Shown here piece after piece: positions 1 through 64,000 of a stretch of 64,000 bases of DNA (the stretch's first letter is position 1; each line of letters opens with the position of its first letter). The position numbers were made by a program, and so were the translations under genes. The stretch lies in contig NC_057749.1 in assembly GCF_004010195.1 (NCBI RefSeq), forward strand, positions 5,683,339 to 5,747,338. The letters run 5' to 3'. Under the pieces are notes generated by a model. It was not told the DNA's origin. It saw nothing but the letters and a program-made list of their open reading frames with translations, and did no database searches. This DNA is from Chiloscyllium plagiosum. Lineage: Eukaryota.

Positions 1-530
1 GTGTCGGTGGAAGGGTACTGTTGGGGACGTCTGGAGAGGAAAAAACGGAGGGCTTGGAGGCCCTGGTCATGGTGGATGGAGGTGTAGAGGGATTGGATAT
101 CCATGGTGAAGTTGAGGCGTTGGGGGCCGGGGAAACGGAAGTCTTGGAGGAGGTGGAAGGCGTGGGTGGTGTCTCGAAGGCATGTGGGGAGTTCCTGGAC
201 TAGGGGGGATAGGACAGTATCGAGGTAGGTAGAGATGAGTTCATGCTGAGACAATGGTCGGCCAGGGTGGTCAGGCTTGTGGATCTTGGGAAGGAGGTAG
301 AACCGGGCAGTGTGGGGTTCCCAGACTAGGAGGTTGGAAGCTGTGGGTGGGAGATCTCCTGAGGTGATGAGGTTCTGTATGGTCTGGGAGATGATGGTTT
401 GGTGATGGGGGGGGTGGGGTCATGGTCGAGGGGGCAGTAGGAAGAGGTGTCCTTGAGTTGGCGTTTGGCTTCAGCGGTGTAGAGGTCGTGCACCAGACTA
501 GCACTGCGCCCCCTTTATCCGATGGCTTAT
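1..530 (-). mobile_element. Penelope-like element RT fragment (degenerate)
   Basis: Minus strand encodes KPSDKGGAVLVW, matching the KxADKGxxxVV motif of PLE reverse transcriptases; frameshifted. Confidence 0.7.
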
Positions 531-534
531 ACAT

Positions 535-1272
535 TCACAACTATGTGGACAAATAGAGCTCTAACTTCATTTACAAGTTTGTTGATGACACCACTGTAGT
601 GGGTCAGATCTCAAACAACGATGAGAAGGAGATAGACAGCTCAGTGACATGTTGTAAACACAACAATCTGTCCCACAATGTCAGCAAAACAAAGGGGCAG
701 GTCATCGACTTCAGGAAGTGGAGTGAAGGACACACCCTTTGTCTGTATCAGAGTTTATGAGGTGGAGGTGGTTGAGAGCTTCAAGTCCCAAGGGTAAATA
801 TCACCAGCAATCTGTCCTTGTCCATCCATGTCAATGCTATGGTCAAAAAAGGAGCCCAATGCCTCTATGTCCTCAGAAGGCTAAGGAAATTTGCATGTCC
901 ACAATGACTCATACCAATTTTATAGCTGCACCTTACACAGTATCCAATCCAGATGCACCACGGCTTGATACGGCAACTGCTCTGCCCAAGACCAGTTATA
1001 CTCTCTTCCACTGGGCAGAAAATACAGAAGTTTGAAAACACATACCAACAGATTCAAGAGCAGCTTCTTCCCCACTGTTATCAGACTTATGAACAGACCA
1101 CTCATGTATTAAAATTGATCTTTCTCCGCGCCTTCTCTGTAGCTGTAATGCTATATTCTGCATTCTGTTCTATTATCCTGATGGACTTATGTAAGGTATG
1201 ATCTGACTGGTTAGCATGGAATATAATACTTTATCCCGATACATGTGAAAATAATAAATCAAATCAAATCAA
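535..1272 (+). mobile_element. Rex1/Babar-like LINE 3' fragment
   Basis: KFVDDTTVVGQISNNDE and SKTKGQVIDFRK RT motifs; ends in aataaatcaaatcaaatc tail. Confidence 0.7.
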
Positions 1273-1327
1273 CTAATACGTGCTCAAGCAAAATTCTAAT
1301 TAATACCTACCACCTACATACAAATAC

Positions 1328-1489
1328 AAGGAGAAAGTGAGATCTGTAGATGCTGGAGATCAGAGTCGAGAGTGTGTTGCTGAAAAGCAGAGCCTCATTC
1401 CTGATGAAGGACTCCGACCCGAAACGTCGATTCTCCTGCTCCTCGGATGCCGTCTGACATGCTGTGCTTTCCCAGCAACACACTCTCAA
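1328..1489. mobile_element. Short PLE-derived insert with inverted pseudo-LTR halves and hammerhead motif
   Basis: 14-bp TSD ctacat(a/g)caaatac at 1314-1327 and 1490-1503; attc-CTGATGA...GAAACGTC-gatt at 1397-1432. Confidence 0.75.
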
Positions 1490-1658
1490 CTACATGCAAA
1501 TACCAGAGTGCTGAAGTTTATGTTTGATGTTAAGCTTGAATCTAAATGATGGACGAGAACTATTACAAATGCAGAATGCATTAATGAAGAAGGGGCTCTG
1601 TGAAAATCAAAAACAACATTCAGAAATAAGGTCATCTCAAGGCTGGGTTTTTGCTTAC

Positions 1659-1861
1659 CAGATCATATTCCTTCGGAACCTTCAACAGCAAAGTTTTCTC
1701 TCCATTGTTGGTAGATTGAATAATATCTGCGGAACCCCCATTACAGAGATTGATGAATCGGATCAGAGCACCTTTGCTGTCCGTGACCTTAATGCATTTG
1801 CTGGCTTCAAAATTGATGCTGATAGGTCGGTTTGATACTTTTGGACCTTGCCATTCAAAGA
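1659..1861 (-). CDS. DUOX: DUOX exon 17 (VFEWQGPK...[13 protein letters not shown]), 203 nt
   Basis: LLLKxPKEYDL motif (ORF 1632..1961); tttacttag acceptor, gtaagc donor. Confidence 0.95.
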
Positions 1862-4800
1862 CTAAGTAAAAATCAAATGCGTACATAATGTCAGGAACAT
1901 TGATAACCAAAGATCCTCTTAACACTTTGGGTCTCATGTCTTTGACTAAACAAAACAACATTGGAAACGTAGCCCAAGATAGTGAGGGCAGACTTCCTTG
2001 TTGATGAACTTGGGCCCAGTGAATAATGCAGAGCTCAATGAACAGAGGACGAGCACACAGGGAGAAATAAGCTCCATGGAAAAGCCAGAAAATGCTCTGT
2101 CCATTTAAAAGCCTGGGCAGTCAGAAAAGCTTTGCTCAAACTGAGGAACCTCAGAATACCTCTGTATTATCCCACTTTTCTGTGCTGACATGCAGGACCC
2201 TCCCTTACCAAGACCACAACAGTAGAAAAAGATGTCCTGATTTTAACACAGCTGTGCAGAATGATGAGGAACATGTACATTTACAGTGCTGGAGAAACCA
2301 AACAGGTGATCTCCAGGATGTATTGATCCTAATATCGTCAAGTTAGTGGGCACAAATATTTCTTCAGCACTTGAGCTTTGCATCTTTCACAAAGTGGAAA
2401 AAAAAGATATTTATCTTCAATCTTTATTCTTATTGCCAATTTCATATTGAAAAGCAGTTAATAATGTGTTTTTTGGGGAAGTGGCCATACAGATGGAATC
2501 TTGAAATGATTATAATATTAATGAAAATGCTTCCATTAAATGGAGTGAAATTGTTCATTAGTAAATGATAACAAGAAAATACAGTGAGTGATTCCAAGTT
2601 CCAACTCTCTCACTCAAAACATTTTACACTGTAACATTGAAACGGGTAAAGGTGGATAAATCCCCAGGACCTGATCAGGTGTACCTGAGAACACTGTGGG
2701 AAGCTAGAGAAGTGATTGCTGGGCCTCTTGCTGAGATATTTGTATCATTGATAGTCACAGGTGAGGTGCCGGAAGACTGGAGGTTGGCAAATGTGGTGCC
2801 ACTGTTTAAGAAGGGCGGTAAAGACAAGNNNNNNNNNNNNNNNNNNNNNNNNNNNNNNNNNNNNNNNNNNNNNNNNNNNNNNNNNNNNNNNNNNNNNNNN
2901 NNNNNNNNNNNNNNNNNNNNNNNNNNNNNNNNNNNNNNNNNNNNNNNNNNNNNNNNNNNNNNNNNNNNNNNNNNNNNNNNNNNNNNNNNNNNNNNNNNNN
3001 NNNNNNNNNNNNNNNNNNNNNNNNNNNNNNNNNNNNNNNNNNNNNNNNNNNNNNNNNNNNNNNNNNNNNNNNNNNNNNNNNNNNNNNNNNNNNNNNNNNN
3101 NNNNNNNNNNNNNNNNNNNNNNNNNNNNNNNNNNNNNNNNNNNNNNNNNNNNNNNNNNNNNNNNNNNNNNNNNNNNNNNNNNNNNNNNNNNNNNNNNNNN
3201 NNNNNNNNNNNNNNNNNNNNNNNNNNNNNNNNNNNNNNNNNNNNNNNNNNNNNNNNNNNNNNNNNNNNNNNNNNNNNNNNNNNNNNNNNNNNNNNNNNNN
3301 NNNNNNNNNNNNNNNNNNNNNNNNNNNNNNNNNNNNNNNNNNNNNNNNNNNNNNNNNNNNNNNNNNNNNNNNNNNNNNNNNNNNNNNNNNNNNNNNNNNN
3401 NNNNNNNNNNNNNNNNNNNNNNNNNNNNNNNNNNNNNNNNNNNNNNNNNNNNNNNNNNNNNNNNNNNNNNNNNNNNNNNNNNNNNNNNNNNNNNNNNNNN
3501 NNNNNNNNNNNNNNNNNNNNNNNNNNNNNNNNNNNNNNNNNNNNNNNNNNNNNNNNNNNNNNNNNNNNNNNNNNNNNTGAACAGGCTGGGGCTGTTTTCC
3601 CTGGAGCGTCGGAGGCTAAGGGGTGACCTTATAGAGGTTTACACAATTATGAGGGGCACGGATAGGGTAAATAGGCAAAGTCTTTTTCCTGGGGTCGGGG
3701 AGTCCAGAACTAGAGGGCATAGGTTTAAGGTGAGAGGGGAAAGATATAAAAGTGACCTAAGGGCAATGTTTTCACGCAGGTGGTGGTACGTGTAAGGAAT
3801 GAGCTGCCCGAGGAAGTGGTGGAGGCTGGTACAATTGCAACATTTAAGAGGCACTTGGATGGGTATATGAATAGGAAGGGTTTGGAGGGATATGGGCCGG
3901 GTGCTGGCAGGTGGGACTAGATTGGATTGGGATTTCTGGTCGGCATGGACGGGTTGGACAGAAAGGTCTGTTTCCTGCTGTACATCTCTATGACTCTATA
4001 ACATTTAGAACTAATACCTTTGATATTTACTGCTGAATTAGGCGACTTCTTCACGGAAGGCTTTTTTTTCTGTAATTTTTTCTTTTCTTTCTTTCGAATG
4101 CCAGCTACCATGAAAGCCAATAGCAACGCCGCTGTTAATCATAAAATGGAGAAACTTTAATAAATTATATTATAATATAGATCAATGCCAAATGCACAAT
4201 AATGAAGTATTTGAATGTGTTCAAATGGAGGACTTTAATTGGAGAATCACTTGTGCTTCTATATACAGCAGGTTACGAAAAATGTGTTTGGTGAGCTTGA
4301 AGGCACATTTGTAATATGTATGCAGAAAATAAAAGTCGATAACATGTGTAAATACTGGCCCCAGCTCCATCATTCATTATATCATTCACTGCCTAGTTTT
4401 CTGGAGTAGAATAATGAACTGCAAAGTTGTTTCCAAATTAAACATGATCTGATTTGGACAGTTCTGCATCTAGTTAGATTCATTTGTTAGGTATGAACTT
4501 GCAAATTAAGTGATTGTGTAGATTGTACAACAGATGAAATATTTGTAATATTCAAGTGCCATTAAAGTGAATTCCTGGGTCAAAGTCTTGGAATTCCCTC
4601 CTTAACGGCACCAGGTGTCTGACTATAATGCACGGACAGCAGCAGATCTGGAAGGCAACTCACCACCACCTTCTCGAGGATGTTCAGAGATGAGCAGCAC
4701 ATGCTAACCAAACAGCAACACACAGGTCTGACAAGTGCATTTTAAAAAAAGTCTGCAGGAACTAAATGTCAACGAAGGGAAGATCCAAATAAATATGCAC

Positions 4801-7800
4801 AAAAATAGGATTCAGAAATTAAGGATAAAATACAAATTGAGCGTGATGTTTTGAGAATCCAAAAACATTCAAGGTACTGCAGAATCCACAGTGAGCCAAG
4901 ATATAGGTACAAGACTTAGTGAATATATTAGATTCTTGTCTTCCACCTCTGGAAGAGAGCAGTTAAATCCAGCCAGAATAAAGGTAATGAGAGGCATAGA
5001 TAGAGTCAATAGCCAGAGACGTTTCCCCAGCGCAGGATTGACTGGCACAAGGGGGTCATAGTTTAAAGATATCAGGAGAAAGGTAAAGAGGAGATGTCAG
5101 AGGTAGGTTATTTACGCAGAGAGTTGTGAATGCATTGGAATGCGTTGCCAGCTGTGGTGGTGGAAGCAGAGTTATTAAGGAGATTTAAGCGACTGCTGGA
5201 CATGCACATGGACAGCAGTGAATTATGGGGTGTGTAGGTTAGGTTTTTTTTTAACAATAGGATTAATCCTCGGCACAACATCGTGGGATGAAGGGCCTGT
5301 TCTGTGCTGTACTTTTCTATGTTCTAAAGGGATGATAGTCCCCTGTATCTGCTGGCTGTGATTCCCAGTATCAAACTTTGGCATTTTCCTAACCTTATTT
5401 TAGTTCCTATAATGACATGCAGCCACCAAACTAGTGCCATTGATAGTGCCATTTGACACGGCTAAGGAGAACTTGCTTGGGAAGCGGGCTCCTGCCACTC
5501 TAATACAAGAAGGGCTCTTCCAAGACTGGAGCTGGGACACATTGTTGGGATGGAATAATGAACTCCAATAAAAGTAAAATAGTGTGGGTGCTTGAGATCG
5601 GAGGGAGAAACAGAATCAACATCGAATCTGATATGGCTCATCATTGTTACTCTGGAAAACAAAACTATTGGATCCGTAATATTAACTGTTTCTCTCTCCA
5701 CAGATGCTGCCAGACCTTCTGAGCTTCTCCAGCACTTTCTCTTGGCACTGTTGAAAGAACTGCATCTGTGCTCCAGCTGGTTGGAACCACTTGACGCTTA
5801 ACACTGGGTGACTGAAAAGGCAAGTATCCCACTCTCCAGCACTGACATTGCACATCTCGATAAGAAAACTAGATTCTGTTAATAATGGAAGCAATATTCG
5901 GTCAAGGATGATTTACTAATTATAGAATCTATGTATAATTTGGTTTCATCATCACGGATAGGGCTGTGTGTTCTGGAAAATAAGAGAATCAATATCGACT
6001 GGAATAAACAGATTTCAAGTTATATGCAATGATTTGGAGGTGCAGTGTTGGGCTGGGGTGGACAAAATCAGAGCTCACGTGACACCATGTTATAGTCCAA
6101 TAGGCTTATTTAAAATCACGAGTTTGCGGCGCACTGCTCTTTCGTCAGGTGACAAACCCATCGATTTGCAACCCATCTATCACCCCCTGAGAAAAAGAAC
6201 AGGAAATTACATCACCAACACAGGAGATGACATCACCACAGGCAATGGTGATTCCTGTGATCAATCCAAGGAAACCTAAACACATAAACAGAAAGCAGGC
6301 CATAACACCAGTGCTTCACCAGAAGCTCACTGATGATGTTACCTAGTATGGTGACGAAACGTCTGAAAATGAACCTTCCAGCTCAGGGAGCAAACTTACA
6401 TCCAGAACCTCAACCTCAGCTACAAATCTTCTCCAAACTCACTAATGTTTGTTCACTTTAGTATATACGTTAAATTTATGTATTGAATCAAAGAAAGTGA
6501 AGGACATGGTATAAATTGGAGTTTAAGTTTCTGTTCTGATTTTGCTTCAATTAACAATAGCTTACTCTTATACTGCCCTTAACATATTAAAATATCCTAA
6601 GGACAATTACAGGTGCAAACATTAATGAAAACATGACACCAAGTCACAAAAGGATGTGTTATAGCAGGTAACCAAAAGTTCAGTTAAAAAGCGTTTGTGA
6701 GAATTGCCTTACAGGAGGAAAGGGAGGAAAAGAAGCTGATAGGTTTGGGGAAAGAATTCCAGGGCTCTGGGTCTCAGGAGCTGAAACCACAGTCAGCAAC
6801 AGGTTAGTGACTAAAATCCATGATCTACCATGGTGCAGAATCAGAAGTATAGGGATAACTAGAAAATGTTTACAACTAAAGGAGATTGCAGGGATAAGGA
6901 GGAGTTAGATATAGAAGAATTTGAATGCAATGGTGCAAATGCTTGACCAAGGAACTAATGTAGGTCAGCGAGCACAGCAGTGAGGAGGAATGGGACTTGG
7001 TACAAGTGGGACCACGGCCAGTCGAGGTTTGGACAATCTCAGGTAATGGAGGGCAGAAGCCTGAAGACATGCTTATCATGTGTTTGAGCAGTCAGGTCTC
7101 AGGTGAGGGCTTCAGCAGAAGATAAGCTAATCCAAGTCAGAGTTGGACCATGTTACAGAGATGGGAGAACGCAGTCTTAATGAAGGTGTAGAATCTTGAC
7201 TCAGTATCAAATGCAATGCCAAGATTGTGAATAGTCTGGTTTAGCTTCGGATAGTTGTTAGGAAGAACGATGGAGTTAGTGGCTCAGGAACAAAGTTTAT
7301 GCAAGGTCTGAAGACAATGGTTTCAGAATTCCTGGTACATTTTTGAAGGAAATTTCTCTTACTTGGTTCTGAATGTTTACTACATACAATGGACTTAAGT
7401 GGTATTTTAAATTTCTTTCCTTTATATATAAGGATATCATATACAAACCCAGAGGGAAACAGCAAAGTGCCACAACAAGTATCCCAAAGCCTGCTCCACT
7501 GCCATCAAAATAATACGTGGTGCTGACTTTTACACATGGCTCCAGGTCACTCTCTGTCAGCTGCCTTGGTTGTGCACATGGGTCACCTGCAGGAAAGCAA
7601 AATAAAAATCAGTAAAGAGATTGTGATGGAACACTTAAACATTTGGAATCACAGAAAGCATACAATGCAGACGAAGGACATTCAGTCTACAGTTTCTGCT
7701 TCAGCTCTCCAACCTAACATCTTACCGAGTGACATTTTCCCACCTTCTTCCCATAACCCTACACATTCTTCCTCTTCAAATAACCACCCAATTCCCTTTG

Positions 7801-10800
7801 AATGCTGCAAATAAATGCGCCTCTGTATTACCCCCAGACAGAATAGTTTAACCTGCTTTTAGAACATTCATGCCACCAATTACAAGATTCCCTTCTGCAA
7901 ATGTTTCCTTTTAACAACATCAAAAGAATGCTGGACGATGATACTGTGATAATACTGCTCCTTTAACAAGGTTATGCTGTCCTTAGTTTTGTTTTTTTCA
8001 GAGAGACACAGACTCCGAAAAGTCTAAGTTGAAGGGTTTTTGTGCCAGGCAGCATCCGAGGAGCAGGAGAATCGGCGTTTCGGAGCTTATGCCCGAAACG
8101 TCGATTCTCCTGCTCCTCGGATGCTGCCTGGCCTGCTGTGTTTTTCCAGCACCACATTTTTCAAATCTAGTACTCCAGCATCTGCAGTCCTCACTTTCTC
8201 CGGGTTTTTGGGTTTTTGGGCCAGTTTGATTATAGATAACAGATACTGCTTCTGGCAACAGGCTTTCAAGTCTTTGAAAAAGAATACTTGTACAATGAAA
8301 GGGGAGTGGCCAGTTCTCCCAGCTCAGCTTTTCTCTGGTTTAGTTTGGGTTTTAGCAGAAGTGTTTGGAAGCTGCTGGACCCAAAGAAGCAGGTTCCATA
8401 CTGGTACTCTCTCTCTCTGACCTCTCTCCTGTAAGACCCTGTGTTTGATTTTAACTTTTGTGCCAAGGGGTGTTTATGGGGATTGTTGCAAGTATTGGGA
8501 ACAGCATCATTAAGTTGGGATAATCTGTTGGTTTACACATAGATTAAACCAACAGATAGATCTGTATTCTGTTCCCTTTTGTTTCATTCGGTAATCTTGT
8601 AAATAAATTCTGTTTTGCTTAAAACTAAGTGGTTTAACCAGCTGCACCCCTCCTGGAATATCTGTGTTACACCTGCTTTACATAACCAGCAAAGTTAGGA
8701 TCTGGGTCACTTTCTTGAAATGTTTTGAGGGGGGCTGGCCTGGTCCATAACAATACAACAAGTTGGTTGTTGAAACGTCTCAATAGGTGAATCCTGTGTC
8801 ACAGCGGAGCAGTGGTTAGTACTGCTGCCTCACAGCGTCAGAGACCCGGGTTCAATTCCCGCCTCAGGCAACTGTCTCTGTGGAGTTTTCACATTGCGTG
8901 GGTTTCCTCCCACAGTCCAAAAATGTGCAGGTTAGGTGAATTGGCCATGCTGAATTGCCTGTAGTGTTCGGTGAAGGGGAATGGGTCTGGGTGGGTTGCT
9001 CTTCGGCGGGTCGGTGTGGACTTGTTGGGCCAAAGGGCCTGTTTCCACACTGTAAGTAATCTAATCTAATATGCTCAGTCCTGGTTATCCATTGATTCAC
9101 TACCCTGGATCTGTGCAATTGCGAGGTCAGACCAAGATGCCAACTTTTTCTCATTGACACATCCTCATGCGTACAACAAGGATTTGGTGTGACTATTTCT
9201 GGGAGCATTCTAAACCTAAACCCTGCAGTAAATCTGAGATCTGCCTTTCTTTCTGCTTCCAAGACTGCACAGTCCATTTTACCACAAAGGATTAATAGTA
9301 GATTTATAACTGAACAACTTGCTGTCCGTTAGCTTATTGCTGAAGGCCGAGGCAACCATGGTATTACGTTGCTTACCATCTTTCCAGAAGAAAACGTCAT
9401 TCTGAGATGCTGCAATTCCTATCGCGCCCAACACGTCAGCATATGTGGTCTTCTTAATTTCCTGAAGTTCTCCGGCTGTAAACATTCTAGAAGATAATGT
9501 TATGGGGCTTGCCAAACAGCATTCATTTTAATTGCCCGTGACACAATACAACGCTCATGCCTTTCCAGTCCCCTGTTTGAGGCCCTCTTCTCCAGTTGAT
9601 CTGAGCGATTTGTATAGATATGCAATGTTAAGAACTTTTCATGATTACTTCTCATATGTATCTGTACAAACATTCAAACTGTGTTTGTAGATAACAATTA
9701 CAGTTCCTGCAAAAGCTTCTTAACTCAAACACAGTTCCCATACTAGCTCTCCTTTCTGAAAGAAACATTCTTTCATGGGGTGTGTACATCAGTGGCTAGA
9801 CCAACACATCCCCAATTGCCTTTGAGAAGGTGGTGGTGAGACACCATCTCAAACTTCTGCAGTTCATGTTGTGTAGGTGCATCCACAGTGCCCTCTGGAA
9901 GTGAGTTCCAGGATTTTGACCCTGTAACAGTGCAGCTACAACAACATATCGTTGGAGGGGAACTTGCAAGTGGTGTTGTTTCCATGCATCTGTTGCCCTT
10001 GTCCTCCAAGATGGTAGATATGAAGGGTTTAGAAATTGCTGTTGTCCTACTTATAAAGTACTACTCTTTCAAGGTAGAGTAACAGGTATAACAGGAAATA
10101 AATACAATTAAAAGCTGCAGAGAAAATGTCCAATAGTCTTTAGGGAAAGAATTATACAGTCACTTAACATAGGCCCTTGTCAAAATATCATTTCTACATT
10201 TTACAATTAAAGATTTTTACACAGTGATTCTTCTATAACACAATGGTTGTGTCCTTGTGAAACCCCATGTTATAGAAAAATCGCACTTTAGAAACAGCGC
10301 TTAAAGTGCCAACACACATTTTAAAAGTACACGCTGTAGAAACAGAGATAACAGAATGACCCTTATTCCTTAAAGGATTGAATACTTCAGAAGTTTTACA
10401 GGTTAAAAAAGAGAGACTAACAACTCATTTCTATTGGAACAAAAGAATGCCCAAATAATCGCTCCATTTCATTATAAAGCTGTCCATCTCCTGGGCTTCA
10501 CATCTGAAGGACCATCAACAGTTAGCCGAGACTGCTACAGTGAGTTCAAAGTGACACTATGTGGGTCATCAGAAGGTTTTTCAGTACTTCCCAACAGCCC
10601 TCAGACTGATCTTCAAATGGAAAAAAAAAACACGTGACTTTTGCTCACCCATTCTTGGTGTTTTCAAACCAGAATCGATCACCGTCTCGGATGCGTTCAA
10701 ACTGTTCTTTTATAAGCTTGGGAAAGAGTCGGTCAGAGACCCCATTACTTTCCAGAAAGATTCCAACCAGCAACTCCAGTTTAGAAATGTCATTATTGTA

Positions 10801-13800
10801 CATGGCTGCTAACTCGTCAAAGAGCTGGATTATGGGAGAGACAATATACCAATTAGAATCAAGTTCCTACTGTGCAGGACAGAGAACATTCGAGTTTGCA
10901 CCAACCCTCTCCCACTAAAGAGCATTCCACCCACACTCTGCTTTGCCATGGCTAACCCACCGAGCTTGCACATCCCTAGACACTATGGGGTGATTTGACA
11001 CGGCCAATCCATCTAACCTGCACGTCTTTGGACTGTGGGAGGAAACCGGAGCACCCGAAGGAAACCCACGCAGACAAGGGGAGAATGTGGCAAACTCCAC
11101 ACGGAAAGTTGCCCGAGGCTGAAATCAAAAGGCCAATTGGCTGCCAGGTTCTGATGAGACAGAATCCATTATCAAAGTCTGCAATTCGCCGTGACATTCA
11201 CTGGGGTCAACTTTAACAAGCCAATTGGCTTGCGATCCATTAAGTCTTCTCAGTGGTGTAGGCGTGGAGTCAGTCAGCACTGAACAAACCTGCTCCCACA
11301 TTTGGGCTGCAAGTTGGGGAGCTGCGACCATTGACTTCATATTGTTAGTTAAATGATTCCACCTTTGGGGACCTGGGCACTGGTGGTCAGCCACTTCTGT
11401 TTCAGGAACCCAGATGAAGAGACCCAGTTTTCATTGTGCAATGTGAGTGAACGAGTCACCATACTCTTACCAAACCATAAGGCTGCTCTCTCATTAGAAA
11501 GAGATGACTGGTGGTGATTTAACCTGAGGGCCACCATACCTCAGGCGAGGGGAGAGGTTGAGAAGGAGAGCCCTTCGTGGTAACCTCAGGCAGTGATGGG
11601 AATTGAACCCACACTGTTGGCATCACACTGCGTCGCAAACCAACCATCCAGCCCTCTGAGCTAAACTGACCCCATTATCACTGCCGGGGCAGAAAGTGGG
11701 AGTTAGCCAAAACAGGGGTAAATCAAAACATCTGGAGCTCAGTTGGCTGGATAGCTGGTTTGTGATGCAGACTAACACCAACTGCGCAGGTTCGCCTCCC
11801 ACACTGGGCGAGGTCACCAGGAAGGTCGAACATTCTCAACCTCACTCCTTGCCTGAGGTGTTGTGATCATCAGGTTAAACTCACCATCTGGTGCACCTCT
11901 GACAGCACTGCCCTCTGGACTGCGGTGACTTGATCTAAATCCAACTTCAGTTTTGAAAGTTTGTGAAGTATAGGAACAAGGAAGCTCAACAAAATCTTTG
12001 TCAATTACTGTCTTGGCCTTAGGATGGAGCCCATTGTGGGTTCTAAACTATAGTGGTGGGTAGAAAGATTTGCCAGAAGGTACTAGTGATATGAAAATTC
12101 TACTAGTTGGAGAGTAAGGAAACAAGGAGACTTCTCATTAGAGCAGTTTAAACAGTCACTCTAATAGATGTGTTCAAAATTCTGAGCAGTTTTGATGGAG
12201 TAAATTGGGAGAAATTATTTCCATAGTTTGGTCTGTTGGAAACAAGATACAAAATTGACATTAAAGAACCAGACGGGAGATAGAAGTATTTCATACCGTG
12301 GGTGGTGATGATTGGAAATATGCTGTCTAAAAAGGCAGTGGAGGCAGTTTCAATACCAGAAGACAAGTTGCTGCTTCCTTGAAAACGAACAAAATAAATG
12401 TGGGGCTAGGGTAAAAGAGAAAGGGAATGCAACTAATTTGTTAGCTCTTTCAAAGGGCTGACAGAGGCAGGATTGTTTGATTGGCCATCCCTGACGAAAC
12501 AATTCAAGATAGTGGACGGATGGCAAGGAAAGATGTTTTGAGGTCATCGTAATGATTGACTTGGCCCATACTTTTCAAATTGATCTTTTAATGCCAGGAT
12601 ATTGTTAACAATTGGCAGGTTGAAAGATAGTTACAGCATTCTTATTTTCTCACTGCCTAACTTGTGGCAACATCTTGTTTCATTCCTCTTTTCAAAGCAG
12701 CAACTAGCAGTTGCCAAACCTGTGGCTTCTCACTGTGGAGTCGAGGGTTGATACTTGACCAGTTAGCAACTGGCTGAAGATCAAATATTCTTCGTGCTTG
12801 ATTGTAACTTGGAAGGCCGCTGTCTCTCCCCCGTTGGATATCAAGAGCCACCAAGTCTGATCTTGTGAACCTCAGTGGCCCATACATGAAGTCTGCAAAA
12901 TATAAAGGCTATAGTCAAGGGAATGGTATGCTATTTCAACCAGCCAATTGACAGTTGTAGAACAGCAGGAGTTAATGTTGTTCCTATACTAGTATCTTAC
13001 AGCATCAAAAAATAGGAAGGATAAATATTAGACTTCATCAGATGTCTATTAGGAGTAAGAGCTGGAAATGTGTTGCTTGTAAAGCGCAGCAGGTCAGGCA
13101 GCATCCAGGGAACAGGAGAATCGACGTTTCGGGCATAAGCCCTTCTTCAGGAATGAGGAAAGTTTGTCCAGCAGGCTAAGATAAAAGGTAGGGAGGAGGG
13201 ACTTGGGGGAGGGGCGTCGGAAATGTGATAGGTGGAAAGAGGTCAAGGTGAGGGTGATAGGTCAGTCTGGGGTGGGGGCGGAGAGGTCGGGAAGAAGATC
13301 TCAGGTTAGAAAGGCGGTGCTGAATTTGATGGATTTGACTGAGACAGGGTGGGGGGAGGGGAAATGAGGAAACTGGTGAAACTATTAGGAGTAAGAGGTT
13401 GGCTAGGAAAAGGGTAAGTGCACTCTTGGACAAAAAAAAGCAATTTATGTGTACAGCCAGAGGAAATGAGTGAGGTCCTTAATGAGTACTTTACACCGAT
13501 ATTCACCAAGGAGAAGGACATGGATGATAGTAAATTTAGGGAGGAGTAATTGACATTCTAGGGCATGTCAATATTAATAAGGCGGTGGAATTGGGCATCT
13601 TGAAAAACATTAAGGTAGATAAATCCTCAAGGCCTGATGGAATCTATCCCAAGAGACCGAGTAAAACAAGGGAAGAGATGGCTGGGGCTTTGGGCCAGAT
13701 CTTTGCATTCTTTTTATCCATAGACAAAGTCCGAGGAGACATGTAAAAAGCCAAAGTTGTTCCTTCGATTGGAGGGCAGCGGACATAATCCAGAAAATTA

Positions 13801-16800
13801 TAGGTCGGTGAGCCTTCCATCAGTGGCAGAGAAATTATTGGAGAAAATTCTTAGGGACATGATTTACTCACATTTGGAAAAGAATGGACTTATAAGGGAT
13901 AGTCAGCATGACTTTGTGCAGGGGAGGTATTGCCTCATAAATTTAAGCGATTTCTTTTGAGTAAGTGACAACATAGTTGATGAAGGTAGGACAGTGGGTA
14001 TTGTTTACATGGACTTTACAAAAGTATTTAACTAGTTCCTTCATGGCGGGCTGATCTAGCAGGTTAAGACACATGGGATCTACAGTGAGTTGGTAAGTTG
14101 GATACAAAATTGGCTTGGCCATAGAAGACAGAGGGTAGTTGTGGGAGGAAGTTTTTCTGACTGGAGGTCTTGGACCAGTGGTCATACAGTCATAGAGATG
14201 TACAGCACGGAAACAGACCCTTCGGTCCAACTCGTCCATGCCGACAAGATATCGCAACCCAATGTAGTCACACCTGCCAGCACCTGGCCCACATCCCTCC
14301 AAACCCTTCCTATTCATATACCCGTTCAGACATCTTTTACATATTGCAATCGTACCAGCCTCCACCACTTCCTCTGGCACGTACCACCCTCTGCTTGAAA
14401 AAGTTGCCACTTAGGTCTCTTTTATATCTTTCCCCTCTCACCCTAAACCTATGCAGTCTAAGTTTTGGACTCCCCCACCCTAGGGAAAAGACTTTGTCTA
14501 TTTATCTTATCCATGCCCCTCATGATTTTATAAACCTCTATAAGGTCACCCCTCAGCCTCCAACACTCCAGGAAAAACAGCCCCAACCTGTTCACCTTCT
14601 CCCTATAGCTCAAATCCTCCAACCCTGACAACATCCTTGTAAATCTTTTCTGAACCCTTTCATGTTTCACAACATCTCTCCAACAGGAAGGAGACCAGAC
14701 ATTGCACACAATATTCCATGTGGCGTAACCAATGTCCTGTACAGCCACAACATGACCTCCCAACTCCTGTACTCAATACTCTGACCAATAAAAGAAAGCA
14801 TACCAAACGCCTTCTTCACTATCCTATCTACCTGCTACTCCACTTTCAAGGAGTGATGATCCTGCACTCTGAGGTCTCTTTGGTCAACACACTCCCCAGA
14901 ACCTTACTATTAAGTGTATAAATCCTGCTAAGATTTGCTTTCCCAAAATGCAATATCTCACATTTATCTAAATTAGTGGACAGTGAAGAGGGTTGCCTCA
15001 GATTACAACAGGATCTGGACCAGATGGGCCAATGGGCTGAGAAGTGGCAGATGGAGATTAATTCAGATAAATGCGAGGTGCTGCATTTTGGGAAACCAAA
15101 TACTCTATGACTCTAAATTAAACTCCATCTGCCACTTCTCAGCCCATTGGCCTATCTGATCAAGATCCCGTTGTAATCAGAGATAACCTGCTTCACTGTC
15201 CACTACACCTCCAAATTTTGATGTCTTCTGCAAACTTACTAACTGTACCTCTTATGCTCACACCCAAATCATTTATATAAATGATGAAAAGTAGTGGACC
15301 TAGCACCGATTCTTGTGGCACTCCATTGGTCACAGGCCTCCAGTCTGAAAAACATCTCTCCACCACCACTGAGTCAGTTCTCCCTATATTCCATGAGATC
15401 TAACCTTGCTAACCAGTCTCCCATGGAGAACCTTGTCAAATGCCTGACTGAAATCCATATAGATCACATCTATCACTCTGCCCTCATCAATCCTCTTTGT
15501 TACTTCTTCAAAAAAACTCAATCAGGTTTGTGAGACAGGATTTCCCACCTACAAAGTCATATTGACTATCCCTAATCAGTCCTTGCCTTTCCAAATACAT
15601 GTACATCCTGTCCCTCAGGATTCCCTCCAACAAGTGGTGTTAGGCAAGGATCAGTGTTGGAAGCTCTGCTGTTTATAATACGTATAAATGATTTGGATGA
15701 AAATATGGGGTGTCTGAAGAGTAAGCTTGCAGATAATATGAAAATTGGTGGAGTTGTGGATAGTGAAGAAGGTTGTCAAAGGATATAACAGGATATAGAT
15801 CAGTAGGAAAATTGGGTGGAGAAGTAGCAGGTGGAGTTTAATCTGGACAAGTGTGAGGTGATGGATTTTGGGAGATCAAATGCAAGAACAAAATATACAG
15901 TAAATGCCAGGACCTTAGGAAAATTGATATACAGATTGATCTTGGGGTGCAAGTCCATAGATCCCTGAATGTGACAACACAAATGAATAAGGCTGTATAG
16001 GCAGTGTCAGCATGCTTGCCTTTATTGATTGGGACATTAACTATAAAAGTTGGCAAATCATGCTGCATCTGCATAAAACTTCAGTTAGATCACATTTGAA
16101 ATATTGTGCGCAGTTCTGGTCACCACTCTTTTGGAAGGAATGTGGAGGCTTTGGAGAGAGTGCAAAAGAGGTTTATCAGGATGCTTCCTGGATTGGAGTG
16201 TATTGGTTACCAGGAGAGGTTAAACAAACCGAGGTTGTTTTTGCTGGAGCATCAGAGGCTGAGGTGGCAACATAAAATAAGTATATAAAATTATCAGAGG
16301 CACAGATGGGGGCATCTTCAGGGTGGCTGGGGTGGAAATATCAAAAGCTAGGAGGCATAATGTTAAAGTGAGAGGGGGAAAGCTTAATGCTTTAAAGTGA
16401 AAGGGCAGAAGTTTGAAGGACATGTGTGTAGCAAGTTTTTTTTAATGCGAGGGTGGTAGGTGTCTGGAAGGCATTCCCGGAGGAGATGGTAGAAGCAGAT
16501 ACACTAAGAACATTTAAGAGCTATTTAAATAGGCATGTGAATCAGCAGGGAAAAGAGCAATACAGACTATATGAAGGCAGACGGGATTAATTTAGAATGG
16601 AATCATGGTTGGCACAGACAAGGTGGGCCGAAGGGCCTGTCCTTGTGCTTACAGTACCATGAATTAACATTAACATGGAATGTTCAACTTCCCAAATTTT
16701 TGACCCAATGTGAATGCATAAAAGGGAAGGAAAGTTTTGAAGTTAACTTAAGTTGTGTGCCATTGGCATCAGATATGGTTAAATAATCAGGTTTTTAAAT

Positions 16801-19800
16801 AAACACAGAAAGTGTCACTGCTTATTGCTCCAATGTCATGCCCATTGCTTTAAGAATTTATTGTGACTGATTTGAGCAGACAACAGTTTCAATCATTACA
16901 CTCACTGATTACTACTTGATGATTCTGGGGTAGGAGTACAAGGGAATGATGAAGTTATAATATTTTCATTTCCTTGAGGTGCATTTTAAACGAATATTTA
17001 ACCTTTTCCATTCCCATTCAAAGTGAAATGATTTAACATGTTTCATTTGAAAACATCATAGGGTTTCCTGCTGAATCTCTTTAATGTGCTTTGTCCCAAG
17101 AAGGCAAGCACAGCTCCTTAATGTAGCAGCTAATAGTCCAATATTCAGTTGCTGTTGCAATCAATGCACATTCTGTTTACTAATGCTAAAAAAAGTGCCG
17201 GACCAAGGTTGCATGATCCAAAAGATTCTAGTGTAAATCTTCCACTTGTTTCAAACTCTTAATGGATCTAGGTTAATTTAGTCAGGTTTGTTTTATGGCA
17301 GTTTCAGAAATTTCACCACAGTCAGCTTTTTTAAAATACTTTCTCAAAGACTGTTTTTTTTACCTCTTAGATCTGACACCACAATATTGTCCTCTCGTTC
17401 TGCTATTTGCGAAGCCATGCCCATAATCAACTCATCTACCTTCTGTGGTTTTTCGAAATGTAGAATCTAGCAACAGGTAAACAACAAAACTTGCAAATAA
17501 ATGTGCAAATAAATCAACCAACAAAAATCAAATGCAACAAATAAACATCCTTAAAAGTAGGTGAACAGTTGTGAAAATATGTGAGTAGTATATTTTGGGT
17601 TGCAAGTTGGTAGAAACAGATAGTGGAAGATTTTTTTCTGCTCTAATCCGACCCACCCCTAACATTCGCACAAAAAAAGGGGTTGCTTTTGTTCACTAAT
17701 TATCCTGTTCATTAATTATTTGCAGACTGTGGGAATTGCTGATAAGGCAATTCCATAAAGCCAACTCCCAATTGCCATTAGGGTAGCTGGTCTCAACAGA
17801 GTTTGCTTGGCCAATTCAGATGGTTGTTTAGAGTCAACATCATTACTGTGGGTGTGAAGAGTAAGGGTACCAGGTTTCCCGTCCCAAAAGGCATCAGAGA
17901 GTCCGTTGATTAATACAGAAGTGTTGTGATCGGTATTAGATTAGATTCCCTACTGTGTGGAAACAGGCCCTACGGCCCAACAAATCCACACCAATCCTCC
18001 GAAGAGCAACCCACCCCTCTCTAACTAATGCACCTAACACTACGGGTAATTTAGCATGGCCAATTCACCTGACCTGCACATCTTTGGACTGTGGGAGGAA
18101 ACACGCACTAACATGGGGAGAACATGCAAACTCCACATAGTCAGTCGCCCAAGGCTGGAATCAAACCTAGGACCCTGGTGCTGTGAGGCAGCAGTGCTAA
18201 CCACTGCACCCCCGTGCTGCCCGAAGCAAGTCGAGGTTCCTCCGAGATTTACTGGTATTGATTTTTATTCCAAATTTAATTAAATTAATTTAAGTTTTGT
18301 ATTTGCCATATTGGGATGTGAGCTCATGGCCCAACATTATTACTCCAGTTCTCAGGATCCCAAGTTCAGTAACATAACTTCCGTACTGCTGTACACACAC
18401 AATAATGGCTTGTTTAAGACCATCAAGATCTCATTGAGATTATAGGCAACATCTTAGAACTTTGCAGTGGGCAAGAAAGAAAAATGAGCTCTGAAGTCAC
18501 GATCAGAATTGACAGTATTCTCACAAGAGAAGGCCTGGATTTCAAAGTGTCAAAGCCCATCCTTCCAAACGTATACCAAAAATTTTTTAAATAGTGTAAT
18601 TATACAAGATTATAATTTATGGGAAGGGATAATGTCACTGGACTCTTTATCCAGAGGCCCATACAAATAATTTGGAGTCATGATGTTAGGGCTGCCCATG
18701 GCTAAAGCAACATAAAGCAGCTGAAAGTGGTTCTCAGTTGATATAAAATGGCTGGGGAAGATATTTAGCTGAAACAGCTAAATCAAATCAAATCAAAGTA
18801 TAAGTTCGAGTATTCAAGGTAACGAGATACAGATAACACAAAGGGTCCTCTGAAAGTATACAATGAGATTTGTTACACAAAACTGATGTAGACGCTTGTG
18901 CAGAGAACTATGGTGGAGCTACCCATAGTAACACATTGTATGGCATAGCAAAGCATAGTCATGTCAAGCCATGTACTGGATAAAGTAATATAACAAAGAA
19001 TAGCCACCTATCAAATATCAAACTGGAGTTTTAAATATACAGCCATTATGGGATATAACTGAAAGTTCAGTTGAAGGCGGATTGAGAGATACCTTTTTAT
19101 CAGCAAGGGAGTGCTGTCTGGAATGTTGTTGAACAAGACATACAGGCATTGTGAAAGCCCAAGGATAACTGAGAAGGGAGCCCTTTAAACAATATAGATT
19201 ATGGGATGACCTAAAGCTGTCAAAAGACTGATCATGCAGTCACATGATTAACCTGATTGGATGTGCAAGTTGATAATAACGCTAATTTTTGTAACAGCCA
19301 AAGGCAGGCTAAAAGCAGATTTAAAGAAAGTGTATGTTTCCCTTTTTTTCAATGGAGACGTTCCTGGACTGCCAGAAGGTTTCTCCTCACTGGTATAAAA
19401 CAACAAACCTCTTTGACAACAAAGTGGGCCTGAGTGTCAAGTGATTCATGCAGTCAATCCATCCCCAAACACTTTGGCAATTGGTAGAATGTAGATCCAA
19501 TTAATAAATTTAATTAATAAAACTCTGAAGCTGAATGCAAAACTCAGTCAATAATAGTAGCTTTGAGTTGAAAAGTGTGGTACTGGAAAAGCACAGCCAG
19601 TCAGGCAGCATCTCAGGAGCAGGAGAGTTGACATTTCGGGCATAAGCCCTTCCATCAGGAATCGGGCTAATGCCCAAAATGTCAACCCTCCTGCTCCTCG
19701 GATGTTGCCTGACCTGCTGTGCTTTTCCAGCACCACATGTTTCGACTCTGACTCTCCAGTGTCTGCAGTTCTCATTTTTTTTCTAACAGTAGCTTTGAAA

Positions 19801-22800
19801 CTAGTACTGGTGACCATAAGAACCAATTGAATTTGTTTGTTTAGGGAAGGCAATATGTTGTCCTTAACTGGTTCTGACCTACATTTATATGACCACTAGG
19901 CATCCACAAAGTGCTTTATAAACAATGAAATACTTGTATAGCGTAGTCACTGTGGTGCTGTAGGAAATGGGTAGATTTTCTGAGCAGAGCAAGCTCCCAT
20001 GAACATTAAGGAGGTAGTGACTGGATAAATCTGTTTTCATTGAAACTATTGACTGAGTGATAAATGTTGGCTTGGAGACTTTGAAAACACCTGTTTTGCT
20101 GCAGAATACTTGAAACATTCTTCTGTTTCGCTACAAAATATTTGTTAATATGCCTTTGACATCTGCTAGAGGAGGCAGACTGTGCCTGAGTTTAATGTCT
20201 CACTCAGCAATTTCAACAGATTGGTATTCGGCCAGTACTGTACTGCAGTGTCAGCCTTTGTGGATTATCTCACACAGCAGTGCTTTGGAGGTTCCATATT
20301 GGACTGTGATGGACAAGGTCAGAAGTCACATGATGCCAGGTTATAGTGCAACAGGTACCTGACGAAGGAGCAGCGCTCCGAAAGTTTGTAATTTCAAATA
20401 AACCTGTTGGACTATAAACTGGTGTCGTGTGACTTCTGACCTTGTTCACATATCAACACATTGTATTCCATCTGTTTCATGGTAATTTTACAGTATCACT
20501 CCTCAGATATGCAGACTTACAAAATTCAAGTTCACAATTTGTCAGGGTTGAATTTAATGTCACACCAGTCTGTGACCGCTCTGTTACCATACCTCTCGAT
20601 TCCAGAAGTTATTACACACTCGAAGTGCTGGCATTTCTCCAACATTACTTGAAAAACTTTGAAACTGGCAGTCTTTGTTCCTGGAAAAGTCAAATAAAAG
20701 CTGATATTGGCATCACAGTAAATTTCAGAGCCGTTTATGCAACCCACTTACATATGACATGAAAAGAACTGGAATTTAGGAACTTCTGTATGATGAAATT
20801 AGACTAAAATCTTTTTTTTGCCATTCTGGGAGTATATGGTACAGTGAAAATGCATTTAACGACTAAACATGGTTAAATGCAAATGTGCTGTTGTCCTAGC
20901 CGCTTATTACAGAGAGACAGCTGGTGCTGGTTTAATCTGAAGGTCACCATGCCTCAGATATGGGGAGAGGCTGAGAAGGAGAGTCCTTCAGGATAAGCTC
21001 AGCCACTGCCCGATGCAGGAGTTTAACCCAGACTGTTAGCATTACACTGCTCTACAAACCAGCCATTCCAGCCAACTGAACTAATCAACCCCTAAACTAA
21101 ACATAGTAATTAATCTCTGTCAACAGTTCTACAACAGAGATAGGCATGAAGAATGTCAAAAACTGTTTCACAGATAATCAATTATTTTTGAGGTTTCATT
21201 TCTGTTCTTTGATTAGATTAGATTCCCTACAGTGTGGAAACAGGCCCTTTGGCCCACACCGACCCTCCAAAGAGTAACCCAGCCAGACCCATTTCCCTCT
21301 GACTAATGCACCTAACACTCTGCGCAATTTAGCATGGCCAATTCACCTAACCTGCTCATCTTTGGACTGTGGGAGGAAACCCATGCAGACACGGAGAGAA
21401 TGTGCAAACTCCACACAGTCACCCAAGGCTAGAATCGAACCTGGGACCATGGTACTGTGAGACAGCAGTGCTAACCACTGAGCTACCATGCCACCCTTTA
21501 CAGAAATGTAGACACAATGTTGCTACCACACCAAAGTTACTGAAATATGTTTTGGTGAAGTTGGCTGAGGAACCCGCAATGATTAAGACTCTAAAAGAAC
21601 TCCAAAACACATCAAAGGATCTTTTACAACCACAAACTGAGAGAAAACAGACCCCTGGCTTAATATCTCATTGGTGCATTCTATTTTCTTTTGTACTGCA
21701 CTGAAATGGCATCTTACGTTTAGGTGATTAAGTTCTACAGCAGAGTGTGAGACCACTTAAGAAGCATAATCAACTCAATTGGACTATTGTGAGAGATCAC
21801 AGACTTTTATACCATCAAACTGATACTTGACCTTAAATAATTTCTATATTATTTACACAAATTAAATTTAAAGTTCTGTCATAGTGGATGAAATGCACTG
21901 GGCCACCTGTAAAAATACAGAGAAACATTAAATTTTCTTCTTTATCACCTCATGTAGACACCTGGTGGAACCAAGGAGTTGATTATTCGGATAGCAGCTG
22001 ACTGAAATTCGGGTGAGATACCAGGATCCACCTGCTTCTTATAGCCTGAAACACAGATGGAAAAGGTAAAGGTGTTAGTCATTACTTCCTAAAAATGTAT
22101 GGGATTTAAAAAAACAAATTGCCCCAATTCACTGGAGTTACCACGCAACCATAAATCATACTGACCATCATATTTGCTTCCATTCTGTCCAATGAAGGCT
22201 GGCAGCCACTCATAAAATACAATATTCTGCACAAGATAAGGAAACAGTGTCAACCAGGTGGTCTTCAATGTAACAGCACATCCTCAGCACAATCTGTTTG
22301 TTGTGAGATAAGCGCGTACTATAAAAATGGAATTTCACCTTACTCGATGACTTTGCATTAGAGTTTGAAGAAATTAAATACCATGCAGTCCCGTCTGTTC
22401 CAAAAAGATGAAAATGCCACACAATCGCATCTTACCTTTCAGACTAAAATGAGATTTGCTGATATGATTTTTAGTTGAATAGAGATAGATCATACTCAAA
22501 TCAAACTGCCCTGAAGATAATCTAATCACCGCAGTCTAACAATCTAAGAATTGGTTCCAATGAGAGCATGATGTGGATCTGCTATAGGAAATTCAAATGT
22601 TCATTCAGGCCAAGAAAGTGCTGCTGATTTTTATCATTTATGTTATCTTGTAGCATCTGCCTTGCATCTCAAATAGATTAGCCTCAATGCTATCACTTCA
22701 TCAGTATTATTTGTCTGAAACCAAAACTATTCCTACAGTCTCAAGGACCCTTCCCGAAGGCACATTTGGAGCTGAGGAAGCTGGACGGTGGGTGGGACGC

Positions 22801-25800
22801 CTGATTTAATTAGGGGAGGAAGGCACAAGGACATTTTTGCTGTCCCACAAATGCAAATGATGCCTTTAAATGGGAAATGAATGCCAGTCATGTTCACTTA
22901 TGGGCTCCAAACTGGGAGGCATCCTTCAAAAGCATTTAGTGTCTCACCAAGGGATCCATGTCTGAGAGGGGTCCTTGAGAACCAACATTCTGCACTTGGC
23001 CATTGTTTCCCTCCCCATTCTCCCCATCCTGCCTGTGACCACTCACCTATGACCTGGTCTCTCACTGATATAACAGCTGCCATTAGTGATGCCTTGTGCA
23101 ATGGATGATATGTTATTGCCCAGCAACTATCAATGGCTGGCATGTCCACTCTGGGGCTGGTCCTTGATTGCTGGCTAGGCTGGCTGTTGGCTACTTAAAT
23201 TGCTTCTCTCATAAGGTGATGAATCTGTGGAATTCACTAGCCCAGAGTGTGGCGAATCCCAGGACCTTGAGTAAATTTAAAGATGTTGTGGAGATGGCGA
23301 TGTTGGACCGGGGTGGACAAAGTTAAAAATCACACAACATCAGGTTATAGTCCAACAGGGTTACTTGGAAGCACTAGCTTTCGGAGCACTGCTCCTTCAT
23401 CAGGACAGCTACCTGATAAAGGAGCAGCACTCCGAAAGCTAGTACTTCCAAATAAACCTGTTAGACTATAACCTGGTGTTGTGTGTGTGATTTTTAAACT
23501 AAATTTAAAGAGATAGACAAATTTTTCAAGTTTAAAGGGCTATAGAAAGCAGGCAGGAAAGTGAAGATGAGGTCAAGATGAAATCAGCCACGATCATATC
23601 GAATGGTCTATCTCAAGGGGCTGAACTGCCTGCTCCAGCTCCTAGTTCTGATCTGATGTTCTTAAATACTTGGCTGGGACTTAACATAGAAGGCCTTCTC
23701 TCAATGAGGTAATGCAGGTTCTTAACAGTTCTTCACCTAGCAAACAAGACCCCAGTTGCCTGGACTCATACAATTAATTTATAATCCCATGGGGAGATTG
23801 GGCTAGACAGAGTTCCACTGAAATATATCCCTGTAACAATAGATTACATATCCCTTTAACTCGGGAATTAAGGCAAATTAATTGTTTTCAGAACGTCAAC
23901 CCATTTTGGTTGCTATTCTATTGTACATTAAGGGATTGAAATTTCACATACACAAGATGTAAGACAGAGATTGTTGTGGTATTGTCCTGATTGCTGTTAC
24001 CCGCATCTCACAGTTTCTGTTACCTCTACAGGTATGTGTTTCAGAGCGAAGGGATTTGTGATGCTGCCACCTATTCTCCTTTGTCAATTCTTTGTCCAGG
24101 GTCTACCTGTGGTAGGATAGACTCTGTTGGACTACAGATCTTCAGAGAAGAGACATTGTTCTTCAGTAACAGGGTGGTTTATTGCATGACAGCAATACGT
24201 ACAACTGACAATTAAGTTAGACTCTCAGGAACTATACAAAACACAACTTCTTCCGATGAAGGTTAGGATAAAACCTCCTGTCTCTGCCCATAAACTGTGA
24301 GTGGCATCCACAAAATAAGTGGAGCCCAATGTAACATGAACATGAACTATTTCAGAACCATTATCTTGTACAACAAAACTGAGTGCAAATTAATGTTGCA
24401 TGTAAGTTAACGGACACTGACAGTTTGGTTAATATCTCACTCCAGTATGAAGCAAAGTTGCTTTTAAAACTGAACAAAACAATACATTTTAAATCCAATC
24501 TTATTCAAAGAAGTCCAAATCATTCAGTACCAAGCTGAACTAATGTGCATTATAATCACAATGAAGGTGCCTATTTTCTTTACAGCAAAGGATGGTTTTT
24601 AAAAGTTTCTTTTTTCACAAAACAAAACTTCTATAGGTATATCTAATAACAACATGCTTGACACCATCCAAGACAAAGCAGCCCACTTGATTGGCACTAC
24701 ATCCACAAACATCTACTCCCTCCGCCACCGACGCTCAGTAGCAACAGTGTACATTATCCACAAGATGCACTGTAGAAATTCACCAAGTCAGCAGCATCTT
24801 CCAAAACCACAATATTTCCATCCGGAAGGACAATGGCTGCAGTTATGGGAACATCACAATGGGCAAATTATCCTCCAAGTCACTGACGATCCTGACTTGG
24901 AAATATATCACTGTTCCATCAGTTTTGCAGGGTTGAAATTATGGAATTCTCTCCATAATGGCATTATGGGTCTACTTACACCAAATGGACTGCAGCAGTG
25001 CAAGAAATCAGATCATTACCACCTTTTCAAGGACAGCTAGGCCCGGTCAATGATGACAACATCCTGTGAATTAATTTTAAACTTCAAAATGAAGCCCAGT
25101 AAGGAATCCTGGCCTTGAAGTGAAGCCCAGTGAGGACTCCTGGCTTCAGGTGAAGCCTAGTGAGGACTCCTGAGATCAAGGTGAAGCCTAGAGAGGATTC
25201 CTGGCCTTGAAGTGAAGGCTAGCACAGACTCCTGGCCTTGAGGTGAAGCCTAATGCGAACAACCGGCCTTGAGGGGAAGCCTAGCATGGACTCCTGGCCT
25301 TAAGGTGAAGCCTAGCATGGGCTCCTGGCCTTGAGGTGAAGTCTAGCATGGACTCCTGGCCTTGAAGTGAAGGTTAGCATGGACTCCTGGCCTTGAGGTG
25401 AAGGCTAGCACAGACTGCTGGCCTTGAGGTGAAGGCTAGCACGGACTCCTGGCCTTGAGGTGAAGGCTAGCATGGACTCCTGGCCTTGAGGTAAAGGCCA
25501 GCATGGTCTCCTGGCCTTGAGGTGAAGCCTAGCATGGACTCCTGGCCTCAAGGTGAAGCCTAGTGCGGATTCCTGGCTTTGAATCATAGAATCCCTACAG
25601 TGTAGAAACAGGCCGTTCAGCCCAACAAGTCCACACTGACCCTCCAAAGAGTAACACATCCAGACCCATTCCCCTACTCTACATTTACCCTTGACTAGTG
25701 CACCTAACCTACACATACCTGAACGCTATGGGCAGTTTAGCATGGCCAATTCACTTATCCTGCATATCTTTGGATTGTGGGAGGAAACCAGAGCAGAACC

Positions 25801-28800
25801 GGGGAGAACGCGCCAACCCCACACAGACAGTCGCCCGAGGCTGGAATCGAAGCCAGGCCACTGGTGCTGTGAGGCAGCAGTGCTAACCACTGAGCCACGA
25901 TGCCACCTGAGGTGGATCTTAGCAAGGACTCATCTGTTCTATCTGCTTTATTTTTCTCTTCCTCTGCTTTAGAAGGACTGTAATGCTTTATGTCTTTATT
26001 TTTCACATTTATACTGAAGATTTTGTACCTCGGCACCTCTGCACCTAAGACAGGGCCAGAAATGGTGACTTTGTACACCTTTCACTGCAACCTTTTGCTT
26101 GAGTACATGTGATAATAAAACCTAATTCGCATTGAAAATGAGCCACAAGAATACAAATGAGCAGCACCTCTGTAGTTGTAAGTTACCTGGAAAACGGCAA
26201 TGACTTGCTTTCGAGCTCTCTGGAATAACTCTTCATCCGAGTAATTGGGATTCTTATCTTTAAACCAGCGAGCCAAATAATTGTGATATCGCAACCAGAC
26301 GATGCTTTCCGCCTGGAGAAAGGGACTTTCATTTGCTCGTGCATTTCCAAAATCTTTCAGAAAATAACACAAAAAGAAATGTTGTGAAGAATAGGCAAAA
26401 CTTTATCACTAATTTCTTTCCCATCATCAACGAGTCTTTCGTCTTAGATTTTATTAAACCTTATCCAGATGTTGTAAAGTCATGGAGGTGAACAGCACGG
26501 AAACAGACCCTTCGATCCAACTAGTCCATGCCGATCAGATATCCTAAATTAATCTCGTGCCATTTGCCAGCACTTAGCCCATATCCCTCTAAACCCCTCC
26601 TGTTCATATATCCATCTAGATGCCTTTTAAATGTTGTAACTGCACCAGCCTCCACTACTCCGGAAGGCAACTTTTTCACATACACGTACCACCTGTATGT
26701 GAAAAAGTTGCCCCTTCGGTCCCTTTTATATCTTTCCCCTCTCACCTTAAACCTATGCAGTTTAGTTTTGGGCTCCCCTGCCATGGAGCAAAGACCTTAA
26801 CTATTCACCTTATCCATGTCCCTCATGATTTTATCAACCTCCATAAGGTCACCCCTCAGCCTCCTACATTCCAGGGAAAGAGGTCCCAGCATATCCTGCT
26901 TCGCCTTACAATTCACACTTTCCAGTCTTGGCAACATCTTTGTCAATGTTTTTTGCACTCTGTCCAGTTTAAAAGTCAACCAGACTTCATGTGCTCATAT
27001 ATTCTGCAACTGCATCCCAATGGTGAAGAAGCTCTTGAGTGGCTGTTTATTTAAAACATTTATTTTCAGGAAATGGGTGTCACTAGCTCAGTCAGTATTG
27101 TTTATCCCCAAATTGCTCAGAGAGCAGTAATGAGTCAACTACAAGTGACTGGGAGTCACATGTTAGAGGCAAAAAAAATCGGGGACACCAAACGTAGGGA
27201 ATGGTTCGCCGAGCATCTCAGCCAGGCCGGTGGGGCCTGACCGGACCTCCCAGTCACCGTTCATTTCAATTCCCCTTCCCACTCCCTTTCTGACATGACC
27301 ATTCTTGGCCTCCTCCATTGCCACAATTAACCACACTGAAAATTGGAGGAACAACACCTCATTTTCCACATGGGCAGCCTACAGCCTGGAGGACTCAACA
27401 TTGAGTTCTCCAATTTCAAATAACCTCCCTTCACTTCACCCTACTCCCTGCCCAGTCCCTCCCCTCCCTTCCACTCCTCTCTGCCACCAACCGGATTCAT
27501 CCCTCCCATTGACCAACAAGGTTGTACCCTCTACCTGTCTTCACCTATCCCCACTCCACCACTCTGCCCCCGTCAGCCCCCGTAGGTTCAACAAATTTAT
27601 TTAGAAAAGAAATGGGAATGAAAGTGAATTTAAAAACCCAGATGACTCACCTAGTGCTCTTCGGCAACCCTACCTGGTGGCCCTATGCATCTGTCTAAGT
27701 GGCCTTTTATTGCTGTGTGGGTGATGCTGAATGGATTAAATTCATCTGGGACATAGTGCATCACTGATTTTGACCATTCCAATGTTAATATACAAACATA
27801 CAAATTAAGAGCAGGAGGAGGCTATTCAGTCCCTTGACCCTGCTCCCCATACACCCACCCCCAGTCCTGAAGAAGGGTTATACACAAAACATCAACTTCT
27901 CCACCACTTGATGCTGCCTGGCTTGCTGTGTTCTTCCAGCCTCCTGCTTAGTTTACCTTGGGAGTCACACACATAGCCCAGACCAGGTTAAGACAGCAGT
28001 TTCCTGCCCTAAAGGGCATTAGTGAACCAGATGGATTTTTCCTGATAATTGTCAAAGGATCCATGGTCATCATTAGACGCTTAATTCCAGATATTTGTTG
28101 AATTCAAATTCCACCATCTGCCATGGCAGGAGTTGAACTCAGGTCCCAGTCATTACTTGGGTCTCTCGGATTAATTGTCTAGCGATAATGTCACAAGGCC
28201 ATCACCTTCCCCTTAACAGTGCTGGAATTTCTGTCTCCCCACCACTGACAATTCCACCCCTCCCCACCCCACATCACAGATTATAGAATTGTTACTCTAC
28301 AGGGTGCTGATATTCGGTCTACTGTGTCGGCACCAGCTCATTAAATGAGCCAATCTCCTGCACATTATTTTTATCCAAATAACTATCCAATGCTCTCTTG
28401 AATGTCTCAATGGAACCTGCCTCCACTATACTTCCAGGTATATTCCATACCCTAACTACTCGCTCATTGAAAAGGTTTCTCTTCATTTCACTCTTGCTTG
28501 TCTTGTTAAATCTAAGCTCTCTTATTCTTGCTCATTTTACGAATTGAAACCGTTTCTCCCTGTTTACTCTACCTGGCCCGTTCATGATTTTCGTCCACAG
28601 TCTTCTCCCACCTCTAATAATCTGCAAATTAAGCCCATGCAACACCTGGTATCATTTCCTGTCAAGAAAAATAGGAAATGCAAACAGATATCGGTTATGA
28701 ACCCGAGTATTTTACTGAGGAATCGAACTAGTTACCGTAAAGTCCCTGAAGTCCAGTCTTTTTGGCGACAGGATCTGCCATTTTCCACAAACGAATCAAC

Positions 28801-31800
28801 CCAGTACTTGGCCTCGGTAACAAACCGCCTGAGGAAGTGTCCAAAAGCCCATCAGAAAACGTACGCAGGGCGTCACTCCAAGAATGGGATGACCCATAGA
28901 TGGAGCTTCCATCAATCCAGGTAGTGACATGGTTTACCTGAAAAAAACCAGGGATGAGACGGACGTCAGTTAATGATAATAATAGCTAGTTACATTTATA
29001 TAGTGCCTTTATCATTCATACTTAAAGCTACTTCACAGGAGCATTACAAATTAAAGTATCACATTGAGCTACATGATGAGCTAGGTGAAAGTGGGTACTG
29101 CAGATGCTGGAGATTCGAGTCAAGATTAGAGCGGTGCTGGAAAAGCACAGCAGGTCAGGCAGCATCCGAGGAACAGGAAAACTTCCTGCTTTTCCAGCTC
29201 CACTCTAATCTTGACTACATGATGAGATGTTGGGACAAAAGACCAAAGGTTTGGTCAAAAAGTGTACACCTTTTAAGTGCAACACAAGATGCAGAGGTGG
29301 AGGGAGTACATTCCTGAGCTTGGAGCACAGGCAACTGAAGGTACACCATCAATAGTTGGGTGCTTTATAATTGTGGACACTCAAGAGGAGGGCAGAAATG
29401 TTGGAAGGTTGTCGGGCTGGAGGGTTTTATAGATATAGAGAGTATTAAGGCCCGAGAGGGATTTGAAATCAACAAAGAAAATTTTAAAATCAAGCTGGCT
29501 TTGCACTCTAACCTCCAGATGAACCCAATATCTCTGACCCAGAGGAAAAAGTGCTACCAATTGAGACATAGCTGAATTATGTATAATCTGGTCAAAAGGA
29601 ATTAGAGCTAATTCCAGTAGGGTTGAATTTGTAGATTATGTCAACTTTTGGTCACTAATCCAAACGCAAGTGAGACATTAATGCACTGAAAGGTAATGAT
29701 AGTAATGAGCATGAAATCATAGAGTCATACTGCACAGAAACAGACCCTTCAGCCCAACTCGTTCATGCCAACCAGGTTTCCCAAATTAAACAAGTCCCAT
29801 TTTCCTGTGTTTGGCCCATATCCCTCTAAACCCTTCCTATTCAAACACCTACCTAAATGTCTCTTAAATGTTGTAATTGTACCCACTTCTACCACTTCCT
29901 CTGGCAACTTGTTCCATGTACAAACTACCTTCTGCATGAAAAAGTTGCTACTCAGCTTCCTTTTAAGTATTTCCGCTCTCACCTTAAACCTATGCCCTCT
30001 AGTTTTGGACTTGCCTCCCCGAGGGAAAAGGCCTTAGCTATTCACCTTATCTGTGCCCCTCATGATTTTATAAATCACTATAAAGGTTAGTGTAAGACTT
30101 CAGAGTTATAACTGAAAACTAATGAAACCTGGTCCCTTTAGCATTGAAAGGGGATAGCTACACCAAGATCTTACAGACTGGCAAACAGGACAGCACATCG
30201 CATACAAAGGCTGAGTTAAAACATGACTTCCAAGTAAACTTCAACAGAAGGAGATGTGGGTTGAAATCCTGTCACCTGTTTCCTAACAGCCTGTCGGTGG
30301 ACCTACAGCATGTAGAATGCAGAGACTCAACAAGGTGGCTTCACCACAACCTTCTCAAGGGCAATTCAGATAGGCAATAAATGCTGGTCGAGTGAGCAAC
30401 ACCCACAAAATATGAAAAAATAAATTTAATAAAAAGTTCAAACAGCAAAAATGTCAAGACAGAATGAGGATGATTGTAGGATGTGTGAGGGCAGCAAAAA
30501 TTATATTAATTATTTAGGGTGCAATGGGATGACGTATGTGATTATTTTTCTTAAATTGATATATATGGAATGATGAGCCTTCCTCATCCCCGATTAATGT
30601 GCTTTGAGCAAACTTTGCACTTTAATTATTTTGTATTTTCCCTCCGTTACATTTATATCTCATTCTTCAGGTGAGGTGTCTCACAGGGTCCTGCCAACTT
30701 CTGCTCCATGAACAGTCAGTATTTGTTGGGGACCACCAAAAGGATAAAGCTTTGCCTTTTTAATTAACATGTGTAACTAAGAATTATTCCCCTCAATGAT
30801 TGCCCTTACCCACTTCCCACTAAGGGAATGGATGAGTGATAGAGTCATAGAGTCATAGAGCATGGAAGTAGATCCTTTGGTCCAGCCAGCCTACACTGAC
30901 CATGTCCCCACTTGTTTGTGTTTGGCCCATATCCCTCCAGACTTTTCCTATTCATGAACTTATCCAAATGCCTTATAAACTTTGTAACTATCCATCCATC
31001 CACCACTTTCTCTGGCAGTTCATTCCACAAAGCAGTCTCTGTGTAAAAAATTTGCCCCTCATTTCCTTTTTTAAATCTTTATCCCCTCAGCTTAAAAATA
31101 TGTCGCCTGTCCTATGGAAAAGATCCTTGCCATTCACCTTATCTATGCCCCTCATGATTTGTATCGACCTCAACAAGGTCACCCCTCAACTACCTTCGCT
31201 TCAATGAAAGAAGTCACAGCTTTTCCAGTCTATTTTTACATCTCAAACTCTCCATTCACAGCAACATCCTGGTAAATCTTTTCTGACCCTGCCAATTTAA
31301 TAATATCTTTCCTATAACAGGACGAGGAGGACTGCATGCAGTACTCAAGAAGCGGCCTCACCTACAACCTATCCAACTTTAACATGAGATTGGGACTCAA
31401 CAAGTGGATAAATGCATCTCAAACAGTTAAATCTGTTTCCTATATATTTAAAAAACAAGAAGTGTGTCTTACTTGGTGGTCCAATGAATATGTGGCTCTC
31501 TGTCTATAACATACCTGCAATCGTGGGTTGTTGGGACTTTGGCCTGAACTTGTTGTCCACCGACCACGTAGGAATGGGAGCTGCACATCTCCTGTACAGT
31601 TGGGATCAAAAACTATGTCTCCACAAGGAATCTGAATGTTCAGGAATTCAGCGGGACAACCAGACCCAGTTGCTTCCAAAATTTCATCAATGACATGAAA
31701 CCCTGAAACAAAGTCGAAGAAAAATCATTGCAAAGGCTTCAGTCTAAAGAAAAACTGTATTTCTTCCATTAAGTACATACAAAAAACTCGGCGGGGGTGG

Positions 31801-34800
31801 GGGTAAGAATTTGTTTGGTTGCAATAGGGCAGTGTTGCAAGTGTGAGTATGTAGATTTAATCTGTTCAGTATCAACATAAATATTATTTCTGGTGTTTAA
31901 GCATAGGAGCATTGGAACTGCTTGACAAAAAAAAAGCCAAAATCCATAATTCACCTCCTGATAGTCTCACAAAGTAGTGATAATAGAATTATTGATGAAC
32001 AATGGCACTAAACCTCCATCAACAGGTCTATAACATGATCAGATATGAGCTGAGGAAAATCCTTAACTGTAGGAAACATAGGTCCAAACTCACATTTCTC
32101 CCATGCCTGCTAGAATGACCACATATTGCATCTCAAATTATTCACATAATATATTCAAAATGTTCATTTTCTGAAAGAATTTGAAGTGAATTTTCATTTG
32201 AGTGAATCGATATTAGTTTCTTCCAGCATCTCCCTCGGCCTACCCTTCCATAGATCGGCCATTCTCTTGCTTATTTCTATTGCTGATCTTCAGCAATGCA
32301 AGGTGCAGATTTGTTATTGCACTCAGATGTATTGGATTGTGTGCTGGGGGCATAATGGGGGAAATAAGGGTAACAAGGAAGATGACACACCCGAAAGAGC
32401 TTGCCTTGAGTTTCCCATACATTCACTACCTAGGCAATCCAAAATGTCCAGCTTCAGTAAATGGAAAACTGATCCAAACTTTTGAAAATCATTTAATAAA
32501 GGCAAAATGTTGTGGATGTTGAAAATCTGAAACTAACACAGAGAATGCTGGAGAAACTCAACAGGTCTGACATCATCTATGGAGAGAGAAACAGAATTAA
32601 TGTCAAAAATAGTTGATGACTTTTCAACCTTATAGAAAAACAGAAGATAAAATATGCTTATATAAAAAAATGTGCAATATATTTGATCTATATATGTTAA
32701 TAAAGAGTCATACAGCACAGAACAGACCCTTTGGTGCAACTTGTCCAAGTCTCCCAAACCAAACTAGTCCCATTTGCCTGTATTTGGCCCCATATCCCTC
32801 TAAACCTTTCCTGTTCACGTACCTGCATCAATCACTTTGTCTGGCAGTTCATTCCACATATGTGCCACTCTCTGTGTGAAAATTTTGCCACTCAGGTCCT
32901 TTTAAAATCATTTTCCTCTCACCTTAAAAATACACCCCTTAGTCTTGAACTCCCCACATTCTAGGGAAAGGATCTTGGCTATTCACCTTATCTATGCCCC
33001 TCATGATTTTGATCACCCCTCATCCTCCTATATATACATTTGTCATATAGTAATTAATATGTGACATATATTTAAAATCCAGGCTTACATAGGTTTGCAC
33101 ACCATTGTCATGGAAGAGTTTACCACAATACGCTACAGAGCACTAGAATTCAAATCCCTATCTCTAATCAGATTAAAGACTTAACCCAGCATGATAGATC
33201 ACTTGGCCACACCATCATCAGCTTACTGTTCTTTCGTGATCGAAATGGGGTTAGGTATGTTAGGTAACTCTCACACAGGAGCACTCTGATGTCAATGAAC
33301 AAACAGCACTCAGGCAGAAACTGTCAGGAATAGATTTTCTGCCCTGAAGAACCACGAGCAGAGATGTCAGCCTTTGACAACGTTGTCACACAAAGGCTAA
33401 ACCATGATCCTGTTAACAGATCGGTGATCGAGAGGGTGATGAGTGTAAACTCGGCTGTGGCATATCTCTGCATCAATTCAACAAATCCAGTAATTTATTT
33501 AGAAAAGGAATTAGAATTAAAGTAACATTAAAAGCCCAGATGATTCATCAATTTTAAAAGGGACGTAAGGGGTAATTTTTCCATGCAGACGGTTGTGCGT
33601 GTATGGAAAGAGCTGCCAGAGGAAGTGGTGTGGACTGGTACAGCATTTAACAGGCATCTGGATGGATATATGAGTAGGAAGGATTTAGAGTGATATGGGC
33701 CAAATGCTAGCAAATGGGACTAGATTGGGTTGGGATATCTGGTCGGCATGGACGGGTTAGATTGAAGAGTCTGTTTCCATGCTGTACATCTCTATAGCTC
33801 TATGGCTTTAAATGCTGTTCAGACAGTCAGCAGTCTGTGTGGCTCCTTATTACTGCGTAGGCAGTGCTTAGGGTGAAATTCATCCGGGATATAGTGCATC
33901 ACTGATTCTGATTACTCCAATATTAATATATAAAGATACAAATTAAGAGCAGGAGAAGGCCATTCCGCCCCATGACCCTGCTCTGCCAGTCAATAAAATC
34001 AAATATGTGATTGTGATCTCAACTCCATATTTCGGTCTATGTCAGACAACCACGGATTCCTTTGCTCGTCAAGAATCTGTCAACCACTGCCTATGTTGTG
34101 GTCGTGTGAGAATCAGTTCTTCTGATTTCTTAGCTGCTATCTTTTTCCTGTTTACCTTCTTATTCATTGGAAAATTGACTGTATGTATAATTTACAGCTG
34201 AGTTGCTGATTCATGTGCCCAATCTTATCAGGAATCCATAGCATGCGTGGAGACCAAATTCAGCCTTTATTCCAGTCTGTGCATACCCTCTCATCTCTGT
34301 AAACCTCACCCCCTTGAACGTGTCTGCATTTTACAATACTTCAAATGCTTCGGCTGTGAAGTGCTTTTGCAATTACTTAGCACCTTTCAATTAGTAATAT
34401 GTCTCAGTATGCTTTATACAGCAATTATTCAAAAAGCCCTAGTCCTCAATGACCCCCTCTTTCACTGTTTTATGGGAAGAGACCGCCAAAGATTCACACC
34501 CTTTGTGAGAAAAAAAATCCTTCTCATCTCCATCCTAAATGTGACGTCCCTTCATTTTAAACTGTGTCCCCTAGTTCTAGTCTCTCCCACTCAGTGGACG
34601 AAAGCCTATTGTTGTGTGCTTTGGACTGCCTAAGCTCTAAGCTCTGGAATGCCCTCCCTAGAATACAGGAGCAAGGAAGTCTTGTTACACCCTTATAAAA
34701 CAGTGTTTTGGACACTGATGGAATACTCTGTGCAGTTCTGGTCACAACACTATCGGAAGGACACAATTGCAGTGGAGAAGGTGCAGAGGAGATTCATCAT

Positions 34801-37800
34801 GATGTTACCTGGGGTGAATAGTCTCAGTTATAGAGTCATAGAGCCATAGAGATGTACAGCATGGAAACAGACCCTTCTGTCCAACCCATCCACACCGACC
34901 AGATATCCCAACCCAATCTAGTCCCACCTGCCAGCACCCAGCCCATATCCTTCCAAACCCTTCCTATTCATATGCCTCTTAAATGTTGCAATTGTACCAG
35001 CCTCCACCACTTCCTCTGGCAGCTCATTCCATACCCGTACCACCCTCTGTGTGTAAAAGTTGCCCCTTAGGTCTCTTTTATATCTTTCCCCTCTCACCCT
35101 AAACCTATGCCCTCTAGTTCTGGAATCCCCCACCCCAGGGAAAAGACTTGGCAACATCCTTGTAAATCTTTTCTGAACCCTTTCATGTTTCACAACATCT
35201 TTCTGATAGGAAGGAGACCAGAATTGCATGCAATATTCCAACAATGGCCTAACCAATGTCCTGTACAGTCACAGCACGACCTCCCAACTCCTGTACTCAA
35301 TACTCTGACCAATAAAAGAAAGCATACCAAACGTCTTCTTCATTATCCTATCTACCTGCGACTCCACTTTCAAGGAGCTATGAACCTGCACTCCAAGGTC
35401 TCTTTGTTCAGCAACACTCCCTAGGGCATTACTATTAAGTGTTTAAGTCCTGCTAAGATTTGGTTTCCCAAAATGCAGCACCTCACATTTATCTGAATTA
35501 ATCTCCATCTGCCACTTCTCAGCCCATTGGCCCATCTGGTCAAGATCCCGTTGTAATCTGAGTAACCCTCTTCGCTGTCCACTACACCTCCAATTTTGGT
35601 GTCATCTGCAAACTTACTAACTGTACCTCTTATGCTCGCATCCAAATCATTTATGTAAATTACAAAAAATAGAGGACCCAGCACTGATCCTTGTGGCACT
35701 CCACTGGTCACAGGCCTCCAGTCTGAAAAACAACCCTCCACCACCACCCTCAGTCTTCTACCTTTGGATAGGCTGGGTTTGTTTTCCCTGGAGCAGAGGA
35801 GACTGAGGCAGGGAATCTGATTGAGGTATGCAGAGCAGATAGAGAGAATATTTTCTGCATTACATACTTGCCTAAGATCAAAGGGTATAAATTTAGGATG
35901 AGGAGTAAGTGATTCAGAGGAGATCTGAAAAATAAATTTCACCCAGAAGGTGGCAGTAATATGAAATGTGCTGCCTGAGAGGGTGGTGGAGACTGGTTCT
36001 CGTCCCACATTTAAGATGCATCTCGATGAGCATTTCAAAGGCCAGGGCACAGTATGGATCAAATACCGAGAAACTGAACTCGTGTAATTTGATGTTTGTC
36101 GGTCGGCAGAGACATGGTGGGTTAAAGGGCCTGTATCCATGCTGTATGACTCAATGAACCGTTCCACCTCTCTATCTCTCAGTCCTCCAATAATATGCTC
36201 CATCAAGCCACCTTCTTTGATTAACACTTTTGGCCATCTGTCTTCAGCAATTAGAATCACCAGAATTGTCACGATCAGCAGGTTGTCAGGTTTTTTTTTG
36301 GATAATTACAGCTATAAAGCATACTGGGACGTTTTACTACTGGAAAGGTGCTAAATAAATACAAAAGCACTTCACACCCAATAAGGTACATTTGAATTGT
36401 TGTGAGATGGGAAAGACATTCGATGGGATTAGGTGTACAGAGTTGAGAGGGGTGTTGTGGAGGGAATGCAGAGATACGGATGGAGTCTGAAAGGTCTCTT
36501 TGCATGCTATGAATTCTTTACAAGATTAGGCTCTTGAGACAGCAACTCCTGTTAAACTATGTCCAAATTTATTTCCAGGTGAAGTCACAAAATGTTTTGA
36601 AGTGATCTTACTGAAGAACACCTTCAAGCATTTCACATGACACAAAGTCCTTTCAAAGGTAAAGACACTTGCTAATGGGCAAATACAGCTGTATATATAA
36701 TTATATATACAGTAAATTTTCCAGTAAAGAAGAAGGTAAACCTGTAAAAGATGCCAGCCAGGAAACCAGGAGAACTGGTTCTCATATCAGCCACAATAAA
36801 AGAACATGCATAGAACACAGATGTTAAAGGTCTGAAATAGGACTGGGTCAAGTCCCACCTCGCCAAATATCTCAACAGGTTGATTAGAAAAAACAACAAT
36901 TTAGCATTAGAAAATGCTGAAAGCACTCTGAATTCTCCAAAGAAAGCGAGATCCTTTCAGTTCAAAGAACTCTCATGTGTAAAAGCTTTATTCCATTTTG
37001 TCATTATTCAGATGCTCAACATGTTAGCACTGAGCCCAAATGCATACTGGGACTAATGACTTTACTCAAGAAAATACTCAACCATTGCACATTCAGTGAA
37101 AATTGAGGTAGTCCTCAAATAACATGGCAGCTACAATCCTGAAACTCAGCACATTAAACAAAACCATGTTACCGACCTGATTTGCCAAGGTCTGCCTGAC
37201 AAACATTCATACTTATAAACAGGATCTCATAAGGGGAGGTGATGGCTTAGTAATATTATCACTAGCCCATTAATCCAGACACCCAGGAGACTCTGGAGAC
37301 TCAGGTTCAAATCCTGCCACAGCAGATGATGGAATTTGAATTCAGTGAAAAAAATACCTGGAATTAAGAATCTAATGATGAGTATGAATCAGTTGTTGGA
37401 AAAACTCATCTGGTTCACACATCTACTTTAGGGAGGGAAACTGCTGTCCTTATCTGGACTGGTCCACATATGACTCCAGACCCACAGCAATGTGGTTGAC
37501 TCTTAACAATTAAGGATGGCCAACAAATGCTAGTCCAATCAATGACACCCTCATCCATTGAATAAATTAAAAAAAAAGGCTGTAATTTTAAAGATCTGAC
37601 ATACAATTGTTTCCTATATTTGAAAACCTCTCCTTTATGTTATCTCACATTGTGTTCTGACCTGCATTAAAAATCCAAGATGCATTCTTTTCGCAATGCG
37701 GAGGCTGACTGATTAGAAACATACGTTCCCAAAGAAACCTATATAAAAGTTTGGGATACATTCCCAGAAGTCATCCAGACTAATCTGGCAACTTTTTAAT

Positions 37801-40800
37801 GGAATACCTGTTCTTGCACTGTTTGGCTTCTCCTATACACACAGATTCATGAACTAACAGCACAAAGGCCAGTATCCCATCACCAAGTCACCCTTTATTT
37901 TCCTTTGCAAAGTGCATTGGCTGTGGCCAACCATATTGGAGTCTGCCCCTGAACTGAGGAGACTCTGAATCCCCTCTTTATATATTTTTTTCTGTATCTT
38001 TTTCTTTTTTGTTTCCCCCAGAGCTGAGGAGATTTCAGTCTCCTGGTTTTATATACTCTTTCTCTTCCTGGTGGTGGTATATGAATAAAGTTTTCTGCAC
38101 TTGATATTTTTTCACTGTGTCCCACACCTATTTGAATACGAGATGGGTGCTGGGATGAAGTAAGCACTACTGCTGTTTGGTAGCAACATGGCGGGTTTTA
38201 AAATAAAAAAAAATCCCCTGTTATATCTGTCAGCCAGGCTTTCCTGATTGGCCCAGATTAACAACTGATGAAGGGCTTTTGCCCGAAATGTTGATTCTCC
38301 TGCTTCTCGGATGATGCCTGCCCTGCTGTGCTTTTCCAGCACCACACTCACGACTCTAATCTCCAGCATCTGCAGTCCTCACTTTTGCCAGGCCAACAAC
38401 CCCAATCAAGAATCTCATACTCAACAAAATCCACATGATTCTAATCACTACAGTTCACTGAGACACAAATTGAATTATATGCAAGTCAGAACACAATGCA
38501 TGACAATATAAAGCAGTTGTTCATAAGTATAGGAAATGTTCATATGATTGATATTAATTTTTGACCTCTAGATGGGACTGCATTTGTTGTATGAGCATTC
38601 GTAAATTGAGGACACCCGCTATATTGAATAATGCCAACTCCATTCTCATTACTAGGGGATCTTTGTCATTTATGGGTAACTCTTGATGACATCTTTTATT
38701 GAACATTTGAAAAAAGGCTCATTGACATGTAGGATTTGACATTGATTATTAAACACACGAAGAGAAAAAAGACAGTGAAGGTGGAAACAGCTGAGTACAG
38801 AGACTTAGAAAAGAAACACTGCCCTCTGTGAGATAGGATGCCAATTATCCATTAAAAGTCACTCTAGCATTGTTAACATATCAGTGATCAATAAAATTCA
38901 CACTATTGCAAATTAGGCATGTGTTATTAGAATAATAGAGAGCAAAATAAAATCCATATTACTGTGAAACTGCATTATTTAAAACTGCATTAATTGCAGA
39001 CTTTCTGGACGTATACCATTAGAATAATGGAAAGTAAAATAACATCTGTGTTATGACAAAACCATGCCATTTAAAAGAGCACTAATTAAAGACTACCTGC
39101 ATCTTTAACTGACAACTTTCACATCCTGAGGAATTGCCATACCTTTTCACAGATTGTGAAGTAATTTTCAAATATAGACGTTCAGGAATACAGCAGCCAC
39201 TTCCACATGACTAGTTCCATTAACAGGAATGAAATAAATTACTAGATTTATTTTAATAATATTAGTTGAGGGATAAATATTGGATGCAGTGGCTGCAGTG
39301 GAGTTTGGAGCTGGGGCTGAAAACAATGGCTTTAATCATTTCAATCTTTAATAAAGAAATTAAACAGCACTTACTGATATGATTTTCCTTGCGATATTAG
39401 TCTTGTTAGGTACAAATTTGTAATTTTTGTACATTGTTCTTTTATTCCTGCTTTCATTATACTCCATGAGAAGAAATGTGAGTGTTCATAGCATCAACAA
39501 AACATTGCAATTTAACCTAGAAATAATCTTGGCTTCAACCTAGAGGTAGGGTCAAACTTGAAGGTAATATACCAACAATGTATTGCATTTATATTGCACC
39601 TTTGAACACAGCCTGGGTTGCTTCACAGAAGTATAATCCAACAAAACTTGACATCAGGCCAAAGGAGGGGAGATTAAAACACATGACCCCCCCCCCCAAA
39701 AAAGCCAAGGTATAGTGAGAGTGTGGCACCAATATAGTGACAGATAATCCTCCCCCCACTCCCCCAGGTTTCTTGGAGTGTGCAAACTTACATGTCACTC
39801 CTGCCCCACAGCAATACGCCCCTGAAACAGACGAGCAAGCAGTTCACTTTAAGGGCAATGAAGAATGGGCAATAAGTTTTGGTCTTGCCAATGATGTCCA
39901 TGTTTCAGGAATGAATAAGGAAAAAGATCAGGTAGAGATCTGTGGTCCAGAAGTATGGCTGCATTAAAGGTTCTTTGCTGTCCATCTCTAGTTTCTGAGA
40001 TTGGTTTCAGTGTAAAGTAGATTTACTCTCTGCCCGTGACCATATGTTAGTAACCTCTAAGTGTACAAGAATGATACCTGAACTTCAGGGGTTAAGTTAT
40101 GAGGAGAGATTATACAAATGAGGTCTGTTTTCTCTAGAATTTAGAAGGTTAAGGGGTGATTGGAGCAAAGATATCAATAAAGCAAGACAAGGTAGATAAA
40201 GATAGACTATTTCCATTGGTCAGAAATTCTACAGCTTGGAGGCATAGTCTGAGTGTTAGGGCCACATGGTTTAGGAGAGATGGTAGAAAGCACTTTGACA
40301 TATAAATGGTGATAGATGTTTGGTACTCTTCCAGAAATGACAGTTGCTCATTTTAAATCTGAGAGACACATTTTTGTTAGGTAAAAGTATTAAAAGACAT
40401 GTGCCAAAGGCAGGTAAATGAAGTTAGGCCAAAGATCAGCCATGATCTCTTGGAATGGAAGTATAAGCTAGAGGGGAAGAATGCCCTACTCCTGTTCCTA
40501 TGTTCCTAACATGTTTTTACTTGACTAATCATGACTTTGAGTTTATTTTGCAATGCTCTAACAGTCTTAGAGATGTACGGCACAGAAACAGACCCTTAAA
40601 TCCAACTCGTCCATGCTGACCAGATATTCTATATTAATCTAGACCCATTTGCCAACATTTGGCCCATATTCCTCTAAACTCTTCCTATTCATATACCCAT
40701 CCAAATACCTTTTAAATGTTATTATTGTAACAGCCTCCACCACTTCCTCTAGCAGCTCATTACATAGACACACCACCATCTGCATGAAACAGTTGTCCCA

Positions 40801-43800
40801 TAGGTCCCTTCTAAATCTTTCCCCTCTCACCTAAAACCTATGCCCTCTAGTTTTGAACTCCCCTACCCTGGGGAAAAGACATTGAGCATTTACCCTATCC
40901 ATCATACTCCTCATCCTCTGATGCTTCAGGGAAAACAGTCTCAGCCTATTCAACCTCTCCCTTTAGCTCAAATCGTCCATCCGTGTCAACATCACTGTAA
41001 GTCTTCTCTGAACCCTTTCAAGTTTCACAACATCTTTCCGATAGCAGGGAGGCCAGAACGGATTCTGGTCTCCAAAGGTTTCCTAACCAATGTCGTGTAC
41101 AGCTGCAATCTGACATCCCAGCTCCTATCCCAGCACTGACCAATAAAGGCATGCATACCAAATGCCTTCTTCACTACCCTATCTACCTGTGACTCTGTTT
41201 TCAAGGAACAATGAAACAGCACTCCAAGGTCTCTTCATTCAGCAACACACACCAGGACCTTACCCTTAATAAGTCCTGTCCTGATTTGCTTTTCCATAAT
41301 GCAGCACCTCACGTTTTTCTGTGAAAATGTAGGAATTCTATAGACATCTCCAAATTTTTAGTCAGCTTACCAAAGTAGACAAATAGCACAGTTCTGTTTT
41401 TGTCACATGGTATTCCCGACATTCCCTGCATTGCTACGTTGCTGATGTTCCGGGGATTTGGTAACTCGGGTTCTTGTACAGCTTCGAGAACTCCGTCAGC
41501 ATAATTGGCAGGCAGTAAGCGTACAAAAGGCACATCTGGATAGAAAGCAGCAACATAATATTTTTGGTGAATGACTTCAAAGCAGACCTCACAAACCTTT
41601 GACAAACATGATGATATAAAGTACAAGTTATAATTTGCAGGCAGGACTGAATAGGTTGGGTTCTTTACTCTAATAAAGTAATAGACATTGGGTGACCTTA
41701 CAGAACCACATTAAAATTAGGAAAGCCTTCGATAGGGCACAGAAGATGTTTCTACTTTCAGGAAGACCAAACTTTGGAGATATAAATGTAGGACGAATCA
41801 AATAAAGTCCAGAAGGGGCTCATTAGGATGGAAGCTGATTAGAGAATCTGAAAAATGAGGGCACAGTTTACCAGGTGAGGGGCTAATCATTTAGAACTAG
41901 ATTGATGAGAAATTTCTTCACTCAAAGGGCTGTTAATCTTTGAAATTCTCTACCATAGAAGGTTGTGAATGTGTTATCTTTGAATATATTAATGGCTGGG
42001 ATAGACACACTGGAAATCAAAGGTCATGGGGAGTGAGTGGGAAAGCAGAGTTGTTTGACCCCAAAGTCAACCATGACCATAATGAATGGGGGAGCATACT
42101 TGATACACCAGATTGTCTATTCCTGCTCCTAGTTCTGATCTTGTGTCTTTGATATTCTTTCACTTACCTCTACCATAAACCTATATTTCTCCAGTTATTG
42201 TTTCCGATGGTTGGGTCATGGACTTCCATTGACATGGTCCACATTTATGGGCTAAGCACAGCAATGGTTTGGGAAATGTCTCCTCAATATGGTTGACCTA
42301 ATGTTTAGAGACTGACAATCAACCTGTTGGATCACATGACAAGTATATCTCCCATGGCCAACAAGTCAGGCACAACAGTCAGAGCATCTGGAATGGACAC
42401 TACTCACCACATCACCTGCTCCAATTTCTTGACAATTACTAATAAATCTAACTGGGAACTGAGTGAAAATATCTTGACCCAGGAAGCCACTACAGTTGGG
42501 AACTCTGTCATATGGTGCAGTTGAGGCAACTGGTAAAGTTAGCTAGATGGCTACTTTGCCATGCAGAGTAATGCCAACAGAGTGGGTTCAATTCCTGCTT
42601 CAGCTGAGGTTACCTTGAAGGATTCTCTTTCTCAACCTCACTCCTCACCTGAGGCATGGTGACCCTAAGGTCAAACCATCACCCATCATCTCTAATGAGA
42701 GAGAGCAGCTCCTATAGTCTGATTAGATTCTGGTGACTTTACCTTTAATTGTCAAAGGGGGAAGCTAGAAAAGAACATGGTAGAACATAAAGAATATGTT
42801 AAGATGAAGTAGGGTTAGAGAAAGTTCATGTGGAGCACGGATATGATGGGCTGAACGGCCTGCTTCTGTGCTGTAAAATTCTACATAATCAATCCTATTA
42901 TTAATAAGTGGCTTAATTGGCATTCTAAACCCTTATTTTACAAACTTACTTCCTGCCACCTTTCTTTCCCAGCTCATTTATTCAAATGATGTGCTATTTT
43001 AAGAACTGCACATTCTGTTTTACGTCTGAAGCAGGTGAGTCCAAATCAAAACTCCAAAAACGTTCTTCCTTTTGCTTCCTTCTCCCCTGAAGGTGTTGAC
43101 TATTTCACTTACGCAATGTCCCAAACACCCCAGTAATCCCTTGCGTTCTCAGCAAAGCTAATGCCAAAAATTCAGGCATGAGTCATGAAAAGTCATTGAG
43201 TTCAGGCAACCTGTCCAACTGTGGCTGACTTTGTACCAAGTCCAATGTTGTCCTCAACCTAGCAGCCGGTGGGCATCGCTAGAGAAATGTTAGGGTTCCA
43301 TATTGACTATTGCTTGCTGCTGCTGAATTACACTCCCTTTCTTCATGTGTGCTCTACTCATGCCAGGTCTTTGGCCTATTCTCTGCGGTTATTTCAACCT
43401 GAGCTGTTTCCTTGGCAGATTTTTTTTTATCAGTGGTAGATCACCATTGCATTCTCAGGGGCAAGGTATGAAGGGAGGTCCCAGCCGGAATACAGGAATC
43501 AAACCCATACTGTTGGTGTCAATCTGAACCATGAGCGAACCAACTTGAGCTAATCCGTCCTTCTCAGAAGATTCTGGGGCCAATACTGTGGTGAAACAGG
43601 CTCCCAGTGAATTGGCTGCCAGTTTTACATCACACCCAATCTTCCTTCCAGAGAATTCCAAGGTATAATAAGCTCACATTCTTTTTGAAGATTTATTTCC
43701 TAGTTTTGCTGTCACTTTTATTTGTACTTCAGGTGGCAAAACAAACCTTGCCAATGTTTTCCAAGGCAGAGGGAAGTCAAAACTGGCAAGGTGAAAATAG

Positions 43801-46800
43801 GCTGCTGACTCACGATGAGTTTGCTTTGATCTCTGGGACTATTTTCACTCCCTCTATTCTAGTGAAAGTGCTCTCTATTTGTTGATATCAGCAAATTCAG
43901 CAAAAATAACAGGGAGTGAAGTCGGAACTCTTCCTCATTTATGTGGTTTAGTGGCTTAGGAACATGACCAAACTGAATGTACTGTCAACTCCATTTTGCT
44001 GTTTGCCCCTCCATAACTCTGAACGCCCTTGTCTATTAAAAAAAAATCTACCACCTGCTTATCCCCAAGGCATGGGAATGGCCGAGTTATTGAGTGATGA
44101 AGCACAGAACACCATTCAGCCCATTGTACCTCCGTCAGCAATTCTATTCACTAGTCAATACCAAACCATTCAATGGTTTCATAAACATTGGCAGTGACAG
44201 ACAAAAAATGTTGCAGCTCAGAGTGTTTCACAATAGATCATAAAATCCCTTAGTGTGAAAGCAGGTCAGTCAGCCCATCAAATCCACACTAACCCTCCAA
44301 AGAGCATCCCACCAAGACCCATCCCCAATCTTATCACCTTACATTTCCTATGGCTAATTCACCTCGCCTTCACATCCCTGGACACTGTAGGCAATTTAGC
44401 ATTGCCAGTCCATCGAACCTTCACATCTTTGGACTGTGGGAGGAAACCGTAGCATCCGGAGAAAACCCATGCAGACCCGGGGAGAATGTGCAAACTCCAC
44501 ATCGACAGTCCCCTAGGATGGGATCAAACCTGGGTCGCTGGCGCTGTGAGGCAGCAGTACTAACTACTGAGCCAATGCTTCATATTTTTACTTTGATGAA
44601 ATAAATAAATGCACAGACATTCGCAAAGATAATAACTATTTAGAGAGACTGGATATACTCAGCGTTTCTGTCAGGTTAATTTGGAGTAAAAGAAATATCC
44701 CTTACCAACAGTACCCCTGCTGTGATGTGCTAGATTATTGTACCATCCATCGTAGCGTTGAACTTCCCAGTTCAATTCCGCACCTAAAGTGGAACAGAAA
44801 TTGTATGATCAATGCTGAAAAGATCTTAGTTAAGAATATATTGCTTAGATTATAATTAATCATAGAATCCATCTACATCCTCATTAAAAACTTTCAGTGA
44901 TCTTCCTCCACAATTCCAGGCAGTCAGACATTCACTGTCCTTTGGGAGGAGAAATTAAAGTCCTCTCATTCTGTAACCATGTCTCCTAGTCTGAGACTCA
45001 CCCACTAGTAAAGACATCTTTTCTACATCTACTCAGTCAAACCCCCTTAAAACCTTGCATGGTTCATCCCCCATTCTTCAAAACTCCGATGAACAAAGGC
45101 CTAACCTGTTTAGCCATTCTTGGTAAGTCAAACTCTTCGATCTGGAAATCAGCCGCAGCAGACTCTTTTGAACTGCTCCAATATCTGTTAATATTATTTT
45201 AAACACAGGCACTGAAACTGTACACTCTAGGTATGGCCTCACCTACACGCTGTACAGTTGTAACAAGACTTTCCTGAATTTAAACACCAGTGCCTTACCA
45301 AAGGCAAAATTTAATTTGCCTTCAGAATTACTCATTATACCTGCATGCTGACTTTTGAAGTCGCCACACAAGAACACCCAGGTCTCTCGCTGATGCACTT
45401 TTTTTGGAGGCTCTCTCTATTTTAATAATAGACTGCTTTTTGATTTTTCTAACCAAAGCGCATGACCTCATACTTTCCTACATTAAACTTCAACCGCCAA
45501 ATTTTATCTACTCCCTCAATCTATCCATTTCCCTTACAGATTCTTTATGTCCTTATCACAACATGTTCTCACACCTATTTTTATATCACAGCTAATTTAG
45601 ATACATTACACTTTGCACCCACTCCAAATCATTAATATAGTTAGTGAATCCTTGAAGTCCCAGGTCTGATTTTTGTGGCACTCCACTTGTTATGCCTTTC
45701 CATCCTAAAAAAGACCCACTAATCCCAACTCTCTATTTTCTGTGAACCAACCAATCCTCAATCCTTGCTAATACATTACCTGCAATACCATGAGCTCCCA
45801 TCTTGTGCAATAACCTTTTATGTAGCACCTTATCAAATGCCTTCTGGAAATCCAAATATACTCTGTTTGCTGGTTTTCCTTTATCAATGCTACCTGCTAT
45901 ATGCTCAAAAAGCGCTAGCTAATTTATCAAACATGATTTCCCTTTCAGAAAATCATTTTGATGATGTTTGAATAATTTAAACTTTTCTAAATGTTCTGCT
46001 CATACTTAATCCTTAATAATGGACTCTACCATTTTCCCAATGACAGATGTTTGGCTAACTGTCCAATAGTTTCCTGATTTCTATCTCCTTCTTTCTTCAA
46101 CAGTGACATTAGATCAATGGATTTCCAATCCACTGGAACCCTTCCAGAATCCAGTGAGCTCTGGAATATTTTGATCAATGCTTCCACTATCTCTCCACTT
46201 CTCAGATAGGCTTCATCTTCACCACATGAGCTGCAGCCCACTAAAAATCAATGAACTGCAGATCAGGTCATAGAATCATAGGATCCTTACAGTATAGAAA
46301 CAGGCCACTTGGCCCAACAAGTCCATACCGACCCTCAGCAGAGTATATCACTCAGACCTGTTCCCCTAGTCCATTACTTTACATTACCCCTGACTAATGC
46401 ACCTAACTTACTCATCCCTGGACACTATGGGCAATTTAGCATGGTCAATTCACCTAACCTGCACATCTTTGGACAGTGGGAGGAAACTGGAGCACTCAGA
46501 AGAAACCCATGCAGACACGGGGAGAATGTGCAAACTCCACACAGACAGAGTCTGGAACTGAACCCGGGTCCCTAGTGCAGTGAGGCAGCAGTGCTAACTG
46601 TTAAGCCGCCATCCTAGAACATCAACCGATCTGACCCACCAGATTAAAACCAAACAATAACAATGAAAGCCAAGACCAATGTATCTAAAAATTGATATAA
46701 TTCTCTCTTTGATGGTAGCCAGGTGCCAAATTTATAATCTAGGAATGAAGCTGAATGTTACACTTGATCCATTCCCCTACATTTATTAGAAATCATCAAA

Positions 46801-49800
46801 TGATGAGTTTGAATTTGGAGTTCAATGTCTGATGTCATGTAGACAACAGCTACAGGTACTTTGCACCATGTCACATCAGGTTAATCTGGAAGACCATGTA
46901 CAGTATTGGGTCTGTTCCTCCTCCTTCTAATTTGTATGTTTATTTATTTCTAATTCATATTTCACAAACATCAAGATGTCCCTCTCTACCTCTTACGATT
47001 CTCAGCTCAATCCTATGTTGTGGCAATGCATATTCAAAGCTATGCTCCTCCCTTTTTGGAAGCAAATTCATCATACATCATGACTGCACTTGCTCAAATT
47101 CTCTACCTAAACCTGACCTCTCATAAAGCCTATCCTTTTACGTTACATGTTTGCATCCTAGTTCAAATCTTCTACTCCATCTCAGTGTCTACCCTTGTCA
47201 GTGTGACAGTTCAGGCAAAACGTCTCTCCCCAGAAACATTAACTTGGCATTTTGGCTTCCAGCTTACTGATGGAGATGTTTTAGATTATCCAGCACTTCT
47301 CATTCCATTTTTGAATATAAGTAGTTCAAGCAAACACTGGCCACACAATTGGGATTCCTCACTGGCTTTGATATAGTCTTCGGCTGTTGGTGGAAGTTAA
47401 AATAACTTCACAGAGGCTGGTATCCTATTACCAAGTCACTCTTTATTTATATGTGCACAGTATTTGACACTGGTCCGCTTTCTCAGAGGCAGCTCAGAGT
47501 GAAGAGAAGCCCCTGATACTCCTGTTTACATCTGTCATCCAGGGCTCCCTGGCTGGACCAGGTTAACAGCCCCAATCTGGGAACTGCTGGCTGATCTCAT
47601 TACATTCATTACAGAGGTTGTGGCAATCTACAAAAGAAAAACTGGTTAAGTAGGTAACACATGAAGTAACATGATCATTTGTCACTCCAATCCTGTGCTA
47701 ATTACTTTCAAACCATTCTTAATTAATTACTTTCCAGCAGCAAAATGCTGCTTTTCATTTCTAGAAACACTCGCAAAAAATCTGGTTGGTCTGGTTGTGA
47801 TGCATGGGGAGAACTTGATTGTAAAACTACTCTGAATAGCCTGTGAACTGAAGAGTGACTCATAGCCAGCAGAATATACAAAGCAACCTTTTTTGGAACA
47901 GTGGCCATGGTGACAGAATTGCTTGAGCAATTCTGTACTTTCCTGAGCTGTTCCCACTGGAGGAATATTAACAACGCCATTCCCCGAGTACCCCAACCCA
48001 TAATTAAAATATGCCTGGCAACAGGCATACCTCAGGCAGAATCAACACCACGAGTAATATATTTAAATTAAAATGACATAATTTCATTGGATTTCTTATC
48101 TCATAGAATATTTAACTCTGCTTTTGCTGTGTTGCTCCTGTGAGCACTTGAGGCATGTATAGGAGAAGAGTTACTTTTCTAGCACTGCGTAAAAGGTGAT
48201 ATCACCATAGTCCCAGAGGGCTGTCTTATCAGACAGGGTTGTGGTATATCCTGGGGGTCACCACATCTCTGGAGAGGGAAAGAGGTTGAGAAGGTGGGAC
48301 CTTCATAGTAACCTCAGCTGAAACGGGGATCAAACCTGTGCAATTGGCATTACTCTGCATCGCAAACCAGCCAACTGAGCTGTCTCTGAGAGAAATATGC
48401 CGAACACCAGCCTCGTTTGATCAAACAGGTCCATAACTCACGGGCCAGACCTGAGACATTCAATATGCTCCACAGCTGGCAAACAGAGACTGAAATGAAC
48501 ACAAATAGCATTTCAAACAAGGTAGGAAGATCCCACTGATATAGATCTACTGGAAAATACCTGCATTTTTATCGCCTTTCACAGATTCAGAACATCCTAA
48601 ACCCTAGTCAGCACCATTTCAATGAGTAGTCACTTTGTAAAGTAGGAAATACAGTAGTCAATTTGCACACAGCATGTCCCCACAAACAACAATGTTGTGA
48701 CGACCAGATAATCCCTTTGAGTGACTTTGGTTGAATTATCGATTGAATTATTGGTTGAACTATTGAACCACTGAATCCCCAGAGTGCAGAAAGAGGCCAT
48801 TTGGCCCATTAAGTCTACAGCAACCCTCTGAAGAGCATCCCATCCAGATTCAGTCCCCACTCTAACCTTGCATTTACCACGACTAACCCATCTAGCCTGC
48901 ATATCCCTGGACACTATGGGGCAATTTAGCATGGCCAATCCACCCTAACCTGCATATCTTTGGACTGTGGGAGGAAACCAAAGCGCTCGGCAGAAACCCA
49001 CGCAGACAGAGGGAGAGTGCACACACTCCAAACAGTCACTCAAATCTGGAATCGCCGCCCAGGTCTCTGGTGCTATGAGGCAACATGCTAATCACTGAGC
49101 CACTGTGCCACCAAACACTGACCGGAATACTGAGGAGCTTGTTGCCAGTTCCTTGAAGCCCAAAATGGTCAAGATGGACTACAATATTCATCATTCTGGT
49201 GTAACTAGAGCAGTCTTGTCGTGTAAAGTTTATTGCATTATAGTGACAATTTACACGAATATGACCTACATTGTTACACAAACTAAAAGGAGGACACAAC
49301 CATCCTTGGCTTATCTCCCAAAATCTCCTTCTTTAGTTTACTACATTACACTACTACTTTCCTCCACTTAATCAAGTGTTAACCCTTCAGACCTGTATGC
49401 ATGATTGTGCTCACCTCCACTAAGTCTTTTTCCCTCACAATTATCACAGCATCATACATTTGTTTCCAGGTTTACAGCTACCATTTTCGAAACGCCTCTC
49501 AAGTCTTTGACTTTATAAAGTCAGTCATACAACCTGGAGGTTTCACTATTCTTCCTGAATATGTTTTCTTCGGACTTGAAATAAAACTATTTGTTCAGCA
49601 GCAAGCAGTTGAGTTTGACTCTCTCCCGGATGGTCTGAGGTCTGTCATTCTCTCTTGAACTGGAAGGTCTTAAACTACTTGTCCCTCATTTAGAGAGGAC
49701 ATCAGTGATGTGCATTTATGCTTTATGTTGATCTGTGCGGTTCCTGCTTTGGCAGGTAGTTTTTTTTTTGTAGAATCTCTCTTTGTCTCTTCTCATTGGT

Positions 49801-52800
49801 AAATTCCATGGAGTTGTATGCAGCACAATGTCACGCTGTGTCAGTGGAATTTGGTTCTCATTCTGCCTGTAGATCTGTGCTGAAGTACACAGATATATTA
49901 CTTCAACTTCTTGAATGTCTTGGACTCTCAGTGATAAACTATTGGTCAAACCAGCTTCTTCATGACCCAATGCAATGACTGGAACCAGGACCAGGTGAAT
50001 CTCATTCACTGTGAGATCCTTGAGTGGGGTTGTTAACTTGGGCCAACTAGGGAGCCCCGGCTGACAGATATAAACAGGAGATTTCATGCAGCATTACCCT
50101 TTGATGTGAAGGGCACTGCTTGTCACTGGCCACTCGGGTGTTTCCTTTCTTCCTGGTGGTAGAAACTGAATAAAGATTTATGCACCTTGTGTCTTTCACT
50201 GTGTCTCACACCTGCACACACACAATATGGGTGCTGGGGACAAAATAAGCACTACTGCAATTAGCCGCTAGTGTGGGGGTAAAATAAGATTAAAAAAAAG
50301 AAAAAAAAGAAAAAGAAAAAAAAAGCAAGAGTATCAGAGGTTCTGTTCTGTCCGAGAAAAAGAAAATAAACAGGAAATTTCACGCAGCATTGCACTTTGA
50401 TGTGAAAGGCACTGCTTGTCACTGGCCACTTGGGTGTTTCTTTTCTTCCTGGTGGTGGAAATTGAATAGATTTGTACACCTTGTGTCTTTCACTGTGTCT
50501 CACACCATCACACACACAACATTGAGTGCTGGGGAAAATAAGCACTACTGCAGTTAGGTGGTAGTGCGGGGGTAAGAAAGAAAGGATAAACAGGAGATTC
50601 GCATGCAGTACTGCCCTTTATCAAGAGGGGCCCTGCTTGTCACTGGCCACTTGGGTGTTTCCCTTTCTTCCTGGTAGTGGAATCTAAAAATTTACACCCC
50701 TTGTTGTTCTTCACTGTATCCGATACCTGCAAACACACGACATTGTGTGCTGAGGAAAAATAAGCACTACCGTAGTTAGGCAGTAGTGCAGAGGAAAGTC
50801 TTAAAAGAAATAAAAAAGTAAAAGAATAAACAGGGGATTCAGAAGGTCTCCTAATTCTCGGGATTGGCTCTGAGCTGGCTGGTCAGAGCCCATAAACGGT
50901 GCACATATAAATAAGGGTTACTCGGTGACTGGATACCAGCCTCTGTTCAGCTAGTTCACTCAGTTTAGGTTACTTGAAGAGATATTCTTGTTAAATGTGA
51001 TTTTTGTTTGTTGGGAAGGCAGATACTTTTCTTGATCTTTGTCCCTTCCTATCAACTCAGTCCCGAAGGAAGACTTGAATTTGAAGAGGATGGTTCTTCA
51101 CTGTGCTGAATTATAATGTGATTCAGGGTAGTAGGTGCTTCTATTGTCTGGTTTGGCTTCTGCTTGAATGGTGCAGACTGTTCAGTTGCTGCCCCTTTGC
51201 TTGCAGTTTTGGAATCTGAATACTCTACTATTTTAATAAAATCATTTCATCCAAACAATTACAATCATAACTTGCTATCTCATTTATGGAATAAACAATA
51301 TTTTTTTTATTGCAATGCAATTAACTTCAGAGGATTCTGCTTTTTGTTTAAGTTCTGCAGCTTGCAAATGTGATTTCTTATTTTATCTTTAAAGGTTTGA
51401 TTGTACTGTAATGGTGCATCTCCTGCATTTTGCTGATGTAGTGAAGGGTAATCCTATGCTGTGTAGCTGCAGTTAATGCTTTCCAGCCTTTCTGAGTCTT
51501 GGTAAGGTGCCTGCTGTGTTCGGTTAAAAATCACGTACATCTTTAAATTGGCCAACAGTTATATGCTTGGTTGGTTGTTTGGTTGACTCCTAATGAAGGG
51601 CTTTTGCCCGAAACGTCGCTTTTCCTGCTCCTCGGATGCTGCCTGACCTGCTGTGCTTTTCCAGCACTACTCTAATCTTGACTCTGATCTCCAGCATCTG
51701 CATGCCTCACTTTCGCCTGGTTGGTTGTTTGGTTAGTTAGCCTTCCAGTCCTAGATTATAAAGGTTTTCTCTTGTAGTTTTCTTAGTTCCATTTTTCTGA
51801 CCCTGTCTCACAACAGTCTCGGCTGTAGGGGCGATATATGGTAATTCAAAACTGCAATATTTTTTAAAAGTTGCTGTTTCTGCCTGAAATACCTTGAAAT
51901 TTAAGACTTCCCCTTTTGTTCAAGGGATTTTTGGTTCGTCTCACGTGATCCTTGACACCTGCTCAATTCACCAGTTCTATGAGGACACGGAATCATTTTC
52001 ACTGACACAATGAGGCCTATACCTCAGTTTTAGAGCCTGTCAGACCAATATACAACAGTGACCGTCCCAGATCCTCTTCAGAGTAGTGTGACATGACTTT
52101 TTACATTAACCTGAAAGAGGACAGATAGTTCCTTTGTTTAAGGTCTCACCTCCTCCCTCACTGCAATATTCCTTCAGTACTCTACCAGAATGTCAGCCTG
52201 GATTTCAAGTCGCAGGTCTTGGGAGTGGGGTTTCTATCCACAACTTTGTGGCTCAGAGACAGGACTGCTTCCAAGAGTGAAGATGACTGATACATTTCTT
52301 TTCATTTTGATACTACATTCCATCATTCAGATGTTAAAGATACAGGAGACATTCACCGGCACCTTACAGTAGCCATGCAGGGTTGTTAAGGAATTATGTT
52401 TATTTAAATGTGATTACAGAAAGATTCAGTCAGCAGTTTTACGATAGTTTCTGAAGTTTTCTTTTCTCTTTTGCTTTGATCACTGCTGGCACGGTGGCTC
52501 AGTGGTTAGCACTGCTGCCTCACAGCAGCAGGGTCCAAGGTATTCCAGCCTCGGGCGACTGTCTGTGTGGAGTTTGCACATTCTCCCAGTGTCTGTGTAG
52601 GTTTTCTCTGGTTTCCTCCCACAGTCCAAAGATGTGCAGGTCAGATGAATTGGCCATGCTAAATTGCCCATAGTGTTAGGTGCATTAGTCAGAGGGAAAT
52701 GGGTCTGGGTAGGTGTGGACTAGTTGGGCCAAAGGACCTGTTTTCAGGTAATCTAATCCATTATGCATTAGTTCCCTTTCCTACTCATGGTAACGTCACT

Positions 52801-54409
52801 ATAATCCTACAGGACAATAGGGCTGCTTCCTCATCAGAAAGAGATGACTGGTGGTGGTTTAATCTGAGGGTCACTGCACAGCTCAGGTGAGGGAAGAGGT
52901 TGAAGAGGAAGTTCCTCCGTTGTAATCTTGGCTTTTCCTACTAAGCAAACATTAACGGCACCAATTGATTGTGCAAAGTATTTAAAAGCTACTTTCAGCA
53001 AAGATAACCATAACAATAAGCATTAATTTTTCTGAAAACAGTTGATTCGTTGATGTCCTTGAGGGAAGGAAATCTGACGTCCTTGACTCCAGACCCACAG
53101 CAACGGCTGACTCTGAACAACCCTCTGAAATGGCTGAGCAGGCCATTCATTTCAAGGGCAATTAGGGATGGTCAACAAATGCCAGCCTTGAGGGTAATGC
53201 CTACATCCCACGGAAGAGTTAAGAAAGATAGCTACACGATAATCACAAGAACATTGAGGATGTCAGATCACAAGGGATTAAGACCTGGGGCAAGACAGCT
53301 CTGGTGAACTCCTCCTCTGCCATGTTTCTCTTCAAAGTTGAATAGTTAATAAAAGTTGAAACAGAAGCAGAAATTGTTGGACATTCTGAAAAAGGGTCAC
53401 TGGACCCTAAATAGTAATGCTGTTCTCTCACCACGCATGCTGACCTGCTGGGTTATTCTAACAATTTCTGTTCTTGTTTCAGATTTCCAGCAGCCGCAAT
53501 TCTTTATTTACTTTTAGTTAATGGAAGTCATTGGTTTGCACTAGTGTGGTGTCCAGTCCTTGTCATTAACAGCTCCCTGAAACTGATTCTGACAGTTCTA
53601 CAGGATTTCCAATGGAAATTTCCCAACATGATAACTTCTCAAAGAAAGACTGGTGGAAGAATGGCAATCAGGTCTGATTGCACTATGTGTGTCCTATACA
53701 GATATAACACCTTCCTCTTTGAACAAAGGTGTGCATCCTTTAATAAATATGTTTAAACAAAACAGCACTGTGAAAACGGATATCAATGAAATGCATGTAA
53801 GTTGCTATTCATCTTATTAAAATTTTATACATTTATATTTTTCGATCTTGATTCCCTCAAGTAATTCTCTCACTGAAATGTGTCTGATTTGGAAGTTCAA
53901 GCTTTAGGTTGAGATTCTAAATTCCACGACTGCAAGCCAAACATTTGCAAAACAGTGTATGAAAACCTGCATACATTTTCGTGTTACTATTCCATGTTTA
54001 ATTGGTTTCCTTTAAATTTAGCTTGTGCACAACTATCTGCTCCGTGTTCTTGACTACTTCCGGGCAAATACACAAAAGTGCAGTGGGACTGTGTGACTCT
54101 GTAAAATAGCTTTCTGCTTGTGTTAGTTCTGGTTCTGGATATTTAGGTCAGAATTATGTTGGTAAAAGCAGCCTTCCTAGATATAATTGCTGATGTATTA
54201 TTCATTCACATATCTGGTACAATTATCTTATTCTTTGTCACTCCTTTATTTAAAAGCAAGCCAGCACTAAGGGCTACCAATCTTTACTGTAACGAGTTCC
54301 ATCTCGAGATTACAATGTGCAGTATTAACTTACTGGTAAATGAAAGGCAACACAGTAGTAGGGGCCAGAGAATGGCCAGAGGTACTTCTTTACTCATTGT
54401 AGTCTTCAT
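1659..54409 (-). CDS. DUOX: Dual oxidase (DUOX1/DUOX2-like NADPH oxidase), 5' part: spliced CDS of 16 exons, 713 aa, continues beyond the left window edge
   Basis: Manual splicing gives one open frame: [43 protein letters not shown]...GCPAEFLNI...[19 protein letters not shown]...[12 protein letters not shown]...[12 protein letters not shown]...LCCFPL...[11 protein letters not shown]. These are DUOX family motifs. All introns are GT-AG with matching phases. DUOX1 vs DUOX2 cannot be resolved by eye. Confidence 0.96.
2638..3998 (+). mobile_element. CR1/HER1-type LINE, 5'-truncated, spanning the assembly gap
   Basis: DKSPGPD...[17 protein letters not shown], then [19 protein letters not shown]; ctctatgactctat tail; taacatt on both flanks. 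Confidence 0.9.
2829..3577. other. Assembly gap (749 N)
   Basis: Run of N inside a CR1 copy; DUOX exons 16 and 17 join in frame across it, so no exon is required in the gap. Confidence 1.
4018..4131 (-). CDS. DUOX: DUOX exon 16 ([28 protein letters not shown]...NIK), 114 nt; end of TM helix and basic juxtamembrane stretch
   Basis: Overlaps ORF 3917..4126; ttaacag acceptor, gtatta donor; phase 1/1. Confidence 0.9.
4965..5325 (+). mobile_element. CR1-type LINE 3' fragment
   Basis: Degenerate MRGIDRV / RGHSLK / FTQRVV region; ttctatgttcta tail. Confidence 0.75.
6030..6445. mobile_element. PLE-derived composite fragment
   Basis: gatttggaggtg...ttatagtccaa end shared with the 20285, 23284 and 54845 copies; 3' part carries a hammerhead motif. 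Confidence 0.65.
6327..6366 (+). ncRNA. Minimal type-I hammerhead ribozyme motif (PLE-associated)
   Basis: tca-CTGATGA-t-gttacc(tagtat)ggtgac-GAAAC-GTC-tga: complete core, 6-bp helix II, 3-bp helix I, palindromic ACGT in place of helix III. Confidence 0.7.
6600..7380 (-). mobile_element. Old L2-like LINE fragment
   Basis: Highly degenerate; agaattccagggct...gctgaaa and gtatcaaat...ccaagattg segments resemble L2 3' regions. Confidence 0.4.
7449..7586 (-). CDS. DUOX: DUOX exon 15 ([10 protein letters not shown]...[21 protein letters not shown]), 138 nt; start of first TM helix
   Basis: PCxQPxQL and LCCxPL motifs; ttcctgcag acceptor, gtttgt donor. Confidence 0.94.
7945..8752 (+). mobile_element. 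Solo LTR (TG...CA) with 4-bp TSD, carrying a nested PLE-derived insert at ~8042-8201
   Basis: atac|TGTGATAA...CATAACA|atac; internal AATAAA near 8603; nested insert flanked by gggttttt. Confidence 0.8.
8803..9070 (+). mobile_element. HE1/V-SINE-type tRNA-derived SINE
   Basis: tRNA-like head (agtggttag...ggttcaattcc), conserved tgtggagttt...gggtttcc body, CR1-like tail ending ctaatctaat. Confidence 0.85.
9377..9486 (-). CDS. DUOX: DUOX exon 14 ([19 protein letters not shown]...NDVFFWKD), 110 nt
   Basis: Lies within ORF 9279..9515; tcttctag acceptor, gtaagc donor; phase 2/1. Confidence 0.92.
10649..10824 (-). CDS. DUOX: DUOX exon 13 ([21 protein letters not shown]...[19 protein letters not shown]), 176 nt
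   Basis: [10 protein letters not shown] motif; aatccag acceptor, gtgagc donor. Confidence 0.95.
10915..11125 (-). mobile_element. HE1/V-SINE-type SINE, partial
   Basis: Reverse complement of the same body (ttggactgtgggaggaaaccggagcacccg). Confidence 0.8.
11450..11930. mobile_element. Divergent pair of a second tRNA-derived SINE family (minus ~11450-11670, plus ~11735-11930)
   Basis: Mutually reverse-complementary; related copies at ~20910, 42535, 43430, 48195, 52790 and 54685. Confidence 0.7.
12720..12892 (-). CDS. DUOX: DUOX exon 12 ([31 protein letters not shown]...SEKPQ), 173 nt
   Basis: IQRGRDxGLPSY peroxidase motif (ORF 12657..12887); ttttgcag acceptor, gtttgg donor. Confidence 0.94.
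13062..13381 (-). mobile_element. Young PLE 3' fragment with perfect 16-bp TSD
   Basis: ctattaggagtaagag at 13046-13061 and 13382-13397; C-rich 3' region plus pseudo-LTR containing a hammerhead. Confidence 0.8.
13119..13154 (-). ncRNA. Minimal type-I hammerhead ribozyme motif, sense to DUOX pre-mRNA
   Basis: Minus strand attc-CTGAAGA-a-gggc(ttat)gccc-GAAAC-GTC-gatt: intact core and helix II; helix I imperfect (3 of 4 pairs). Confidence 0.65.
13398..16660 (+). mobile_element. Degenerate CR1 LINE ORF2/3' end, interrupted at ~14183-15632 by a minus-strand CR1
   Basis: [19 protein letters not shown] and WIQNWL before the break; [14 protein letters not shown] after it; agtggt repeated at both junctions. 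Confidence 0.85.
14183..15632 (-). mobile_element. Younger CR1/HER1 LINE nested antisense in an older CR1
   Basis: [11 protein letters not shown]...[15 protein letters not shown] on the minus strand; tail appears as catacagtcatagag on plus. Confidence 0.85.
17364..17466 (-). CDS. DUOX: DUOX exon 11 ([34 protein letters not shown]), 103 nt
   Basis: [14 protein letters not shown] motif; ttgctag acceptor, gtaaaa donor. Confidence 0.95.
17935..18220 (-). mobile_element. HE1/V-SINE-type SINE
   Basis: attagattagattccc tail through gcagtgctaaccactg head. Confidence 0.85.
19567..19784. mobile_element. Fold-back PLE-derived insert
   Basis: Inverted halves; TSD aa(t/c)agtagctttga; two mutated hammerhead cores at the centre. 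Confidence 0.75.
20285..20450. mobile_element. Fold-back PLE-derived insert (second subfamily) with plus-strand hammerhead motif at 20356-20390
   Basis: tac-CTGACGA-a-ggagc(agc)gctcc-GAAA-gttt-gta; inverted arms aaggtcagaagtcaca / tgtgacttctgacctt. Confidence 0.7.
20593..20680 (-). CDS. DUOX: DUOX exon 10 (NKDCQFQ...[13 protein letters not shown]), 88 nt
   Basis: ALRVCNNxW motif; cttttccag acceptor, gtatgg donor; phase 2/0. Confidence 0.93.
21211..21495 (-). mobile_element. HE1/V-SINE-type SINE
   Basis: Same head, body and tail as the other copies. Confidence 0.85.
21949..22045 (-). CDS. DUOX: DUOX exon 9 ([33 protein letters not shown]), 97 nt
   Basis: DPxISPEF and VPPGVYMR motifs; gtttcag acceptor, gtgata donor; the preceding intron is only 120 nt. 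Confidence 0.95.
22166..22226 (-). CDS. DUOX: DUOX exon 8 ([20 protein letters not shown]), 61 nt
   Basis: YEWLP motif; cttgtgcag acceptor, gtcagt donor. Confidence 0.93.
23284..23499. mobile_element. Fold-back PLE-derived insert inside a CR1 remnant, with two oppositely oriented hammerhead motifs
   Basis: 12-bp TSD taaatttaaaga (23272-23283, 23500-23511); ~85-bp inverted arms; minus-strand CTGATGA-a-ggagc(agt)gctcc-GAAAGCTA at 23372-23406. Confidence 0.8.
24650..25075 (+). mobile_element. Non-LTR retroelement 3' fragment (CR1-group, family uncertain)
   Basis: [13 protein letters not shown]...[12 protein letters not shown]2 C-terminal motif; caccaccttctcaaggg-type tail shared with ~4575-4740, 9770-10020 and 30270-30415. 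Confidence 0.65.
25086..25579. repeat. 31-bp minisatellite, about 16 copies
   Basis: Unit ctcctggccttgaggtgaag(c/g)ctagcatgga, head-to-tail with no spacers. Confidence 0.95.
25581..25906 (-). mobile_element. HE1/V-SINE-type SINE inserted into the last minisatellite unit
   Basis: The repeat unit resumes after the SINE (tgaggtggatcttagcaaggactc). Confidence 0.85.
26187..26353 (-). CDS. DUOX: DUOX exon 7 ([25 protein letters not shown]...[17 protein letters not shown]), 167 nt
   Basis: Lies within ORF 26082..26372; ctgaaag acceptor, gtaact donor. Confidence 0.95.
26478..26972 (-). mobile_element. CR1/HER1 LINE 3' fragment
   Basis: [13 protein letters not shown]...RRLRGDL...[10 protein letters not shown]. 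Confidence 0.85.
27180..27580 (+). mobile_element. PLE endonuclease (GIY-YIG C-terminal) fragment
   Basis: Frameshifted GDTKRR / FAEHL / HFNSPSHS / [24 protein letters not shown]. Confidence 0.7.
28736..28937 (-). CDS. DUOX: DUOX exon 6 ([27 protein letters not shown]...GLY), 202 nt
   Basis: TxWxDGSxIYGS motif; tttttttcag acceptor, gtaact donor. Confidence 0.95.
29717..30085 (-). mobile_element. CR1/HER1 LINE 3' fragment
   Basis: [21 protein letters not shown] and catagagtcatac tail; similar fragments at ~30840-31380 (-), 32705-33030 (-) and 33553-33805 (+). Confidence 0.85.
31515..31702 (-). CDS. DUOX: DUOX exon 5 ([26 protein letters not shown]...SPNNPRLQ), 188 nt
   Basis: GCPAEFLNI motif; gtttcag acceptor, gtatgt donor. 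Confidence 0.95.
34620..36152. mobile_element. Nested CR1 cluster: older plus-strand copy interrupted by a minus-strand copy (~34830-35762) retaining the RT core
   Basis: [24 protein letters not shown]...[11 protein letters not shown] on minus; EYSVQFWS...EKVQRRF on plus. Confidence 0.85.
37850..38452 (-). mobile_element. Short solo LTR (family X) with nested A-tailed module (~38060-38212) and PLE insert (~38265-38395)
   Basis: TG...CA ends, 5-bp TSD attca/gttca; homologous to 47398-47613 and 49971-50958. Confidence 0.7.
40063..41309. mobile_element. Two tail-to-tail CR1 3' fragments (plus ~40063-40508, minus ~40563-41309)
   Basis: cctatgttccta tail on plus; [11 protein letters not shown] and [10 protein letters not shown] on minus. 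Confidence 0.8.
41371..41535 (-). CDS. DUOX: DUOX exon 4 ([16 protein letters not shown]...LPNPRNISN...NRTVLFVYF), 165 nt
   Basis: Lies within ORF 41309..41626; ctatccag acceptor, gtaag donor. Confidence 0.95.
44236..44575 (-). mobile_element. HE1/V-SINE-type SINE
   Basis: Same family; further copies at ~46268-46610 (-), 48765-49110 (-), 52488-52760 (+) and 58945-59280 (-). Confidence 0.85.
44706..44783 (-). CDS. DUOX: DUOX exon 3 ([25 protein letters not shown]), 78 nt
   Basis: [13 protein letters not shown] peroxidase-domain N-terminal motif; ccactttag acceptor, gtaag donor; phase 1/1. Confidence 0.95.
44860..46200 (-). mobile_element. Old CR1 LINE ORF2 fragment
   Basis: [24 protein letters not shown] and degenerate [10 protein letters not shown] on the minus strand. 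Confidence 0.75.
47398..47613 (-). mobile_element. Short solo LTR (family X), uninterrupted copy
   Basis: Minus strand TGTAATG...gacagatgtaaacaggagtatcag...aaataaagagtgacttgg...gaagttatttta; TSD gaagt/gaggt. Confidence 0.7.
49971..50958 (+). mobile_element. Short solo LTR (family X) containing three tandem ~200-bp A-tailed modules
   Basis: TG...CA ends; LTR sequence breaks at gatataaacaggagatt (~50067-50083) and resumes at ataaacaggggattcag (~50827). Confidence 0.75.
50084..50826 (+). repeat. Three diverged ~200-bp units, each with 3' hairpin and A-rich tail
   Basis: Units begin at ~50084, ~50380 and ~50600; each contains ctgcttgtcactggccact, (ca)n, gcactac...tagtg, then an A-rich run and ataaacagg. 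Confidence 0.85.
51585..51717 (+). mobile_element. Short PLE pseudo-LTR insert
   Basis: 17-bp TSD tggttggttgtttggtt; hammerhead core mutated to CTAATGA. Confidence 0.75.
54334..54409 (-). CDS. DUOX: DUOX exon 2, coding part (start codon, signal peptide [25 protein letters not shown]); whole exon 54334-54461
   Basis: Acceptor ttttttactgtag, two in-frame TGA upstream of the ATG, hydrophobic signal-peptide core, donor A|gtaagt in phase 1 that joins the next exon in frame. Confidence 0.85.
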
Positions 54410-54844
54410 CTTTCAACTGTTTAAACCTGTGCGATTTGGAGGCTCCTCCTTGTTCTGTCAACTACAGTAAAAAAAAAAGAATGGAAGAAGAGATGTAAAT
54501 AAATGTATAGGATATGTTTATATGCATGAAACCTGACACAAGTGCAATTCAATTTGTGCATTTACATGCACAGGCAGGCGAAGTCTGAATGGTATTATAT
54601 GAAGAATATTGAGGCATTGGAAAAGGTGCAAAGAAGAGACATAAGGATGATACCAGCACTGACAGCGAATAACTACTTTATTAGCAGATGGGTCAGTTAG
54701 CTGGATGGCTAACAGCATGAGTTCAATTTCTGCATTGACTCAGTTTACTTTGAAGGATTTTCCTTCTTATATTCTCTCCCTGTATAAGGTGTGGTGACCC
54801 GTAGGTTAAACCACGACCAGTTGTCTGTCTCAAGTGAGAGCCGT

Positions 54845-55055
54845 GATGTGGAGGTGCCGGTGTTGGACTGGGCTGGACAAGGTCAGAAGCCGCACGACAT
54901 CAGGTTATAGTGCAACAGGTTTATTTGAAATCACAAGCTTTCGGAGCGCTGTCCCTTTGTCAGGGCCTCATTTGATGAAGGAGCAGTGCTCCAAAAGCTT
55001 GTGATTTCAAACGAATCTGTTGAACTATAACCTGGTGTTGTGTGACTTTGGATCT
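54845..55055. mobile_element. Fold-back PLE-derived insert within a tRNA-SINE
   Basis: Inverted arms; agtgagag on both flanks; both hammerhead cores mutated. Confidence 0.7.
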
Positions 55056-58000
55056 AGTGAGAGAGTAGCCTTGTGGTCTGGTAGGATTATGCCAACTTTC
55101 CTTATTAGGACAGTCTGGACCTCTCTTTTGTTGGAAATCAAGTAAATTTGAGGCACAATCTGAAGGAATTCTTAAAATTATGATAGATTTTCTTAGAGTT
55201 GAAGTGGAAAAGAGGTTTTCACTTGTACAGGTATCCAAAACTAGCCAGTGTAAATAGGAACCAGTCACTAATAAACCTGACAGGGAATTTAGGAAGAACC
55301 ACTTTGCTTGGAGAATGGTTAGAAGGTGAAACGTAGTACTCAAAGGGCAGTGAAGTTTGATATGTCAGGGTAGGATAAACAGGGGGTGGACGAGGACGTC
55401 TAAGCCAGTTGAGAGATTTGGCCTCTTGAGAGTATCAGTTTTTGTCACTTATGGCAAAACAAGATCTCCGCAAAGTCCTGATCAGGATTAAACAAGATGT
55501 GGAGGTGCTGGTGTTGGACTGGGGTGGACAAAGTCAAAAATCACACGGCACTGGGTTATAGTCCAACAGGTTTATCTGAATGAGATTAAACGAGATGAAC
55601 CCTCTTCCAAGAAATCTTGAAGAACACAAGTTCCAATATTATGAGATGTAAATCGGGGATCAGACAGCATTGATAAAGCATTCAAAATTGCCAGCAGAGT
55701 TACAGAAGTTTCAGATTCAATTCATCATTATCAATGCTCTGTTAGCCTCCCCCTACCTCCACGATCTAACCCATTTGTGTAGCTTTCCATTTCCTTCACC
55801 ATTAAATACTGACCTAGTTTCCATTTTAAGGCATTTGCTTCAATAACTCCATTTTGTATAAACTTCTACATTCTAATTGCTCTGGGGAAATGAGGGTTAT
55901 ACTCATTTCTCCTCTGAGTATATTGGTGACTGATTTATCTTTGGAAGTTCCTTGATGTGGGTTCCCCTTAACAAGTAGTTCCAGTCTATAAATTAGATCA
56001 CTCCACTGCCTTTTCTAGAGAGAAATGATGATGACTATCCAGTGTTTCTGAATAATTATAATCACTTCTGGTGTCACCCTGAAAAGATCTTTGAGATGTA
56101 CTATGGTAGTGAAAGACACTATATAAATGCAAGCTCTTTCTGTCTTAAGGCTATCACCCACGGAAGGAAAGCAGTTTCTCCAGAATGCAACACAGTGACA
56201 ATTGCTTGAACATCATTCAAGCTTAAAGGCTAACACAAAAGAGAAATTTGCACTACTCTTTACAAATTGAGTTTTAGATTCTATCTTTGTCTCCTTACTG
56301 CTACTCTCCATGCCTGTCTTCCTTATGTGAACTCAAATATGGAGTCTACCGTAAGGTCCATTTAGTCAGACCCATTCAGAATTAATATCTTCCATTCCTC
56401 AGAATACCCATAATAGACGTTCTCGAGCCATTACTATCCTTGGCAGGTGATGAGGTTGTGCTGGCTGTTGAATTATATTAGAGCTAGCTAATGTCACCAT
56501 TTCCAAAAGTGGTTACTGTCCAAATGAGCTGTGATATGTATATCGTTTACAGTACATCTCACTGTTGTTCACAGTTGTAGTTTGTCTAATTGGGTTCACG
56601 ACAAACAATGCAATATTTAAAATGCCCACTAGCTGTATTGCCGTTTATTTAATGCTGTGCTTGCATCAGAGCCTATTTGGCGGTACCCATGATCATCAGA
56701 GATAACACTTTCACACTTTATAATTGCCTCTGGACGCTCCCAACACCCTGTTTATGCCTAGGGCAAATAAAGGAACCAACTCCTCTAAGGTCTACTTCAC
56801 TAAAGTGTCCTCCAGCTGAGGCATGAATATGTAATGTCAACTTCCTAAAGGTCTTGATGTTGAAAATAGTTGTTAAAGACTAGAGATACTCCTAAGCACT
56901 CAGTTAAGAAAGAATGTATATTTATATAGAATTCTCTACTACCACAGAACATACAAAAGATTTTTTAAGTCTTTAAGCACCAAGGACAGGTGAGTAGGAC
57001 TAGTTTAATTTGGGAACCTGGTTGATGTAAACTAGTTGGACTGAAGAGTCTGTTTTCACACTGTAAGACTCTGTGAAAGAGTTAAATACCATAGGTAATA
57101 CAAAAAGCAAAATCTTATGAACCAGCAACAAGCAAATCAACTTTTTGAGTGACATTGGTTGAAGGATAAGGTCAAGAACATATCTGTTTTTCTTCAAATG
57201 CTCACGAGGGGACTTTGACTTGACAGCTCACTTGAAAGATGGCAGATCTGACAATGCAACACTCCCTCAGACCTGCACAGAAATGAGCTCAAGTCGTTCT
57301 AAGGCTTAGAGGCAAGATTTCTGCCACTGAACTAAAACTGAGATTAGATTGTAATTTCTAACTTAACATCTGAATACAAAACCGAATTTTAACTGTCCGT
57401 AATGGGAAGTGCCTGATTTTCATCGAAATCAAATTCAACAAAAAAGTGGCAACTGAAATGGCAGGATTACAACAACAGCTCTACAGCAAGGGAGTGAGTT
57501 GATGTTTGCCAGTTCCGGGAAAATATCCCACCAATCATTAGCTCCATGAAAATGACAGAACCAAGTGAGACAGAGAAAGGAAAGAACTAAGACAAAAAGG
57601 AAGAGATAGATGAAGAAAATTAAGGGCAGCAAAAGAGTAGCCAAATAGAAATAGTGAAATGGCAGAAGCATAATATCAGGGAGAGATAATAGGAAATGGA
57701 ACAGAATGCTAGGACACAAGGTGGACAGAATATAGGAAGATAGAGAGAAAGCAATTGAAGAAGGTGTAAAGGGAGAAACGTGAAAACGACAGAAACAATA
57801 AAACATTTCACTGGCTCATCCAAAGCAATGTTATATCATACGGGCATAAATAATGACAGTTTGAAAATGAAAATGCAGATTTTCATTCACAATAAAGTAA
57901 CTATATTTACATAAATTACTTCTATGTTATGCTGAAAATGCTTTTCAGTAATATGATAATTCCATACCATAGATAAAATTAATATAAGCATTAAGTGTAA

Positions 58001-58135
58001 CTTTTGCCTTGCATGATAATTTCAAACTTCAGTAGAATTGACTTTTTGTTTACGTCATGAAAAGTTTAAAGACCAGGGATTAAAAATAATGGCATTAAAA
58101 TTATTGCAAAGCATTCAGTAACGAAGACAACCCAC

Positions 58136-58235
58136 CTTGTGGAAACTTGCTTGCTCTCTGTTACTCATGTAGTGCTTCACCATCAGAGAGCTAGATCACT
58201 CGTGCTGAGTTGTTAAATAAAGCTTTAGGCCAGTA
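58136..58235 (-). other. DUOX: Probable non-coding first exon of DUOX (5' end approximate)
   Basis: Exon 2 begins with a strong acceptor, so an upstream exon must exist. Here non-repetitive sequence has TATAAA followed ~125 nt later by a CAAG|gtgggt donor. No transcript evidence. Confidence 0.5.
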
Positions 58236-58258
58236 AAGAGAGACTTGTTCTGTGCTGA

Positions 58259-58264
58259 TTTATA
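58259..58264 (-). promoter_or_regulatory. Candidate TATA box of the DUOX promoter
   Basis: Minus strand reads ggaaTATAAAtcagc, just upstream of the candidate first exon. Confidence 0.45.
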
Positions 58265-60711
58265 TTCCGTCTACAAAGGTACAGGAAGAAGTACTTGATT
58301 ACATAAAATCTGTGACGACTGCATCTTGATGGAAAAAGGAACACTCCTTAAAAGTGGCACTAAGCCACATTGTTAAAATGATTCCTGCATGACACACCCC
58401 TAACTGACTTAATAAAAGCATGCATCAATTATTTTAATTCATGTTTTTTGTGAATCGTACCCCATATCCACCCCACACCAAGTATTGACTATTTCGAGAG
58501 TTAGCAGCCTTCTGCCCACAAAACAATCTAGAAAAAGAATGGAAACTATTTCTATTTGTGCAAAGGTAAATTTTCTGCTTATCTGAAATGGCACCGTAAC
58601 CCACCTCACCCCAACAATCTGGGCTGAAATTCAAATAAGGGTCATGGTTCTCCTGGTGTCCTGATCGTAGCTCGTCCTCTGAAGCATGACACACAGATTA
58701 ACTGGTTTAACGTCCCATTGTTGTGTATGGGAATCTGCCAGCACCCAATGGCTGCTGTTTCTGCCCATTGAGGAATGCCTGAATTCCATGTAATCCATTG
58801 TCTGCAGTTCTTTGGAAACAAATGGGTTCTCGTTGTGTCTCAGTTCATCACACTCTTGCCACAGAGTCAGAAGTTTGTGTTCAAGAAATATTCAGAACAG
58901 AACATCTTGAATCACTTCATTGCTCGGGGATTGTTGAGGTGCCAATCATGGAATCCCTACAGTGTGGAAGCAGGCCATTCGGCCTATCGAATCTACACTG
59001 AATCTCTGAAGGGCATTGCACCAGAACCACACCCATAATCCCACATTTCCCATGGCTATCTCACTTAGCCTGCACGCTTCTGAACAATTTAACATGGCCA
59101 ACACACATAACCTGCACATCTTTGGACTTTGGAAGGAAACCGGAGCACCCAGAGGAAACTCAGACAGACATGGGGACAGTGTGCAAATTCCACACATTCT
59201 GTCACCCGAGGCTAGAATTGAACCCCGGTCCCTAGAGCTGTGAGGAAACAGTGCAAACCACTGAGCCACTGTGCCACCCCTGCAAGCAAACAGAGTGGTA
59301 AACATCAGGTACACTGTCACTGTTGTGAAATAAATTTTCTCTGGTGTACTGGCCAAAATTAAGCCCCCAAAAAGATATTACTAAGGCAAAATCAAATCAG
59401 ATTGCTGTTCATGGAAAGGTTGATGTATGCAAAATGAATTATTTCTTACACTCTAGCAGTGACATCACTTTAAAACTGGCTGCAAAGATCTCTGCGAACA
59501 TCTTTTCATGTTTTTGAAAGATGTTATACAAATCCCAGTCTGACTTTCACTGGGACACCCACATTCCTATTATGAAGAGCAAAGGTTGGGAGCCATGGCA
59601 ACATTCCACAACTAGCCACACTCCTAGTCACATTGTTCTCATGCATACACAACCTTAGCATCTAGCAAACAGTGAGGAAAATTGCCCTGTCCATAAAACA
59701 TAGGTCAAATCCATTCTGGCCAATATTTTTTGTTGAATCAGTCTGTTGTACAAGGTAATGTTTCTGAAAGTGGTCATTTTACATCAGCTCCACCAATTTT
59801 ACCACTGCCTCTCAGAGTCTGTTACCTTGCTTTCAAATGGAGCAGATATGACTGCTAACTCCCTAAGGTCCTATAATTGTGTCTGACAATATGTAGCTAC
59901 TGCCATCATGGAATAAATCATCTTGTTGTTTAAGAATTGTGCCTCTTCTGAAGATACAATATTGTGCTGTATCGTCGATCAATAATCATTGGATTAGCCT
60001 AAGGTAAAGCAAAGGAGGATTAGTGGCAGCAAAGGACATAATGGGAGAGGTGGCAAATACCACAAAATGCCAGCACTGGTCATTTTGGAAAATATCACAT
60101 GGTCTATCTCGATCATGAGCAAAGTAATGGAAAGGGATTTCAAGGAGTGCTTAGTGTGTAATGAAATGGTCATTGATGCCCACATTGGGTTCTGTTACAA
60201 ACCTCAATGATCCATATCTGGGCACCAGAGCTGAATTTCAGGAGTGAAGAACATATCTGCCCTCGAAATCAGGGCAGAATGTGACTAAGTGTGCAATTAA
60301 AATTAATTGCAATAGCATTTAGGAGAAACAATTCAATTGCTGAAATATACAAAAGGTGATGGTACGGCTGTTGGAGGCCAATCATCTCAGCTCCAGAATA
60401 TGGTCACAGGAGGTACTTGAGACCAGCTATCTTCATTAACTTTATCAATGACTTTCATCCAACATTAGAACTGAGAATATTACATGGTGTTCATTTGTAA
60501 CTCCTCAGACCATGAAGCAGTCCATGACTGCACACAGCAAGAGTGGGGCAAATTCCAGCTGAAGAAATTTTGGACAACTGGCCGTCTAAATATGCTTTTT
60601 TTTTCCTTATAATTTGAAGGATTACTCAGATCCTCCAATTACTTCTGCTGATATGTTTGGCTTATGTTATACTGTGGTTTCACCGTTTTGGTGCTGGCCA
60701 GAATGAGAGTT

Positions 60712-61165
60712 ACAGAGTCATAGAGATGTACAGCACTGAAACAAACCCTTCAGTTGTACTTGGCCATGCCAAACAGATATCCTAAATTAATTTAGACCCA
60801 TTTGCCTCCATTTGGCCAATATCCCTCCAAACCCTTCCTATTCATATACCCATCCAAATGCCCTTTATATATTATAATTGTACCAGCCTCCACCACTTCC
60901 TCTGGCAGGTCATTCCATACACGCACCATCCTCTGCGTGAAAAAGTTGCCCTTAGGTCCCTTTCAGATCTTTCCCCTCACACTTTAAACCTATACTCTCT
61001 AGTCTTGGACTACCCTACCCTGGGGAAAGGACTTTGGCTCTTCACTCTATGTATGCCCCTCATGATTTTGTAAACCTCTCAACCTCCTACGCTTCAGTGA
61101 AAGAAGTCCCAGCCTCTCTTTGTTACTCAAACCTTTGATTCCCGGCCACATCCTGGTAAACCTCT
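60712..61165 (-). mobile_element. CR1/HER1 LINE 3' fragment
   Basis: KRFTRMWPG...RLGLLSLKRRRLRG; agagtcatagag tail. Confidence 0.85.
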
Positions 61166-61321
61166 TACTCAGAAACAAAAGGTTTATTTGTATACTTCTG
61201 ACAGAGGAGCAGAAAGAAGACAGATGGTGTGGAGGGTTGCTAATGATAGTGAAAGAGAGAAAGAGGTGCAAAATTAAGGTCTGAAAGATTCTCTCAAAGC
61301 ACCAGACAGTATGTGTCCGCA

Positions 61322-61342
61322 TGTGTGTGTGTGTGTGTGTGT
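61322..61342. repeat. (TG)n microsatellite, about 10 units
   Basis: tgtgtgtgtgtgtgtgtgtgt. Confidence 0.9.
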
Positions 61343-62462
61343 ATGCATTGGGGGCAGATAAATTTAGGAAAAACGGGGTACAAAAACATAAATATGTAAT
61401 ACATTAAGGAAGAAAAATATCATTCCTCAAATAAGACTTGGAAAAATATAGATTACAAGGTTGTCTGTCCCTCTTGATTATAAAACTCTCAAATAGTTTT
61501 TAAGAATTTAATTAGGTCAATTCAATAAGCAACTGACCCATGACTTTAATACAAAATGTAGAGTGCACAAAATCTTCCACTTTCATTTTATAAATTAAGG
61601 AGACTGACATATTGCAATTATTTATACACTGAGAAGCTCATAGTTGTACATTCCTTATTGCACAGCTCTTTTTATTTTCTGTTTGTTGTGAATGATGATT
61701 ATTCTTTTAACTTTTATCATCACAACAATTTGACAGCTGCCATTTTCACTTTTTGATAAACCAATTAGCTGTCTTCTTAGACACTTAAGGACAATGTGAG
61801 GTTGTGAAAGATGCAACAAAACTCAAGTCATTTCTTTAAACAGTGACCCTTGTTGATTAATGAGTGCCAATTTTGAATTTGTGTTCTCCCCATTCAATCT
61901 TTTTGAATGACCAGCTGAATGATTTTGGAGGGCCTTGTGTCAGGATGTCCCTAACTCTAGGCCAGAAGGCCTGACTTCAAATCCCACCCGCCCCAAACAC
62001 GTCTGTAATAATAAACAAAGAACTGGGATTGCTGGAGATCTGAAACAAAAACGGAAATTGCTGGAGAAACTCAGCAGGTTTGGTAGTATCTGTGGAGACC
62101 AAGAATAGTTATTATTTCAAGGTCAGTAATCCTTCTTCAGAACTGTTAGCAACTAGAAAAAGATGATGTAAATGCTGACCAGATAGTGAGAGGAGAAATA
62201 AAGATAGAGCCCAGAGAGACAGAACAACAGACAGACAGAGGAAGGGCTGAATGATGGTAAGCCAGTCAGAAAGAAAAGCTGGTGATAGGGACCATAAATC
62301 AGCGAAGATGAGTTGGATGTGCCTGTAATATGTCTAAATAGGTAGATTAAATATCTTCAATGTTGCTTGCACTTGTGTGACTGCTCCACAACCTTCGGGG
62401 GAGCTAGTAAACAACATGAAAATGCAGGACTTTTTTCTCAGTGATCCGGATGGAGGAGAAGG

Positions 62463-62553
62463 GCTGAAGAAGGGCTTATGCCCGAAATGTCGATTCTCCT
62501 GCTCCTTTGATGCTGCCTGACCTGCAGCGCTTTTCCAGCAACACATTTTTAAG
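62463..62553 (+). mobile_element. Short PLE pseudo-LTR insert
   Basis: 18-bp TSD tccggatggaggagaagg; CTGAAGA-a-gggcttatgccc-GAAATGTC. Confidence 0.75.
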
Positions 62554-62762
62554 CTCCGGATGGAGGAGAAGGTTTGCCAACACATGAAAGTTAAGGGCTA
62601 CTCTCAACACTGAAGTCGGGTAGTGAGATTTCCGAATGGGAGATCGATCAGTGATTTTCCTGAGAATGTGTCTGATGTGGTGAGCTACACTGTGATGGAA
62701 AACCCGATGCCACAGATTATGCTTTATGCTACGGCTGGAATTCTAAACAATAGTCTTATAAA

Positions 62763-64000
62763 GTCATCGAGTCATACAGCACAGAGACACCACTTCGGTC
62801 AAACCAGTCTATGCCGAACATAATCTCAAACTAATCCCACCTGCCTGCTCCTGGCCCATATCCCTCCAAACCTTTCCCATTCATGTATCCATCCAAATGT
62901 CTTTTAAACGTTGTAATTGTACCCGGATCCATCACTTCATCAGGTAGTTCGTTACACACTTGAACTACCCTCTGTGTAAAATAATTTGCCTCATCACTTT
63001 TTAAAATCTCTCTCCTCTCACCTTAAAAATGTGCCCTCTAGTCTTGAAATTCCCCATCTGAGGGAAAAGACAACTACCATCAACTCTATCTATACCTCTC
63101 CTTATTTTATAAACTTCTTTCAAGTCACCTCTCAACCTCCTGCGCTCCAGTAAGAAAAGTCCCAGCCTATCCAGCCTTTCTTTATTACTCCAACCTTGCA
63201 CACCTGGCAACATCCTGGTAAATCTCTTCTGAACCATCTCGACCTTAATAATATCCTTCCTGTAACTGGGCAACCAGAACTGGACACTGTATTCCAGAAC
63301 AGGCCTCACCAACATCCTGTACAACCTCAACATAATGTCCCAACTCTCATAATCAAAGGACTGAGCAATGAAGGCAAGCATGTCAAATATCTTTTTAACC
63401 ACCCTGTCTATATGTGATACAAACTTTAGAGAATTATGTACCTACACCCCTAGGTTCCTCTGTGCTAATACACGACCTAAGGCCCAACCATGAACTGTAT
63501 AAGCCCTACCCTTGCTTGTTATACCAAAATCCAATACCTTGCATTTATCCATCTGTCATTTTTCAGCCTGCTGATCCACTTGATTGAGATCCTTTTGTAA
63601 TCTTAGTAACCTTCTTTACTGTATATTATGCCACTAATGTTGGTGCCATCCACAAACTTACTAATGATGCCTTCTATATTCTCATCCAAATCACTTATAC
63701 AAATGAAAAACAGAAGAGGATCCAGAACCAAACCCTGTGGAACACTGCTGGTCACAGGCCTCCATTCGGAAAAGCAACGCGCCACCAGTCCTCTCTGTCT
63801 CCTGCCATTAAGCCAATTATGTATCCAATTGGCAAGCTCGCCCTGAATCCCATGTGACCTAACTTTACCAATTAGTCTACCATGCAGAACCTTGTCAAAG
63901 ACTTTATGAAAATCCAAACTCTGCCATCATCAATCTTTTTGGTAACTTCCTCAAAAAACTGAATCAAGCTTGTGAGACACGAATTTCCTAGCACAAAACC
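62763..64000 (-). mobile_element. CR1/HER1 LINE ORF2 3' half, degenerate, runs off the window
   Basis: [56 protein letters not shown]. Confidence 0.9.

Follow-up and report, generated by a model that had tools for sequence, protein, structure and literature searches.

Serial insertion of a probable LINE-type retroposon at a TATA-like motif of an LTR family

A 64,000-nucleotide stretch of repeat-rich animal DNA (about 41% GC, with repeats of shark-like appearance; the window) was found to contain four copies of an A-tailed retroposon unit, all of them lodged within one family of long terminal repeats (LTR-X). The units probably derive from an abundant non-LTR retrotransposon, of which they would be 5′-truncated 3′ ends (3′ UTR, stem-loop, and A-tail). 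Its endonuclease would have a preference for a site at the TATA-like motif of LTR-X, and comparison with known elements suggests that a Tx1-clade LINE is the most likely source. The target position is fixed, 5′ truncation is variable, the insertions carry an A-tail and a target duplication of ~14 bp, and both subtypes of the LTR are targeted.

A query of the window with the LTR revealed three LTR-X copies, two of which are occupied at the same site, and one of which is empty. The 5′ half of the main host, a solo LTR of subtype B (49971-50083, + strand), begins with TG, is 82% identical over 67 bp to the empty LTR, and ends in a 14-bp target motif. This motif is present four times and splits the host LTR (49971-50958), at 50070-50083 (T0), 50366-50379 (T1, one mismatch), 50586-50599 (T2, no mismatches), and from 50826 onwards (T3), with zero to one mismatch throughout. 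The upstream LTR context is intact at T0, and T3 leads into the 3′ half of the LTR (50826-50958, + strand), which closes with CA. The second occupied copy (37850-38452, − strand) carries the target at 37981 (− strand) with one mismatch; at two mismatches, only two other sites were found in the window, without a unit behind either. The presence of the target at four places in the stack, compared with a single place in the empty LTR, represents a target-site duplication. The empty LTR (47398-47613, − strand), correctly recognized as such in the preliminary description, is of a different subtype (A) from the host LTR, and in this one case a base of the TATA-like motif is changed.

All three copies show solo-LTR features, with TG...CA ends (TA in the empty copy) and 5-bp flanks that match at 3/5 positions for the stacked host and at 4/5 for each of the other two, as would be expected of decayed solo-LTR duplications. 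The copies differ from one another by ~26-28%, and a Pfam scan of the open frames found no LTR-X internal region in the window. The 5′ half of the host contains a TATA-like motif at about 50066-50074 (+ strand), which, judged by where it lies and by its letters, may be the TATA box of the LTR. An imperfect inverted repeat just 5′ of the target (47520-47570 and 50031-50076; weak self-matches, E = 2.1 and 9.4) could be relevant to target recognition. The 5′ half of the LTR at 37850-38452 also contains an unrelated short dispersed repeat (38265-38392), with ~7 other copies in the window.

The three stacked units (~195 bp each) lie on the + strand, in the same sense as their LTR. Unit 1 (50084-50279), which has the character of a 5′-truncated 3′ end of a longer retroposon, has a decayed hairpin, and is followed by an A-rich tail (50280-50325; 37 A among the 45 letters of 50280-50324), by a piece comprising the remainder of the target and downstream LTR sequence of the other subtype, A (50326-50356, + strand), and by a second A-run (50357-50365, + strand). 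Unit 2 (50380-50585, the unit itself reaching ~50572) has an intact 10-bp hairpin and a short, purine-rich tail, and unit 3 (about 50600-50825, the unit itself reaching ~50793), the most diverged, has a hairpin and an A-rich tail. The terminal hairpins of units 2 and 3 are strong (z = −4.3 and −3.4), whereas those of unit 1 (+0.6) and of the fourth copy (−0.4) are decayed; the fold of the whole unit 1 RNA was no better than that of shuffled sequences (z = 0.12). The preliminary description had reported three ~200-bp units in a solo LTR, each with a hairpin, an A-tail, and target repeats. The units, tails, and targets were recovered, but the hairpin of unit 1 was not, and its account of units bounded by tail and target omitted the foreign-subtype piece and the second A-run between units 1 and 2.

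The units are visibly diverged, as first noted, with pairwise identities of 90.1% (173/192) between units 1 and 2, 79.5% between units 1 and 3, and 78.9% between units 2 and 3. A profile search of the window detected four unit copies (E = 7.9e-66 to 2.3e-35), all within LTR-X, and the next match had an E value of 1.1; the earlier observation that the window holds no free copies was thus confirmed. Chance co-location of the units and the target was rejected, the rough probability that two loci would be hit no more than 5 bp from the three target sites being 3e-7. An A-rich 3′ tail is present on all four window copies (short and purine-rich in unit 2), and the tails of units 1-3 are unlike each other.

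All three stacked units start at the identical element position, and truncation does not vary within the stack. This shared break argues against random truncation there, and it raises the possibility that the stack arose partly by local duplication, through unequal crossing-over between targets shortly after a first insertion, or that the 5′ junction was copied from a resident unit with which a later insertion had paired. Such a contribution would be compatible with the LINE interpretation, but is considered unlikely. A minority allele at 50116 (17-30% of depth), common to all three units, and a one-base insertion, common to units 2 and 3 and absent among the listed indels of 5% or more, would fit local copying as well as the shared break does. 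The tails, however, are wholly different, and the foreign-subtype LTR piece of unit 1 could not have been supplied locally. Over 190 columns, units 1, 2, and 3 carry 9, 9, and 31 private changes, respectively (16% in unit 3), and the distance between units 2 and 3 (21%) exceeds that between units 1 and 2 (10%). Five listed sites show at least 95% fixation of the family letter in both DNA runs but a different letter in unit 1; at all five, units 2 and 3 have the family letter. The private changes, the family letters, the unlike tails, and the foreign LTR piece together favor separate insertion events. As to the identical break, the element and the end of the target share a microhomology of 3 bases at this position, and a contig from another locus spans the same LTR-unit junction (50015-50160, with 23 other letters), which makes a 5′ break hot spot plausible; acting genome-wide, it would explain the shared start equally well. 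The comparison of units earlier suggested for separating serial insertion from tandem duplication thus came out on the side of separate events, with some room left for local duplication by the identical 5′ breaks. Unit 3 would be the oldest, and younger copies would have joined at the 5′ target, where the upstream context is preserved.

The extra piece behind unit 1 was examined by local alignment. The score was 35 against the empty subtype-A LTR, to which it is closest within the window, compared with 16 against the LTR in which it lies, and none of 5000 shuffled sequences reached 35. These values suggest that unit 1 carries a 3′ read-through from a donor locus in a subtype-A LTR.

The fourth copy occupies the same site in the second LTR, as had been described, and was found to be antisense to that LTR, so that three window units are in the sense orientation and one is inverted. 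Copy 4 (38057-38214, + strand, the unit itself at 38057-38200) lacks the first ~60 bp of the unit, and its A-tail abuts a target copy at 38212-38227. An LTR-sense piece (37982-38056, − strand) precedes the last target copy (37968-37982); it comprises a target copy followed by downstream LTR (~25 bp) and an A-rich run of 30 bp. Read in the LTR sense, the locus therefore consists of a target, a T-run, the inverted unit, a second target, ~25 bp of LTR, a 30-bp A-run, a third target, and the rest of the LTR. Strictly site-specific LINEs usually insert in one direction. Copy 4 could have arisen when a read-through RNA was inverted by twin priming, or it could be a genuine insertion in the opposite orientation. 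The LTR-sense piece scored 40 against its own downstream LTR (0/5000 shuffles), and because it matches its own LTR best, two separate events would explain the locus equally well. The order of target, T-run, antisense truncated element, and sense A-run before the last target resembles the twin or dual priming and 5′ poly(T) described for L1; unlike the L1 cases described in that source, the sense part of copy 4 also contains a target copy and ~25 bp of LTR (PMC2837659).

Family-wide evidence was obtained from public sequencing runs, 20 of 24 listed runs, from three organisms, containing part of the stretch. Reads of four runs were aligned to 49940-50375 at 80% likeness, with 50280-50375 skipped as repeat; the analysis of joints accordingly excludes 3′ flanks, poly(A) sites, and antisense joints, all of which lie in or run through the skipped segment, and the joint table covers junctions to the reference LTR only and thus has no denominator. 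In 13 joints, among the 15 listed of 60, LTR positions 50073-50084 were joined to 12 different unit positions (50123-50217); the other two listed joints were an internal deletion and a step back. All 13 are in the sense orientation, antisense joints being of the kind that would cross the skipped A-tail. The best 12 of 53 rows of a table of letters between joined ends gave four more junction positions, with 2-9 extra letters, and microhomologies of up to 5 letters were present at other listed joints. Three listed joints are common to organisms A and B. The fixed target side and the variable element side indicate independent 5′-truncated insertions. Together with the tails and the 14-bp repeats, these joints bear out the original proposal of a fixed site, hit by independent serial insertions that leave A-tails and target duplications.

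At 50080, several of the joints have three additional letters, identical or similar to the end of the subtype-A target, indicating that the cut position is shared by both LTR subtypes. Empty LTRs of two subtypes are represented by their downstream halves among the loose ends behind positions 50080 and 50083 (82; 70 and 73; 13 and 6 records); these and the other loose-end figures are among those listed, with 869 further loose ends. The preliminary description had allowed that the module might be built into an LTR subfamily as a constant internal segment; such a module would be propagated by the LTR element. In favor of this, the divergence of unit 3 (16% private) is similar in order to that among LTR copies, and the unit could therefore be as old as its host. 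The occurrence of empty LTRs of both subtypes, 16 junction positions in the listed tables (12 truncation points among the 13 listed joints), an antisense copy, A-tails, and target duplications led to the rejection of this proposal at the family level, and its probability is regarded as minimal.

The unit itself appears to be the end of something longer. Loose ends before 50089, present in each of the four runs (64, 46, 10, and 327 records), continue into similar, pyrimidine-rich upstream sequence, which indicates that a longer element has the unit as its 3′ end, and favors a LINE over a SINE. The initial classification as a site-specific SINE or LINE 3′ end is therefore narrowed towards the LINE, a SINE head being absent: a Rfam scan of the window gave no matches at the gathering score, and hence no known ribozyme or small-RNA head. 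It is very improbable that the ~200-bp unit is instead a SINE-like subfamily that is non-autonomous, has a constant 5′ end, is transcribed from the LTR promoter, and is mobilized in trans. A common 5′ start, as found in three units and in one or more other loci, would be expected of such a subfamily, and SINEU-3 stacks alike in the published description (PMC4494074). Most records, however, run upstream into the element (327 RNA reads, compared with about 23 at the LTR junction), many copies are shorter than the unit, the Rfam scan revealed no head of tRNA, 5S, or any other family, and a transcript starting ~30 nt past the TATA would begin inside the unit.

The family is abundant. In one run, summed depth was 2e5-1.2e6 over interior unit bins, compared with 4.5e4-6.6e4 over the LTR core, and in another, 3e5-1.7e6, compared with 1.2e5-1.7e5, values that are not copy numbers. 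This amounts to an excess of about 2- to 18-fold, with diverged LTRs under-aligned at the 80% threshold, and it leaves room for many element copies outside LTR-X. It also provides one ground for a different reading, in which a promiscuous L1/Tx1-type LINE has most of its copies elsewhere and the T/A-rich LTR motif is merely a hot spot. Some heterogeneous loose ends before the unit (at 50110, with an agreement of 0.43, and at 50242, with 0.55) and the opposite orientation of copy 4 would be in line with such an element. The depth excess is, however, inflated from both sides: with LTRs ~26-28% diverged, many fall below 80% and LTR depth is understated, and the stacks themselves raise the unit-to-LTR ratio. 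Moreover, all four window copies are at the LTR-X target, and the listed junctions fall within 12 bp in two LTR subtypes. A mere hot spot is thus rated as an outside chance, and a LINE with a preference for the LTR-X target is retained.

Alleles at 50119, 50134, and 50241 account for 46-58% of summed depth in organism A, compared with 0-2% in organism B, from which it follows that a subfamily grew after the two organisms split. These alleles mark a young, lineage-specific subfamily, and the family was active both before and after the split; the window units have the older letters at 50119 and 50134. Among the listed runs containing part of the stretch, none is recorded as RNA. In a single-cell poly(A) run, the depth of the first mate over the unit bins was 336-955 on the − strand, compared with 2-32 on the + strand, which fits sense RNA. 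This bias is no proof of autonomous transcription, since oligo-dT priming on intronic genomic A-tails looks identical.

The joints and duplications can be accommodated by target-primed insertion. The bottom strand would be nicked at the start of the 14-bp target and would prime reverse transcription on the A-tail; the top strand, cut 14 bp further, would act as primer for second-strand synthesis, in many cases with the help of short microhomologies of a few bases. As the target is duplicated in the process, the site remains open to repeat insertion, and stacks form. Later copies would be added 5′ of older ones, making the 3′-most unit 3 the oldest. In the case of unit 1, the donor RNA may have been read from a subtype-A LTR ~31 nt into the target side and then polyadenylated.

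Aimed insertion into another transposon is known from other vertebrates, and both LTR-targeting Tx1 families and target-sandwiching stacks are already described in the part of the literature consulted (PMC4494074). Tx1-8_Crp and Tx1-4_AMi, two crocodilian Tx1-clade LINEs reported by Kojima in 2015, prefer specific LTR retrotransposons; their host lineage and target differ from those of the LTR-X element, and the main text gives no target position for them (PMC4494074). LINEs were classed there as target-specific if over 20% of their flanks fell in one repeat (PMC4494074); here, copies inside LTR-X number 4/4, counted in the window only. SINEU-3 and Tx1-Mar insert into Mariner-N4_AMi, where tandem SINEU-3 copies sandwich a target duplication and were interpreted as sequential insertions (PMC4494074). 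The duplication is 16 bp in that system, and independence was shown by 5′-truncated copies, the same test as is applied here; the target there is a DNA transposon and the SINEU-3 body is U2-derived (PMC4494074), whereas the LTR-X units are the tail of a longer element and have no Rfam match.

The endonuclease of Tx1L from Xenopus laevis nicks its Tx1D site almost exclusively (PMC1950540). As in the published accounts of Tx1L, a putative sequence-specific endonuclease would direct the LTR-X element to a single site of another transposon; the target of Tx1L is a DNA transposon, and the specificity of its endonuclease was demonstrated in vitro (PMC4494074, PMC1950540). The LTR-X element thus works like a transposon-targeting Tx1 LINE, and may be one. 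Insect R1 offers a likeness at the level of the junctions, which are reported to have 14-bp duplications, microhomologies, and untemplated bases (PMC2718515); the same junction classes, the 14-bp duplication, and variable 5′ truncation are found here. Read-through of the downstream target on the RNA has been described to aid priming in R1Bm and R7Ag (PMC7265360), and downstream target carried on the RNA is sometimes transduced, which may be compared with unit 1 (PMC7265360). R1 belongs to the R1 clade and targets 28S rDNA, so this likeness to the LTR-X element is functional only.

The remainder of the window was surveyed for coding sequence. A Pfam scan covered 101 of the 107 open frames of at least 85 aa, leaving aside six that overlap one another at 2592-3792, and detected no ORF linked to the unit. 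Exact motif scans gave no matches to the unit in metagenome contigs, viral contigs, or prokaryote genomes, nor to the LTR in viral contigs; vertebrate DNA would not be expected in such collections, and these negative results carry no weight. Two reverse transcriptase fragments (35424-36305 and 63606-63926, − strand), 60% alike over 68 aa and presumably CR1-like by motif, are unlinked to the units. Exons of an animal haem peroxidase gene lie at 26085-26402, 28731-28985, and 41312-41710 on the − strand (Pfam An_peroxidase, profile positions 22-79, 146-193, and 212-270). Exons of this gene lie on either side of the LTR at 37850-38452; the LTRs at 47-51 kb are on the 5′ side of the gene, in an intron or upstream. 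The window also contains a minisatellite (25090-25582; 31-bp period, 15.9 copies, 83% matches) and a low-GC stretch (2592-3795), probably simple sequence, in which both strands carry open frames, six in all, that overlap and are 250-346 aa long.

A further reading concerns the choice of the exact site. A canonical poly(A) hexamer is formed where the tail joins the target, at 50365 and 50825, and the two extra LTR pieces (50326-50356 and 38015-38047) end 31 and 33 nt past the equivalent hexamer. A spacing of 31-33 nt is at the upper edge of the usual cleavage distance, and these two cases hint at poly(A) read-through. Judged from sequence, it is conceivable, though doubtful, that the LINE uses the TATA motif of a dispersed LTR family twice, in a self-reinforcing cycle of promoter capture. 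A sense insertion would leave an intact LTR promoter directly 5′ of the new copy, which would thereby gain a promoter, and the A-tail joined to the duplicated target would turn the TATA remnant into a canonical poly(A) signal. Transcripts would then end ~30 nt into the target side and take a stretch of their own target with them, of which the pieces of 31 and 33 nt may be examples. Such read-through could guide priming at the next LTR, and could give rise to inverted copies by twin priming.

No description of a family targeting LTR-X was found in the literature searched (titles and the openings of abstracts); repeat databases were outside this search, and the family may be catalogued there. 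The LTR-X element provides a clean natural example, and a very abundant one, of a LINE directed at a different transposon, and its value lies in its scale and in two details: the inverted copy, and the read-through piece that comes from the second LTR subtype. LINE endonucleases that recognize a specific sequence attract interest as tools for targeted integration. With numerous dated junctions from two or more species, the family could be used to map the target rule of the endonuclease and the growth of stacks, and promoter capture together with the poly(A)-signal reading, if true, would explain why this exact site was chosen.
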